Part shown: positions 1 through 62,167 of the stretch, in pieces
How positions within the stretch are numbered: position 1 is the stretch's first letter
Layout of the letters: every line of letters begins with the position of its first letter
Source: a virus
Taxonomy: Duplodnaviria > Caudoviricetes
Direction: 5' to 3' (one strand)
IMG/VR virus record: IMGVR_UViG_3300042549_002778
Coordinates: 1-62,167 of that record
Length of the DNA: 62,167 nt
Program-made: the position numbers and the translations under genes
The notes under the pieces: generated by a model
Databases searched by the model: none
Seen by the model: the letters and a program-made list of their open reading frames with translations, nothing else
Told to the model about the DNA's origin: nothing

Positions 1-127
1 CGAAGGAATCCCGTAAGGGTTTCAAGTAGGCGGAATGGCAACGGGTGAAATGCCGCCGGGGAGTTTTCCGACAGGTTATGCGGGAATGACTCCGGCGGCG
101 CAGGATTACGCTGCCAAAACAGCGGTT
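1..127. repeat. Terminal direct repeat, left copy (circular contig overlap)
   Basis: 1-127 is identical to 62041-62167; the ORF 61080-62069 and its downstream neighbour continue across the join. Confidence 0.95.
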
Positions 128-238
128 CCCACCCACCCTGACCCCCGTGCAATCGGGATGGCTGAGCAATCTGCATTAGCCACCCGTACGGGCATAGGCG
201 CTGTTCCGCCGCGTAGAAAAGGTGGAAGAACAAAGTGA
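35..238 (+). CDS. Small protein with C-terminal RRKGGR motif
   Basis: Follows the 61080-62069 gene across the circular junction; overlaps the next ORF; carries the GG motif. Confidence 0.7.
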   Translation: MATGEMPPGSFPTGYAGMTPAAQDYAAKTAVPTHPDPRAIGMAEQSALATRTGIGAVPPRRKGGRTK

Positions 239-438
239 ATTTAGACCTGAGATTATATCAGGAACTGGAACAATCCTTGTCGGAAATGGCAGAGAAGCTT
301 GGCGCTGAACTGATTACCGGCAAGGCACAGAGCTTTGACGATTACCGCTATCGCGTTGGTCGTCTAAAGGGCCTTCAAGACGCTCTTGAGGTCGCACAAG
401 AAGCCCAAAAGAAAGTTTTGGGCGGAGAAAGGAAATAG
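235..438 (+). CDS. Small conserved head-module protein
   Basis: Helical 67 aa (YRYRVGRLKGL), the kind usually seen just upstream of phage GroES. Confidence 0.7.
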   Translation: MNLDLRLYQELEQSLSEMAEKLGAELITGKAQSFDDYRYRVGRLKGLQDALEVAQEAQKKVLGGERK

Positions 439-443
439 CTGAC

Positions 444-860
444 ATGCCGTCAGTTGCGATGCTGCATGAGATTGACCCGCGTGAGGCCATCCTTGCAAAA
501 GTTGGTTCCCTTGATGGGATTGAAATGTTTGGTAGCGACATTCTGGTTGCTATCTACAAGCGTCCGACAAAGACGAAGTCGGGAATTATCCTTACGGACA
601 AGCACTTAGAGGAAGATTTGCATCAGGGAAAGGTTGGTCTGGTCCTTAAAATGGGTCCGACAGCCTATCTTGATGATGAGGGCAAATCGTTCCGCGACAT
701 TAAAGAAGGCGATTGGATTGTTTTTCGACCTTCTGATGGCTGGCGCGTCACGCTGAACACGCTTCGCGGCAACTATTCCAAGGACGATACGGTAGATTGT
801 CGGATTTTGACCGATATTGCCGTCCGTTCGCGCCTGAATGACCCTGATTCAATCTACTAA
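444..860 (+). CDS. groES: GroES/Cpn10-like co-chaperonin
   Basis: DILV...KTKSGIIL mobile loop, VLKMGP, IKEGDWIVF. Confidence 0.85.
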   Translation: MPSVAMLHEIDPREAILAKVGSLDGIEMFGSDILVAIYKRPTKTKSGIILTDKHLEEDLHQGKVGLVLKMGPTAYLDDEGKSFRDIKEGDWIVFRPSDGWRVTLNTLRGNYSKDDTVDCRILTDIAVRSRLNDPDSIY

Positions 861-870
861 GGGCTTGAAA

Positions 871-1851
871 ATGGATGATATTGAAGAAAAACCCGGCGAA
901 TCCGTAGAGATTCCGGCCGAAGAGGCCCATCAGTCCGTTGAAGTAAGTCTGGATGATGATCCAAAGGCTGAAAAACGTGCTGAAAAACAGGCTGTAGACA
1001 AACCCTCAGTCAGCGAAGTTGACGAAAGGGAGCAGCAGCTTATCGAAATCAAGCGCCAGTATGAAGAGCAGAAGCGTCGCGCGGAAGCTGAGCGCAATGC
1101 CCGTCATCAGGCGGAACAATATGCTTATGAGCAGGCTCAAAAGGCGCAATACGCTCAGTATGACGCCGAAGGCAACCGGCTTCAGACGTATATCAACGCC
1201 ATTGAGGCGACTGAACAGGCTGCATCCAATGCGGAACGTGCATATGCGGATGCTATGGCGTCCGGTGACTATGCCGCCGCTGGCAGGGCGCAGCGTGCGA
1301 TGGCGTCTGCGGAAGCTCATTTGCTTCGGTTGCAGAATGAGAAAGCGCAGGCTGAGCAATACATTGAGTCTCTAAGGACTGAGGGTCGGGTTCAGGCTCC
1401 GCCGCGTCAGACCTTTGATCCTATGCCACAAAGCCAAGATCCGGTTGAGATGATGGCTTCCCGGCTAACGCCAAAGAGCGCCGCGTGGCTGCGCGCTCAC
1501 CCGGAAGCTGCGTCTAAAGTGGATAAACTCACGGCTGCGCATCAGGCTGCTATCAGTCTGGAGGGCATCGAGGTCGAAACGCCGGAATACTTCCGATATG
1601 TGGAAGAAAAGCTTGGCATTTCCACGCCTCAGAAAGCACCGAACAAGAAAATCATGGCTTCTGCTCCCGTTCAATCATCATCCAGCATGTCGTCGTCCCG
1701 GTCTGTCGGGAACGGTAGCACGATGATCCTTTCGCCGGCTGAAGTTGAACAGGCTGTCCTTAATGAACCTGACCTCCCTCGCGACAAGGCCCTTGAGGTC
1801 TACGCCCGCAACAAAGCGGCGCTTATTCGCGAAGGCAAGCTGTCAGCATAG
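871..1851 (+). CDS. Putative capsid scaffolding protein
   Basis: Acidic N-terminus, long coiled coil, upstream of the capsid genes; ATG at 871 preferred over 838. Confidence 0.65.
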   Translation: MDDIEEKPGESVEIPAEEAHQSVEVSLDDDPKAEKRAEKQAVDKPSVSEVDEREQQLIEIKRQYEEQKRRAEAERNARHQAEQYAYEQAQKAQYAQYDAEGNRLQTYINAIEATEQAASNAERAYADAMASGDYAAAGRAQRAMASAEAHLLRLQNEKAQAEQYIESLRTEGRVQAPPRQTFDPMPQSQDPVEMMASRLTPKSAAWLRAHPEAASKVDKLTAAHQAAISLEGIEVETPEYFRYVEEKLGISTPQKAPNKKIMASAPVQSSSSMSSSRSVGNGSTMILSPAEVEQAVLNEPDLPRDKALEVYARNKAALIREGKLSA

Positions 1852-1862
1852 GAAAATAAACA

Positions 1863-2399
1863 ATGTCAGACGTTGAAACCAAGATTGATGGCCGCAGCCG
1901 CGAGGCTCGCATGGCTAAAATTGGCGCTGTCGGGAAAGAATCTTCAATGGATTCAAGGGCTCGCGCCGAAGCTCGTATTCGTGCGATCAGGGACAATCTG
2001 CCTGATGGCGGTGCTTCAAGAGACAAGTTTTATGCGCCACCTCCGCCTGATGGGTGGGACTATCAGTGGAAAATGCGCACGGTTATGGGCGAAGAGTTTC
2101 ATTCCTATCAGGTAGAACTGCTCCGCAATGGTTGGGAGCCTGTCCCGCTTAGCCGCCACCCGGAGCTTATGCCGCAGGGCTGGCAGGGTGAGACAATCGA
2201 GGTTGAGGGTCTGGTTCTTATGGAGCGGCCCAAGGTGTTTACCGACGAGGCTCGCGCAGAAGAGGCCCGATCCGCCCGCGAGGCGGTCATGGTCAAGGAG
2301 GCCCAGCTTCGCGATGGCCGTGGGTCTGACCTTGGCAAGCGTGAGGTTCACAGGTTCAGCAAATCCCGCAGCCCAATAGCCATACCGGACAGCGAATAG
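1863..2399 (+). CDS. Conserved head-module hypothetical protein
   Basis: PPPPDGWDYQW...GWEPV...GLVLMERP; RBS AGGA. Confidence 0.7.
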   Translation: MSDVETKIDGRSREARMAKIGAVGKESSMDSRARAEARIRAIRDNLPDGGASRDKFYAPPPPDGWDYQWKMRTVMGEEFHSYQVELLRNGWEPVPLSRHPELMPQGWQGETIEVEGLVLMERPKVFTDEARAEEARSAREAVMVKEAQLRDGRGSDLGKREVHRFSKSRSPIAIPDSE

Positions 2400-2405
2400 G
2401 GTTTG

Positions 2406-2434
2406 TTGACAGAAGTCCAAAGATTTCATAAAAT
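2406..2434 (+). promoter_or_regulatory. Sigma70-type promoter for capsid operon
   Basis: TTGACA-17 nt-TAAAAT. Confidence 0.75.
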
Positions 2435-2606
2435 TGACTTTGGATTTTACCATTTCCCGCTTACCGGTGGGAAAGAGATAGGAGCGGGCCGGGAATCTGG
2501 CCCGTCGCCTTTATGAGCCGTCCCGCGCTGGGGCGGATAAACACATCCAGATCAACGGCTAAAAACGCTTTTTAGCTAACGGTCACTCCAATAAAAGGAG
2601 AGAGCC

Positions 2607-3227
2607 GTGGCGAATACTTTTGCGCCCTTCGGCTTCCGTCCGGTTTCGACCAGCAATGGTCCGATGAACTGGCGGATTTCTGCGCGCCGTGTCGCTTCGT
2701 CGGCTGGCGCTATCTACCGTGGCGACGCCGTCGTCCCGGATACCAGCACTGCTAACGGATACATTGTCCAGGCGACTGCCTCGACTGTCCCGCTGGCGGG
2801 TATCTTCTGGGGTTGTCAGTATCTGTCGACCTCGCAGAAGCGCGTTATCTGGAGCCAGTATTGGCCCGGTAGCGATGCGACCGGTGACGTGATTGCTTAT
2901 GTGATCGACGATCCGAATGCGCGCTTCCTTGTCCAGACCTCTGGTTCTTCGTTCCAGATTACCGGCACGCCGACGACCTTCACCTCGTCGCCTGTTGGCC
3001 AGCTTGCTCAGCTTAACGTCGGTTCGGGTTCGACCACGACGCAGCAGAGCGGCATGTATCTGGACACGGTTGGCACGACTGCCACCTTCCCGTTCCAGAT
3101 CGTCGACATGGTTCTCGACCCGCCGGGCTCGAATGGCTCCGACGCTACGTCGAATTACAACTATGTCGTCGTTGGCTTCAACAACGAGATGCTGCGTTCT
3201 AACGGCGCAGTGACCGGCATCAGCTAA
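2607..3227 (+). CDS. Capsid decoration/minor capsid protein
   Basis: MANTFAPFGFRPV N-terminus, beta-rich, directly before the MCP; RBS AGGAG. Confidence 0.7.
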   Translation: MANTFAPFGFRPVSTSNGPMNWRISARRVASSAGAIYRGDAVVPDTSTANGYIVQATASTVPLAGIFWGCQYLSTSQKRVIWSQYWPGSDATGDVIAYVIDDPNARFLVQTSGSSFQITGTPTTFTSSPVGQLAQLNVGSGSTTTQQSGMYLDTVGTTATFPFQIVDMVLDPPGSNGSDATSNYNYVVVGFNNEMLRSNGAVTGIS

Positions 3228-3240
3228 GGAGTAGAGACCA

Positions 3241-4155
3241 ATGGCTGTTAATCTTAGCGCCATCCGCGATCTGCTCCTTCCGGGGCTTCGCGGCGTTGAG
3301 GGCAAGTATCCTCAGATCCCGTCTCAGTGGGATAAAGTGTTCGAAAAAGCCAAGTCAAACATGGCTCTCGAACGCACCGCTGAAATGCGTTACCTTGGCC
3401 TTGCCGCCATCAAAACCGAAGGCGGCGCGGTCAGCTTCGACAATAACGCGAGCGAGCGTTATGTCTATAATCAGGAGCATTACGAAATCGGTCTTGGCTA
3501 CGCCATTACCCGTAAGGCTATTGATGACAACCTCTATAAGACGCAGTTTACGCCGACGAATCTTGGCCTGATCGAGTCTTTCGGTCAGACGAAGGAAATC
3601 TATGGCGCGAACATCCTCAATACCGCTACGACGTATAATGCGTCGGTTGGTGGTGACGGCGTCGCTCTCTGCGCCACCAATCACCCGATTGATGGTGCGA
3701 CGATTGCGAACCGTCCGCTGGTTGATGCCGATCTGAACGAAGCTTCGTTGCTTAATGCGATGATTAGCATTCGTCAGAACTTCAAGGACATCGCTGGCCT
3801 GAAGATCTTCGCCCGTGGCCGTAAGCTGATTGTTCCGCCGTCTCTTGAGCCGGTTGCTATTCGTCTTACGAAGACGGAACTGCGTCCGGGCACGGCAAAC
3901 AACGACGTAAATGCGATTTTAACGACCGCTGGCGGCCTGCCGGAAGGTTACATGGTCAACGACTTCCTTACGTCGAACTACGCTTGGTTCCTGCTGACCA
4001 ACATTAAAGGCTTGGTCTACATGGAGCGCGTGCCGTACGAAATGGATATGCAGGTGGACTTCACGACGGATAACCTCCTTGTGAAGGGCTACGAGCGTTA
4101 TTCGTTCGGCTATTATAATTGGCGAAGCATTTTCGGGAGTTTCCCAACCTCTTGA
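3241..4155 (+). CDS. Major capsid protein (HK97 fold, Mu gpT-like)
   Basis: LLPGL, KTEGGAVSFD, LIVPPSL, AWFL, ERYSFGYYNWR motifs. Confidence 0.9.
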   Translation: MAVNLSAIRDLLLPGLRGVEGKYPQIPSQWDKVFEKAKSNMALERTAEMRYLGLAAIKTEGGAVSFDNNASERYVYNQEHYEIGLGYAITRKAIDDNLYKTQFTPTNLGLIESFGQTKEIYGANILNTATTYNASVGGDGVALCATNHPIDGATIANRPLVDADLNEASLLNAMISIRQNFKDIAGLKIFARGRKLIVPPSLEPVAIRLTKTELRPGTANNDVNAILTTAGGLPEGYMVNDFLTSNYAWFLLTNIKGLVYMERVPYEMDMQVDFTTDNLLVKGYERYSFGYYNWRSIFGSFPTS

Positions 4156-4191
4156 TAATGTTGTGGAATTTTATAATTCCCAACTCGCCTA

Positions 4192-4246
4192 TTGAATAAA
4201 AATTGCCTTCGGTGTATGCTTCTTAGGTAGCTGGCACCGGAGGCAA
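4192..4246 (+). promoter_or_regulatory. Promoter plus RBS-sequestering hairpin of the homing endonuclease
   Basis: TTGAAT-17-TATGCT; ttgccttcggtg (4203-4214) pairs with caccggaggcaa (4235-4246), covering GGAGG. Confidence 0.65.
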
Positions 4247-4248
4247 AA

Positions 4249-4914
4249 ATGAAAGGTAAAATCAAAACACCTACATTTAATCATACTCAGTTATGCGAAA
4301 TATTAGACTATGACGCAGAAACTGGGGTGTTTAGATGGAAGATAAGCCCGGCCCGAAATGTAAAAGTTGGGGCAGTAGCTGGATCTAAAAACGATAGTCG
4401 AGGATACAGTTACATTAAGGTTCTTGGGTTTGAAGTAACAACATCACGTTTGGCGTGGTTTTATGTTACAGAAGAATGGCCAAGAACACGGGTTCAGTTC
4501 AAAAACCGAAATCCACTGGATGCTAGGTTTGAGAATTTATCTTTGTCTTTGGGATTGCATGGTGATTTTGATTTTACAACCAGAGAAGGAAGAATTGCTT
4601 ACCAAAGAGCGCGTCGTAAGGCGACTCCTCACCTTGAAAAAGGTAGGGCTCTAAGGGAAAGCTTTAATATTTCTCTGGATCAGTATTTAGAAATGCACGA
4701 TAGGCAAGGCGGCAAATGCGCTATTTGCGGCCAGCCAGAAATGCAAATGCGAAATGGGAAGATCAAGGCTCTAGCCGTAGATCATAACCATAAAACAGGT
4801 GCAATTCGTGGGCTTCTGTGTTCTGATTGTAACACTGGTATTGGAAAGCTCAAGGATGATGTTAAAGTCCTCCAAAGCGCAATCCGGTATCTAAACAGCC
4901 AGCAATCAACATGA
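4249..4914 (+). CDS. Free-standing homing endonuclease: degenerate HNH N-domain plus endonuclease VII domain
   Basis: LDYDAETGVFRWK...RLAWFY; C-terminal CAIC...AVDHNH...RGLLCSDCN; AT-richer than flanks. Confidence 0.85.
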   Translation: MKGKIKTPTFNHTQLCEILDYDAETGVFRWKISPARNVKVGAVAGSKNDSRGYSYIKVLGFEVTTSRLAWFYVTEEWPRTRVQFKNRNPLDARFENLSLSLGLHGDFDFTTREGRIAYQRARRKATPHLEKGRALRESFNISLDQYLEMHDRQGGKCAICGQPEMQMRNGKIKALAVDHNHKTGAIRGLLCSDCNTGIGKLKDDVKVLQSAIRYLNSQQST

Positions 4915-4946
4915 TTTCTGGTTAACTCTTATAAAGGATAGCCGAC

Positions 4947-5978
4947 ATGGCTCTCACTAATTTTCCCAACGGCATCACCTCTTTCGGTGTTCCGGTTATT
5001 GGCGGCATCAATGGCATTCCGCTGACCGGCACTTGGTATTTCGTCGACCCGGCTACGGGTTCTGACGGCAACGAAGGCACGTCGCCTGAATCTCCGTTTG
5101 CGACGATTTATCAGGCTTACAGCAAGGCGGTTGCTGGCAATAACGATGTCATCGTCCTGATTGGCAACGGCTCGACCAGCGGCACTGCCCGCATGTCGAC
5201 TGCTCTTGCGCAGACGATCACGCCGGCTGCTACAACTGGCACGATTACATGGGCGAAAAATGCGACGCATCTGATCGGTGTTACGGCTCCGACCGGCGTT
5301 TCTAACCGCGCCCGCTTTGCCCCGCCGACTGGCACCTATACGGCTGCTACGTTTGGCAATAGCGGCAACATGTTCAATGTTACGGCGTCTGGCTGCATCT
5401 TTGCGAACTTCTCCGTTTTCAACGGTTTCTCGACCGGCGCTAACGGCCAGATCGCTTGGATTGATGCTGGTGGTCGCAACTACTACAGCGACGTTCAGTT
5501 TGGCGGTTTTGGCGACACGGCTTCGGCTCAAGGCGCTAACAGCCGTGCGCTGAAAGTCACCAGCGGCGAGAACACGTTTGTTAACTGCACGGTTGGCCTT
5601 GATACGGTCACTCGCACGGTTGCAAATGCGAATCTTGAGCTTGCTTCAGGCGCTGCCCGCAACAAGTTCATCAATTGCGATTTCCCGGTTATGACCTCGT
5701 CGGCCACGTCGCTGGCGATCCTTGGTTCGGGCGCTGCTGCAATTGATCGCTGGACGAAGTTCCAGAACTGCCTGTTCGTCAACAGCGTCGATTCATCTTC
5801 AACGACGATTACGGCGGTTGCTTCTCTCAATGCCGCTGCGGGCGGTAGCCTTGTGTTCAATGGCTGCACGGCTGTTGGCGCGACGGCTTGGGGTGATGCG
5901 GGCGCTCTGGCTAACTCGTATGTCGATAACGCACCTCCGACGGCGGCCACTTCTGGCCTCGCCGTTAACCCGGCTTAA
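4947..5978 (+). CDS. Virion structural protein with beta-helix-like region
   Basis: MALTNFPNG N-terminus; YFVD..GSDGNEG.SP..PFATI motif; FxNC repeats. Confidence 0.7.
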   Translation: MALTNFPNGITSFGVPVIGGINGIPLTGTWYFVDPATGSDGNEGTSPESPFATIYQAYSKAVAGNNDVIVLIGNGSTSGTARMSTALAQTITPAATTGTITWAKNATHLIGVTAPTGVSNRARFAPPTGTYTAATFGNSGNMFNVTASGCIFANFSVFNGFSTGANGQIAWIDAGGRNYYSDVQFGGFGDTASAQGANSRALKVTSGENTFVNCTVGLDTVTRTVANANLELASGAARNKFINCDFPVMTSSATSLAILGSGAAAIDRWTKFQNCLFVNSVDSSSTTITAVASLNAAAGGSLVFNGCTAVGATAWGDAGALANSYVDNAPPTAATSGLAVNPA

Positions 5979-5993
5979 TGAAAGGTTACGGCT

Positions 5994-6302
5994 ATGAAGG
6001 CTGCTAAGAAGTATGCCCACGGTGGCAAAATGGAAAGCCCGAAGAAGGGCGTGGTTGTTGGCGATAAGACCCCCAGCATGACCTATGCTGGCGGCGATTC
6101 CAACGTCCTCAAGGAAGCCAAGGCCCGCAAGCGCGGTGGCATGTGCAAGAAAGAGGGCGGCAAGGCGATGGGCAAAGAGGCGATGAAGCGTCTTGACCGT
6201 CCCATGCGTAAATCCGGCGGCAAGGTTGGCGCAAATGAGCGTCCGCTTTCGACTGCGGCGCATACCTCTGATCGTCCCGGTGGCGACGTTCAGGAAGCGT
6301 AA
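5994..6302 (+). CDS. Small basic GG-motif protein
   Basis: Lys-rich; YAHGGK, RKRGGM, RKSGGKV. Confidence 0.75.
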   Translation: MKAAKKYAHGGKMESPKKGVVVGDKTPSMTYAGGDSNVLKEAKARKRGGMCKKEGGKAMGKEAMKRLDRPMRKSGGKVGANERPLSTAAHTSDRPGGDVQEA

Positions 6303-6307
6303 AAATA

Positions 6308-6337
6308 GAGGGGCCGCCTAGAGCGGCCCTTTCTCTC
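6308..6337 (+). terminator. Rho-independent terminator-like hairpin
   Basis: gggccgc-ctaga-gcggccc followed by tttctct. Confidence 0.6.
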
Positions 6338-6351
6338 TGGGAGCAAGAGAT

Positions 6352-6549
6352 ATGGCTGAGAAATGGATACAAAAGGCTATTTCAAAACCGGGTTCGCTCC
6401 GAAAAGCCCTTCATGTCCCTGAAGGCAAAAACATTCCCTCCGGCAAGCTGGAGAAGGCCGCGCATTCGGATAATCCGACGCTGGCGAAACGGGCCAATTT
6501 GGCCAAGACATTAAAAGCTATGCACCGCAAATACGGTGGCGACGTTTAA
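6352..6549 (+). CDS. Small basic virion protein
   Basis: KWIQKAI.KPG.LR..L; KRANLAKTL; ends RKYGGDV; RBS GGAG. Confidence 0.75.
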   Translation: MAEKWIQKAISKPGSLRKALHVPEGKNIPSGKLEKAAHSDNPTLAKRANLAKTLKAMHRKYGGDV

Positions 6550-6559
6550 GGATTAAATC

Positions 6560-7216
6560 ATGCAGCCGATCACGGTTACAGTTGGCCCGCTTGACGCGGC
6601 CGATGACAATGGAATTGCCGAAAGCCAAACCACGGCAGGCGCTGCTAATTTGACGTTGGACGGCGTTCTTGTGACCGGTGGAGTGGCTATTCTTGATACT
6701 CCGCGTCAGGTTATTGTGACTAGCGGCGGCAATGACACAGGCGTCACCTTTACCATTTATGGCACGACTTATGGCGGGCAAAGTGTTAGTGAGGCAATTA
6801 CAGGCGCAAGCGGCGGAGCATCTGCAACCAAAACGGACTTTGCGACCGTTACTCGCGTTGCGGCATCTGGTGCGACAAGCGTTTCTGGCGTAATTGTCGG
6901 CACGAATGCCAAGGCTGGCTCCCGCTGGGTTCGCATGGATAGTTGGGCCTTCCCGCAGACGGTTGTTCAGGTAAATGTCAACGGGACGGCTGACTTTACT
7001 GTTCAGACGACGATGGATGATCCGAATAGCCCGACCAATCCGGTTGCTATAGGATCCGTTACATGGCTTGATACCTTGGATACAAACCTTGTTACTACGT
7101 CGGTAAGCACGTCAGGCTTTATCGCGTATAGCACGTCATTTGTTCGCGTTCTGCTTAATAGCGGAAGCGGTTCTGTCACAGCAACATTCTCGCAATTTGG
7201 CAATGTTCCGCTTTAA
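6560..7216 (+). CDS. Virion structural protein
   Basis: Thr/Gly/Val-rich, beta-type composition, in the structural operon. Confidence 0.65.
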   Translation: MQPITVTVGPLDAADDNGIAESQTTAGAANLTLDGVLVTGGVAILDTPRQVIVTSGGNDTGVTFTIYGTTYGGQSVSEAITGASGGASATKTDFATVTRVAASGATSVSGVIVGTNAKAGSRWVRMDSWAFPQTVVQVNVNGTADFTVQTTMDDPNSPTNPVAIGSVTWLDTLDTNLVTTSVSTSGFIAYSTSFVRVLLNSGSGSVTATFSQFGNVPL

Positions 7217-7238
7217 CAGAGCTATTTAGGAACTAAAA

Positions 7239-7916
7239 ATGTCAACAAGCGGAACTTACGCCTTTTCACCTAATCTAGGTGATCTGGTTATCAACGCTTT
7301 TGCCAAGTGCGGCGTCAGGCGAACTGATTTAACCAATCAGCATATGTCTGATGCTCGCATGGAAGCCAATCTGATGATGTCGGATTGGGCTGGAGATGGC
7401 ATTAACCTATGGCAAGTCCAGAGCGCATCATTTCCGCTGACCCAAGGGACGCAGTCGTATGCGATTCCTTCAGATCGGGTCTTTATTCTTGACGTTTATA
7501 TCAGGCAGGACGGTTTTGATCGGTTGATTTTCCCGATTTCTCGCTCTGATTATGCGTCATTTGCCCAGAAAGACCTTCAAGGATACCCGACAAGCTTCTG
7601 GTATGACAGGCTAATTGATCCAAATATGTATATTTGGCCGGTCGCCGATCAAAATGGCCAGTATACATTGACTTATTATTACATGCGGCAAGCCATGGAC
7701 AGTGAATTGTCTAATGGAACGCAGCCAGAAGTCCCTTGGTATTACCTGAATGCCTTTGCAGATGGTTTGGCGGCCAGATTGGCATACATTTATGCCCCTG
7801 AGCGTGTCGCTGTATTGCAACCTAAATACGATAAATCATGGTTTAGGGCGCTTCAGGTTGGTTCTGAGAATGTTCCGATAAACTTGAACGTCGCCATGAG
7901 GGGTTATTTTAGATGA
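7239..7916 (+). CDS. Head-tail adaptor/head completion protein (podovirus type)
   Basis: MSTSGTY, W..DGINLW, G.P..FWYDR...IWPV. Confidence 0.65.
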   Translation: MSTSGTYAFSPNLGDLVINAFAKCGVRRTDLTNQHMSDARMEANLMMSDWAGDGINLWQVQSASFPLTQGTQSYAIPSDRVFILDVYIRQDGFDRLIFPISRSDYASFAQKDLQGYPTSFWYDRLIDPNMYIWPVADQNGQYTLTYYYMRQAMDSELSNGTQPEVPWYYLNAFADGLAARLAYIYAPERVAVLQPKYDKSWFRALQVGSENVPINLNVAMRGYFR

Positions 7917-8497
7917 GCCTGCCTCACGGACGCGCGCGCGTAAATGCAACAAGTCCCAGTGCGTTTGCAATCTGCGATAGATGTGGATTTTTATACAATC
8001 ATCGCGATTTGCACTGGCAATACGATTATCGCGGTCGTTCGCTGGCTAATTTGCGCATTCTCGTATGCGAAACTTGCGAAGATACGCCACAGAATCAATT
8101 AAAGCCACGAATTATACCGCCCGATCCGGTCCCGATTATGAATGCGCGTCCTGAAAGATATCGTCAATATGAGTCAAACACTCGCATTACGCAGGCAAAT
8201 ACTGTAGATTTTTGGACAGGATTGCCTATTCAAGGTGGAGATACGCGTGAAACACAAGGCGGCAATACGCGCGTCACTCAACAAACGGGCGGCGCTCCCG
8301 GAAGCAAAAATCTCTTTCCTGGAACAAGATTTTCTGTACCCGATGATGCAAATGCTGGAATCCCGTATGATGCTGTCGCTGTTCCGAATACTGGGCGTCT
8401 CAGCACTGTGACAGACTACATCGTTTGGACAAACAATTCCCCCAATTATAATTGGTGGACGGATAATGAAGAAGCCCAGATTTACTGGGGCGCTTAA
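7913..8497 (+). CDS. Zinc-finger protein
   Basis: AICDRCGF...VCETCED.PQ. Confidence 0.7.
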   Translation: MSLPHGRARVNATSPSAFAICDRCGFLYNHRDLHWQYDYRGRSLANLRILVCETCEDTPQNQLKPRIIPPDPVPIMNARPERYRQYESNTRITQANTVDFWTGLPIQGGDTRETQGGNTRVTQQTGGAPGSKNLFPGTRFSVPDDANAGIPYDAVAVPNTGRLSTVTDYIVWTNNSPNYNWWTDNEEAQIYWGA

Positions 8498-8515
8498 TTC
8501 AAAAGGAATAAATAA

Positions 8516-11500
8516 ATGGCTGTTCCGTATAAATTTGGAAATATCCCGAATGGCGAAACAGTTCCTCTTAATTATATAGACGAAAATTTTGATTATGTAG
8601 AAAATCAAATAAATAATATACCGGCTGGTCCCACTGGCGCGACTGGATCTGTAGGCCCGACTGGTCCGGCTTCTGGGCCAACCGGCCCGACGGGTTCTAT
8701 TGGTCCCACTGGCTCCACTGGCTCAACCGGCCCGACTGGCCCTACTGGTGCTGCTTCTACCGTAGCCGGCCCGACGGGTCCGACTGGAACTACAGGGGCT
8801 CCTGGGGCTGGCATTCAGTATAAGGGCTCAGTTTCTGTCACGGGAAGCCTGCCGACGGCTGGCAATACTCAGGGCGATGCATACACGGTCACGTCAGACA
8901 GCCACTTGTGGATTTGGGATGGCTCTACATGGACTGATGCGGGTCCTTTAACTACTGCTATTACTGGACCGACTGGTCCGACTGGTGGCATTGGTGCAAC
9001 CGGCCCAACTGGCGACATTGGCCCGACTGGCCCGACTGGCGACGTTGGTGCAACTGGTTCTACTGGCCCTACGGGTCCTATTGGCGTGACTGGTCCGACA
9101 GGATCTTCTGGGCCCACTGGTCCGACAGGACCGGTAGGTGACGCTTCTACAGTTCCGGGTCCAACTGGATCTGCTGGCCCCACTGGACAGGCTGGATCAA
9201 CTGGCCCAACCGGTCCCACAGGTTCCGCATCTACTGTTGCGGGACCAACAGGTTCTACGGGGGCGACAGGATCTGCTGGCCCTACAGGGCCAACTGGTAG
9301 CACTGGTGCAGTGGGTCCGACTGGCAGCGCGGGCTCGACTGGCTCGACTGGCCCAACTGGCTCAACAGGTCCTACGGGAGCAACAGGACCAACGGGTTCT
9401 GCTGGTTCAATTGGCCCGACGGGCCCCACCGGCGCTGCCTCGACAGTTGCCGGCCCAACGGGCCCGACCGGATCAACGGGTGCTACGGGCTCTCCGGGTG
9501 GCGGCATTCAGTATAAAGGCGTTGTTGCGACCACTGGCAGCTTGCCGACTGGTGGCAATACAACAGGTGATGCTTATTCAGTTACTGATGATAATCATTT
9601 ATGGATTTGGGATGGAGTGGCATGGACTGATGCCGGGCCGTTAACGACAAGTATAACGGGCCCGACTGGTTCAAATGGCCCGACAGGTCCTACGGGTGCG
9701 ACTGGCGGCATTGGTGCATCTGGACCAACAGGTCCTACTGGTGCAACTGGCCCGACCGGCCCGACTGGCGGCACTGGTGCATCTGGACCAACAGGTCCTA
9801 CTGGTGCAGCGTCAACGGTAGCTGGTCCAACCGGAGCTACTGGAGCAAGAGGACCAACAGGTCCTACAGGTGCGGCTTCAAATGTTGTAGGCCCGACAGG
9901 GGCGACTGGAGCCACCGGCCCTACGGGTCCGACCGGAGCTACCGGAATTGGTTATAATGGATTAACTAGCGTTACATCCGTTTCTATTTCGACCGGATCT
10001 AAGAGCTTTACTACTAACCTTAGTTCCGTTTCTACGGCATTTACGGTTGGAACCAGGATCAGAGTTGCATCAAGTGTTTCTCCGTCTAATTGGATGGATG
10101 GTGTTATTACATCATTCTCAGGCAATACGCTTGCGCTTACGGTTGACTATACAAATGGCTCAGGAACATACATTTCTTGGACATTTAGTGTAATTGGAAT
10201 TGTTGGCGCAACTGGACCAACTGGTTCAACCGGCCAAACTGGTGCTACTGGCCCTACTGGAGCGGTTGGTGCTACTGGCCCAACGAATATTATTCGCTAT
10301 ACGTCTATTAGCGCTCTTCGTCTTGTCCCTGTTTCTACATCAATTACGCCTATTGTTACTGGATATTATTCTGACGGCGACGGTGGCGGCGGGGAATTTT
10401 ATGGCGCTGTCGGCGCTCCCGTCGGAACTTATGTTGATAATGGCGGCACTATTATTCGCCCAACTGGGGGAGATGGCTCTAGTGCCTGGATAAGAATTTA
10501 TTCTGGACCAATAAACGTAAAGTGGTTTGGCGCAAAAGGTGATGGGGTCACGAATGACACATCAGCAATATCTTCTGCGGTTAATTATTTTACGTCAATA
10601 AATTCAACGTCGTCTCAACAGCAATTGTTGTTCCCGTCTGGAAATAATTTTTCCATTACTGGAATTACTTTGAGCAATATTAATTATTTTTCCATAAGAA
10701 TTGATGGGGTAATAACTAACATCGCGACTAAACCTGGCCCTACGGCCACGAACACCAATAATACCACTGGCGGCGTAAATGCTACATTTAAAATACTTAA
10801 TTGCTCTAACTTCTCAATTGAAGGACAGGGGCAAATAAATACAAGATATCGCCAATGTTTTGTTGTAGGCACTGATCCGCTTGCTGGGTCAAATGCTGCA
10901 TGTTCTTATTTCTCCATATCAATAACAATTTTTGGAGAAAATCTTAATGATAATACACACGCAAACATATTTAGATATTGTTCATATTTTTCACTAAACA
11001 ACATGGTGGTCAATGCAGTAACCAAGAAACCTGGATATGTTAATAATTCCACGCCTTATTATTATGATTGGTGCAATCCTTTGCTGTTTTGGGATTGTGA
11101 GGCGTTTTCAATTACATCAGTGACTTCCAATTATAATTCTATGAATGGATTTTATATTGGATCAAATTGCACCAATTTTATAATTGATGGCTGCATATCA
11201 GAACATAACGGCGGTAGTGGAATTCAGTTGGCATGGTCATCTTTTGGCTCATTTCCATCTAACTTTACTATCAGCAACAATATTATTAGATTAAACAGGG
11301 CTGATACTATTGATTTTAACAACACAGGAGCATTTATAAATTGCAATGGTGTTTTTTCAAATAACACAGCGTATTATAATGGATGGGGAACAGAAAATAC
11401 AGCAGGAACTACTCCGACAAATGATGGATCTGGTTTTGGAACATGTATAAATATTGGAAGACTTCTTATAAGTAACAACATTGATATGGAATGCTCAAGA

Positions 11501-12229
11501 GCAAGCGTTTTTTGTCAAAATTCTTCTAATATTATCGCAAATGGAAACATAATATACAAGCAAGCTTCTGGGTCTCAAGGAGACGGTCTATATTCAGATA
11601 CATGCTCAAATATAGATTTTTCAAATAATAACGTAATTGTAAAGTCTACAAACTATGCCACTAGGCTGTATTCACTTACGTCTAATCAAAATATTAATAT
11701 TAGCAATAACGTCCTTAACGGGCTAATTGGATTTACCGGTGGGAGTTACTTAAAGTGCGATATGATTAATAATGATATAACGACTACATCGCAAGTTACT
11801 TGCCCAATTAATTTTAGTAACAACAATCTTAACGTCACTAATGCTTCTCAGAATGGTATTTATGTAAACGCAGATCACGTTATCATTGATTCTAATAACA
11901 TAACCGCTACTAACTACGGTATTGTTTCGGCGTCATTCAACAATGTAATTATAACAAATAATACTGTTACTGGCGGAGTTGGAGCCATATACATTTCTGA
12001 CAATAGTTTTACTCGCGTATCTGCAAATAAAGCCTCTGCACAAAATGCTCCGGGAATTCAGTTTTTTGGAACATGCAATAAGTGTGAAATGAGCATGAAT
12101 AGCGGCTCGTCGGTGTCTGGCAATTCTTTCCGCGTTGAAAGCACTTGCACATTGACTAACTTGTGGGCCAACTATGCAATTAGTGGCCCTACATTTTACG
12201 GCGGAACTTATGGGATAAATTACCCATAA
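8516..12229 (+). CDS. Collagen-like fibre with C-terminal pectate-lyase-like beta-helix (tailspike/depolymerase)
   Basis: Extensive G-P/S/A-T triplets; [16 protein letters not shown]; Asn-rich beta-helix repeats. Confidence 0.85.
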
Positions 12230-12332
12230 CAAAATTTTTTGAATGGCCTAATGGCAAAATTAAGTCACTCAAAAAACAGATCAATAATTGTTATACTTGG
12301 CGGCCTGAGACAGATAACCGACGGATAAAAAA

Positions 12333-15421
<3,089 letters not shown>

Positions 15422-15425
15422 CCAA

Positions 15426-15629
15426 ATGCTATATGACGTAGAACTTATTGGGCCATCCGGCTATCCTGAAACTCATTTTGCAGTCAAGGCAGATAATGAG
15501 TTTGAAGCAGCAAGATTGTCCCCGATTATGTTAACTGCAAATTCCCACATATTGCCAGAGCAATATACAGTTATATCAGTAAAACCATCAATCTATAGGG
15601 AGTCGTCAGATGGCATACATCAAAATTGA
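15426..15629 (+). CDS. Hypothetical protein
   Basis: Fills the operon gap and overlaps the next start. Confidence 0.5.
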   Translation: MLYDVELIGPSGYPETHFAVKADNEFEAARLSPIMLTANSHILPEQYTVISVKPSIYRESSDGIHQN

Positions 15630-16128
15630 CGATAAAGCGATTGTCGCTGTTTCGGATATTATGCGCGCATATCCATACGTCTCATTCCCTAATACTGAAT
15701 GGACAGATGAAGTTCTTCAGCCATTTGGCTATGCGGTTTTACATCGCCCTAATACCCATCCATTCCCATCAGAAAATGAGATTTTAGTTGATGGGGAGCC
15801 TTACGAAGAAGGCGGTAAATGGTATTTACCTTATATTGTTCGCCCTCTTACACCTGAAGAGATTGAAATCAGATTAAATAATTGGCGAGAATCAGCATAC
15901 TGCACTCCATTTCAAGGTCGCGTGGCACTAGCCAATGCTGGGCTTTTGGAGCAAATTGAGTCAATTATTAATGTTCCAGAAACCAACCAAGAGGTTAAAA
16001 TTGCTTGGGAATATGCTATAGAATGGCGTCGCATGTCTCCCATGATCTTGAGTATGTCTACCGCGTTGGGATTGACTGATGAGCAAGTTGACGAGCTTTT
16101 TAGGAGCGCACAAGAAGTTTCCGCCTAA
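15610..16128 (+). CDS. Tail fibre assembly/chaperone-like protein
   Basis: C-terminal WEYA....R.SP......LGLTDEQVDELF; follows the fibre genes. Confidence 0.65.
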   Translation: MAYIKIDDKAIVAVSDIMRAYPYVSFPNTEWTDEVLQPFGYAVLHRPNTHPFPSENEILVDGEPYEEGGKWYLPYIVRPLTPEEIEIRLNNWRESAYCTPFQGRVALANAGLLEQIESIINVPETNQEVKIAWEYAIEWRRMSPMILSMSTALGLTDEQVDELFRSAQEVSA

Positions 16129-16171
16129 CATCTCTATGGCCCATGCCGCGCTGGCAAATGAGGGGTTGATC

Positions 16172-18361
16172 ATGCCGATCAGTTCAGAAAATGGTAAGCA
16201 ATACATCAAAGAGTTTATCTCAAATATTAAGCATGAAAATATGCTTGATATTGGTGTTGGATGCGGCACATATGCCAACATGTTCCCGAATGCCAAATGG
16301 ACGGGAATAGAGGTTTGGCAACCTTATGTCGAAGAGTTTGACCTTGAGTCAAAATATGAGAATCTTATTATAGCCGACGCGAGAGAAGTCAATTTTACCG
16401 GCTCATATGATGTTGCTTTTCTTGGAGATGTCCTTGAGCATATGACCTCTTTCGAGGCGGCTAGGCTTCTTTCCAAAGTCCGTGACGTTTCTGATTATGT
16501 GATTGTAAGCATTCCTTTGGGCCATCATCCTCAAGGTTCTGTCAATGGCAATGAGTTTGAGCGCCACATAGAGGATTGGGACGATGGCAAGGTTAAAATC
16601 CTCTTTGGTCAGCCATCAGCAAGTCATATAGAGGGTGAGATAGGCGTTTATATTTATAAGCGTTCTGTCTGCAAGGTCCCTAAGATAATTCATGTTGTTT
16701 GGGTTGGAGATGAATCAAAGCGCCCAAATCATTACATCCGTTCCTGGGGAGATTTAAACCCTGGTTGGGATGTAAAAATTTGGGGCAACAAAGAATACAA
16801 CGACATTGATTGGATCAATAAATCTTACATGCAGAAAATGTGGGATGCCGGGTCATTGCACGGCGTTGCCGATCTGATGCGTTACGAGATTCTATTCCGC
16901 GAAGGCGGATTTTGCGTTGATGCTGATAGTGAATGCGTCCGACGATTGGATGATGATCTTTTTGACGAGCGAACTGTCCTCACCTATGAGAATACGGAAA
17001 CTCGACCGGGTCTTATCTCCGTTGGTTATATGGCTTCTGTCCCGGAACTTCAGTTCTTTCTTGATATCATTGAGGACATTCGGGATACGCCAGAGGATAA
17101 AATCCTCACGGATCATGCTTGGTTTTCAGTTGGTCCCCGCCGTTTGACGGATAATTACGAGAAGATTAACCCTGAAAATGTTAAGATTCTCCCCGACTAC
17201 ACTTTTATACCCAAGCACTTTGACGCCCCGGAATATAAAGGCAATGGCGCTGTTTATGCTAAGCAGCATTGGCTCACGACCAATAAAAACAAGAAGAATT
17301 TTAAAATCTGCGTTTACGCTATTAGCAAGAACGAAGTTCAGTTTGTTCAGCGCTTTTGTGAGTCGGCAGTTGATGCGGATATGATCCTGATAGCTGATAC
17401 GGGATCAACGGATGGTACGGATACCAAAGCTAGAATTCATGGTGCAACTGTTCATTCTATCTGCATAAGTCCTTGGCGTTTTGATCACGCTCGTAATGCT
17501 GCTCTTGCTCTTATTCCTAAAGATATTGATATTTGCGTTTCTCTTGATCTGGATGAGGTTTTAGAGCCTGGATGGCGAGAGGAAATTGAGCGGGTTTGGA
17601 CTGAAGGCACTACGCGCTTGCGTTATATGTTCGACTGGGGGATGGGAATAAAGTTTCAATATGAAAAAATTCATGCTCGACACGGATACCATTGGCACCA
17701 TCCTTGTCACGAATATCCCCGCCCGGATGGTCGAACTAATGAACAATATGCACATACAAACCGGCTTCTGGTGTCCCATCATCCAGACCCTACAAAAAGT
17801 CGTGGCCAATATTTGGATCTACTCAAACTTTCAGTTACCGAAGATCCTTTCTGTCCAAGAAATGCGTTTTACTATGCGCGTGAACTTTCGTTCCATATGC
17901 AATGGGAAGAGTCCATTGCTGAATGTAAACGCTATTTAGATCTTCCTGGGGCAAGTTGGCACAACGAGCGCTGCTATGCCTATCGAGTGATGGGCAAGTG
18001 CTATGAGGCCTTGGGGCGGAATGCAGAGGCGGAGACGGCTTATCATATGGCCTGTGCGGCGGCGCCGGTGACTAGGGAGCCGTGGTGCGAGTTGGCCATG
18101 CTCATGTATCGGCTGAGCCGGTGGGAGGAATGTTTTGCTTATTCCATGCGGGCTTTGAAGATTATTCATCGGGAGCAAGTCTATACCTGTGATCCGGCTG
18201 TCTGGGGTCATTGGGCGCATGACCTTGCCTCTATTTCGGCGTGGAATTTGGGTATAAAAGACATTGCTTTGGAACAGGCTAGATTAGCGCTTGAAAAGAC
18301 CCCAAATGATCCTCGTCTTAGGGCCAATGTGGATTTTATGGAGGGGTTGTCATCGGCCTGA
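16172..18361 (+). CDS. SAM methyltransferase + DxD glycosyltransferase + GT2 glycosyltransferase + TPR fusion
   Basis: LDIGVGCG...GDVLEH; IPK-type VPKIIHVVW...ADLMRYEIL..EGG..VDAD; ISKNE...DTGSTDGT...FDHARN...LDLDE; helical TPR tail. Confidence 0.85.
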   Translation: MPISSENGKQYIKEFISNIKHENMLDIGVGCGTYANMFPNAKWTGIEVWQPYVEEFDLESKYENLIIADAREVNFTGSYDVAFLGDVLEHMTSFEAARLLSKVRDVSDYVIVSIPLGHHPQGSVNGNEFERHIEDWDDGKVKILFGQPSASHIEGEIGVYIYKRSVCKVPKIIHVVWVGDESKRPNHYIRSWGDLNPGWDVKIWGNKEYNDIDWINKSYMQKMWDAGSLHGVADLMRYEILFREGGFCVDADSECVRRLDDDLFDERTVLTYENTETRPGLISVGYMASVPELQFFLDIIEDIRDTPEDKILTDHAWFSVGPRRLTDNYEKINPENVKILPDYTFIPKHFDAPEYKGNGAVYAKQHWLTTNKNKKNFKICVYAISKNEVQFVQRFCESAVDADMILIADTGSTDGTDTKARIHGATVHSICISPWRFDHARNAALALIPKDIDICVSLDLDEVLEPGWREEIERVWTEGTTRLRYMFDWGMGIKFQYEKIHARHGYHWHHPCHEYPRPDGRTNEQYAHTNRLLVSHHPDPTKSRGQYLDLLKLSVTEDPFCPRNAFYYARELSFHMQWEESIAECKRYLDLPGASWHNERCYAYRVMGKCYEALGRNAEAETAYHMACAAAPVTREPWCELAMLMYRLSRWEECFAYSMRALKIIHREQVYTCDPAVWGHWAHDLASISAWNLGIKDIALEQARLALEKTPNDPRLRANVDFMEGLSSA

Positions 18362-18424
18362 TTTTATTGTAAAAATATAAAAGCCGTTTTTGCGGTCTTA
18401 TATCGGCCGGCGGAGCCTTGCCAC

Positions 18425-18661
18425 ATGGATTCCCAAATGATTATTAACCTCGCAGCGGGGGCGATTCTTGCTGCGATGGGATGGCTTGCGCGCGTTCTCT
18501 GGGAGGCTGTAAGCAAGCTTCGGGAGGACCTCCATGAGTTAGAAGTAGAGCTTCCAAGAAATTACGTCCGCAAGGATGAATTTTCCGACAACATGCGGGA
18601 GATCAAAGAGATGCTTGGCAAAATCTTTGATCGTCTGGACAACAAGGTGGATAAACCCTGA
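18425..18661 (+). CDS. Small protein with N-terminal TM helix and coiled coil
   Basis: Hydrophobic N-terminus; YVRKDEF...IFDRLDNKVDK. Confidence 0.7.
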   Translation: MDSQMIINLAAGAILAAMGWLARVLWEAVSKLREDLHELEVELPRNYVRKDEFSDNMREIKEMLGKIFDRLDNKVDKP

Positions 18662-19371
18662 TGTCCCTAAACTATACAACGTATGTCGCGCAAATAGCCA
18701 ACATCATGGCTGTTGATCCGACGACGCCGCAGTTTCAAACTATGCTCCCCGGCATGATCGACTACGGAGAGCAGCGCATTTATCGCGAACTTGATCTTCT
18801 CAATACGGTTACGAGAGATAATAGCGCGACGTTTACGAGCGGCAACCGCAACTTTACGCTGCCCACGACGGCAAACGGCAATTTTATCACCCTTCAGGGA
18901 ATAAATGCCATCACGCCTGCCGGGGCAATTGAAAGCAACGGAACGCGCAGGGCTTTGCAGCCTATAACCCGTGACTATTTAGATACGGTTTGGAATAGCT
19001 CTTCCGGTGCTTCACTGCCGCAGTATTTCGCGATGATTGATCAGTTCAATATCATCGTCGGGCCTTGGCCGAATGCCAATTACTCAGTTGAGGTAATTGG
19101 CACAATCAGGCCAAACCCTCTATCAGCGACAAATCAAAGCACGTTTCTGACGCAATATCTGCCCGATCTTTTTTTGGCCGCGAGCATGATCTATGCGACC
19201 GGCTATCAGAGAGATTTTGGCTCTCAGTCAGATAATCCCGCGCAGGCCGTCTCTTGGGAAAGCCAATACGAGCGGCTTTTTGCTTCGGCAAATGCTGAAG
19301 AGTTGCGTAAGAAATGGGCCGGCCCCGGCTGGACAAGTCAGTCTGCAATCGCCAACCCGCCGGTAAGATAA
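18661..19371 (+). CDS. Tail adaptor (tubular protein A-like)
   Basis: EQRIYRELD, P.YFA...GP.P...Y; precedes a nozzle-sized gene. Confidence 0.65.
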   Translation: MSLNYTTYVAQIANIMAVDPTTPQFQTMLPGMIDYGEQRIYRELDLLNTVTRDNSATFTSGNRNFTLPTTANGNFITLQGINAITPAGAIESNGTRRALQPITRDYLDTVWNSSSGASLPQYFAMIDQFNIIVGPWPNANYSVEVIGTIRPNPLSATNQSTFLTQYLPDLFLAASMIYATGYQRDFGSQSDNPAQAVSWESQYERLFASANAEELRKKWAGPGWTSQSAIANPPVR

Positions 19372-19372
19372 C

Positions 19373-21418
19373 ATGCCCTTTGAAACCCTGCGTATCATTC
19401 CTAGTGTCGATGTTGAAAAGACACTGGCCGACAACGCGCAGGGCGTCTCTGAATCAAACTTTATTCGTTGGCGTGATAAGATCCCTGAGAAGCGTGGCGG
19501 ATGCCAGCTTTATACAAATACGCAGTTCAGTGGTTACGTTACTGATCTGCACGCATGGCAGGGATTAAACAGCCAAAGATATTTAGGCATTGGAACGACA
19601 ACAAACCTATACGCTTTCTTTAATAATAACGCAAAAGACATATCTCCCAGATTCAATACCGATGATGTGGCCCCCGACATATCATCAACGTCCGGCAGCA
19701 ATGTTTTTGAAATAACGGATGCGGTGTTTACGCCTGTTTCCACGTATTACACCGTTGTGTTTAATACGCCTGTTTCTATAGGCGGCGTGGTGCTAAGCGG
19801 CGCATATCCGATTTATTCCATTACCGGCGCAACATCTTATGAGATCATTGCACAGGCTGCGGCAACAGCTACTGTCGCTAACGGCGGGGCAGTTCCTGAA
19901 TTTGTCACGGCCAGCGGAAGCAGTTCTGTAACGGTCAATCTTGCTGATCATACATATCTCGTCGGTCAAGCTGTGTCATTCACCGTCCCTACAACGGTTG
20001 GCGGCATTGTTATACAGGGCACCTACATTGTCGAAAGCGTTGTAGCCGGTGTTTCATTTGAGATAATTGCCCAGAATGAAGCTACGTCGACCGACACTCA
20101 AGATATGAATGGCGGTGATCTTAACCTTACATACTGGATCACTGAAGCCCCATTGCCGCAGGGTACCGGATACGGGCTTGGCGGGTATGGCAATGGTGGA
20201 TATGGAACTGGCGTAACTCCGGCCAATCCAAATCCGGGAACGATCCTTGCTGCTGATGAATATTATCTGGATAATTGGGGCGAGACATTAATAGTTTCCC
20301 CGAAGAATTATCCAATATTTACGTGGTCTCCAATATCTGGCTACCAGAATGCGGGCGTCGTGGTTAACAGCCCGCTTCAGAATCTTGGCGCGTTTGTCGC
20401 CATGCCCCAGCAGCAAGTCATGGCGTGGGGATCAACATACACTGGCTTGAGTGACCCGCTTCAGATCCGGTGGAGCGATGTGGGTAACTTCAATGACTGG
20501 ACGCCTACAGTCACCAATCAGGCTGGTGGTTATCGTATACCAACCGGTTCGATTATACGGCGCGGTTTTCAGGGACCGTCGCAACAATACTGGTGGACTG
20601 ATATTGATCTCTACGTTGCCCAATACACAGGGCCGCCGTTTGTTTATGGGTTTAACAAAATAGGGACTGGATGCGGTCTGATTTCGCCCAGAGCCGTCGC
20701 ACAACTTGGTTCAACAGTTTATTGGATGAGCCAAAAGCAGTTTTTTATGACCAGTGGGTCAAATGCGCCGCAGCCGATACCGTGTTCTGTCTGGGATTTT
20801 ATATTCCAAAATCTTAATTGGAACGCTGTTAATAACGTAGAAGCTGCGCCAAATTCGCAGTTTAATGAGATCAACTGGTTTTTCCCAAGCGTTAACTCCT
20901 CCAACGGGGCAAACGACGCTTATATCTGTTACAACGTCCTATACAATGAATGGGACTATGGTTTCCTGTCGCGGACGGCGTGGATAGATCAGTCAGTTTT
21001 GACCACTTCTAACGGTCTATATGGACCAATAACTGCTGGCAGCGATGGATATATCTACATTCATGAAACCTCAAACGACAATGCTGGCGTTCCGATCAAC
21101 GCATCTTTCAAGACAGGTTATTTCTCCCTGACCAATGGAAATGATCTGGTTTTTGTTGATTGGGTGCTTCCTGATATGAAATGGGGTCAGTATTCACAGG
21201 CCCCGGATGCATCAATTCAGATGACGTTCAATGTCACTGATTATGCTGGTCAGACGCCAAAGGCATATGGTCCTTTCACATTCACGAAAGATACGCCGTA
21301 TATTGAGCCTAGATTCCGGGGTAGATTCGTTCAAATTGTCGTAGAAAGCACAGATCCCGGAAGCTTCTGGCGACTTGGCTCAATCCGATATCGCTTTGCG
21401 ACCAGCGGAAGAAGATAA
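19373..21418 (+). CDS. Tail nozzle / DNA stabilisation protein (tubular protein B-like)
   Basis: 681 aa beta-propeller-like; IRWSD, CGLISP, YWM; ends PRFRGR...WRLG..R....GRR. Confidence 0.7.
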
Positions 21419-22896
21419 TGACAGATAATGCTATTATCACGGCTGCTCAAAATACTGTGATTGCTATTAATAATCTTGGCAAGAGTCTTTCGGGGCTAAG
21501 CGGACCCACAGGGCCGACTGGTTCAATTGGGCCAACTGGGCCAGGTATTGGAGCTACTGGCGCAACTGGGGCAACGGGTCCAACCGGTCCAAGCGCAATA
21601 GGGCCAACCGGTCCAATCGGCCCGACCGGCGCAATAGGGCCGACGGGTCCAAGCGGAGGCCCAGTCGGTCCGACTGGCTCCACAGGTCCTACAGGTGCAA
21701 TGGCAACCATTTTAGGAACAGTAAATGTTTTGTCTTTTGGAGCTGTAGGTGATGGTGTAAATAATGATACAACAGCATTTTCTAATGCTATATCATCCAT
21801 ATCTGCCGGAACAGTAATTGTCCCTCCCGGTTTGTATTTAATAGATCCTATAACTATTCCTTCTTATATAAATTTAGAAGGGACGACTGTAGGGCCATTT
21901 GATGGTGTAAATCCAACATCTTCAACGACTGCGCCTACCATAATTGCAAATTCCGATACAGCGTCTTTAATAACTTTGGATGGATATAAAAGCTCTGTTA
22001 TCAACCTATTGTTTTATTACAAAACAACTGGAGCAGCGGCCCAAGTAGATCCAACATCATCAACACCCACAAGCTTAAATCCTACAATATTAATGACATC
22101 TGCTGGAGGGCATTTTGTCAGTAACTGCACATTTGTAAACAGTTTTACTGCCATTAAAATAGAAGTTGGTCGCTGCACTGTTCAAAATTGTTTAATTGGG
22201 GCTTATTATCGCGGTATTTTAGTTGATGGAGCTTTAGATTGGGTAACAATTAGTAATGTTCAAAATCAAGTAATGTGGGATACTTATACTGGTCTTTCTT
22301 ATCCTCAAAATATTGATGCTTGGGTATTAAATAATGGAATTGCGTTAGAAGCGAAAAAATGTGATAGTTTAATAGTTAGTAATTTTAGTGTTTATTCTAG
22401 ATATTGCGGAATAGCATTTGAAGGATCTCTTGGAGATAATTGTTATGGTCGAGGAACAAATATTGATTTAGATTATGTTGCATATGGTGTATTAGCTACA
22501 ACAACAAATAATACCGGTGGTGGATTTAAAATCACAAACATGGATGTCGGCGCAAATATGTCTGGCATCGGAACTGTTGGGCAAGTTTCTGTTTATCTTC
22601 CGTCTGGTTCTGCTGAACCTGGAAATATTATATGGGAAAACGGCTCAATACGCGGAACTTGGGCATTTAATAGTGGCAAACCAGAAGTAAATGACGGAAG
22701 TATATGGATAAATAATATTAGAGGCATAGACGGAACTTATACCGTCGGTCAGTTGCCGTCGGCTTCATTATCCGGTTCTGGTGCAAAATTATTCGTAACT
22801 GATGCTTCTGCGACAACATTTGCCTCAATTGTAGTTGGTGGCGGGTCGAACAAAGTGCCAGTTTATTCGGACGGAACAGATTGGAGAATCGGATAA
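21418..22896 (+). CDS. Collagen-linked tailspike (pectate-lyase-like beta-helix)
   Basis: Short GPT block; [16 protein letters not shown]; C-terminal [12 protein letters not shown]. Confidence 0.8.
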
Positions 22897-23429
22897 TGCC
22901 GCTTTTAAAAGGCAAAAGTCAGAAGACGATATCCTCAAATATCTCTGAACTGATGCATACCGGACGCCCCCAGAAACAGGCCATAGCCATAGCTTTAGAC
23001 GCTGCGCGACGGTCAAGAGCCTCTGGCGGCGCGAATAAAAAGGTGTTTCATGGCCCAATCGTCACGCCAATCCCCGGAAGGACTGATCGGCTTCCTATCC
23101 ATGTGTATTCTGGAAGCTACGTCATTCCTGCGGATATTGTTTCCGGTCTAGGCGAAGGCAATACGCTGGCTGGCTACGAGGCCATAAAGCGTATGTTTGG
23201 CCATCATCTGAAATCCAAATATGGCGTTCGCGGCTCCTATCACGAAAGCAGGGACATTGTTCCTGTTATCGTTGCTGGCGGCGAATACATTTTGACCCCG
23301 GAAGAGGTGGAGATTGCGGGGAATGGTGATCTTGATAACGGTCACGCCATTCTGGATGCGTTTGTAAAATCACAGAGGCTCAAATTGAGAAAGAAGCTGG
23401 CAAAGTTACCGGGCCCGGCGAAGGATTAG
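22896..23429 (+). CDS. GG-motif protein with duplicated G(S/E)Y(V/I) module; candidate processing enzyme
   Basis: [16 protein letters not shown]...QKQAIAIAL, then RASGG, then GPI..PGRTD.LP...GSYVIPADIV and GGEYILTPEEV. Confidence 0.7.
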   Translation: MPLLKGKSQKTISSNISELMHTGRPQKQAIAIALDAARRSRASGGANKKVFHGPIVTPIPGRTDRLPIHVYSGSYVIPADIVSGLGEGNTLAGYEAIKRMFGHHLKSKYGVRGSYHESRDIVPVIVAGGEYILTPEEVEIAGNGDLDNGHAILDAFVKSQRLKLRKKLAKLPGPAKD

Positions 23430-23430
23430 A

Positions 23431-23901
23431 ATGGATATGGAACTGCAAAAGTGCCCTGACGTAAGATTGGCTGAATTAGACGATCTTCCAGAACTGATGC
23501 GTTTGACAAAGATAGCCTGCGACGAAGACGCCCAACATAGTTATGACGCCGAAAAAGTTCTTGGCGTTTTGCGCCTTCACTTTGAAAAGCGCGGCGGTGT
23601 CGTTGGCGTCATTGGCGACAGGGGCAAGGAATTAAAAGCCTACATCATTATGGTGATAAACGAGGTTTGGTATAGCCGGGACTCTCATGTCCAGGAACTA
23701 AGCCTGTTTGTTGCGCCCAATCATCGTAGGTCAAACTACGCCAAACAGCTTATGCAGTTTAGCAAGCAAACGTCAGATGTCCTTAATCTGGACCTCACGA
23801 TTGGCGTTTTGTCTAACGAAAGAACGGCTCCTAAAGTCCGTCTGTATCAGCGTCAGTTCCCATCGGCGGGAGCTTTCTTCGTTTATTCTCCTAAGAATTA
23901 A
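23431..23901 (+). CDS. GNAT-family acetyltransferase-like protein
   Basis: VRLAELDDL...LFVAPNHRRSNYAKQL...RLY. Confidence 0.75.
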   Translation: MDMELQKCPDVRLAELDDLPELMRLTKIACDEDAQHSYDAEKVLGVLRLHFEKRGGVVGVIGDRGKELKAYIIMVINEVWYSRDSHVQELSLFVAPNHRRSNYAKQLMQFSKQTSDVLNLDLTIGVLSNERTAPKVRLYQRQFPSAGAFFVYSPKN

Positions 23902-23912
23902 GGGCTAATATC

Positions 23913-26900
23913 ATGGGCAGCAAGGGCAGCGGCGGTGGTTCAAACCAAATGGGGTTCCAGGCAACTACGTCGACCTATACGCCAAACCCTGAAGCCATGG
24001 CGGCATATCGTAACGCCCTTGGAATGGCCGAAAACGTCGCTCAAATTCCATTTGAGCAATATCAGGGTCAAATGCTTGCCGGCTTTACGCCAGATCAGTT
24101 GGCTGCTTTTCAGGGCACGCGAGAGATGCAGGGCATGGCCCAGCCTTACATCAACGCGGCGGCTGGAGCGGTTAACAGGTCGCTTATGATGGCTGATCCC
24201 CGCAACTTCACGCCGGCTGCTCTCCAGCAATATTACAATCCATATCAGCAGAACGTCATTGAATCGACGCAACGCATGATGGAACAGCAGAACGCCCAGC
24301 AACAGGCTGACCTGACTGCCCGTGCTATTCAGCAGGGCGCGTATGGCGGCGATCGGTCTGGCGTTGCGCGCGCAGCCCTTATGGGTCAGCAGGCTCTTGC
24401 AAATCAGCAAGTCCTTTCTGGTCTTCAGCAACAGGGATACCAGCAAGCGGTTAGCCAGTATAATCAGCAACAGCAGCAGGCTATTGGCGCTGCGCAACAA
24501 GGCGCTTACAGCCTTGGTCAGCTTGGACTACAGGGTCAGCAGGCCGCCCTTCAGGGCATTCAGGCCCTGCTTGGCACAGGCGGGATGCAGCAGCAGCTTG
24601 GCCAGCAGCAGCTTTCTGCGGCTTACAATCAGTTCATGCAGGCGCGTGCTTACCCGTATCAGCAGGCCAATTTCTATGCTGGCATTGCGTCTGGCATTGC
24701 GCCAAACATGGGCGGCACAACCAATACTTTTGGCATCGGCAATAGCCAGACACAGCAACAGCAGGCGTCTGGCGGCGGTGGTGGCGCTGGCTTGATTTCG
24801 TCTGCGCTTTCGTTCTTGCCGATGCTTCTAGGCGGGTCGGATCGAGATGATAAAACTGATATCAAATATATCGGAAGGCACCCGGAAACCGGCGAAAGGC
24901 TTTATGAGTATCGCTATAAGGGAGATCCCAAAACCTATCCCAAGGTTGTTGGCCCAATGGCGCAGGACATCGAGAAAGACGAGCCTGAGCGCGTCCATGA
25001 GATTGGTGGCCATAAGGTCGTTGAGGGTCTTGGGCACTTAAAGCCCAGCGAAAGAGAAGGTCGCGCCGATGGCGGCGGGGCTTATGGCTCTTATAATGTC
25101 GATCCGTATGCCTATCAGCAGCCGGCTTATCAGGCTGACCAGCGATTTGATCCCGGATTCCAGACGGGGCTTAATGCCGTCATTGATCCGGCTATGGCGA
25201 ATGAGATCGCCCGCAGCCGTTGGGTTTCTCAGAATCCAGATCAAAGCCAGAGCGATCAGGCTGTTAACGAGCAGATGCAATACCGTAACCCGGAATTTAA
25301 TCTGTTCCCGTATTTTCAGGAAGGCGAGCATTCGCAGAGCCCGTTTGACGGCAACGCAGAACGTCCACAGATGTATGCCGACGGCGGTGGAGTTGGCGGA
25401 TTTGGCGATCTGATTAAAGCCAAGTCGCCGTTTGGTGCGGCCAATGAATATATTGAGGCCCTGCCTATTACTCCCGGCAAGGCTCATATCCCTGAGCCTC
25501 CCAAGATGAATTGGCTTCCGGGTCTTCCGGGTGGCGGTCCTTCGTCCAGTGGCGGGGGCGGCGGTGGCGGCGGCGGCGGATCGCCCAAGCTCCCCAAGCT
25601 AGGCGGTTCAAAGGCGGCTTCTGCCGGTGCGCACGCCCCGGATGCGGCTATGGCTGGTGAACATGCGGCGGCGGCTGCTCCGGCAACCCATGATGCGGCG
25701 GCTCATGCTCCGGCGATGGATATGGGCTCCGCTCCTGCGCCTGCCATGGATGCTGGTCTTGGCGGTATGGGTGGAATGGGTGGCGGGCTGGAAAATATCT
25801 TTTCCGGCCTTGGCGGCATTCTCCCGATGTTTAATCGTGGCGGTCGCGCGCCCAAGGCGGATGGCGGCGCGGGCGGAATGGGTTCCAGCGGCTTCGCGGG
25901 CGCTCTTGGTCCGGGCGCTGGCGCAATCCCCGGCGTGATTGGAGAGCCCGGCAGCGGCACGCTTGGGTCTCTGACTTCTGATATTGGCGGCGCTCCCACC
26001 AAGGGTCCAATGGGCGACATGTCCTATAAGGGCTGGCTTGGCCGCGCTATGGAGCTTGATCCCGGTCGTCAGACGACGCCGGAAGAACAGGGTCAGCCTT
26101 CGCTTCCCAAACCCGGTTCTCAGCCGCCGCGGCAGTGGATGCCGGGCGAGTCTCAAAGCAAGGTGATTGGAAATCAAAACGAAGGCATTAACCCCATGCT
26201 TATGATGGGCATGGGCAAAATGGGTAGCGGGCTTGCCCTTGCCTCTATCATTGGCCAGCAGCAGGCTCAGCAAAACGCCTCCACAATGCAGAAAGAGGCG
26301 CAGGCCAAGCGCGCGGAGATCCTTGCCAAACCTCAGACGCCGGCTGGATATTCCACTTCTCTGGCGAGCAATATTGTCAATCCCCGCACGGGCCTGTTTA
26401 ATGTAAACTATGGCACGTATTACATGCCGCCTTACGCGGCTGGCGGTCGGGTCGGTAAGGCTAATGGTGGAGGCTTTAATTACGGCCCCTCAATGCAGCT
26501 TTACTACGACATGATTAATTCTGGTAAAATGACCCCGGAGGCTGCGGCTGGTTACGCCGGAAACTTCTCATATGAGGCTTCCGGTCGCGGTAAGAACCAG
26601 ATCAATCCTGCGGCTGTCGAGGGCGGTCAGCCCTTTAACAAGGCTGGCATTGGATATGCGCAATGGACGAATGCTCATCGCGGAAATCTTGGTCGCCACA
26701 GCGACTTCCTGAATTTTGCAAAACAAACTGGTCAGCCGTGGAATACGCATCTTGCCAACCTTGATTATTTTAACAAGGAGCGGTCTGAAAATCCGTTTGT
26801 TATGCGTGCTGATGAAAAGGTTCAGGCACAACCAACAATTCGTGAAGCCGCTACTCATGTCATGCAGGACTATGAGCGTCCGGGTGCGGCGGAGGCGGCG

Positions 26901-29900
26901 AAGTCTCTGCATCATCGGATCGGCATGGCTGAGCATATTGGCGACATCGCGCAGGCAGGAAATCCGTTTGAGGGCACTGCCCTTGCTGAGGAATCGGCTC
27001 GCAGTAATCAGGTGCTTGCTGAAGATCATCCTGAATTTACGACCGGCGGCCAGTTTGCGGAAGGTGGTCGTGTTTACATGGCGCGCGGTGGCGGCTTGGA
27101 TGAGCGCACTTCGGCCCTTGCCAATCGGGCAATGAACTATTTCCTTAGCAAAGGCTACTCAAAGGCTGCTGCTGCGGGAATCGTTGGAAATCTTATCCAT
27201 GAAAGCGGTGGTCATTTAAATCCTGCCGCTCATGGCGATTTAAGTCTTGGCGCGGCGCGTTCGGCTTGGGGCATTGGTCAGTGGCGTGAGAACAGGTTCA
27301 GAAATCTTCAGAATTTTGCAAAGGCCATTGGCCGGGATTGGAAAGATTTTGATACGCAGCTTGCCTTTGTTGATCGCGAGCTAAAGTCTGATTACCGGAA
27401 TGCCTATCGAGGGATCACAAGCGCCCGGACGCCGCAAGAAGCGGCTGCGCAGATGATGATGTATTACGAAATCCCGCAACATCGCGTTGCCGGAGTTCCG
27501 TCTACATATAGGGGCTGGGGTCAGCGCGCCAATCTTGCTTCGATGCTTGGCGGTCAGGAATACAGCCCGACTTCAGCCGGTTCCTATGGCGCTCCTGCGA
27601 CGGCACCGATCAGAACATTGGCTGTCCGTCCCCTTACCGGGGAGCGTGCGGGGGTTGTCGCGTCGGATAATCAGCCGACTCCTGCTCCTGCGCCCGTTCG
27701 TGCGGCTGCGCCTGCCTCGCCTTATCCCGGAAGCAACCTGAACCGGATCAATCCCGCCGACCCGTCTGGACCTCTTTTGGGAGATCCTGCGCCAAAGGTT
27801 GTCCCGGCGACCGCCCCGGCTGAGCCAAAGCCCGGATTTAATCTGGCCAGTTTAAGCCCCATCAGCGCGGCCTATGCCAGTGATCGTGGTGTTTATCCGC
27901 CGTCGCGGTTTGAAGGCCCGCCTATGTCGCGTGGGCCGGCTGAGCAGCGTATTATGAACCGTGGGCTTGATGTCGGTTATGGCCCTGATCACGACACGTA
28001 TGGTCCGGGAATTTCTGAGGTTGAGGGTATCCGCACGCAGTTTGGCCAGACGCCTTATCAGAGGTCCATGCTGGCTGAAACTCCGTATGCCCAGACCATG
28101 GTTGGCGCTCCGCTAAGCCCATTTGACGATGGTTCTGGATTTAGCGAGGAAAAAGAAGTCGTCTCCGCTGACCGTAAAGAAGCGCCCAAGGCTCCCGCGT
28201 CCAAATCTGGAGAGGGTCCATATTGGGGCGATTACCGTGATTATGAGCCGTGGAAATCTGACCCCATCGGTGGGTTCTTTGATGAGTTAACCGGAGATCG
28301 CCCGCATTCCGCGCATAAGGGCGCGTCAATGTATGACACTGGCGCTGGCGAGACGCAGGGCGGTGGTTTTGATATTCTCAAAGAATTGGGCTTTGCCGAT
28401 GGCGGCGCGGCTGAGACGGATGCGGATAAAACACGCAAACGCCCCGGTGTAAGCAGCACGTTTGATCCTCTTGGGTCATTGCCGGAGAGATTGGCTGCTG
28501 AGCAGTTGCAGCGGATGTCAATCAACCCGAATACGCCCGCGAAGCGCCCCGGCTGGGGAAGTTCTTTTGACACGCTTGGTTCGTTGCCAGAGCGACTTGC
28601 GATGGAGCAGCGCGCCAAAATGGCGGCGGAACGTCCCGTCTACCGTCAAGATCCGAATTTCCGACCGACCTATCATGCCAACATGGGTCCGATGGTATCG
28701 GAAATGACGCAACGTCAGCTTCCTGATTGGAATCCAAACATTCCGGCTCAGCAGGGCGGTTATCCTTCAACCATTGGTCAAATGTATCCGGTTGAAAGTG
28801 TCGTGGCTGAGCAGGCTCCGCAGCCTACCCCCGCATCTGGCGCAGGGGCAGAGATGCCCGCTCCGGCGGCTTCTCAGGGTGCCCGTTCGGCCCCGCAAGC
28901 CGGTTCTCAAGGCGAAAATGGTGGCCCGTATTGGGGTGATTATCGCGATTACGAGCCGTGGCGCTCCGATCCGATTGGATTGGCTTTTGACCAGATTATG
29001 GGTGAAAAGCCGCATTCTTCCCACAAGGGTGCGTCAATGTGGGATGTTGGCGGTGGTGAAACCGCTCCCGCAAGCCTTGGCGACCTGTTCAGGCAGTTTG
29101 GTGGTCGCGTAAAGATGCAGGATGGCGGTGATCCGCTTGCTGGCCTTGATTCTGAATTGTTCAGTCAGGAGCCCATGGCAGATGATCTTGCCGGGTTTTC
29201 CCCGCAGGCGCTTGCTGAAGCTACTGCGCCAGAATCGGAAGAGCCAATTGTAGCCACTGACAGGCAGGAACAGCCTGTTCAGCCGGCGGCAAAACAGGGC
29301 CTTGGTGGTCTTCGTTCCCCCATTACGGGACAGCCCATGGAGTTTGGTCCCTTGTCGCAGGCCATGCTTGCGGCTGGCCTTGGCATGATGGCTTCGGATC
29401 GCGTTAATCCGCTTCAGGCGATTGGCGAAGGCGGATTGCGTGGACTTGAGTATTATCAGGAAGCAAAAGCTGGCGAGAGAGCAAGAGAAGCCGCTAATGA
29501 GCGTCTTAGCCATCAGCGCGCCAAAGAACGCGCTGACGAGCTTTATCGTCAGAACGCTCTTGAGCTTCGCCGTAATCTTCTGGAAGCCCAAGAAAGAGCC
29601 AGGATTGCAAACGAAAAGCGTCTGGAGTTGCAAAGTAGCCCTGATTACAAGGCTCGCGTTGCTCAAGAAGCGGCTGAAGCCAAGAAACTTGCTGACATTG
29701 GAATCAAAACTCAAGAAGATGCCATGTCGGCGCAGGGCAATATTTCGCGTCTTAGCAACTTTGAAAAGGCTCTTGAAGAAGCGCGTTTCAGGACCGGCGC
29801 AGGGGCTTCTGTTGAGCTTGCGCTTCGTCGTGGCGCGGCTGCTCTTGGCTATGGAGACGAGGAAGCCGTCCAGCTTATGGGTGACTTTGAGTCTGGAGCA

Positions 29901-30311
29901 ATCAAAGATTTGCTGACAAACGCTGGTGGATCGCTTGGTGCTGGTATCTCCCGCTCTGACGCTGAAACCCTCGCCAAGATGTCCACAAGTCTGTCCAAAT
30001 CTCCGGCTGAAAACCTTAGCGCCATTCGCGCGGCGAAAGCGGTTGAACAGCGCAAAATTGATATTGCTGAGTTCCAGCGGCAATATCGTGAAGCCCATGG
30101 CGGGGTTCTTGATGGAAATTATTACAATGAGCTTTCCAAATGGGCGGCTGCGCATCCGATAACAGCTACATTGGGACAGACAAAATCCAAAGAAAGCAAG
30201 TCTTCAGGACAATCGGAATCAGCTCCTTCGTCTCAAAAAGTGATCATTAATCCTGTGACAAAAGAGCGTATGAGACTGAACGCTGCGGGCACTGGATGGG
30301 AGAAATTCTAA
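23913..30311 (+). CDS. Large internal virion/DNA-ejection protein with S74-type autocleavage domain and two phage tail lysozyme domains
   Basis: Gln-rich N-terminus (YNPYQQNVI); SDRDDKTDI...GPMAQDIE; AAAG..GN...E...GI.QW twice; 11 GG motifs. Confidence 0.8.
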   Translation: MGSKGSGGGSNQMGFQATTSTYTPNPEAMAAYRNALGMAENVAQIPFEQYQGQMLAGFTPDQLAAFQGTREMQGMAQPYINAAAGAVNRSLMMADPRNFTPAALQQYYNPYQQNVIESTQRMMEQQNAQQQADLTARAIQQGAYGGDRSGVARAALMGQQALANQQVLSGLQQQGYQQAVSQYNQQQQQAIGAAQQGAYSLGQLGLQGQQAALQGIQALLGTGGMQQQLGQQQLSAAYNQFMQARAYPYQQANFYAGIASGIAPNMGGTTNTFGIGNSQTQQQQASGGGGGAGLISSALSFLPMLLGGSDRDDKTDIKYIGRHPETGERLYEYRYKGDPKTYPKVVGPMAQDIEKDEPERVHEIGGHKVVEGLGHLKPSEREGRADGGGAYGSYNVDPYAYQQPAYQADQRFDPGFQTGLNAVIDPAMANEIARSRWVSQNPDQSQSDQAVNEQMQYRNPEFNLFPYFQEGEHSQSPFDGNAERPQMYADGGGVGGFGDLIKAKSPFGAANEYIEALPITPGKAHIPEPPKMNWLPGLPGGGPSSSGGGGGGGGGGSPKLPKLGGSKAASAGAHAPDAAMAGEHAAAAAPATHDAAAHAPAMDMGSAPAPAMDAGLGGMGGMGGGLENIFSGLGGILPMFNRGGRAPKADGGAGGMGSSGFAGALGPGAGAIPGVIGEPGSGTLGSLTSDIGGAPTKGPMGDMSYKGWLGRAMELDPGRQTTPEEQGQPSLPKPGSQPPRQWMPGESQSKVIGNQNEGINPMLMMGMGKMGSGLALASIIGQQQAQQNASTMQKEAQAKRAEILAKPQTPAGYSTSLASNIVNPRTGLFNVNYGTYYMPPYAAGGRVGKANGGGFNYGPSMQLYYDMINSGKMTPEAAAGYAGNFSYEASGRGKNQINPAAVEGGQPFNKAGIGYAQWTNAHRGNLGRHSDFLNFAKQTGQPWNTHLANLDYFNKERSENPFVMRADEKVQAQPTIREAATHVMQDYERPGAAEAAKSLHHRIGMAEHIGDIAQAGNPFEGTALAEESARSNQVLAEDHPEFTTGGQFAEGGRVYMARGGGLDERTSALANRAMNYFLSKGYSKAAAAGIVGNLIHESGGHLNPAAHGDLSLGAARSAWGIGQWRENRFRNLQNFAKAIGRDWKDFDTQLAFVDRELKSDYRNAYRGITSARTPQEAAAQMMMYYEIPQHRVAGVPSTYRGWGQRANLASMLGGQEYSPTSAGSYGAPATAPIRTLAVRPLTGERAGVVASDNQPTPAPAPVRAAAPASPYPGSNLNRINPADPSGPLLGDPAPKVVPATAPAEPKPGFNLASLSPISAAYASDRGVYPPSRFEGPPMSRGPAEQRIMNRGLDVGYGPDHDTYGPGISEVEGIRTQFGQTPYQRSMLAETPYAQTMVGAPLSPFDDGSGFSEEKEVVSADRKEAPKAPASKSGEGPYWGDYRDYEPWKSDPIGGFFDELTGDRPHSAHKGASMYDTGAGETQGGGFDILKELGFADGGAAETDADKTRKRPGVSSTFDPLGSLPERLAAEQLQRMSINPNTPAKRPGWGSSFDTLGSLPERLAMEQRAKMAAERPVYRQDPNFRPTYHANMGPMVSEMTQRQLPDWNPNIPAQQGGYPSTIGQMYPVESVVAEQAPQPTPASGAGAEMPAPAASQGARSAPQAGSQGENGGPYWGDYRDYEPWRSDPIGLAFDQIMGEKPHSSHKGASMWDVGGGETAPASLGDLFRQFGGRVKMQDGGDPLAGLDSELFSQEPMADDLAGFSPQALAEATAPESEEPIVATDRQEQPVQPAAKQGLGGLRSPITGQPMEFGPLSQAMLAAGLGMMASDRVNPLQAIGEGGLRGLEYYQEAKAGERAREAANERLSHQRAKERADELYRQNALELRRNLLEAQERARIANEKRLELQSSPDYKARVAQEAAEAKKLADIGIKTQEDAMSAQGNISRLSNFEKALEEARFRTGAGASVELALRRGAAALGYGDEEAVQLMGDFESGAIKDLLTNAGGSLGAGISRSDAETLAKMSTSLSKSPAENLSAIRAAKAVEQRKIDIAEFQRQYREAHGGVLDGNYYNELSKWAAAHPITATLGQTKSKESKSSGQSESAPSSQKVIINPVTKERMRLNAAGTGWEKF

Positions 30312-32434
30312 TGGCAAATGAACTTCCTCCCATTCCTGAAGGATTTGAACTTTACAAGGGAGGGGATGAATCTCTCCCAGAAATTCCAGAAGGCTTTCAG
30401 TTATCAACTGAAGAAAAACGACCTGAAGGCGGAGTTGGTGAAACCATAGCAGCCGGACTTCGTGGCGTTCGTGAAGCCATACCGTTTGGCCAAGATATAG
30501 GTGCGGCTGCGACTGCTCCATTTACTGGCCGTTCGTTTGGTGAAGAAAAGCGCCATCAAATGGAGAGAGATGTTCAGCTATCTAAAGAACATCCTTATGC
30601 TTACGGCGCAGGCATGGCCACTGGAATTGGCGCGCAATTGCTTGCGCCAGAAGTCGGCTTGGTCAGGTCTGGAATGGGATTTCCAGCTAAAGTTGCTGCC
30701 GGTAGTGCAGAGGGTGCGTTATACGGATTAGGTGAAGGCGTAACACCTGAAGAAAGACTTCAAAGCGCCAAAACGGGTGCTTTATTCGGTGCTGGCGCAA
30801 CCGCTGGGCTTACTGCGGCTGGAAAAGGTCTTGAGGCTGCTGGCGCTGGCGCAAGTCGTCTTTTTAGGGGTCCACAGGCGCAGGCGGAGCGGGCCATTGG
30901 TGAAGCTCTTGAAACTGACATTCGTCGTGAATCTGAAAGACTTACGCCACAAGAAATCGAAGAAGCAGTAAAACGCGGCCAGCCAATTCTTCCTGTTGAT
31001 GTTGGTGGTGGCACTCTTGCTGGGGAGCTTCGCAAAGCGACAAATATTTCCCCGGAAGCAGAAGCTACAATATATGGGCCGCTGAAAAAACGATATGTTG
31101 AGCAGCAGAAACGGTATCAGCAGCACCTTCAGGGCCTTATGGGGCATGATTTAGATGCGGCTGGTATGCAGGAGGATCTTCGCGAAATTGCCCGTGGTAT
31201 CAATCGCCCGGCCTATCGCGCGGCATATGATTCTCCAAATGCTCAAAATATCTGGAATCAGGAGCTTGCAAATATTGTCAATGCACCTGCGGTCCAAAGC
31301 GCCATTGAACCAGCAATGGTCAAGATGAAGAATAAAGCCGTCCTTGGCGAAGGGCCAGATATAGAGCCGATATTTGTTTCTGATACCAAAGGCAATGTAA
31401 GGCAGGGATTGCCTAAATCCCTTGAGTATTGGGACAACGTAAAACAGGCCATGGATGACAAGATAGGCGCTTTAAAGCGAGCCGGAGATTCATCTTGGGT
31501 GGATATAAATAAAATCAAAAACAGGCTAGTCGCGGCTCTTGATAAGTCTGTTCCAGAGTATGCGAAAGCTCGCTCTGGCGCAGCCATGATGTTTGGCGCT
31601 GACAATGCATTTGACGCGGGGCTTTCATTTCTTGGCACCAAAAGCACGTTAAATTCTGCTAAAATGAAAAAACTTGTTGAGTCCATGAAGCCAAATGAGC
31701 GTGAAGTATTTGCTCATGGCGTTGCGGCTAACATGCTTTCACGTATTCGCGACCGCAGAGAACGATCAGATATATCGAAGCTTTTTGACTCCCCCGAAGA
31801 GCGTGAAAAGATTTCCATGGCCCTTGGGCCAGAAAGAGCGGCAAAGTTTGAGGCTTTCCATCGTGTAGAAAACATAATGGATAGAGCCTATCAGGCTGTG
31901 GTATCCAATTCTACGACTGCCAAACAATACGCGCGATCTCAGGATCAGGGATACGCAAGAAAGATTATAGGAAGGTTGCCTTATATGGGAGGCGAGGCCG
32001 GTTTGGCTGGCGCATATTCGCACTCTCTATCTCAGGCAATACTTCCTGTTCTACTGGATTTGACCGGGACGACAATAAAGCACGTTTCTGATAAACGCAG
32101 AATGGCTTCTGTTGAGAAGCTTGGGGAAATGCTGGTTTCTCCCGATCCAGCCGTCAGGCAGCAAGTCATGGATATGATTTCTTCCAAGCCGTCTGCAATG
32201 CAGAAGCTGCGTAACATTGATGCATCCTTGCGCAGGATGGCAATTGTTGGCGGCGTTGAGCTAAATAGAGAAGAAAGAAAGTCTGGTGGCAAGGTTTACC
32301 CTGCCAAGCGCCTTTCATTGCTGGAAAAGGCTGCGCTTAAAGCTCATAATGACCTCGCAAATGGTTCTAGGCCACTTATGGAGATGTCGGACGAGCAAAT
32401 CGCCGCCGGCCTACATGACGCTAAAGAAGGATAA
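30311..32434 (+). CDS. Internal virion/ejection protein
   Basis: Gly/Ala-rich amphipathic N-terminus, helical body, RKSGGKV near the C-terminus; start overlaps the upstream stop. Confidence 0.7.
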   Translation: MANELPPIPEGFELYKGGDESLPEIPEGFQLSTEEKRPEGGVGETIAAGLRGVREAIPFGQDIGAAATAPFTGRSFGEEKRHQMERDVQLSKEHPYAYGAGMATGIGAQLLAPEVGLVRSGMGFPAKVAAGSAEGALYGLGEGVTPEERLQSAKTGALFGAGATAGLTAAGKGLEAAGAGASRLFRGPQAQAERAIGEALETDIRRESERLTPQEIEEAVKRGQPILPVDVGGGTLAGELRKATNISPEAEATIYGPLKKRYVEQQKRYQQHLQGLMGHDLDAAGMQEDLREIARGINRPAYRAAYDSPNAQNIWNQELANIVNAPAVQSAIEPAMVKMKNKAVLGEGPDIEPIFVSDTKGNVRQGLPKSLEYWDNVKQAMDDKIGALKRAGDSSWVDINKIKNRLVAALDKSVPEYAKARSGAAMMFGADNAFDAGLSFLGTKSTLNSAKMKKLVESMKPNEREVFAHGVAANMLSRIRDRRERSDISKLFDSPEEREKISMALGPERAAKFEAFHRVENIMDRAYQAVVSNSTTAKQYARSQDQGYARKIIGRLPYMGGEAGLAGAYSHSLSQAILPVLLDLTGTTIKHVSDKRRMASVEKLGEMLVSPDPAVRQQVMDMISSKPSAMQKLRNIDASLRRMAIVGGVELNREERKSGGKVYPAKRLSLLEKAALKAHNDLANGSRPLMEMSDEQIAAGLHDAKEG

Positions 32435-32439
32435 CGACG

Positions 32440-33363
32440 GTGCCCGATTCATATACGACAGGTAAACTTGGCCTTATCGAACCGGCCCGTGGCGGTTATG
32501 TAGACACATGGGATGAACCGCTATATGCCAATTGGCAGACGTTAGAGGCTGCTATTTCCGGCACGACAACCCTGACGTTGACAAATGCAAACGTCGTTTT
32601 GACAGTCCCGACGTTCCCGACAAACAATGATCCGCCGACCGTCTCTACGTCGTGTCAGAACCTTCGGCTTTATCTTACGGGCACGCTTGCGGCCAACTTA
32701 ACGGTTTTCATCCCGGCAACTGTAGGTGGCTTCTGGATCATTGATGATGCTACAATCGGTAGTTTTACTGTAACGATTAAAACGACTGCGGTTGGATCGA
32801 CGGGGGTTAATTCTGCCCAAGGAAAAAGCATAATTGTTTTTAGCGACGGAGCAAATGTTAAACTTGCCGATAGCGGTATTATTCCGCCAGTTCCTCTTGC
32901 GGTTCCAATTGGAACTATTCTTAGTTATGCGTCAAGTTCGTCTTTGCCGACCGGGTATTTAAATTGCAATGGAGCCGCAGTATCAAGAACTTTATATTCT
33001 GATCTTTTTTTAGTAATTGGGACAACTTGGGGCGTTGGAGATAATTCAACAACCTTTAATGTTCCTGATCTTCAAAACATGTTTATTCGAGGCGCGGGAA
33101 CTTCTCCTGTAGGAACATTTGAAGCAAACACGTTTGGTTCGCATACTCACGGTGTAAATGACCCCGGCCATACGCATACACAATCGCAAGGCCAACGTGG
33201 CGCTTTTGGTGGCGTTAACCCTGTTCCAAATGGTCTTACTGGCACCAATTATGTTAATCAGCCAGCAATTGCTTCAGCAACTACAGGTATAACAATCGCA
33301 AATTCGGGTGGTTCTGAAACGCGCCCGGACAATAAACGCGTTCTGTATATCATAAAAACATGA
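32440..33363 (+). CDS. Tail collar domain protein / short fibre
   Basis: PIGTI...P.GYL.CNG.AVSRT.Y.DLF.VIGT.WG.GD.STTFNVPDL; ETRP.N. Confidence 0.85.
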   Translation: MPDSYTTGKLGLIEPARGGYVDTWDEPLYANWQTLEAAISGTTTLTLTNANVVLTVPTFPTNNDPPTVSTSCQNLRLYLTGTLAANLTVFIPATVGGFWIIDDATIGSFTVTIKTTAVGSTGVNSAQGKSIIVFSDGANVKLADSGIIPPVPLAVPIGTILSYASSSSLPTGYLNCNGAAVSRTLYSDLFLVIGTTWGVGDNSTTFNVPDLQNMFIRGAGTSPVGTFEANTFGSHTHGVNDPGHTHTQSQGQRGAFGGVNPVPNGLTGTNYVNQPAIASATTGITIANSGGSETRPDNKRVLYIIKT

Positions 33364-33485
33364 TGCATCCTGACGACTATGACCTTATTATTAAAATATG
33401 TAAGACCGTAGCCATAATATGGATGTGCGTTCTATGTTATAAACTAGGCCAAGGCGTCTACCTTGAGTTGAGGAATCTACAATGA
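33363..33485 (+). CDS. Small membrane peptide (40 aa, not in ORF track)
   Basis: MHPDDYDLIIKICKTVAIIWMCVLCYKLGQG...; start and stop overlap both neighbours. Confidence 0.5.
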   Translation: MHPDDYDLIIKICKTVAIIWMCVLCYKLGQGVYLELRNLQ

Positions 33486-34024
33486 ACATGGATTATTTCT
33501 TCGACCGTATAAGGCGCTCCTGTTTTGGCGGCAAAATGACCCAAAAACAGGTAGATGGCGTTAATAAAATCATCGCCTATCGCGATGAAAAATGGCCCAA
33601 AATGCCGGATACGGAACTGGCATATCTATTGGCTACCGTTATGCATGAGACGGCATTTACGATGCAGCCAATAAAGGAAATGGGCTCTCCGGCGTATTTC
33701 AGGACAAAGCGGTATGCGCCAAAATGGATCGGTCGCGGTTTAATCCAGATTACGTGGAAATACAACTACGAGAAATTCGGGATTGCGGACGATCCCGATT
33801 CCGCTCTCAAATGGCCCGTTTCTCTGGACATCGCCTTTCGCGGCATGATCTTTGGCATGTTTACGGGCAAGAAGCTGTCGGACTACATTAAGCCGGGAAA
33901 AGCTCCTGACTTTGTCGGCGCTCGTCGCATTATCAATGGCACTGACCGTGCAAGGCTTATTGCTGGCTATGCCAATTCCTATCTTGACGCTCTAACTCAG
34001 TCCAAGCAGGAGCCGGGAAAATGA
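33482..34024 (+). CDS. Endolysin, GH19 chitinase/lysozyme-like
   Basis: LAYLLAT..HET...PIKE; GRGLIQITWKYNY; ARRIING.D. Confidence 0.85.
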   Translation: MNMDYFFDRIRRSCFGGKMTQKQVDGVNKIIAYRDEKWPKMPDTELAYLLATVMHETAFTMQPIKEMGSPAYFRTKRYAPKWIGRGLIQITWKYNYEKFGIADDPDSALKWPVSLDIAFRGMIFGMFTGKKLSDYIKPGKAPDFVGARRIINGTDRARLIAGYANSYLDALTQSKQEPGK

Positions 34025-34161
34025 GAGAAACTTTCGTATATCTGCTAGTGGCAGCTATGTATTCTGTCATATTACTTAGCTTTAGCGTTCTGGCGGGTTG
34101 CGAAAGCGCCAAGTATGTTGAATGTGTTATGCGAGATAACACCAGAAACCCCTGCAATTAG
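34021..34161 (+). CDS. Small lipoprotein (46 aa, not in ORF track)
   Basis: MRETFVYLLVAAMYSVILLSFSVLAGC with lipobox LAGC. Confidence 0.6.
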   Translation: MRETFVYLLVAAMYSVILLSFSVLAGCESAKYVECVMRDNTRNPCN

Positions 34162-34170
34162 GAGGCTGAT

Positions 34171-34374
34171 ATGCACAATTTGCTTGTAAACTGGAAAACC
34201 ACGATCTCCGGCCTTATCCCGCTTGTGGCTTATGGCCTAAACTATGCCGGTCTTTGGCCTAGCGTTATTCCGCTTCCGCCGTTTGATCAGGTCTGGCCGT
34301 TTGTTCTGGCTATTGTCGGAATCGGTGGCGCGGCAAAAGATAGCAATGTCACTGGTGGCAATATTCAGCAATGA
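34171..34374 (+). CDS. Putative holin
   Basis: NWKTT..G, two TM segments, AKD; RBS AGGAGG. Confidence 0.7.
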   Translation: MHNLLVNWKTTISGLIPLVAYGLNYAGLWPSVIPLPPFDQVWPFVLAIVGIGGAAKDSNVTGGNIQQ

Positions 34375-34586
34375 ACATCATCATCTCGATCCTGATTGGC
34401 CTTCTTATATCGGCATATGTAGTCTACAAAATAGGAACGTCGATATCCGAAGAAATGGGCAAGATGGAAGCTGAGAATGATCGTCTAAAAAAAGACATGG
34501 ATATCGCCAAGAAACGTGCAGAGGAAATGGCGAAGGATCTTTCCCGTGAGGATGTTGTTGACGATCTTCGTAATGGCAAGTTCTAG
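34371..34586 (+). CDS. i-spanin (Rz-like)
   Basis: N-terminal TM plus coiled coil ending LRNGKF. Confidence 0.7.
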   Translation: MNIIISILIGLLISAYVVYKIGTSISEEMGKMEAENDRLKKDMDIAKKRAEEMAKDLSREDVVDDLRNGKF

Positions 34587-34767
34587 CTTGGCCGGATGTT
34601 CTACTCAAATACAGGCGGGGAATGGTTGTCCCCCGCTTGTTCAGTATAGCGCGCAGACACAGCGCAAAGCTGCCGACGAGCTAGAGAAGATGCCCAAGGA
34701 CTCCGTCGTCGCCAAAATGATCGTGGATTACAAGAAGACCCGCGACGCCTGTCGCATTACGATGTAA
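34546..34767 (+). CDS. o-spanin (Rz1-like lipoprotein)
   Basis: Lipobox LAGC, CPP, C-terminal RDAC; overlaps the i-spanin. Confidence 0.75.
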   Translation: MRMLLTIFVMASSSLAGCSTQIQAGNGCPPLVQYSAQTQRKAADELEKMPKDSVVAKMIVDYKKTRDACRITM

Positions 34768-35380
34768 GATCGTCTACCGATGTCACCACGGCATCCATGC
34801 GGGCCGTCTCAATGATCGGCTTTCCGTAGGGGTCTTTTGGGTCTTGGGCAATCCATTGAACAGCGACGGGTCCAACTCCCTCCGCCATCCAATATCGAGC
34901 GCCACCGCCCGGCTTCCCATCCCAAGCCTGTAGATATGTAAACCTCAAAACATTGTTGTAGATCACGCCCGTCTGCACGCGGAAGGTATCAACCAGGGCT
35001 TCTACGCAGACAATCTGCACGCCCTTTGCCATTGCCGGCGGCCATGATTGCAGAAGGCTCATTTTTGGGTAGCAAACGAATGTGCCCCCAATGTCAAAAT
35101 ATTCGCCCCATCCGATGGGCGGAGACATTACGACCTTCTTGCCGGGGTAGTCATCCCGCCATTCGTTAATCCCGCTTCCGGCGTTGTATCTATAATACCA
35201 TGTGTCTTTCCATGTCAGATGCGCGTCATAGTCAATGTAGAGCATTGAGTCTGACCCGGCATCATAGGCGAAAACCGCTGTGATCGGCGGCATTGAATCG
35301 TCCAGCGCCGTGTAGTCAAAGCGCCTCAATTCGTTTGTTTTGAATATCGGCCAGTAGGCCGGCATAAATATTTTAGACAT
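34757..35380 (-). CDS. Hypothetical protein (aromatic-rich; YWMAEGVGPV)
   Basis: Last gene of the leftward operon. Confidence 0.7.
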   Translation of the reverse strand: MSKIFMPAYWPIFKTNELRRFDYTALDDSMPPITAVFAYDAGSDSMLYIDYDAHLTWKDTWYYRYNAGSGINEWRDDYPGKKVVMSPPIGWGEYFDIGGTFVCYPKMSLLQSWPPAMAKGVQIVCVEALVDTFRVQTGVIYNNVLRFTYLQAWDGKPGGGARYWMAEGVGPVAVQWIAQDPKDPYGKPIIETARMDAVVTSVDDLTS

Positions 35381-35570
35381 TTTCAGTCACCTCCGGCAGG
35401 ACGGACATAACAACATCCAGCTTTTCCCATTCATCTGTTCCACGCTGAAGCTGTAGCTCCCATCCCACGTTTACATATGTGTCATTGCCGTCCTGATCTT
35501 TTTGGATCTGCCAGTGCTGGACGACGCGCAAATCTGTTACGGCGGGTATCTTTGGCTTACGGGCCGGCAT
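35373..35570 (-). CDS. Hypothetical protein
   Basis: Coupled overlaps with both neighbours. Confidence 0.6.
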   Translation of the reverse strand: MPARKPKIPAVTDLRVVQHWQIQKDQDGNDTYVNVGWELQLQRGTDEWEKLDVVMSVLPEVTENV

Positions 35571-36049
35571 TAAAACTTGCTCCTTATTGAGGCAATCAGA
35601 GAAGATATCGGGTTAGCTGTAAGCGAATGGCTTACAGGCTTAACCTTGACTGTCCGGTAGCTATCGCAGGGCTTGACGCCAAGGTTGACAAGGTCGTCAT
35701 AACGCAGGGTCGTTTTTGCGTTGTAGTATTTGGAGATATTGGGCTCCAGCCGCTGCCTGATCTGGACCGGGAGATTGCTCATCATAATGGCCGTAATGTC
35801 CGGCCTGACCATCCCAGTATCCTTTTCGTATGCCTGATGGGCTTTAACCACAGCATTAGGCCCTACGCATACTTTAGGAACTGATAAAGCCAGCACGCAA
35901 GCTGATCGGCAAGATCCAAGGATTTTAACCTGTCGGCCTTCCAGGCTATACTGGTAAGCCATTTCTTCATACTTTTTAACCAATCCGCCGCCGTCTTCAT
36001 AGATGGCAACCGGTTCGTGGTTTGGTGGGGGTGCAACAAAATCGCCCAT
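35570..36049 (-). CDS. ClpP/crotonase-like putative serine peptidase
   Basis: DGGG...ILGSCRSAC...AH resembles the ClpP SPGG / S / H arrangement; RBS GGAGG. Confidence 0.55.
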   Translation of the reverse strand: MGDFVAPPPNHEPVAIYEDGGGLVKKYEEMAYQYSLEGRQVKILGSCRSACVLALSVPKVCVGPNAVVKAHQAYEKDTGMVRPDITAIMMSNLPVQIRQRLEPNISKYYNAKTTLRYDDLVNLGVKPCDSYRTVKVKPVSHSLTANPISSLIASIRSKF

Positions 36050-36070
36050 GATTTTCCTCCATTCCCCACC

Positions 36071-36098
36071 AATCTAGCCTAATCTGACAAAATGTCAA
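36071..36098 (-). promoter_or_regulatory. Leftward promoter with palindromic operator TGACA-N3-TGTCA
   Basis: TTGACA-16-TAGATT on the minus strand; same palindrome at 40347-40359. Confidence 0.6.
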
Positions 36099-36099
36099 A

Positions 36100-36450
36100 T
36101 TATTTTACGGGAGTGACCTTTTTAGCCGTTGGAACAGGCGCAGCCGCCGCTATTTCTGCCTCAAGGCCCTTTTCCAGAATGTCATTGATCCGCGCCATAG
36201 TCGGGTTGCTGGGCTGGAACTCAGACACAAGCGGCTCATGGTCGCCGCCAATGGCGTAATCCGCAGAAAGGGCAAGCGCACGCTCAATGATGCGCTCCCG
36301 GCGGACCTCGTCGTCTGTATAGGGCTCATTCCCACGCCCATGCGCCTCGCGGGAAGCCTGAACCGCGTTTCTGGCGATCGACCGGCAACGGGTCTCCAAA
36401 TCCACGCTGGCGTTTGTAACAACCGCCAGACGGGCAACGTCAATGCTCAT
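36100..36450 (-). CDS. Hypothetical protein
   Basis: RBS AGGAG. Confidence 0.65.
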   Translation of the reverse strand: MSIDVARLAVVTNASVDLETRCRSIARNAVQASREAHGRGNEPYTDDEVRRERIIERALALSADYAIGGDHEPLVSEFQPSNPTMARINDILEKGLEAEIAAAAPVPTAKKVTPVK

Positions 36451-36613
36451 TTTGGTTCTCCTTTCGCACTTGAATGATCGTGTTTACTTTCGGGCCAGTG
36501 CGCTGCCCAAAAGGATTCCTGCGAATTTTACGTTTGATGGCAGCAAACACGCCAGACGCGGAAATGGCCATAAGGGCTCCGGTTAAAGATAGCCCGATAT
36601 AGACCAACGTCAT
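36440..36613 (-). CDS. Small protein with hydrophobic N-terminus (57 aa, not in track)
   Basis: ATGA overlap with the upstream stop; MTLVYIGLSLTGALMAISASGVFAAIKRK. Confidence 0.4.
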   Translation of the reverse strand: MTLVYIGLSLTGALMAISASGVFAAIKRKIRRNPFGQRTGPKVNTIIQVRKENQNEH

Positions 36614-37023
36614 TGCATTGATTCCTGCATAAGCATCATTTCGTATTCGCGGTTATCTGTATCAATCTGATTCTGAAGCTGCTGCAAAAGCATCATGTCT
36701 TCAGCGTCAGTCTGAGCAGCCTTTAGCTCATCAATCTGACGCTGCAATTCTGCGCTGTTGTCAGAATCATCATTGAAGGGTCCGCCATACACGCGGGGAC
36801 CATAGGGAGAGAACTGATTCCGCCCACTGTATGGGCTGAACCTGTTGCCGTACGGCCCAAACCGATTGCATGGGCTGTCCGGGTAAAAGCAGTTATTCCA
36901 CTTCGACCAAGGGTTGTTTATGCCGTCTGGCGCAAACCGATTGCTAGACAGGCTACCGATGTAGTCATCCGCCATAGCGCCCGTTGAGGCGATCAGGGCA
37001 ACCGCAAGAATCAGTTTACGCAT
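36610..37023 (-). CDS. Secreted protein with N-P-Y/F-G repeats and coiled coil
   Basis: Signal peptide MRKLILAVALIASTGAMA; YIGSLSSNRF...PYGNRFSPYS; RBS GGAGG. Confidence 0.75.
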   Translation of the reverse strand: MRKLILAVALIASTGAMADDYIGSLSSNRFAPDGINNPWSKWNNCFYPDSPCNRFGPYGNRFSPYSGRNQFSPYGPRVYGGPFNDDSDNSAELQRQIDELKAAQTDAEDMMLLQQLQNQIDTDNREYEMMLMQESMQ

Positions 37024-37075
37024 GTCATCCTCCATATGTATAGCATTTGCTATCATGCATGGCACAGTCTGTCAA

Positions 37076-37432
37076 TTATTCAAACATGCCACGCCGGGGC
37101 GGCAACGGCATCTTTTCTTTCTTTTCCCGCTTTGGAAATCCGCGAGACTGAATTTTCTGTTTCGGGACATGCGCCCCGATGTGACGCGCCTCTACACGTT
37201 TCGCTTTTGCGATCATAGCCACGTCTTCTTTTGTCTTTTCTGCATGACATGGGATGCAAAGAAGTCGGCTATTTTCGAATGTTGGTTCTCCCAAGAGCCC
37301 GTCTGCGCGGATATGGTCTATCTGAAACTTGGTGCAAAGCGCGCCACATCCTTCGCAAAATACCTGTCCGCCTACGGTCGCAGCCTTGATCCGCTGAACC
37401 ATGACGGCTTTGGTAAAGTTACGCCTAGCCAT
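37076..37432 (-). CDS. HNH endonuclease
   Basis: CEGC...IDHI...N..LLC..CH..KT. Confidence 0.85.
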   Translation of the reverse strand: MARRNFTKAVMVQRIKAATVGGQVFCEGCGALCTKFQIDHIRADGLLGEPTFENSRLLCIPCHAEKTKEDVAMIAKAKRVEARHIGAHVPKQKIQSRGFPKREKKEKMPLPPRRGMFE

Positions 37433-37775
37433 TGAACATTAGCTCTATAATATCTGGATGCTTTGACAGATAATCCGCAGGAAACCTAATTCCTTTTATT
37501 GTTAAGCTTCCAATGCCGTCACCAAGTATCTTATTATCCCAATCATCTTTTGTTCTACCATCGGTAAGATGATGGCAAAAAGCACAGCATAAAACTAAAT
37601 TATCTACTGAATCATTTCCTTTATCACATTTAGGAATTATATGGCACCTTTCTACATAGCCATAGTCCTTGCCACATTCCATACATTCATATTTCTTACC
37701 TTTATATCCACGACTCTTATGATAATTATAAATAGCCAACTTACTTGGCATGTTACGTTTTTGTTTAGCCATCAT
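37425..37775 (-). CDS. HNH endonuclease
   Basis: CMEC...CHIIP...G.DSVDNLVLCC..CH; AT-rich. Confidence 0.85.
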   Translation of the reverse strand: MMAKQKRNMPSKLAIYNYHKSRGYKGKKYECMECGKDYGYVERCHIIPKCDKGNDSVDNLVLCCAFCHHLTDGRTKDDWDNKILGDGIGSLTIKGIRFPADYLSKHPDIIELMFNG

Positions 37776-38037
37776 TCATTTCCAAGGTTTGGCAAATTGC
37801 ATGTTCAATCAGCCACGATTGGGATCTTCCCGTTCTACGTGATAGTTGACGTAACCTTTTCAGGATCGGTGCAGATATCCTTACGTTAAGCTGAACCTTT
37901 ACAATTTGCGTTCGGCTCTCTCTGTTGCCTCGCGGCTTTGTTGTTCGCTGAATCGCATCTTGATCCATTCGAGTTTGACCTTGGCTAGGTTGGCTGCTGT
38001 CTTTGCTTCTACCATCTGGGTTATAAAGGCCATCCAT
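37765..38037 (-). CDS. Ribbon-helix-helix DNA-binding protein (start uncertain)
   Basis: QLNVRIS..ILKRL..LS..TGRS.S.LIE.AI in the last ~46 codons. Confidence 0.6.
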   Translation of the reverse strand: MDGLYNPDGRSKDSSQPSQGQTRMDQDAIQRTTKPRGNRESRTQIVKVQLNVRISAPILKRLRQLSRRTGRSQSWLIEHAICQTLEMNDG

Positions 38038-38210
38038 TCGGGAGAAGACTTGACGGTTAGCTCCGCTTTGCTAACCGCCATGTCCCCAAGGACAGCCATT
38101 TTCTGGGCCAGAACGGCGCTTTTTGTCTCTTCAAACATACGCGCCGTGCTGTCCAGTTCAACCCATTCTTTCGCAGCCAATCTATACCGCTCAGAAAGGG
38201 TCTCTGACAT
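37899..38210 (-). CDS. Coiled-coil hypothetical protein (recombination module)
   Basis: Helical, coupled to the upstream gene. Confidence 0.7.
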   Translation of the reverse strand: MSETLSERYRLAAKEWVELDSTARMFEETKSAVLAQKMAVLGDMAVSKAELTVKSSPEWMAFITQMVEAKTAANLAKVKLEWIKMRFSEQQSREATERAERKL

Positions 38211-38461
38211 TAGAACTCGTCCCCGCTGTTCCCGCCAAATCCGCCTGAGCGATTATTGTCAGGGCCTTTTTCGCGCGGCTCGCTGAACGACAGGGACATA
38301 AAGTTGGTCCCGCTCTTTGACTGTTTAATCCAGCCAGCAACCCGGTATTCAACGCCATTAATCTTGGCAGTTCCCGTCCGGTCGGGATGGTTTTCGGTCT
38401 TCTTGTCTTTGTTGACAAAAAGGCTTCCGGTCATATCCTTGATTTCGTATTTGTCAGCCAT
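38210..38461 (-). CDS. Putative phage ssDNA-binding protein
   Basis: GSLF.NK.K....PD.TG...ING..Y..AGW; Gly-rich acidic tail ending DEF; follows ERF. Confidence 0.65.
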   Translation of the reverse strand: MADKYEIKDMTGSLFVNKDKKTENHPDRTGTAKINGVEYRVAGWIKQSKSGTNFMSLSFSEPREKGPDNNRSGGFGGNSGDEF

Positions 38462-39083
38462 TGTTTTCACCCTTTGCTTCTTCGATTATCTGCTTGTGAA
38501 TAGTCTTATATTCACGCACAATCAAAGCCTGATCCGATAGTGTCAATTTTGACTTGTTTTCCTTATTGGTGACGGTCCAGATTGCAATGTCGTCAGATGT
38601 TTTACATTTTCTCAAGTCTTCCATCATTGCCGCCAGAAGCTTTGCCGACTCCTCATTTGAGGCGTTGCTTGTGGTAATCGTTGTCGCCTTGTTTGCTGTA
38701 TTGCCGTCATCATCTTCGCCGGCAATGCCAACCGCCGCAAACAAAGCGCCGCGCCGTGCATATGTCAGAGCGGCTAATCCATCTTGCGGTTTGTATGGCA
38801 CTCCTATGACCGGGTAATGGCTTGCAAGCCATTCTCCGCTTGTGTGGCCTATGACTGTTTCCAGCATAAGCAGCGTATCCGTCAGGTATGTTCTCTGGAA
38901 AACACATAGACCTACGGCGGACAGGGCGTCGCGAACGACATTCAGACCTTCGTCCAGCGTGGTATAGGTGTTTTTGAAGTGAGAATTTTTGGCATTCTTG
39001 ACGGGATTCTGTATCGTTTTCTGCGCTTCAGCCAGAGCGCCAAAGATCGCTCCGACTGTCTCACTCTGAAACGGACTTGCCAT
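38454..39083 (-). CDS. erf: ERF-family single-strand annealing protein
   Basis: KNAKNSHFK..Y..L; HTSGEW; TYARR..L....GIAGEDDDG. Confidence 0.9.
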   Translation of the reverse strand: MASPFQSETVGAIFGALAEAQKTIQNPVKNAKNSHFKNTYTTLDEGLNVVRDALSAVGLCVFQRTYLTDTLLMLETVIGHTSGEWLASHYPVIGVPYKPQDGLAALTYARRGALFAAVGIAGEDDDGNTANKATTITTSNASNEESAKLLAAMMEDLRKCKTSDDIAIWTVTNKENKSKLTLSDQALIVREYKTIHKQIIEEAKGENNG

Positions 39084-39720
39084 TCTGTTTCTCCTTTATC
39101 TTTTCTCTTGTTTTCTGAACGTCTTCGTTAAGCTCTTTGATAAACGTGACAATCATTTCCCTCATCGTTGCGATAAATATTTCGTCCCGCTCCACTCTCT
39201 GGATGTATAGCTGACCGCCTTCCGGCATACGCGGATCGTAGCATACGAAATCGCACCATTTACGCCCTGTGCAATCTAGCTGCATCTGTATCTGCGTCTG
39301 CCATTTCAGCGGAATTACGTCGGTCAGAAAAATGTCGAGGAATGTCGCTGTATTGGGGCATTTGATTTCGATAAGCCCGTCATCTCCAACAAGGCCATCA
39401 GGGCTACAGCCAGCGCCCAGAATATCAGGATGGTCAACAAAACCGACTTCGCTGACTGTGTCAAAGATCGTGGCTGCATAGGCTGCACGGGCGTTTGGCT
39501 CCTGTTCTGTCCCCCATTTCATGGCGTCGGATGTGAATCCTGTCGCTGTATTGCCGGTCAGAATCTCCAAAAGCAGTTCAGCTTTGTAATTTTGCCGGCT
39601 GGTTGAGAAACCGGTTTTGGTTCTGGCCATGATGTCCGCAACGCGGGAGGCTGTTACCTTGCCCCTCCGCGCGGCGAACCATTCAGGCGTTCCCTGAACG
39701 ATTGCATTTGGATCATTCAT
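39061..39720 (-). CDS. YqaJ/lambda exonuclease-like recombinase
   Basis: QGTPEWF..R.GKVTAS; WG...E; SPDGLV...IEIKCP; QIQ.Q. Confidence 0.9.
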   Translation of the reverse strand: MNDPNAIVQGTPEWFAARRGKVTASRVADIMARTKTGFSTSRQNYKAELLLEILTGNTATGFTSDAMKWGTEQEPNARAAYAATIFDTVSEVGFVDHPDILGAGCSPDGLVGDDGLIEIKCPNTATFLDIFLTDVIPLKWQTQIQMQLDCTGRKWCDFVCYDPRMPEGGQLYIQRVERDEIFIATMREMIVTFIKELNEDVQKTREKIKEKQNGKSVSE

Positions 39721-39952
39721 GTTCCATGCCCCTGGTTGCTTCTGCCTCTACCATTTTCCACGCCTCATTAAATGCAATCACGGCAACCGATAGATGCTTT
39801 GCATATTTGAGGTCAACAAATATTCCAACCTTATCCGCTATCCCGTCGTCAGGCGTGTCGCCAATCTCTATGGCGATGGCCTTCTCGCTTTTGTATATGT
39901 TTGCCTTTAGCGGCCCGTTAGCAAAATATAAAATGGCTCCACCTGTTCGCAT
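39713..39952 (-). CDS. Hypothetical protein
   Basis: RBS AGGAG. Confidence 0.65.
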   Translation of the reverse strand: MRTGGAILYFANGPLKANIYKSEKAIAIEIGDTPDDGIADKVGIFVDLKYAKHLSVAVIAFNEAWKMVEAEATRGMEHE

Positions 39953-39966
39953 GTTGGTTCTCCTTA

Positions 39967-40284
39967 TTAGTAGCAGTAGTCTTCTTCGTAGTTCTGACTT
40001 TCAATGTCAGTGTTTATTGCGTTTTCTATCTTTGGATTTCTGGCCAGAACCTGAAACAGCTTGCCAGTTACCTTGAAGGCTGGCCCCATTCCGTCCAGCC
40101 CCCGATCTTCCATAAGGAAGATGTCCTGAATAGACCATTCCGGTCCCCATCCCGGCTCGCCGCCGTTTTCGTAATCTATGATGAAGGGCGATCCAAGGCT
40201 TTCGATATAATACTCAACCTCAGCCTCAAAGTCGTGGCCCATGAAGTTGATATATGTGCTGGCGCTTGAAACTATGTTTCCCAT
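39967..40284 (-). CDS. Acidic hypothetical protein
   Basis: Start MGNIVSS with GAATGGAG RBS. Confidence 0.65.
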   Translation of the reverse strand: MGNIVSSASTYINFMGHDFEAEVEYYIESLGSPFIIDYENGGEPGWGPEWSIQDIFLMEDRGLDGMGPAFKVTGKLFQVLARNPKIENAINTDIESQNYEEDYCY

Positions 40285-40304
40285 GTCGGTTCTCCATTCC
40301 GCCA

Positions 40305-40376
40305 CTGTTCTATAGATAGCAAATGATAGCATGTCAAGACAGGGGTTGACAAAATGTCAGAATACCATGTAGGTTC
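40305..40376. promoter_or_regulatory. Divergent promoter/operator region
   Basis: Back-to-back TTGACA elements (minus 40332-40337, plus 40346-40351); palindrome tgacaaaatgtca. Confidence 0.65.
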
Positions 40377-40381
40377 TGGTC

Positions 40382-40591
40382 ATGGCTAATCATTCCCTTT
40401 CAAATCCCAAAACGACCCCACTAATCGAGAGCATCGCTTTGGCGCTAGGCGCGAAGAAAAATGCTGTTTACCAATGGCGCAGGAGGGGCGTCCCCCCTGC
40501 GTGGCGAATTGTGATAATCAAGGAAAGTCAGAGAACGAAGAACCCTTTGACCCTTGACGATTTCCCTGACGATATAGTGGTGGTGAAATGA
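40382..40591 (+). CDS. Cro/YdaS-like HTH regulator
   Basis: IA.ALG....AVYQWRRRGVPP.W. Confidence 0.75.
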   Translation: MANHSLSNPKTTPLIESIALALGAKKNAVYQWRRRGVPPAWRIVIIKESQRTKNPLTLDDFPDDIVVVK

Positions 40592-40821
40592 CTGACGATC
40601 TCCACGATGAGGCGGCAAAATATGCCCGCGTAGACAAATCAACGGCGGATTGGAGGTCGCAGATGCTTCAATCCCTGCCTGAAGACATACCAATGTATAC
40701 GGCTGAACGGTTCAAGTATTACAAAGAGGCTGGCATACCCGAAACTGTATACAAGGATCTTGATTCTCAGGTTTTGCATTTGGCTATGCAGGCCAGATTT
40801 CCGGGACAGAATTTATGGTAG
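40588..40821 (+). CDS. Hypothetical protein
   Basis: ATGA coupling. Confidence 0.6.
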   Translation: MTDDLHDEAAKYARVDKSTADWRSQMLQSLPEDIPMYTAERFKYYKEAGIPETVYKDLDSQVLHLAMQARFPGQNLW

Positions 40822-41225
40822 CCATACGCAGGCAGATAGAGTCTGGAATACAGCGGGGGATCGTTCAATACATCCGATCCGTGCTGCCAAGGGCGGTTCT
40901 GTTGGCAATCCCTAACGGGTCTCAAAGAACAGCTTCAGGTCGCCCTGCGAATGCTGTTCCGGGCTTTTTGGCCGGCGCTCCAGATTTGGTTCTGGCACTT
41001 CCAAATGGCCATGTTGTGTGGATAGAGGTCAAGTCTCCGGTTGGTCGGCTGAGCGATAATCAAAGGCATGTTCATGCTTTGTTAAATTCTATAGGGCATG
41101 ACGTAATATTGGCTAGATCAATAGACGATATTCGGGAAGCGTTTGCGTATTTAAAAATAAAAACAAAAGACAAATGGAATGGAGAGCAGGAAAATGACAA
41201 GGACACAACTGGTCTGGAAACCTGA
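40815..41225 (+). CDS. VRR-NUC domain nuclease
   Basis: ESGIQ..I; IPNG; GAPDL...IEVK...GRLS..Q. Confidence 0.9.
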   Translation: MVAIRRQIESGIQRGIVQYIRSVLPRAVLLAIPNGSQRTASGRPANAVPGFLAGAPDLVLALPNGHVVWIEVKSPVGRLSDNQRHVHALLNSIGHDVILARSIDDIREAFAYLKIKTKDKWNGEQENDKDTTGLET

Positions 41226-41787
41226 ATGGATAGATCACGCAAGGTTGATCTTGGCTGCTGGCGGTAGCTTTGGCAACGCTGCAATCGGCGTTAGCAATAA
41301 ATTTAAAGTTACAGTCAGCAGAAATGCAATGATCGGAAAGTTTGGCAGGCTGAAAGAGGCTGGCGAGCTTAATTTGCCGGAACCAGAAATCTGGAGGGGC
41401 AAATCAATGGTTACTCTTGTCAGCTACTGGAACAGGGGCGTATCAGCATCCGAAATAGCCAACATCTTTGAGGTAGAGACGCCTACCTTGAGAAACAAAG
41501 CATACATGTATGGTATGCACCCGCGCGGATCAGAAGCGGGTTTGAGGGTAATAAAAGACAATCCAAAATATCTACAGAACAAGGCTCCTGCGTTTGTAAC
41601 AAAGATGAAGGAGTTTATGAATCCAAAGGCTCTGGGTCTGGACATAATGGATCTGGAAAGAAAAATGTGTCGATTCGTAATTGGCGACAAACCATTCTAC
41701 TTTTGCGCAGCCCCGGTAGAAGTTGGTTCGCCAGTCCCTTACTGCTCATATTGCAGGAAGGTCATGTATGTTCCAGTAAAAAGGTAA
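41194..41787 (+). CDS. gcrA: GcrA-like cell-cycle regulator
   Basis: W...VSRNAMIGK..RL N-terminus; DL...CRFVIGD..F.FC.......PYC..C C-terminus. Confidence 0.8.
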   Translation: MTRTQLVWKPEWIDHARLILAAGGSFGNAAIGVSNKFKVTVSRNAMIGKFGRLKEAGELNLPEPEIWRGKSMVTLVSYWNRGVSASEIANIFEVETPTLRNKAYMYGMHPRGSEAGLRVIKDNPKYLQNKAPAFVTKMKEFMNPKALGLDIMDLERKMCRFVIGDKPFYFCAAPVEVGSPVPYCSYCRKVMYVPVKR

Positions 41788-41791
41788 GGTT

Positions 41792-42316
41792 ATGTTGGTC
41801 GAACAGCAAGAAAGAGACAACATCGTCGATCAATTGGAAGAATTGCACAATTCGTCCGGCGTGGCCATTTTGAAAGTCGCGTCTAATGAGTTGCGCAGGC
41901 TGTATTCTATCCTGAATGAAAGGGTCGCCAAGGTTGACGTAAAACAGGCTGAAAATATTAACGTCAGAATGGCCGTTGTAATGAGAACTTGCGCAAAGTA
42001 TTTCACTCTATCCAAAGAGGAACTTACGTCGCATCAGCGGATGGCCTGTTATAACATGCCACGTCACATAACCATGTATGTGGCACATAAAATCACAAAA
42101 CTATCTTACGTGCAGATAGGCAAGTGGTTTGGAAACCGGGATCATTCGACGGTTATCCATGCCTGTCACAAGATCCAGAACATGATTGAAGACAACAATC
42201 TCGAATGTCTGAAGCAAGTAGAGCAGATCATCGCTCTTTGCAAAACAGAAGCCCTGCGTGAACATCAACTCATAGAGGATGCCAAGATATGTCAGAAGAA
42301 AATTCCGAACTTGTAA
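41792..42316 (+). CDS. DnaA C-terminal (domain IV) DNA-binding protein
   Basis: PRHITMY......LSYVQIGKWFGNRDHSTVIHAC.KI. Confidence 0.9.
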   Translation: MLVEQQERDNIVDQLEELHNSSGVAILKVASNELRRLYSILNERVAKVDVKQAENINVRMAVVMRTCAKYFTLSKEELTSHQRMACYNMPRHITMYVAHKITKLSYVQIGKWFGNRDHSTVIHACHKIQNMIEDNNLECLKQVEQIIALCKTEALREHQLIEDAKICQKKIPNL

Positions 42317-42612
42317 GTCTCAATGAACATGATCTCAGGGTTGCGATCCTAAAGACCGTAGAGGGCTGCACGTCATTTCTGGATGGCGTGGTTCAGGAAA
42401 ATAAAATGGACGCCGCCCAGATGATCATGGTTTCCGTAAACGTGGCGGCTCATTTGATGGCCAGAAACATTCTGTTTGCAAACGGACCAAAGGGTCGCGT
42501 CGATCTGTGCAAGCATATGTTGTCAGACGCCGCTGAAATCATTAATGACGCCCGCAATCACATAGACGTTTCGGAGCGTGAGCTTAACAATACCATCATC
42601 CGGCCAAATTGA
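42289..42612 (+). CDS. Hypothetical protein
   Basis: RBS GAGG; operon position. Confidence 0.6.
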   Translation: MSEENSELVSLNEHDLRVAILKTVEGCTSFLDGVVQENKMDAAQMIMVSVNVAAHLMARNILFANGPKGRVDLCKHMLSDAAEIINDARNHIDVSERELNNTIIRPN

Positions 42613-42629
42613 CCGGGCCCAGAAAGGAC

Positions 42630-42667
42630 GACGGCGGCTTGACTAAAAGCCAGCCGCCGTCTACTCT
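42630..42667 (+). promoter_or_regulatory. Sigma70-type promoter within a 10-bp inverted repeat
   Basis: TTGACT-17-TACTCT; gacggcggct...agccgccgtc. Confidence 0.65.
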
Positions 42668-42731
42668 GGGAAAGGTTCGGGGCGGCAACCCCTGACCGAT
42701 GACACTGGAAGAGAGCGAAGGAACCAACGCT

Positions 42732-42962
42732 ATGCCATCGGCTAGCAATACAAATACCCCCAAAAAGCCCCGTGATCAAGATGCCGCCTTCGTTGAGGCG
42801 GACATTATTTCGAATCTGCGGCTAACTGCGGACTTTGCCGAACTGGCAGAGCGCCACGCGGCTATTTTCGACGAAAACGGTTTCCGCTATTGCGTTGACC
42901 GATTCCTCGATCATGCCCGACTTGTGTCTACAAACATCAAGAAGCTGAGGGATTTAGGCTAG
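42732..42962 (+). CDS. Hypothetical protein
   Basis: RBS AAGGA. Confidence 0.6.
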   Translation: MPSASNTNTPKKPRDQDAAFVEADIISNLRLTADFAELAERHAAIFDENGFRYCVDRFLDHARLVSTNIKKLRDLG

Positions 42963-43300
42963 AGCTTAACAGTAATACGGAACCCGCAGATGCCGTCTGT
43001 CGGTGCAGCAATCCTGCCGTGAGGTTGGGCGCTGGTGCGGGTAACGAAGTGGCCGACCTACTTCTACGGTCGGGCGCAATGAGGCACCTAATGGCGTGCC
43101 AGTTCCTGTAAGTCGCCTGCATGGCTTATAGGGATCACCGATGGGTTGGGAATCTGTGGGAATGGGGGGTCAATGCCATCCGCCTCCTGCCGCAAGGCTG
43201 AAACCACAATGCAGGGGCGCTGACGGGGCTGGCTCCGAAAGTGCATCAACCCCCGGCAACGGGGGAATTGCGCCTTTAAAACCTCACCAAAAGTGCATCG
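42963..43300 (+). ncRNA. Candidate large structured ncRNA / replication origin
   Basis: At least seven stems, two GCAA tetraloops, G-tract; longest apparent non-coding stretch. Confidence 0.55.
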
Positions 43301-43302
43301 AA

Positions 43303-43866
43303 ATGACCGACGATTGGGACAAACCCACGCCTATCAGGAACACCACGATTGCTGACGTTTTGAAGGACGGAAGCAAGCGGGATTACCTGAACGATGAGTT
43401 CAAGAGACTTGCTGACAGGGGAAGACAGGCAGAACAGGCTGTAGCTCGATACCTTGAGCGTAACGGGTTTGAGGTTCGGTTGCCTGAGAAGAAGATACGT
43501 GAGAACATCGAAGACAGACACAAGTTCACTGATGAGGGCGACTTGTTCTACCGCAAAGTTGGTAGTGAAGGTCACTGGCATAGAGTGGAGGTCAAGAGTC
43601 ACGATTACCGGACGCCGCCGTTTACTTGCATTGCAGACTTCCCGTTTAAGGATGTGATACTTGAGCGGGAACATCGGATGAAAGAATCGTTCCCATATGT
43701 GTATAAGTGGGTGATGGTTTCGAGTGATTTCAGATATGCTGCGGTTACGTCGTTGGAAAGCTGCATATACTGGTATAAAGAAACAAGAAAAAAGAGAAAC
43801 TACGGAACGACTGAGACAGATTGGTATGTTCCTGTCGGTCATACCAAGATCATAAAATTGGGATAG
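43303..43866 (+). CDS. PD-(D/E)xK nuclease-like protein
   Basis: G..AE..V..YL...GF; GDL...VEVKS. Confidence 0.65.
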   Translation: MTDDWDKPTPIRNTTIADVLKDGSKRDYLNDEFKRLADRGRQAEQAVARYLERNGFEVRLPEKKIRENIEDRHKFTDEGDLFYRKVGSEGHWHRVEVKSHDYRTPPFTCIADFPFKDVILEREHRMKESFPYVYKWVMVSSDFRYAAVTSLESCIYWYKETRKKRNYGTTETDWYVPVGHTKIIKLG

Positions 43867-43871
43867 GTCAG

Positions 43872-45359
43872 ATGGAGCTAAGACACTATCAGGCGGAGGC
43901 TATTCGTAACCTTCGCCAAGCCATAGCAAACAAAGAGAAGCCTGTTTTGTCGGCCCCAACGGGATCTGGCAAGACGCTGATTGCTTCGGAGATTTTTTCG
44001 TTGGCGAGGGCCAAGGGGAAGCGGGTTGTATTTGTCGTGCCATTCCTGTCACTGATTAATCAGACATGGAAGGCTTTTGAACGCGCCGGGATTGATGGTC
44101 GGGACATGGGGGTGATTCAGGCATCCCATGAGCTAACCGATTACTCAAAGCCGGTTCAGATTGCGTCGGCGCAGACTGTGGAGCGCAGGACGCTGTTGCC
44201 AAAGGCTGACATTGTGATTTTCGATGAATGCCATATAAAGAGGAAAATATACAGCCGCTGGATGCATGAGTCCCCGGATGTGTATTTTATCGGCCTGTCC
44301 GCCACGCCTTGGGCTGTCGGCATGGATGACATCTGGACGCGGATGATCATTGTTTCGACGCTGAGCGACCTGATTGAGGAAGGCCATTTATCGAATTTCC
44401 GTTACTACGCGCCGGCCCAGCCTGATTTATCCAAGGTCAGGACGCGGTTAGGCGATTATGTCGAAGCGGATCTTGAGAAGGTGATGGGTCAGGCTGACCT
44501 GATTGCTGATATTGTGAATACATGGCGAGAGAAAGCCAACGAGCGCCCGACGTTCTGTTTCTGCGTAAACCGTCGCCATGCCCAAGAGGTTCAGCATCAG
44601 TTTCTCAGGGCCGGAATCCCGGCTGGCTATGTTGATGCCTATACCCCGGTTGAAGAACGGGAGGCGCTGGTTGAGCAGCTTCGGCGGGGTGATCTGAAGG
44701 TTATTTGTAATATCGGGACAATGACCACGGGCGTTGATGCGCCGTTTGTGTCCTGCATTATCTTGGCTAGGCCGACCAAATCAGAGATGCTGTTTATCCA
44801 GATTGTGGGCAGGGGGCTGAGAACAGATCCGACGAAGGATCACTGTCTGATTCTGGATCATTCGAACACGGCGCTTAACTTGGGCCGCCCGGATGAGATC
44901 TTCCACGATCATTTCGTTTCGGGTAAGGCTGCGGAAGCGGGTGATAAGGCCAAGAAGGAAAAGGAAGAGAAAAAGCCGCGCCTTTGTCCGCATTGCAAAT
45001 TTGTGATGCTTCCCAAAGAAAAGGAGTGTCCATCCTGCGGATTTGTGATGCCGCCCCCGCAGAGTGAGATTGAGATCGCAGCCGGGGAGCTTTCGGAGCT
45101 TGGTCGCAACGGAGCCAGAGGCAAGGCTACGAAGGATGAGAAGCAGCGGTTCTTTAGTGGTTTGCTTTGGTATGCCCGTCAGCAAGGGTATAAAGTGGGT
45201 TGGGCAGCGAGGATCTATCGGGAGAAATTTGGCGTCTGGCCGCGAGGGTTGACAGACAAGCCAGACTTCCCTGATAGCGTTGTGTTCAAGTTCATTGAAG
45301 AGCGGAACCGGGCTTGGGTTAAATCCAGAAGAAATTCAATGAATGCGAGTCAAATATGA
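43872..45359 (+). CDS. SF2 DExH helicase with C-terminal Zn finger (RadD/YejH-like)
   Basis: LRHYQ, APTGSGKT, DECH, SATP, TGVD.P, QIVGRGLR, CPHC...CPSC. Confidence 0.92.
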   Translation: MELRHYQAEAIRNLRQAIANKEKPVLSAPTGSGKTLIASEIFSLARAKGKRVVFVVPFLSLINQTWKAFERAGIDGRDMGVIQASHELTDYSKPVQIASAQTVERRTLLPKADIVIFDECHIKRKIYSRWMHESPDVYFIGLSATPWAVGMDDIWTRMIIVSTLSDLIEEGHLSNFRYYAPAQPDLSKVRTRLGDYVEADLEKVMGQADLIADIVNTWREKANERPTFCFCVNRRHAQEVQHQFLRAGIPAGYVDAYTPVEEREALVEQLRRGDLKVICNIGTMTTGVDAPFVSCIILARPTKSEMLFIQIVGRGLRTDPTKDHCLILDHSNTALNLGRPDEIFHDHFVSGKAAEAGDKAKKEKEEKKPRLCPHCKFVMLPKEKECPSCGFVMPPPQSEIEIAAGELSELGRNGARGKATKDEKQRFFSGLLWYARQQGYKVGWAARIYREKFGVWPRGLTDKPDFPDSVVFKFIEERNRAWVKSRRNSMNASQI

Positions 45360-46690
45360 ACTATTACAATGAGTTTGACCCGTATGCCGCTGAATGGCTA
45401 AGGAATTTGATAAAGGCGGGACACATACCGAATGGAGAGGTTGATGTCCGATCAATTGTTGATGTTCAGCCTGATGACCTTAGAGGATTCACCCAATGCC
45501 ACTTCTTTGCAGGAATTGCAGGATGGTCGCACGCGCTCCGATTGGCAGGATGGGATGACGAAAGAGAAATCTGGACGGGTTCGTGCCCCTGCCAACCATT
45601 TAGCGTCGCCGGCAAGGGAAAAGGAACCGCCGACGAGCGGCATCTATGGCCTCACTTTCACAGACTTATTGCCGCCCGCAGACCAAAGGTCGTTGTTGGC
45701 GAACAGGTTAGTGGCAAGGCTGGCTATGGTTGGCTCGACGGAGTCCGACTTGACCTGGAAGGTGAAGGATACGCCTGCGAAGGATTTGATATTCCGGCTT
45801 GCGCCGTCAACGCGCCGCACATCCGGCAGCGATTGTATTGGGTGGCGCACGCCAGCAACTTCAGAACCCGGAGTTTCGCTGGACAGGCTTCGGACAGTGG
45901 ACGGGGAGCCGTGGACATTGGGACAGAGAGCCTACGACATGCAGACGGGACGCGTGGCTCAGGTTGGGCTGACGCACGAAATACTGGCAACATGGTCAAC
46001 CCCGACCGTGCAGGACAGCTCGAACAACGCCGGGCCTTCCCAATATCGCAGGAACAGTCAGGCGCTGAACGTGCAGGCAGCGGGGGGTCGTCCGGCGGGC
46101 AGGGCTTGGGACGAGATTCAGGCGGCAGCGACATGGCCCACCCCGACAGCCAACGACCACAAGGGTTCCGGCCCGACAGTGATACGTCAGGACGGCGTGG
46201 ACAGGACATTTCAGCGTCTGGACTATGCGGTAGAGCAGGGGATGGCGACATGGCCGACACCGGACACAGGACGGGACGAGACTGTGGAGAGCTTCGACGC
46301 CAGAGTGCAACGCATGAAGATGCGACACCCAAAAAAATCAGGGATGGGGTCGAATGGTCCGCTTCATATAGTGGCGCAGAGGATGACATGGCCGACGCCA
46401 CAGGCGAACAAGAACACCAAGAACAGCAAAGACCCCCAGCGGATGAAGGAGAATGGCGTCCAGACGGCGTTGGCGGATGCGGCATGGATTACAGACAAGC
46501 CGGCCCATGGGACGACGCCGAATGGCTCACAGGAGCCGACGGAAAAACGCGGCGCGCTAAACCCGGAGTTCGTCTCCTGGCTCATGGGGTTCCCGCCAGA
46601 GTGGGACGCCTGCGCGCCTACGGCAACGCCATCGTCCCGCCGCTCGCGGCAGAAGTCATAAAATCTTTCATGGGGACCGCAAATGGCTAG
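45356..46690 (+). CDS. C5-cytosine DNA methyltransferase, alpha chain
   Basis: FFAGIAG (I), PCQPFS (IV), EQV (VI), HIRQRLY (VIII), YGNAIV (X); low-complexity middle. Confidence 0.9.
   Translation: MNYYNEFDPYAAEWLRNLIKAGHIPNGEVDVRSIVDVQPDDLRGFTQCHFFAGIAGWSHALRLAGWDDEREIWTGSCPCQPFSVAGKGKGTADERHLWPHFHRLIAARRPKVVVGEQVSGKAGYGWLDGVRLDLEGEGYACEGFDIPACAVNAPHIRQRLYWVAHASNFRTRSFAGQASDSGRGAVDIGTESLRHADGTRGSGWADARNTGNMVNPDRAGQLEQRRAFPISQEQSGAERAGSGGSSGGQGLGRDSGGSDMAHPDSQRPQGFRPDSDTSGRRGQDISASGLCGRAGDGDMADTGHRTGRDCGELRRQSATHEDATPKKIRDGVEWSASYSGAEDDMADATGEQEHQEQQRPPADEGEWRPDGVGGCGMDYRQAGPWDDAEWLTGADGKTRRAKPGVRLLAHGVPARVGRLRAYGNAIVPPLAAEVIKSFMGTANG
45444..46661 (+). CDS. C5 MTase beta chain in the +1 frame (five W-x-T-P repeats plus motif IX)
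   Basis: RBS GGAGAGG before ATG 45444; LNPEFVSWLMGFP.EW resembles motif IX. Confidence 0.75.
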   Translation: MSDQLLMFSLMTLEDSPNATSLQELQDGRTRSDWQDGMTKEKSGRVRAPANHLASPAREKEPPTSGIYGLTFTDLLPPADQRSLLANRLVARLAMVGSTESDLTWKVKDTPAKDLIFRLAPSTRRTSGSDCIGWRTPATSEPGVSLDRLRTVDGEPWTLGQRAYDMQTGRVAQVGLTHEILATWSTPTVQDSSNNAGPSQYRRNSQALNVQAAGGRPAGRAWDEIQAAATWPTPTANDHKGSGPTVIRQDGVDRTFQRLDYAVEQGMATWPTPDTGRDETVESFDARVQRMKMRHPKKSGMGSNGPLHIVAQRMTWPTPQANKNTKNSKDPQRMKENGVQTALADAAWITDKPAHGTTPNGSQEPTEKRGALNPEFVSWLMGFPPEWDACAPTATPSSRRSRQKS

Positions 46691-47213
46691 GGCTGGCAGA
46701 AAGCGCAAGGTTGGTGAGAGATACCCCGCTGGCCAGATACGCCCGCAGGATGATGGCCCATCGCCGGCTATTGTGAAGCGTCTCCGCAGTGCTGCGATTT
46801 TGGGCATGGCTGATCCACATTGGGGATCTGTCGCTGGCCTTTGGTATTTGCAGAAGGTGATAGACGATTCAGAGTATGAAGCGGCCAAGCGGTTCGGGGA
46901 TCTGCACGCGCAATATATTGGCGTGATCGGTGGCCCTAGACCGCCCAAAACATCAACTGGCGAGCGGATGAGCAAGTCCCAGAATGTGGATGTAGACACG
47001 CATCAGGGCGATCTGGAAGCCCAGCGGCATATAGCCGTGATGACCAAATACAATGATGTCCATACGTCCCTGTTGATGCTCAATCCTCTGACGGAGGCGG
47101 AACTGATAAGGTTCTGCGCCATGCCGGGAGAGACGCCAACCGGGCATGAGGGAATTATCAGAATCCGTGCTGGATTGCGGGCTTTGGCTGATTTGTGGAA
47201 GATCAGCAAATAA
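46683..47213 (+). CDS. Hypothetical, possibly regulatory, protein
   Basis: AGRKRK N-terminus; helical C-terminus RAGL.ALA.LW. Confidence 0.65.
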   Translation: MARAGRKRKVGERYPAGQIRPQDDGPSPAIVKRLRSAAILGMADPHWGSVAGLWYLQKVIDDSEYEAAKRFGDLHAQYIGVIGGPRPPKTSTGERMSKSQNVDVDTHQGDLEAQRHIAVMTKYNDVHTSLLMLNPLTEAELIRFCAMPGETPTGHEGIIRIRAGLRALADLWKISK

Positions 47214-47240
47214 AAAAATGCCCCGCGTCCGGGGCAGTCT
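47212..47240. terminator. Hairpin terminator between convergent units
   Basis: aaaaaaa-tgcccc gcgtcc ggggca; U-tract on the minus strand. Confidence 0.55.
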
Positions 47241-47376
47241 CAGGGAGGAAACTTAAAATACTTTCAAAAACCAATCTCGTCAATCTTGATTTATGATTTA
47301 AGTGAATGTAAAAAGATGAAGAACCATTCGGTTCTCCTTTTCAAACTTTCTTCGGGCAGGCCCCTGTCCTGAAGAG

Positions 47377-47419
47377 CGCCCCGCCAGCGTAGCTCCATTC
47401 CGCTGGTGGGGCCTTTTTC
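47377..47419 (+). terminator. Long hairpin with U-tract
   Basis: gccccgccagcg...cgctggtggggc followed by cttttt. Confidence 0.55.
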
Positions 47420-47621
47420 ATTTACGATATTTTTCGTATACAGCTTTCGCCTTGGCAAAGTGACCAAGGGTCTCAGACTCAATATCAGCCTCCGCAAACG
47501 GCTTGATTGCATCCAGCAGTTCATCAAACTTAATCTCTAGCTTGGCTATTTGCCAACGTAGTTCTGTTTCTGCCGGGTTGTTTTTCTTGACGCTGGTCAC
47601 GTCATAGATCGTCCGTTTCAT
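47418..47621 (-). CDS. Hypothetical protein
   Basis: Leftward mini-operon. Confidence 0.6.
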   Translation of the reverse strand: MKRTIYDVTSVKKNNPAETELRWQIAKLEIKFDELLDAIKPFAEADIESETLGHFAKAKAVYEKYRK

Positions 47622-47628
47622 GTTTTGG

Positions 47629-47829
47629 CTACTCTTGAATAGTCTGCTGGTTTTTCAAAAAGCGTATTTTTTTATGGAGCAATTCAATCGTCTCTTTCTG
47701 TTGGCGCAAACCCATAGCCGCGCCAAGCATAAGAGCTTGAGCTAGTTCGAGCTTATATTCCTGATCGACTTTATATGTTTCAAGCTGCTTGATCAGGGCT
47801 GGGATTTCAATTTTTGGATCATTCGTCAT
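47629..47829 (-). CDS. Hypothetical protein
   Basis: Leftward mini-operon. Confidence 0.6.
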   Translation of the reverse strand: MTNDPKIEIPALIKQLETYKVDQEYKLELAQALMLGAAMGLRQQKETIELLHKKIRFLKNQQTIQE

Positions 47830-48019
47830 CGGTATCGTCAGAAGGTTTGCCGTTTTTCAGAGCATCAACAATCCGCTCTGTCTGTTCATCAAGGCTTTCA
47901 AAGCCATTTGCCTGTCCGTAGATGTCTCGCAGGCCGGACAATTCATCGCGGATAAACATGAGTTCCGCACCGATATCTTTCAGGGCATCAAGTAAGGCTT
48001 CAAACTGATTATCATTCAT
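47819..48019 (-). CDS. Hypothetical protein
   Basis: Start MNDNQF with GAATGGAG RBS. Confidence 0.6.
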   Translation of the reverse strand: MNDNQFEALLDALKDIGAELMFIRDELSGLRDIYGQANGFESLDEQTERIVDALKNGKPSDDTDDE

Positions 48020-48109
48020 GTTCTTTCTCCATTCCGGGTTCCCCGGCGCTACGCTACCAACGCTGTCGGCATTCCGGTTTTTAGCCCGCGCGAGCCTCAA
48101 CCTTCTCAG

Positions 48110-48190
48110 GGAATGCGTCAAGATACTTTTTTTTGAAAATTTGTCAAATTTCTGTTGATTTGTATTCTACAAAATGTAAGATAGCTATAT
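48110..48190. promoter_or_regulatory. AT-rich divergent early promoter region
   Basis: TTGATT-16-TAAGAT (48155-48182); TTGACA/TTGACG on the minus strand; tttgta-ttc-tacaaa palindrome. Confidence 0.55.
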
Positions 48191-48209
48191 TGACGAATGG
48201 AGCAGTCAA

Positions 48210-48362
48210 ATGATCAAGGTTCGCAAAAACGCAAAAGTGAAGATTTGGAATGTCTATGCCTCGAATGGAGAAAGCCTTGGGCAGTATTCCTTCTACGTTG
48301 CTGAAGTGAAGGCTTACTTCCCCGGCTGCACAATTCAAAAGCAGAACGTCTATCTTCCGTAA
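48210..48362 (+). CDS. Small early protein (50 aa, not in track)
   Basis: GAATGGAG RBS; MIKVRKNAKVKIWNVYASNGESLG... Confidence 0.65.
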   Translation: MIKVRKNAKVKIWNVYASNGESLGQYSFYVAEVKAYFPGCTIQKQNVYLP

Positions 48363-48413
48363 GTCGAAACGGGCTTCAGCCCGTCTGTCGGTAAGGCCGG
48401 CACTGATGAGACT
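48362..48413 (+). ncRNA. Type II hammerhead ribozyme
   Basis: agtc-GAAA-cgggc ttca gcccg-UC^-tgtcggt aag gccggca-CUGAUGA-gact. Confidence 0.85.
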
Positions 48414-48435
48414 AAGCAACCAAGGAGATTATGAA

Positions 48436-48771
48436 ATGAAAACATTCACGATTCAGACTGCTCACTCGACCAAGAAATCGGCCGAAGCTTCTATCGTTAT
48501 GGGATACGCCGACGGAACCTACGCGCCGGACTTCCCGCCCTACATCGTTTGTGATGGTGAAGGCAACTTTCTGGTTGTGACTGCCGTCGTAAATTACCGT
48601 AACAGTCTAATCTATTACGACGCTGACACCTATCGTTATTGGTGGGAAGACGCCGTTACGGGAGTCGTCGGTGGCGAAAATTTCGACACGTTCGAGGAAG
48701 CGAAAGCAGACATTCGGGGTGATGGCCAGCAACGCGAAAAATTTAATCGCGGGCCGTATGCTTATCTGTAA
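48436..48771 (+). CDS. Hypothetical early protein
   Basis: RBS AGGAG; start MKTF. Confidence 0.65.
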   Translation: MKTFTIQTAHSTKKSAEASIVMGYADGTYAPDFPPYIVCDGEGNFLVVTAVVNYRNSLIYYDADTYRYWWEDAVTGVVGGENFDTFEEAKADIRGDGQQREKFNRGPYAYL

Positions 48772-48825
48772 GGACGAAACGGGACGCTAGTCCCGCCCGC
48801 CGGTAAAGCCGGTATTGATGAGACT
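48772..48825 (+). ncRNA. Variant/degenerate type II hammerhead
   Basis: GAAA-cgggac gcta gtcccg-CC-cgccggtaaagccggta-UUGAUGA-gact. Confidence 0.6.
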
Positions 48826-48840
48826 GAATGGAGAGCAGTT

Positions 48841-49107
48841 ATGAAATCTGAGCTTGCTGATCTTTATGCTGCGGCTAAAATTGAGGTTGAGGCTGCACAG
48901 GCTGCGTTGGACGCAATCAAGGCGCAGATCATTGCGACCGGATGCGATGTCATTGAGGGCGATGACTTTCGCGTGAATGTCGGACTTCAGGAGAGAACAA
49001 CAATATCCGCGAAAGAGGCGGAAAAGGTTTTGCCGACTGATCTGTATCAGTCGCTGGCAAAGACCACGATGTTTCCGGCTGTCAGATATAAAGCAATACG
49101 AGCGTAA
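48841..49107 (+). CDS. Hypothetical early protein
   Basis: GAATGGAG RBS. Confidence 0.7.
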   Translation: MKSELADLYAAAKIEVEAAQAALDAIKAQIIATGCDVIEGDDFRVNVGLQERTTISAKEAEKVLPTDLYQSLAKTTMFPAVRYKAIRA

Positions 49108-49120
49108 AGGAGAATCTGAT

Positions 49121-49603
49121 ATGATATTGCCTGCCCAGAGAATACGGTTCTTGTGTTCTGGCGCATTTGGTCAGAGGCCAATGATGCATCCATTCCATGA
49201 GCGCACTGTTGCCAATGGGATGACATTTGGCCTTGGCCCCGCTGGCTATGATGTCAGAATCAAACAGAGCCTGATGTTGGAGTGTGGTGATTTTGTTCTG
49301 GCGTCTACTGTTGAGCGGTTCGCCATGCCAAACGACGTGCTGGCCAAGGTTGCCGATAAATCGACGTGGGCGAGGCGCGGTCTGGCAGTGCAAAATACCA
49401 TTATCGAGCCCGGTTGGAGCGGATGGTTGACATTAGAGCTTACAAACCATGGAAAGACCCCGATCAAGATAGAGGCTGGCTCTCCGATCGCGCAGATCAT
49501 CTTTCACCAACTGCTGGAGCCGACGGAGACTCCGTATCGGGGGAAATACGATCATCAGGCCGATCAGCCGGTCGGGGCAATTATGGAGGCAGAAAATGAT
49601 TAA
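49121..49603 (+). CDS. dcd: dCTP deaminase / dUTPase family
   Basis: PAGYDVR, KSTWARRGL, IEPGWSG.LTLEL.N, IAQIIF, YRGKY..Q. Confidence 0.9.
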   Translation: MILPAQRIRFLCSGAFGQRPMMHPFHERTVANGMTFGLGPAGYDVRIKQSLMLECGDFVLASTVERFAMPNDVLAKVADKSTWARRGLAVQNTIIEPGWSGWLTLELTNHGKTPIKIEAGSPIAQIIFHQLLEPTETPYRGKYDHQADQPVGAIMEAEND

Positions 49604-49690
49604 AGCAGCCTTGGCCGTGTTCCTGCTTGTCGGCATTTACGTGATGTTTTGGGCATGGGTTAATAAAGATAATGGCGATGGGGGCGTGGG

Positions 49691-49942
49691 ATGACTGACT
49701 ACAGCGAACTGGTGAAGCAGCTTAGGCAGGCGACACATGGTTTCGTGCATCACGAAGCCGCTGATGCACTCGAAGCGCAGGCGAGAGATATTGCGGTTCT
49801 GAGGGCGGTGCTGACAGATTGTGCTGACGCGTTAGAGTCATGGGTAGACTATCTGTATGCGAAAGGCAGCGTACCATACGAGAGAGACCTTGCGGCAGTT
49901 GACGCCGCCCGCGCCGCGCTGAAGGGAGAGAAGAATGGCTGA
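49691..49942 (+). CDS. Hypothetical protein
   Basis: LVKQLR...EAADALE; ARAAL. Confidence 0.65.
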   Translation: MTDYSELVKQLRQATHGFVHHEAADALEAQARDIAVLRAVLTDCADALESWVDYLYAKGSVPYERDLAAVDAARAALKGEKNG

Positions 49943-50150
49943 ATCCTCTGAAAATAGGAAATTACGATACAAATTAATGAAAAAACGGATGGCTGAAGAT
50001 CCTGAATATGCGGCCAATGTTAGAGAAAAACAAAGGTTGGCGGACATTCGTTGTCAGGCAAAGAAAAAGCAGGCTGAGGATCAGGCCAACAAATTAAAGA
50101 GGGGCAAACCCGGTAGGCTGGTAGCTATGTGCGGCTGGCTTGGGTTTTGA
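49935..50150 (+). CDS. Basic hypothetical protein
   Basis: Operon position. Confidence 0.6.
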   Translation: MAESSENRKLRYKLMKKRMAEDPEYAANVREKQRLADIRCQAKKKQAEDQANKLKRGKPGRLVAMCGWLGF

Positions 50151-50171
50151 CACAGGCTGAATGGAGCGGAC

Positions 50172-50927
50172 ATGACGAAGGATTATCTTGTTGAAATAAA
50201 AGTAAAAAACAATCTTTTGTATAAAAAGATCAAGGATGCTGGTTATGTCAACATGGTTGATTTTGCCAAGAAAAATAGCCTGTGTTATCAGACGCTTATG
50301 AGTTATCTTAATTTTTATCGCGCCCCGATTGACGCAAAAACTGGCAATTGGAAAAGAACATTCTTGTTAATATCGGATGCTCTTCGCTGTATGCCGGGAG
50401 ACATTTGCCCGCCGCAACATCTTAATAATGTCCTGAAGATCAATAAGGCCAAGATGGAAGCTGGTGCAGAAGAGATAGCCGGATATATTACTGGTAATGC
50501 AGACACGGCTAATCTTGCATTGAATCACATAATCCAGCGGGAGAATGATGCTCTGATACAGGACGCCATCGCCAAGCTAACTGACAGGGAGCAAGATGTT
50601 ATCCGACGCAGATACGGATTTGATGGCGATCTGCAAACATATGATGAAATTGGAAAATCGTATGGAGTCACCAAAGAGCGGATAAGGCAAATTGAAGCCA
50701 AGGCTTTGCGGAGAATGAGGGGCCTCTCGATTACCAAGGAAATCGGCAAGATTGCTGACGAGATGGGCTTACGTCACGGTTACACCCCGCCCCGGCATTA
50801 TATCCCCGAATGGAAGGTCAAAGAGGCTGCTAAAAAGCCGGTAAGGGAAGAGCAGAAGCCAAAGACCCCTGATCGAAAGAGCAATTTTGTGTTATTGGAT
50901 GAGGATAATCCCTTCCTGAACCATTGA
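50172..50927 (+). CDS. Sigma-70 region 4 domain transcription factor
   Basis: LTDREQDVIRRRYG.....TYDEIG....VTKERIRQIE.KALRRMR. Confidence 0.85.
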   Translation: MTKDYLVEIKVKNNLLYKKIKDAGYVNMVDFAKKNSLCYQTLMSYLNFYRAPIDAKTGNWKRTFLLISDALRCMPGDICPPQHLNNVLKINKAKMEAGAEEIAGYITGNADTANLALNHIIQRENDALIQDAIAKLTDREQDVIRRRYGFDGDLQTYDEIGKSYGVTKERIRQIEAKALRRMRGLSITKEIGKIADEMGLRHGYTPPRHYIPEWKVKEAAKKPVREEQKPKTPDRKSNFVLLDEDNPFLNH

Positions 50928-50938
50928 CGGATTCCTAA

Positions 50939-51211
50939 ATGACTGATATAAAAAGCATATTGGCTGAAAGAGGCAAAACCCACGGCGATTATGCTCGCCA
51001 TGCCGCGACAACGCAGTGCCTAAAATCAGTTATGCGCAATACCCAGAATTGGGGAGACCTGAATCCTTCTCAGGTAGAGGCTCTGGAGATGATCGCCCAT
51101 AAGATCGGTCGCATCCTGAACGGAGATCCCAGCCACATAGACCATTGGGACGATATCTCCGGTTATGCCACATTGGTTGCCGATCAGTTGAGGAAGCATC
51201 AAACAAGCTAA
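50939..51211 (+). CDS. DUF6378-like phage protein
   Basis: IL.ERG..HGD...KI.RI..GD....DHW.DI.GYA.L. Confidence 0.75.
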   Translation: MTDIKSILAERGKTHGDYARHAATTQCLKSVMRNTQNWGDLNPSQVEALEMIAHKIGRILNGDPSHIDHWDDISGYATLVADQLRKHQTS

Positions 51212-51302
51212 AGCATGGCCATGAATGGGGGGCTAGTAAACATCCCTGAAACAGTGTATTTAGGTAATTAATGTTGACATACTAACAGAAGATCATCATC
51301 CA

Positions 51303-62167: not shown

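Follow-up and report, generated by a model that had tools for sequence, protein, structure and literature searches.

A recurrent Gly-Gly motif joins the modules of a large phage ejection protein with two predicted tail lysozymes

T7 gp16 (IVP-D), the phiKMV-type internal virion proteins (IVPs) and SU10 gp20 are large capsid-packaged proteins encoded near the tail genes. In podoviruses, muralytic domains are variably embedded in the IVPs, and the module that encodes these proteins begins with a gene of the acetyltransferase family, T7 IVP-A among them (Hardies 2016, PMC4819975), while the ejection proteins of SU10 include a transglycosylase (PMC9509320). The polyvalent proteins of phages and conjugative elements (Iyer et al. 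2017, PMC5512222) are very large, multidomain and delivered together with the DNA; they can contain lysozyme and PF07486 domains, and it has been proposed that they are processed into units, an embedded MPTase domain being the suggested enzyme. Cleavage at a glycine-rich site is known for Tal of TP901-1, where the motif NGGGNSGGGD, right before the catalytic domain, is a proteolytic processing site at which the lytic part is removed (PMC11409707). Finally, the S74/ICA domains of endoNF and MyRF use a Ser/Lys+5 dyad and cut just before the Ser (PMC8326128).

We will focus here on P0001, a protein encoded in a 62,167-nucleotide stretch of phage DNA (IMG/VR record IMGVR_UViG_3300042549_002778), the whole of which we call the window. 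Its gene (23913..30311, on the plus strand, as are all the features below) is a single ORF of 2132 aa with no internal stop. An earlier sequence-only reading had proposed that this ORF encodes an ejection protein, and this is borne out by its match to phrog_4287, 'DNA ejection protein', over aa 15-371 (PHROGs, E 2.2e-31), and by its genomic context. Tail genes surround it in the window annotation, and a GNAT acetyltransferase gene lies upstream (23431..23901; phrog_1249, with weak matches to PF13508 and PF00583), as it does directly 5' of the P0001 homolog in 11 of the 12 loci L002-L013, so that the locus starts in the same way as the podovirus IVP modules (PMC4819975). Given the phrog_4287 match, the GNAT gene and the tail-gene surroundings, and with a SU10-type adaptor (PF24175, Pfam) encoded in the window, P0001 is one internal virion (ejection) protein of a podovirus with a SU10-type adaptor. 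It is thus comparable to T7 gp16, the phiKMV-type IVPs and SU10 gp20 in being a large capsid-packaged protein encoded near tail genes; unlike the podovirus IVPs, it has its functions fused in a single chain that includes two lysozymes and an internal S74 autoprotease, and it gave no sequence or fold match to the solved ejection proteins. Its 153 homologs are 1172 to 3731 aa long, P0002 (2144 aa) aligning with residues 1-2083 of P0001 at 67.5%, and no close homolog was found among cultured phages.

We are highly confident that P0001 is modular, a short linear motif linking one module to the next, with the architecture described below. Running Pfam on the motif-delimited segments (cut-offs of 22 bits for S74 and 28.2 bits for PF18013) confirmed the order of domains that had been proposed. 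A Gln-rich helical N-terminal domain and an S74/ICA module come first, followed by three spacer modules of low complexity, the two PF18013 lysozymes, which have diverged from each other, a long middle region in which a 60-aa repeat occurs twice, and a C-terminal module. The N-terminal domain (aa 1-308, 23913..24836) defines the family; it starts with MGSKG and ends in the hydrophobic LSFLPMLLGG. This part of the protein contains 19% Gln, position 2 is Gly in 90 of 120 homologs, and the invariant columns of the alignment of 25 homologs (A1) concentrate there. The AF2 model of it is mostly helical and includes a long helix that spans aa 149-265 (pLDDT 33-82), and it has no PDB fold match at E<=0.001. 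Both tail lysozymes that had been recognized from the sequence are PF18013 domains. Lysozyme 1 (aa 864-1009, 26502..26939) scores 70.3 bits, and its modelled first helix starts at aa 858 (pLDDT 55-72). Lysozyme 2 (aa 1070-1191, 27120..27485) scores 106.3 bits and is modelled with a pLDDT of about 90, from a first helix at aa 1064; its conserved Glu is E1097 in IHESGG, of which the E and the S are invariant in alignment A2, and its top Foldseek match is the cell-wall-degrading enzyme gp13 of phi29 (3csq, E 4e-5; 3csr, TM 0.71). The two lysozymes are 32% identical over 123 aa (E 5e-9), and each starts 10-11 residues past a paired motif. Further on come the repeat modules R1 (GPYWGDYRDYEPW...HKGASM..., aa 1435-1498, 28215..28406) and R2 (28923..29129), which are 62% identical over 60 aa (E 4e-28), and the C-terminal module (aa 1740-2132, 29130..30308), which holds the conserved LSQAMLAAGLGMMASDRVNPLQAIGEGGL segment. 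In this last module no Pfam family was found, and BLAST shows it to be common to P0004, P0005, P0009, P0028, P0030 and others.

The S74/ICA self-cleaving chaperone domain (aa 309-372, 24837..25028) matches PF13884 with 26.5 bits over profile positions 1-57 of 58 when its segment is searched (aa 309-361), while the score on the whole protein is just 19.3 bits, below the cut-off of 22. AF2 gives a pLDDT of about 90 for aa 310-370, and in A1 S309 and K314 are at least 90% conserved and D310 is invariant. The dyad is probably Ser309/Lys314, with a predicted cut at Gly308|Ser309 that would detach the N-terminal 308 residues. P0001 thus resembles endoNF and MyRF in its Pfam match, its Ser/Lys+5 dyad and a cut predicted just before the Ser, and MyRF also in the internal position of the domain and the long C-terminal part behind it (PMC8326128). 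It differs from the phage fibres, in which the S74 domain is C-terminal and discarded, since 1760 residues follow it here, and the part upstream is helical in the AF2 model and not a triple beta-helix. Once trimers have formed, the S74 module would free the N-terminal domain from the remaining 1824 residues. The domain is missing in 28 of 102 homologs, in which the N-terminal domain runs straight into a GG motif.

Seven GG motifs punctuate P0001, all at the positions read earlier from the sequence, and in all four pairs the GG starts are indeed exactly 8 residues apart. The single motif RADGG (aa 384-388, 25062..25076) has both glycines, G387 and G388, invariant in A1 and in A3 (46 sequences). 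At the second one, YADGG (aa 488-492, 25374..25388), G492 is at least 90% conserved in A1, and homologs carry a paired form, such as SGGRVGMADGG in P0004-6. Paired motif 1, FNRGGRAPKADGG (FNRGG-RAPKAD-GG, aa 640-652, 25830..25868), and paired motif 2, YAAGGRVGKANGG (YAAGG-RVGKAN-GG, aa 841-853, 26433..26471, with KANGG at nt 26457), have all their glycines invariant (G643, G644, G651 and G652, in A1; G844, G845, G852 and G853). Paired motif 3 is FAEGGRVYMARGG (FAEGG-RVYMAR-GG, aa 1048-1060, 27054..27092). R1 ends in the single motif FADGG (aa 1494-1498, from nt 28392), and R2 ends in paired motif 4, RQFGGRVKMQDGG (RQFGG-RVKMQD-GG, aa 1727-1739, 29091..29129). We compared these counts with 5000 shuffles of the whole protein, which contains 13.1% Gly, and with shuffles inside 100-aa blocks. 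The pattern xGGx4xGG occurs 4 times (shuffle mean 0.41; 5 of 5000 reach 4), GGR[VA]x4GG 4 times (mean 0.006; none of 5000) and [YFMRK]A[DENR]GG 7 times (mean 0.19; none of 5000), and the block shuffles reach the observed counts in 21, 0 and 0 of 5000, respectively. The motif, which precedes the first element of the next domain by 4-26 residues, is modelled as a low-confidence unstructured linker, with a pLDDT of 28-35 at paired motif 2 and 27-31 at paired motif 3, against about 90 in lysozyme 2. The four paired copies share only 19-23 of 39 nt and differ in synonymous codons, so the constraint acts on the peptide. Poly-Gly and Gly/Ala-rich stretches sit near the motifs, which means that plain spacers are also used in P0001.

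Across homologs, the consensus can be written [YF]-A-D-G-G-R-V-G-[YMF]-A-D-G-G, a phi-A-D-G-G element that mostly comes doubled. The strict paired form has 168 matches in 81 of 120 homologs, with R at 64%, V/I at 57%, A at 52%, D at 42% and aromatics at -3 and +5, and a spacing of 8 between GG runs occurs 176 times, against 35.8 in shuffles and 78-117 for the neighbouring spacings. Paired motif 2 is the exchange point ahead of the muralytic cassette, as N-terminal BLAST matches stop at residues 853-856 in 6 of the 29 homologs P0002-P0030 (P0003, P0009, P0012, P0013, P0014 and P0015), and in P0008 and P0003, which have a single cassette, its alignment starts at residue 1045 or 1048, at paired motif 3. 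The number of distinct match ends is highest at the last Gly of the motif (22, over a background of about 4), and 79 of 3026 ends fall within -3 to +6 of it (null mean 36.9, null maximum 52), most similarity breakpoints thus lying away from the motifs. In the five homologs checked, five Pfam muralytic families (PF18013, PF07486, PF01832, PF18896 and PF05838) stand 5-26 aa behind the motif. Compared with the window, 10 loci match at 9-30 of 36 nucleotides upstream of the motif, at 19-24 of 30 within it and at 5-12 of 36 downstream, and identity falls to random exactly at the 3' edge of the motif. That different muralytic families stand behind the same motif and that identity breaks at this edge indicate that the cassettes are real units of exchange. 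The check on homologs that the earlier reading had asked for came out positive: similarity breaks at GG motifs, muralytic families are swapped and differences in cassette copy number are motif-bounded. Each muralytic domain does lie in its own cassette, as had been claimed, but the second cassette holds far more than lysozyme 2, the next motif on its C side being the FADGG at aa 1494, some 300 residues on. The motif bounds muralytic domains on their N side only, and it is not specific to muralytic cassettes. It also seems to exist only where modules are fused, to judge from one locus and 7 C-termini. Among 120 homologs, 7 have their natural end at ...LFD[IV]FG or similar, the first-GG position of paired motif 4, and lack the motif; in locus L005 the remainder (the C-terminal module) is the separate product of the following gene, which starts without it. 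In 20 further metagenome loci no new split-gene form was found.

Tentatively, we take the GG motif for a sequence-specific recognition element, most likely a site of proteolytic processing with the cut at the glycines or between them, and not for a passive spacer. P0001 would then be a polyprotein, cut at the GG motifs into separate modules, lysozyme-bearing fragments included, in the head or in the periplasm, by a protease that could be host-encoded; on ejection, the lysozymes would breach the peptidoglycan, and the C-terminal module, which is hydrophobic, would help build the channel. We count in favour of this the conservation of the motif, its position at exchange points, its linker model, the codon differences, its absence from unfused modules and its recurrence in other packaged proteins (see below); the processing site of TP901-1 Tal and the processing proposed for polyvalent proteins are precedents, and an S74 autoprotease is already part of the chain. 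We count against it the position of most similarity breakpoints and the small set of split genes. Moreover, cleavage would not need two sites 8 residues apart, and only the glycines are invariant, the residue before GG varying within P0001 itself (D, N, R, A, E, F). Of the free lysozymes suggested by the sequence-only reading, lysozyme 2 would not come out domain-sized, since no motif follows it for about 300 residues. The structural polyproteins of large DNA viruses such as adenovirus and African swine fever virus are cut by a virus-encoded cysteine protease at GG-X sites, in which Gly-Gly follows a hydrophobic residue at a distance of a few positions. The resemblance to P0001 is in a very short pattern only, and no gene for such a protease was found among the larger ORFs of the window. 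Tal, the tail-associated lysin of the lactococcal phages TP901-1 and Tuc2009, also has its Gly-rich motif directly before the first cell-wall-degrading domain (PMC11409707), but it is an external siphovirus protein of the tail tip, its single site has a different sequence that lacks both the R-V-G core and the doubling at 8 residues, and its cleavage is known whereas that of P0001 is hypothetical. PHROGs, Pfam and NCBIfam searches of the larger ORFs of the window and an HExxH scan recognized no protease, nor the embedded MPTase domain proposed for polyvalent proteins (PMC5512222). A 337-aa unannotated ORF beside the capsid gene weakly resembles a scaffold.

It is nearly as likely that P0001 stays whole after the S74 cut and that the motif is a structured joint, e.g., with D-G or G-G turns, that stops neighbouring modules from misfolding on each other while the chain threads unfolded through the tail channel and refolds module by module. 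The AF2 linker and the absence of the motif where modules are separate genes are what a hinge predicts. The virion proteins of phiRIO-1, without clear sign of processing in virion proteomics (PMC4819975), and the vRNAP of N4, packaged unprocessed (PMC5512222), argue for such a hinge and against cleavage, and that no protease was recognized among the larger ORFs of the window also favours it. The motif would be conserved partly because it is carried along with exchanged modules, offering about 20 of 30 shared nt for relaxed recombination, and it is an island of 63-80% nucleotide identity amid otherwise unalignable flanks. However, the conservation of R, V, A, D and two aromatics in unrelated families is more than a passive linker requires, the codon differences place the constraint on the peptide, and the nearby Gly-rich stretches already serve as plain spacers.

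The motif also reaches beyond this family. The exact GGRVGxADGG was found in 77 IMG/VR loci, in 67 ORFs of at least 250 aa of which just 29 have the P0001-type N-terminal domain, the other carriers including ART-PolyVal, GP88 and DUF7178 proteins. P0001 has it in common with ART-PolyVal proteins, among them the polyvalent protein of the same phage (1192 aa, 57460..61038; DUF6321 and ART-PolyVal domains), which carries the motif four times (CADGG, RADGG, YANGG and FADGG), although P0001, unlike polyvalent proteins, carries envelope-directed modules only. The same phage encodes a 329-aa protein (61080-62069) with looser K-K-G-G forms and a nozzle-like protein (19373-21418) with one weak match, VANGG; in the remaining 20 of the 24 large ORFs scanned there is no motif. 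Such unrelated large carriers suggest that the motif punctuates capsid-packaged proteins in general, as a conserved glycine joint for which we found no published description; the consulted passages of PMC4819975 and PMC9509320 do not mention it for podovirus IVPs, and the main text of PMC5512222 does not contain the words 'glycine' and 'linker'. This distribution, with an aromatic or large residue and A-[DN]-G-G in ejection and polyvalent proteins, would also suit a docking or packaging signal, bound by the portal, the scaffold or the inner core, that loads cargo into the procapsid or orders ejection. We consider this unlikely, as one copy per protein would suffice, yet copies stand at nearly every domain border, and where the flanking modules naturally stand alone, the motif is missing from their ends (in all 7 C-termini, and in the second gene of L005). 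That the GG pairs are a mere by-product of a glycine-rich protein with poly-Gly runs, in which GG spacings of 3 to 9 all lie about threefold above shuffles, can be practically ruled out by the shuffles (block shuffles included), the excess at spacing 8, the consensus, the columns invariant across 25 homologs and the recurrence of an exact 10-residue motif in so many viral loci.

The junction motif of P0001, the 2132-aa ejection protein, is a short peptide of the form phi-A-D-G-G that recurs, singly or doubled, at almost all of the protein's module borders. The sequence-only reading had described P0001 as a series of cassettes delimited by GG motifs; we could confirm this observation, and the interpretation that came with it is partly supported. 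Every motif was found in its place, as singles at aa 384-388, 488-492 and 1494-1498 and as pairs at aa 640-652, 841-853, 1048-1060 and 1727-1739, and in all four pairs the GG starts are exactly 8 residues apart. The pattern GGR[VA]x4GG is present 4 times in P0001 and [YFMRK]A[DENR]GG 7 times, counts matched by 0 of 5000 shuffles, and again never matched when the shuffling was confined to 100-residue blocks, which takes regional glycine enrichment into account. Among 5.8 billion proteins searched, 153 homologs of 1172-3731 aa were detected, 120 of which were listed. In these 120, successive GG runs stand 8 residues apart in 176 cases, where shuffles give 35.8 and the neighbouring distances 78-117; strict pairs number 168 and are distributed over 81 of the 120 listed homologs, the other 39 having none. 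Their consensus, [YF]-A-D-G-G-R-V-G-[RYMF]-A-D-G-G, contains the phi-A-D-G-G unit twice over. When 25 homologs are aligned, few columns are invariant outside the N-domain, the Gln-rich helical part of P0001 (aa 1-308), and these few include the glycines of RADGG and of the pairs 643/651 and 844/852. Between the four pairs of the window, no more than 19-23 of 39 nucleotides are shared and the synonymous codons differ, so the constraint lies on the peptide, and a DNA-level repeat can be rejected as the reason for the motif, at least for the copies inside the gene. AlphaFold gives a pLDDT of 27-35 at both modelled motifs, the first helix of each lysozyme beginning 4-5 residues later, and these models point to a linker-like short linear motif that is no part of a fold.

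The gene of P0001 is one open frame of 2132 codons (window 23913-30311, + strand), in a viral record of 62,167 bp that has direct terminal repeats, is 100% complete according to CheckV and comes from an uncultured phage. Upstream of it are found an SU10-type adaptor (18661-19371; PF24175), a 681-aa structural, nozzle-like protein (19373-21418), fibre genes, a small conserved gene (22881-23429) and, directly adjoining, a GNAT acetyltransferase gene (23431-23901), and downstream of it a 712-aa protein (30296-32434), a fibre and an endolysin. The gene order with GNAT directly upstream is kept in 11 of the 12 related loci L002-L013. Passages of Hardies et al. (PMC4819975) describe a podovirus internal-virion-protein module that begins with an acetyltransferase-family gene, of a family including T7 IVP-A, and internal virion proteins that "variably host" tail lysozyme domains. 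P0001 itself matches phrog_4287 (E 2.2e-31, aa 15-371, profile positions 8-382 of 392), whose function name in the PHROG annotation is "DNA ejection protein". Because this match is combined with a gene layout of the type described by Hardies et al., the label of ejection protein appears well founded, on homology and synteny.

No sequence similarity to T7 gp14-16 or to other solved ejection proteins was detected, the profile of the 25-homolog alignment retrieving from the PDB sequences only poly-Gly linkers; these sole PDB matches, all artificial linkers, are due to a run of about 10 glycines at window 25530-25580, a region where position 553, G555, K559 and P561 are kept in homologs. No structure in the PDB matched the fold of the modelled N-domain at E<=0.001, and a single-sequence search of IMG/VR with the C-terminal module gave no close relative. 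The same alignment profile found no relative in the species-representative bacterial and archaeal genomes, so there is no prophage or host clue. Cultured phages yield only partial and weak matches, such as the 735-aa "tail lysozyme" of Pseudanabaena phage Pam5, which shares the lysozyme and C-terminal parts and is devoid of any phi-ADGG motif. Its neighbour Pam5_11, which by eye resembles a stand-alone N-domain, was rejected as such (hhalign probability 0.4%). Loci L014-L018, a different phage group picked up through the Gln-rich region, have little of the motif and were set aside.

The modules that the motif separates were identified by a Pfam scan of the motif-delimited segments. The two tail lysozymes that had been proposed are both there, as separate PF18013 (Phage_lysozyme2) matches at aa 864-1009 (70.3 bits) and aa 1070-1191 (106.3 bits), well above the gathering score of 28.2. 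In the AlphaFold model of aa 800-1240, lysozyme 2 reaches a pLDDT of about 90 and lysozyme 1 only 55-72. The model of lysozyme 2 has the lysozyme-like helical fold expected of PF18013, and its best Foldseek matches in the PDB are to the tail cell-wall-degrading enzyme gp13 of phi29 (3csq, E 4e-5; 3csr, TM 0.71 by target). E1097/S1098 of lysozyme 2 (IHESGG) are invariant across 13 aligned sequences, and the residue of lysozyme 1 aligned to E1097 is the Glu of FSYEASG; this conserved Glu is probably catalytic. As the two lysozymes are only 32% identical over 123 aa, they are old paralogues and no fresh duplication. Further on, a 60-residue repeat (GPYWGDYRDYEPW...HKGASM...) occurs at aa 1435 and aa 1671, in copies that are 62% identical and both terminate in a GG motif.

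The module that follows the N-domain is of the S74 type. PF13884 (Peptidase_S74/ICA) matches aa 309-361 over profile positions 1-57 of 58; scanned by itself, the segment aa 309-388 scores 26.5 bits (cut-off 22), and the whole of P0001 scores 19.3 bits, below the cut-off. AlphaFold models aa 310-370 with a pLDDT of about 90. The predicted dyad lies in S309-D-R-D-D-K314, with S309 and K314 at least 90% conserved in the 25-homolog alignment, and the SDxxxK signature is found in 81 of the 120 homologs listed. In the cases described in the relevant passages of PMC8326128, a Ser/Lys+5 dyad (S911/K916 in endoNF, S587/K592 in MyRF) cuts the chain just before the Ser. Ser309/Lys314 of P0001 reproduces this dyad, and by analogy a cut at Gly308|Ser309 would free the N-domain. 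The internal placement is also that of MyRF, unlike the phage-fibre type, which is C-terminal after a beta-helical stalk: in P0001, 1760 residues come after the module, and the part upstream of it is helical. Among the 102 homologs with a detectable N-domain, the first element after it is S74 in 71 and the GG motif in 28. A mutual replacement of S74 and the motif was considered and dropped: since the S74-bearing proteins carry the motif right after S74, this module is best read as an optional insert, and the distribution does not speak for cleavage.

The cassette borders had been tied to the motif, and this holds on the N side of the muralytic domains but not on their C side, where they have no motif of their own; after lysozyme 2, the next motif is about 300 residues away. 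The domains that start after the same motif belong to different Pfam families, namely PF18013 in P0001 and, in its homologs, Hydrolase_2 (P0003), Glucosaminidase (P0007), SLT_3 (P0010) and GH108 (P0012), all of which begin 5-26 residues past the motif; in the homolog P0004, the domain in this position has no Pfam match. Two cassettes differ in number between homologs: compared with P0003 and P0008, P0001 has one extra unit of lysozyme plus motif (aa 854-1060) and one extra unit of repeat plus motif (aa 1499-1739), and motifs bound both. The sequence-only reading had also suggested checking whether the borders of indels among homologs fall at GG motifs. For the conserved N-terminal half, BLAST alignments stop at q853-856, the second GG of the 844/852 pair, in 6 of the 29 closest homologs, and distinct internal match ends peak at the last glycine among the 120 listed homologs (22, against a background of about 4). 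Positions -3 to +6 hold 79 of 3026 match ends, where 200 trials of the null gave 36.9 on average and 52 at most; the majority of the breakpoints, however, lie elsewhere. At the nucleotide level, 10 related loci are identical to the window at 9-30 of 36 positions upstream of the motif, at 19-24 of 30 within it and at 5-12 of 36, a random level, downstream. These roughly 20 shared nucleotides in 30 may play a role in the exchange between genomes.

Natural termini are also found at this place. Seven of the 120 listed homologs end at ...LFD[IV]FG or similar, which is the residue of the first GG in the fused proteins (...LFRQFGGRVKMQDGG in P0001), and at locus L005 the remainder is encoded by the following gene, which begins without a motif. 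Because neither these C-termini nor the second gene of L005 has it, the motif would appear only where two modules are joined, in a sample that is small (7 C-termini and one locus); among 20 further metagenome loci, no new split form was seen.

The motif is not confined to the P0001 family. An exact DNA pattern for GGRVGxADGG retrieved 77 IMG/VR loci, with 67 matches in ORFs of at least 250 aa, only 29 of which have the N-domain of the P0001 type. The remainder of the 67 comprises a few N-truncated copies of the family (e.g., L077 and L092), a few spurious GC-rich frames, and others that include ART-PolyVal, GP88 and DUF7178/Hydrolase_2 proteins. One frame of 447 aa (L064:10735-11123, IMG/VR) is built from RADGGRV(G/V)-like octapeptides in tandem, contains 23 paired matches, and may be either a spurious GC-rich repeat frame or a true repeat protein. 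In the window itself, a 1192-aa protein encoded right after the portal gene (57460-61038) carries DUF6321 and ART-PolyVal together with four motifs, CADGG, RADGG, YANGG and FADGG, and DPYxx[VI]Q[QE]AA[KR] comes 2-12 residues after 3 of them; in P0001, a similar RADGGG-x6-VDPYAYQQ comes after S74. Polyvalent proteins in the sense of Iyer (2017) combine several effector domains directed against different targets in the host, often together with an MPTase; this neighbouring protein does qualify as one, and P0001, in which only muralytic domains and S74 were found, does not. Scanning 24 other large ORFs of the window revealed the pattern only in this polyvalent protein, in a 329-aa ORF (a looser KKGG) and in the 681-aa structural protein (one weak match). 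The 329-aa ORF comes after the polyvalent protein (61080-62069) and reads YKKGGRV and MKKGGQV; in the 712-aa protein (30296-32434), GGVELNREERKSGGKVYPAKR lies some 45 residues from the C-terminus, with the KVYPAKR part conserved in locus L097. Both are possible further cargo with motif-like elements.

What the motif does can be read in several ways, the first being that the chain is cut there. Such processing is possible, and we put it forward tentatively: the motif stands at almost all domain borders, is specific in its sequence even between families that are unrelated, and coincides with natural termini, and there are precedents, as passages of PMC11409707 describe a Gly-rich motif before the catalytic domain of TP901-1 Tal as a processing site and Iyer et al. 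(PMC5512222), in the passages concerned, propose that polyvalent proteins are processed. Against it, no protease was recognised in the window (no HExxH motif in the 24 other large ORFs scanned, P0001 being outside that scan), the doubling would be superfluous for cleavage, and the virion proteins of phiRIO-1 and the N4 vRNAP are reported to be unprocessed in the corresponding passages of PMC4819975 and PMC5512222, respectively. If the seam is a cut site, this would mean a polyprotein strategy for injected cargo, with a still unrecognised protease, and would change the annotation of giant ORFs and the count of distinct proteins delivered per virion. Alternatively, and here we are somewhat more doubtful, the motif would be an uncut hinge and a recombination seam; its restriction to joints fits a linker as well as a cut site. 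A seam of this kind would provide a concrete, searchable rule for module boundaries, helping to excise soluble virion lysins and to predict domain limits in unannotated giant phage proteins. That it is a docking signal is quite improbable, since the restriction to joints speaks against a signal that belongs to one module or the other.

To return to cleavage, its most general form would make phi-A-D-G-G (doubled as phi-ADGG-RVG-phi-ADGG) a signal for processing that is common to the cargo proteins which a wide range of uncultured tailed phages pack into their capsids. Such cargo, ejection proteins as well as polyvalent anti-defence proteins, would be synthesised in polyprotein form, and a protease of the phage or of its host would cleave it at Gly-Gly to give the working modules, the same motif serving as a module-shuffling seam. 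We consider this generalisation unlikely as a whole. It would be the counterpart in phages of the GG-X processing by which adenovirus and African swine fever virus mature their polyproteins.

That ejection proteins are modular and carry embedded, swappable cell-wall enzymes is already known. What seems to be new is the conserved 13-residue seam that marks the swap points, at nearly every module border of P0001 and also in unrelated giant packaged phage proteins. We found no description of it in the literature covered, which left out subscription journals and supplements and so gives no proof of absence; in its main text, the paper on polyvalent proteins (PMC5512222) uses neither "glycine" nor "linker".

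Some additional features of the window can be mentioned. A second, weaker recurring motif, [IV][VA]AxD, is present in P0001 as VVASD at aa 1248 (27654-27668) and IVATD at aa 1779 (29247-29261), often after Pro or Glu and before Arg or Pro; it occurs 77 times against 36.8 in shuffles, in 33 of the 120 listed homologs, and was rejected as a second punctuation motif, this enrichment being only twofold. The N-terminus of P0001 (23913-23930) reads MGSKG, and position 2 is Gly in 90 and Cys in 7 of the 120 listed homologs. As the GNAT gene lies directly upstream in 11 of 12 loci, these residues raise the idea that the N-terminus may be acylated; some animal viruses have membrane-penetration proteins with an acylated N-terminus. 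Upstream of the capsid gene, an unannotated 337-aa ORF (838-1851) had no match in PHROGs, Pfam or NCBIfam, and of the named Atlas clusters, the one closest to it is a scaffolding protein (score 0.87), no more than a lead. Finally, the replication/packaging region (43821-54512) encodes a pair of DNA methyltransferases (45356-46690 and 53334-54512) as well as proteins resembling a dCTP deaminase (48977-49603) and a sigma factor (50172-50927).

Follow-up and report, generated by a model that had tools for sequence, protein, structure and literature searches.

An allelic, structured RNA as a candidate new phage RNA family in the replication module of an uncultured tailed phage

Between a small protein gene and a nuclease-like gene in the replication module of an uncultured tailed phage lies a spacer in which a sequence-only reading had seen a large structured RNA, carrying a G-tract where a replication initiator should be. 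Is this spacer an RNA in its own right, and would such an RNA prime replication, regulate the genes that follow, or act by itself? Large, highly constrained RNAs of unknown function are, to our knowledge, rare, and GOLLD, ROOL and OLE have been structurally surprising. The locus described here offers a compact candidate of 340 nt with an invariant core of 100 nt and clear domain boundaries.

The phage genome and the upstream part of the region

The stretch of DNA analysed (the window, 62,167 bp) is a complete virus record with direct terminal repeats. Its gene content is that of an uncultured tailed phage (terminase, portal, SU10-type adaptors, tail fibres, tail lysozyme), which also encodes its own sigma factor, a dCTP deaminase and two DNA methylases. 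No DNA match to the window is present among the INPHARED phages, and the closest helicases among these are about 40% identical. A recombination block on the minus strand comprises Erf, a RecE-like exonuclease and two HNH genes. The plus-strand block runs from a VRR-NUC nuclease through a GcrA-like protein, a DnaA-domain-IV protein and a 107-aa ORF to the studied region, and continues on the 3' side of it with a 187-aa nuclease-like gene, an SF2 helicase and a C5 methylase.

The genes on either side set the frame for any functional argument. Neither polymerase, primase nor integrase was found among the 13 ORFs of at least 390 aa or among ten shorter minus-strand ORFs scanned, in agreement with the earlier impression that polymerase and primase are missing. 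For the initiator, which had seemed to be missing as well, there is a candidate: the ORF at 41792–42316 (plus strand) encodes a protein with the helix-turn-helix domain IV of DnaA (Pfam Bac_DnaA_C, 2.5e-23; phrog_30669 'replication initiation protein', 2.5e-5). It is a candidate initiator or regulator, so that a conventional initiator is at hand as a candidate only. Its gene lies 1 kb upstream of the RNA and has homologues, 38–49% identical, in 5/5 related records, whichever sequence occupies the RNA slot there.

Nuclease-like and helicase genes do follow the region, as had been read. The helicase (43821–45359, plus strand, exact start uncertain) matches Pfam ResIII (2e-23), Helicase_C (1.8e-13) and phrog_16 (1.8e-92). 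The 187-aa protein (43303–43866, plus strand) starts at ATG 43303 and not at 43141; its conserved N-terminus, MTDDWDKP, begins at 43303. It is probably a PD-(D/E)xK-type nuclease, judging by its D...(E/D)xK motif and by weak fold matches of a predicted structure (mean pLDDT 74). D80 and K98 do not vary among the 6/6 aligned sequences, and position 96 holds E or D. In PD-(D/E)xK nucleases this motif sits on an alpha-beta-beta-beta-alpha-beta core. Searches of Pfam and PHROGs gave no match to the protein, its seven homologues among 5.8 billion clustered proteins all lack a Pfam domain, and Foldseek returned nothing at E <= 0.001; the top ranks were mostly PD-(D/E)xK nucleases, yet all at E >= 0.08.

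The RNA had been drawn as one structure over 42630–43300. This stands for 42963–43302, whereas 42630–42962 holds a promoter-like site, a leader and a 76-codon gene. The predicted promoter-like site, recognised by reading the sequence (42639–42667, plus strand; TTGACT, 17 nt, TACTCT), is indeed present, and its -35 hexamer together with T1, A2 and T6 of the -10 is kept in 6/6 related records; a consensus promoter scan missed it because the -10 matches in only 3/6 positions. The -35 hexamer lies in the loop of an inverted repeat with a 10-bp G+C stem (42630–42661, plus strand), which occurs once in the window against 0 expected. The stem is unchanged in 6/6 related records, and a 170-nt segment around the repeat folds with z = -5.5. 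It is possibly an operator, or a 3' stabiliser of the upstream transcript.

Further structure is predicted between promoter and gene. The leader hairpin at 42674–42697 (plus strand; GGUUCGGGG, a 6-nt loop, CCCCUGACC) has eight pairs in an RNAalifold model of six records, one of which varies between U-G and U-A by a change on one side, and none is broken. Another hairpin surrounds the start codon of the small gene (42729–42746, plus strand), two of its seven pairs being kept via both-side changes in record L016. The gene itself (42732–42962, plus strand; 76 codons plus stop, MPSAS...) is taken as a real protein gene because of the way in which differences distribute over codon positions, namely 14/7/35 in the comparison with L002 and 14/6/35 with L009. 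Its N-terminus is conserved in 6/6 records, and ATG 42699 is probably not the start. Pfam gave only a sub-threshold match to this protein, and PHROGs none.

Fold and conservation of the 340-nt spacer

The structured RNA, which we call type A, was delimited by comparison with relatives and spans the entire spacer from the stop codon of the small gene to the start codon of the nuclease gene (42963–43302, plus strand; 340 nt, 59% G+C). Such an exact filling from stop to start is typical of leaders and is counted against an autonomous RNA. The one relative that carries the same type, L002, comes from a phage whose nuclease and helicase proteins are 81% identical to those of the window; the RNA is 88% identical and the flanking DNA about 73–78%. 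In 60-nt bins, identity reaches 95–100% at 43161–43280 versus 57–90% in the flanking genes.

An RNAalifold consensus of the window and L002 contains 98 pairs, of which 88 are unchanged, seven changed on one side, three changed on both sides and none broken. When the partners are slid by 1–3 columns as a control, 38–44% of the cells pair and both-side changes drop to 0; a shuffle control, weak with two sequences, gave 63 of 500. The model derives from the same two sequences that were used to count the pair changes. Full-length sequences number two for type A and three for type B (see below), and the variants from sequencing runs come from consensus contigs. An absence of covariation had been named beforehand as a finding that would speak against an RNA, and both-side pair changes are seen to be kept relative to L002.

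Compared in this way, the molecule is built of two parts, a 5' scaffold that drifts while its helices are kept and a 3' core of about 100 nt that is invariant. The scaffold domain (42983–43160, plus strand) is predicted to carry three arms and to be closed by long-range helices between RNA positions 21–41 and 176–198. All ten pairs that vary relative to L002 (10/10) lie inside it. A 14-bp hairpin within the domain (43102–43135, plus strand; TCCTGTAAGTC at 43104, GGCTTATAGGGA at 43123) accounts for all three of the both-side changes and for two of the one-side changes, all of them kept as pairs, and run contigs add two further pair-preserving changes, 43114 C>T and 43130 A>G.

The core of the 3' domain (43148–43248, plus strand; 101 nt) includes the CGCCUCCUGC/GCAGGGGCG stem and the GCAA loop and shows 0 differences in L002 and in the covering contigs of 4/4 runs. 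It is followed by a terminal hairpin, CCCCCG-GCAA-CGGGGG (43250–43265, plus strand), inside a GUGCA/UGCGC helix; being invariant, the hairpin carries no covariation information. A variable A/C-rich tail without Shine-Dalgarno motif (43275–43302, plus strand) leads up to the start codon, and one of its variants, 43276 T>C, is present in three runs. The motif AAAGUGCA is repeated in the RNA, with one copy in a helix and a second in this tail just 5' of the AUG, and both copies are conserved in L002 despite the variable surrounding tail. An alternative helix formed via the second copy was considered and set aside: it is absent from the 12 lowest-energy suboptimal folds listed, all at most 1 kcal/mol (window) or 2 kcal/mol (L002) above the minimum.

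All stems picked out by the sequence-only reading exist as sequence, including CCGACC 43053 / GGTCGG 43068, GGCAC 43083 / GTGCC 43096, CGCCTCCTGC 43181 / GCAGGGGCG 43211 and GCC-GCAA-GGC at 43189. Two of these candidates were not retained in the fold. The stem ACCCGCA 42982 / TGCGGGT 43036 lies outside the consensus model and crosses a long-range helix; in L002 five outer pairs would be kept with one compensatory change, but two U-U mismatches would arise, and it is a possible pseudoknot. The local hairpin CCGACC/GGUCGG competes with a longer helix of the model, which alone accommodates the change 43022 A>G in L002, while the variants in run contigs are compatible with either.

The G-tract deserves attention, as the idea of an RNA-primed origin was built on it. 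The four runs of 3, 3, 3 and 6 G are present at 43143–43169 (plus strand), and in the model most of this tract serves as one side of helices. Runs 1 and 2 pair with 42993–43003 as the 3' strand of the long-range helix, run 3 belongs to the outer closing helix, and the main 3'-domain helix starts with the G6 run, so that all runs are paired there. In L002 the changes 43145 G>A and 43147 T>C convert U.G into U-A and G.U into G-C; the first run then reads GGA, and two G3 runs and the G6 run are kept. Since run 1 is lost while its pairing is kept, it is the pairing that is conserved and not a four-run quadruplex motif; four runs of at least three G conserved among relatives, as a G-quadruplex would have, are not found in L002.

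The structure is judged real because of the comparison with relatives and not on thermodynamic grounds. Folding energy of the whole spacer is not above chance (z = -1.65 on the plus strand, -0.03 on the minus strand), and 170-nt segments across it give z of -0.3 to -1.0, no better than the coding flanks. Contigs from four public lake and river runs provide a check that is independent of the consensus model. They contain ten variant sites in the RNA, seven of which are unpaired although 58% of the positions are paired; a 5-nt bulge holds four of these seven. Each of the three paired-site variants (43056 A>G, 43114 C>T, 43130 A>G) turns a Watson-Crick pair into G-U. Such changes are neutral on the plus strand only and therefore indicate constraint at the level of RNA on that strand. 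Between 43131 and 43275 the run contigs show no difference from the window, and one of them has three substitutions in the 340-nt RNA versus 20 in the 363 nt upstream.

A reading frame does not explain this conservation. The frame from ATG 43141 is open into the nuclease gene in the window, and use of this start had been put forward as evidence that would overturn the RNA; in L002 the same frame runs into a stop and is not in register with the nuclease gene, for which reason we regard the spacer as not coding. No conserved reading frame was found in the type A spacer. A weak hint of transcription comes from an RNA library (run X24), in which a contig of 241 nt (depth 2.3, DNA carry-over possible) lies wholly within the RNA at 43034–43274. 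Its ends coincide with polymorphic sites. The flanking genes are without a contig in that run, which at this depth is uninformative on relative RNA levels.

The proposed search with Infernal led to no known family: the 4227 models of Rfam 15 gave 0 matches at gathering score in the whole window, and at E up to 10 within 42500–43500 the spacer reached 13.2 and 11.9 bits against cut-offs of 70.7 and 48. The family models of GOLLD and ROOL did not match type A either, and the element is not described in the full-text literature searched. An IMG/VR RNA survey reports only motifs of 29–151 nt found in at least three regions, and its supplementary tables may contain a sub-motif (PMC10690425). The suggestion of a new ncRNA has thus gained ground from a conserved spacer, pair-preserving substitutions on the plus strand, the lack of an Rfam match and the lack of coding. 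Taken as sequence evidence, this argues that 42963–43302 is a new phage RNA family, folded, non-coding, read on the plus strand and under strong selection.

Contents of the slot in related genomes

Five other records, three IMG/VR contigs and two metagenome contigs, share the promoter hairpin and the small gene, with synteny kept in 5/5. The slot behind the small gene holds type A in L002, a second sequence (type B) in L004, L020 and L009, and a third (type C) in L016. By BLAST, type A shares no similarity with type B or C.

Type B, 365–388 nt long, does not align with type A. Its predicted fold comprises 109 pairs, five of which are kept via both-side changes, and includes a helix that joins its two ends. 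In this closing helix the first nucleotides after the stop of the small gene pair with GGGAGAGGGAGCUAUG, a 3' strand rich in purines in which GGGAG-type motifs and an AUG occur. From this AUG runs a mini-ORF of seven codons, ending 2 nt before the AUG of the following gene; L004, L009 and a loose contig end from run X8 all keep its frame. The GGGAG-type/AUG strand in the closing helix resembles a translational switch, an observation that is counted against an autonomous RNA.

Type C exceeds 450 nt; over its first 60 nt it is 68% identical to type B. A single cut contig with plus-strand ORFs of 67 and 86 aa represents it, and a non-coding status is not claimed for it; its GC skew is negative. 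Folding z is -1.19 for type B and -0.91 for type C, and both are without a match in Rfam 15. As regards a sponge for CsrA, GGA motifs number five in type A versus 7.6 expected, and 12 in type B versus 8.3.

The exchange can also be followed within samples. A contig of run X11 joins 42966 to 43304 with 382 other letters between them and near-identical flanks, and the loose ends of run X8 resemble both ends of type B. Together they indicate that the swap takes place inside closely similar flanks within single samples. A complete type B genome has no copy of type A, and the window, itself complete, has none of type B.

Wherever the slot could be judged, in five records, a structured RNA occupies it; neither an empty nor a protein-filled slot was seen. 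This occupancy fits a needed function in cis at least as well as an accessory one. Of the five records with type A or B, four have the nuclease gene after the slot. The exception is L009, where other genes come after type B and no homologue of the nuclease was found in the 9.9-kb locus; the proposal that the ncRNA is partnered with the nuclease is not supported.

Searches for further copies yielded little beyond these records. Pattern searches of viral contigs recovered type A in only one known relative and type B in only two known records. A search with the VRR-NUC protein gave three close relatives and 22 distant ones, and BLAST of 52 loci revealed no RNA copies other than those known. Patterns of the small gene returned six stretches, three of them true, and a metagenome pattern search 12 stretches, again three true. 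In 185,579 species genomes, two exact 20-mers matched coding DNA by chance only, so neither RNA type was found, and the promoter pattern is absent from the same set. Compared across these records, the sequences indicate that this is a polymorphic RNA-cassette locus of which type A is one allele. A natural allelic replacement by an unrelated fold in similar genomes is lacking in GOLLD, ROOL and OLE and offers a comparison for the role of the RNA.

Possible roles of the RNA

Among the roles that can be proposed, we lean tentatively towards an autonomous RNA module, whose target would be a host or phage factor bound early in infection, rating it somewhat short of an even chance; a cis-regulator comes after it and an RNA-primed origin is unlikely. 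The RNA would be read on the plus strand within an early replication and recombination operon starting at the promoter-like site at 42639. It may then be cut from the early mRNA, or outlast it, and act as RNA itself. The invariant core would bind the host or phage factor early in infection, and the allelic diversity could reflect partners that differ or change, as in host takeover or counter-defence. We prefer this reading because the RNA is large, has an invariant core, is polymorphic within populations and does not depend on which gene comes next; this last point is deduced from type B preceding other genes in L009. What counts against an autonomous module is that neither ends or processing sites of the RNA nor a promoter or terminator of its own could be found. 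If such RNAs act on host factors, phage takeover and counter-defence would extend beyond proteins, tRNAs and short repeats to large folded RNAs.

Such a module might be a small analogue of GOLLD and ROOL, large ornate RNAs of phages and prophages that form RNA-only cages of unknown function and often lie near tRNA islands; ROOL measures about 580 nt. [quoted passage not shown] Type A likewise combines a conserved 3' with a variable 5' region, and like both it is phage-borne, rich in G+C and multi-helical, without known partner or function. It differs in that types A and B have 340–390 nt, half the size or less, that the window contains no tRNA genes, and that type A sits inside an early operon between protein genes.

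A bolder extension, which we hold to be rather improbable, is that a group of freshwater phages swaps unrelated large structured RNAs as early effectors in a hypervariable cassette that is kept polymorphic in one lake population. The RNAs could in that case be decoys or RNA-only machines directed against strain-variable host factors or defence systems. In a still bolder variant, the RNA types may be alternative replication primers that define compatibility groups of co-infecting phages. There is precedent for allelic RNA types in phages. The CI RNA of P4, the c4 RNA of P1 and P7 and the put RNA of HK022 arise from the early transcript and control that operon, and it is a difference in c4 that makes P1 and P7 heteroimmune. 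These RNAs have about 70–80 nt, in contrast to the 340 nt here, and no lysogeny genes were seen among the annotated ORFs of the window.

The strongest competitor of the autonomous module is an element acting in cis, a leader or intercistronic element that senses a ligand, a protein or the translation of the small gene and gates translation, stability or elongation of the nuclease-helicase message. We regard it as possible and as less probable than the module. Types A and B might then, with the same reserve, be non-homologous sensors with the same job, much as riboswitch classes such as SAM and preQ1 replace one another upstream of the same genes; the T-box is an example of a long leader. What speaks for such an element is that the RNA takes up the whole spacer and reaches the start codon in the five judged records, that the closing helix of type B would sequester an SD-like stretch and the AUG in its GGGAGAGGGAGCUAUG strand with the mini-ORF kept, that a second AAAGUGCA copy stands before the AUG with both copies conserved in L002, and that the early leader is rich in further conserved hairpins. 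With riboswitches and T-box leaders the locus shares unrelated folds at the same position, an invariant core with covarying helices and an end that abuts the start codon. On the other hand, for a leader, 340–390 nt with an invariant core of 100 nt is large, and type A exceeds those leaders in size and lacks a recognisable terminator, a terminator-like expression platform or a clear anti-SD platform. The alternative AAAGUGCA pairing is missing from the 12 lowest-energy folds listed, the downstream gene is not constant, being different in L009, and the variation is allelic in one phage population, where swaps of unrelated sensors are atypical of riboswitches. Should the RNAs act in cis, replication genes of these phages would have regulatory leaders of unusual size.

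We consider it unlikely that the spacer is a processing element or ribozyme, in which cleavage by the RNA itself or by a host RNase separates the mRNAs of the small gene and of the replication genes. The intercistronic position in a long operon, the invariant core and the GNRA loops would suit it, and large complex RNA folds are often catalytic; no self-cleaving ribozyme, group I or II intron or RNase P of Rfam 15 matched at E up to 10, however.

Slightly less probable still is the RNA-primed origin, in which the transcript would hybridise persistently via its G-runs and be processed into a primer for host polymerases. Transcripts do prime replication in ColE1 and at the primary origin of phage T7. 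ColE1 RNA II resembles type A as a structured transcript of several hundred nucleotides with G-runs, from a replicon without its own primase; a primase or polymerase gene is likewise unrecognised here, the element lies within a replication module with transcription towards the helicase, and the G-runs are largely conserved. Most results nevertheless point the other way, and of the ColE1-like proposal only the absence of primase and polymerase has been strengthened. The G-runs are paired in the model and not strictly conserved, and substitutions preserve pairs rather than runs, as the GGA of run 1 in L002 illustrates. Unlike ColE1 with its antisense RNA I, type A has no antisense gene or promoter: no minus-strand promoter-like site was found in 42963–43302, no match to RNAI, and no fold signal on the minus strand (z = -0.03). 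DnaA boxes give 18 matches in the whole window versus 12 expected and 0 in the spacer, and neither a box cluster nor iterons, origin-type repeats or an AT-rich stretch occur at the spacer. GC skew, proposed as a check, tracks gene orientation and turns at about 34 kb and at 40.3 kb, not at 43 kb, and it is negative in the type C sequence. A DnaA-domain-IV protein gene lies 1 kb upstream. Moreover, the slot is swapped in relatives for a sequence that cannot be aligned, even within near-identical flanks.

An element at the level of DNA, be it a protein-binding origin, a packaging site or a recombination hot spot, would make the conservation unrelated to RNA. It could account for the 101-nt invariant block, for two TGGGAAT copies 10 bp apart and for the proximity of recombination and replication genes. 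We think this very improbable: wobble changes are strand-specific and pairs are compensated, TGGGAAT is not enriched in the genome (10 found versus 11.7 expected), and repeats typical of origins were not found.

Protein coding, as an N-terminal extension of the nuclease from ATG 43141 or as a separate small protein, can practically be dismissed even though that frame is open in the window, because in L002 the same frame is closed by a stop and is not that of the nuclease, synonymous-type differences are 0 over 100 nt versus about 20–25% of sites in the neighbouring genes, and the conserved MTDDWDKP starts at 43303. For annotation, the open frame has a practical consequence: gene callers translate straight through the element and produce the fused products P0001 (241 aa) and P0003 (274 aa).

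Content of the slot and its variants

The structured non-coding RNA that we call type A (42963-43302, + strand) lies between a small gene and a gene for a nuclease-like protein (43303-43866). Two homologues of this protein in databases, P0003 (274 aa) and P0001 (241 aa), are extended at the N-terminus by residues that come from reading through type A RNA. The P0003 extension differs in the stretch translated from type A, which implies at least one additional, more divergent type A variant. Within type A, a duplication is found whose copies lie 173 nt apart, reading UCCUGCC-GUGA-GGUUG at 43012-43027 and UCCUGCC-GCAA-GGCUG at 43185-43200; in the related phage record L002 the loop of the first copy is GUGG. 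A contig from the public sequencing run X16 ends at 43301, where the nuclease start is preceded by an A+T-rich sequence; this matches neither type A nor the non-alignable structured RNA that fills the same slot in other relatives (type B). This sequence may represent another allele of the slot.

Type B closes with a mini-ORF of seven codons (MPK..., 2417-2440 in the related record L004), which stands at the equivalent place in L009 and in a loose contig end from run X8. The closing helix contains the mini-ORF's AUG in its 3' strand, and only 2 nt separate the mini-ORF's stop from the AUG of the next gene. All three variants retain the frame and the stop, either UAG or UAA.

Structures at the small gene and its promoter

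The AUG of the small gene (42732-42962, + strand) lies within a hairpin of 7 bp at 42729-42746. In the related record L016 two of its pairs are altered on both sides (GCUA/UAGC to GUCA/UGAC), a change that also alters a codon. This suggests that translation of the small gene is under structural control. Upstream, an inverted repeat at 42630-42661 with a 10-bp G+C stem encloses the -35 hexamer in its loop; no other local fold signal is as strong (z = -5.5). The repeat is unchanged in all six related records compared, with variation in the loop, and it may serve as an operator or as a transcript-end stabiliser.

Neighbouring genes and other regions

A GcrA-like protein and a protein consisting only of DnaA domain IV, both of which resemble bacterial cell-cycle and replication regulators, are encoded side by side at 41179-42316. 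Identity among relatives is no more than 38-49% for the DnaA-like protein, whereas the neighbouring VRR-NUC protein reaches ~80%. Downstream, a C5 cytosine methylase gene (45356-46690) separates the helicase gene from a 176-aa ORF in the window only; in the three related loci extending that far (L008, L009 and L012) the 176-aa ORF closely trails the helicase.

A stretch of ~1.2 kb (47214-48405) contains short ORFs only, on both strands, together with inverted repeats, one of which pairs 48023-48034 with 48263-48274 (12/12 complementary). With ~70% identity in relatives, it could be a site of small genes, another RNA or the origin. Elsewhere, surrounded by virion genes, lie the genes for a 760-aa protein combining methyltransferase, DXD glycosyltransferase and TPR matches (16079-18361) and for a 1192-aa protein (57460-61038) that has DUF6321 and also matches an ADP-ribosyltransferase (ART-PolyVal) below threshold.
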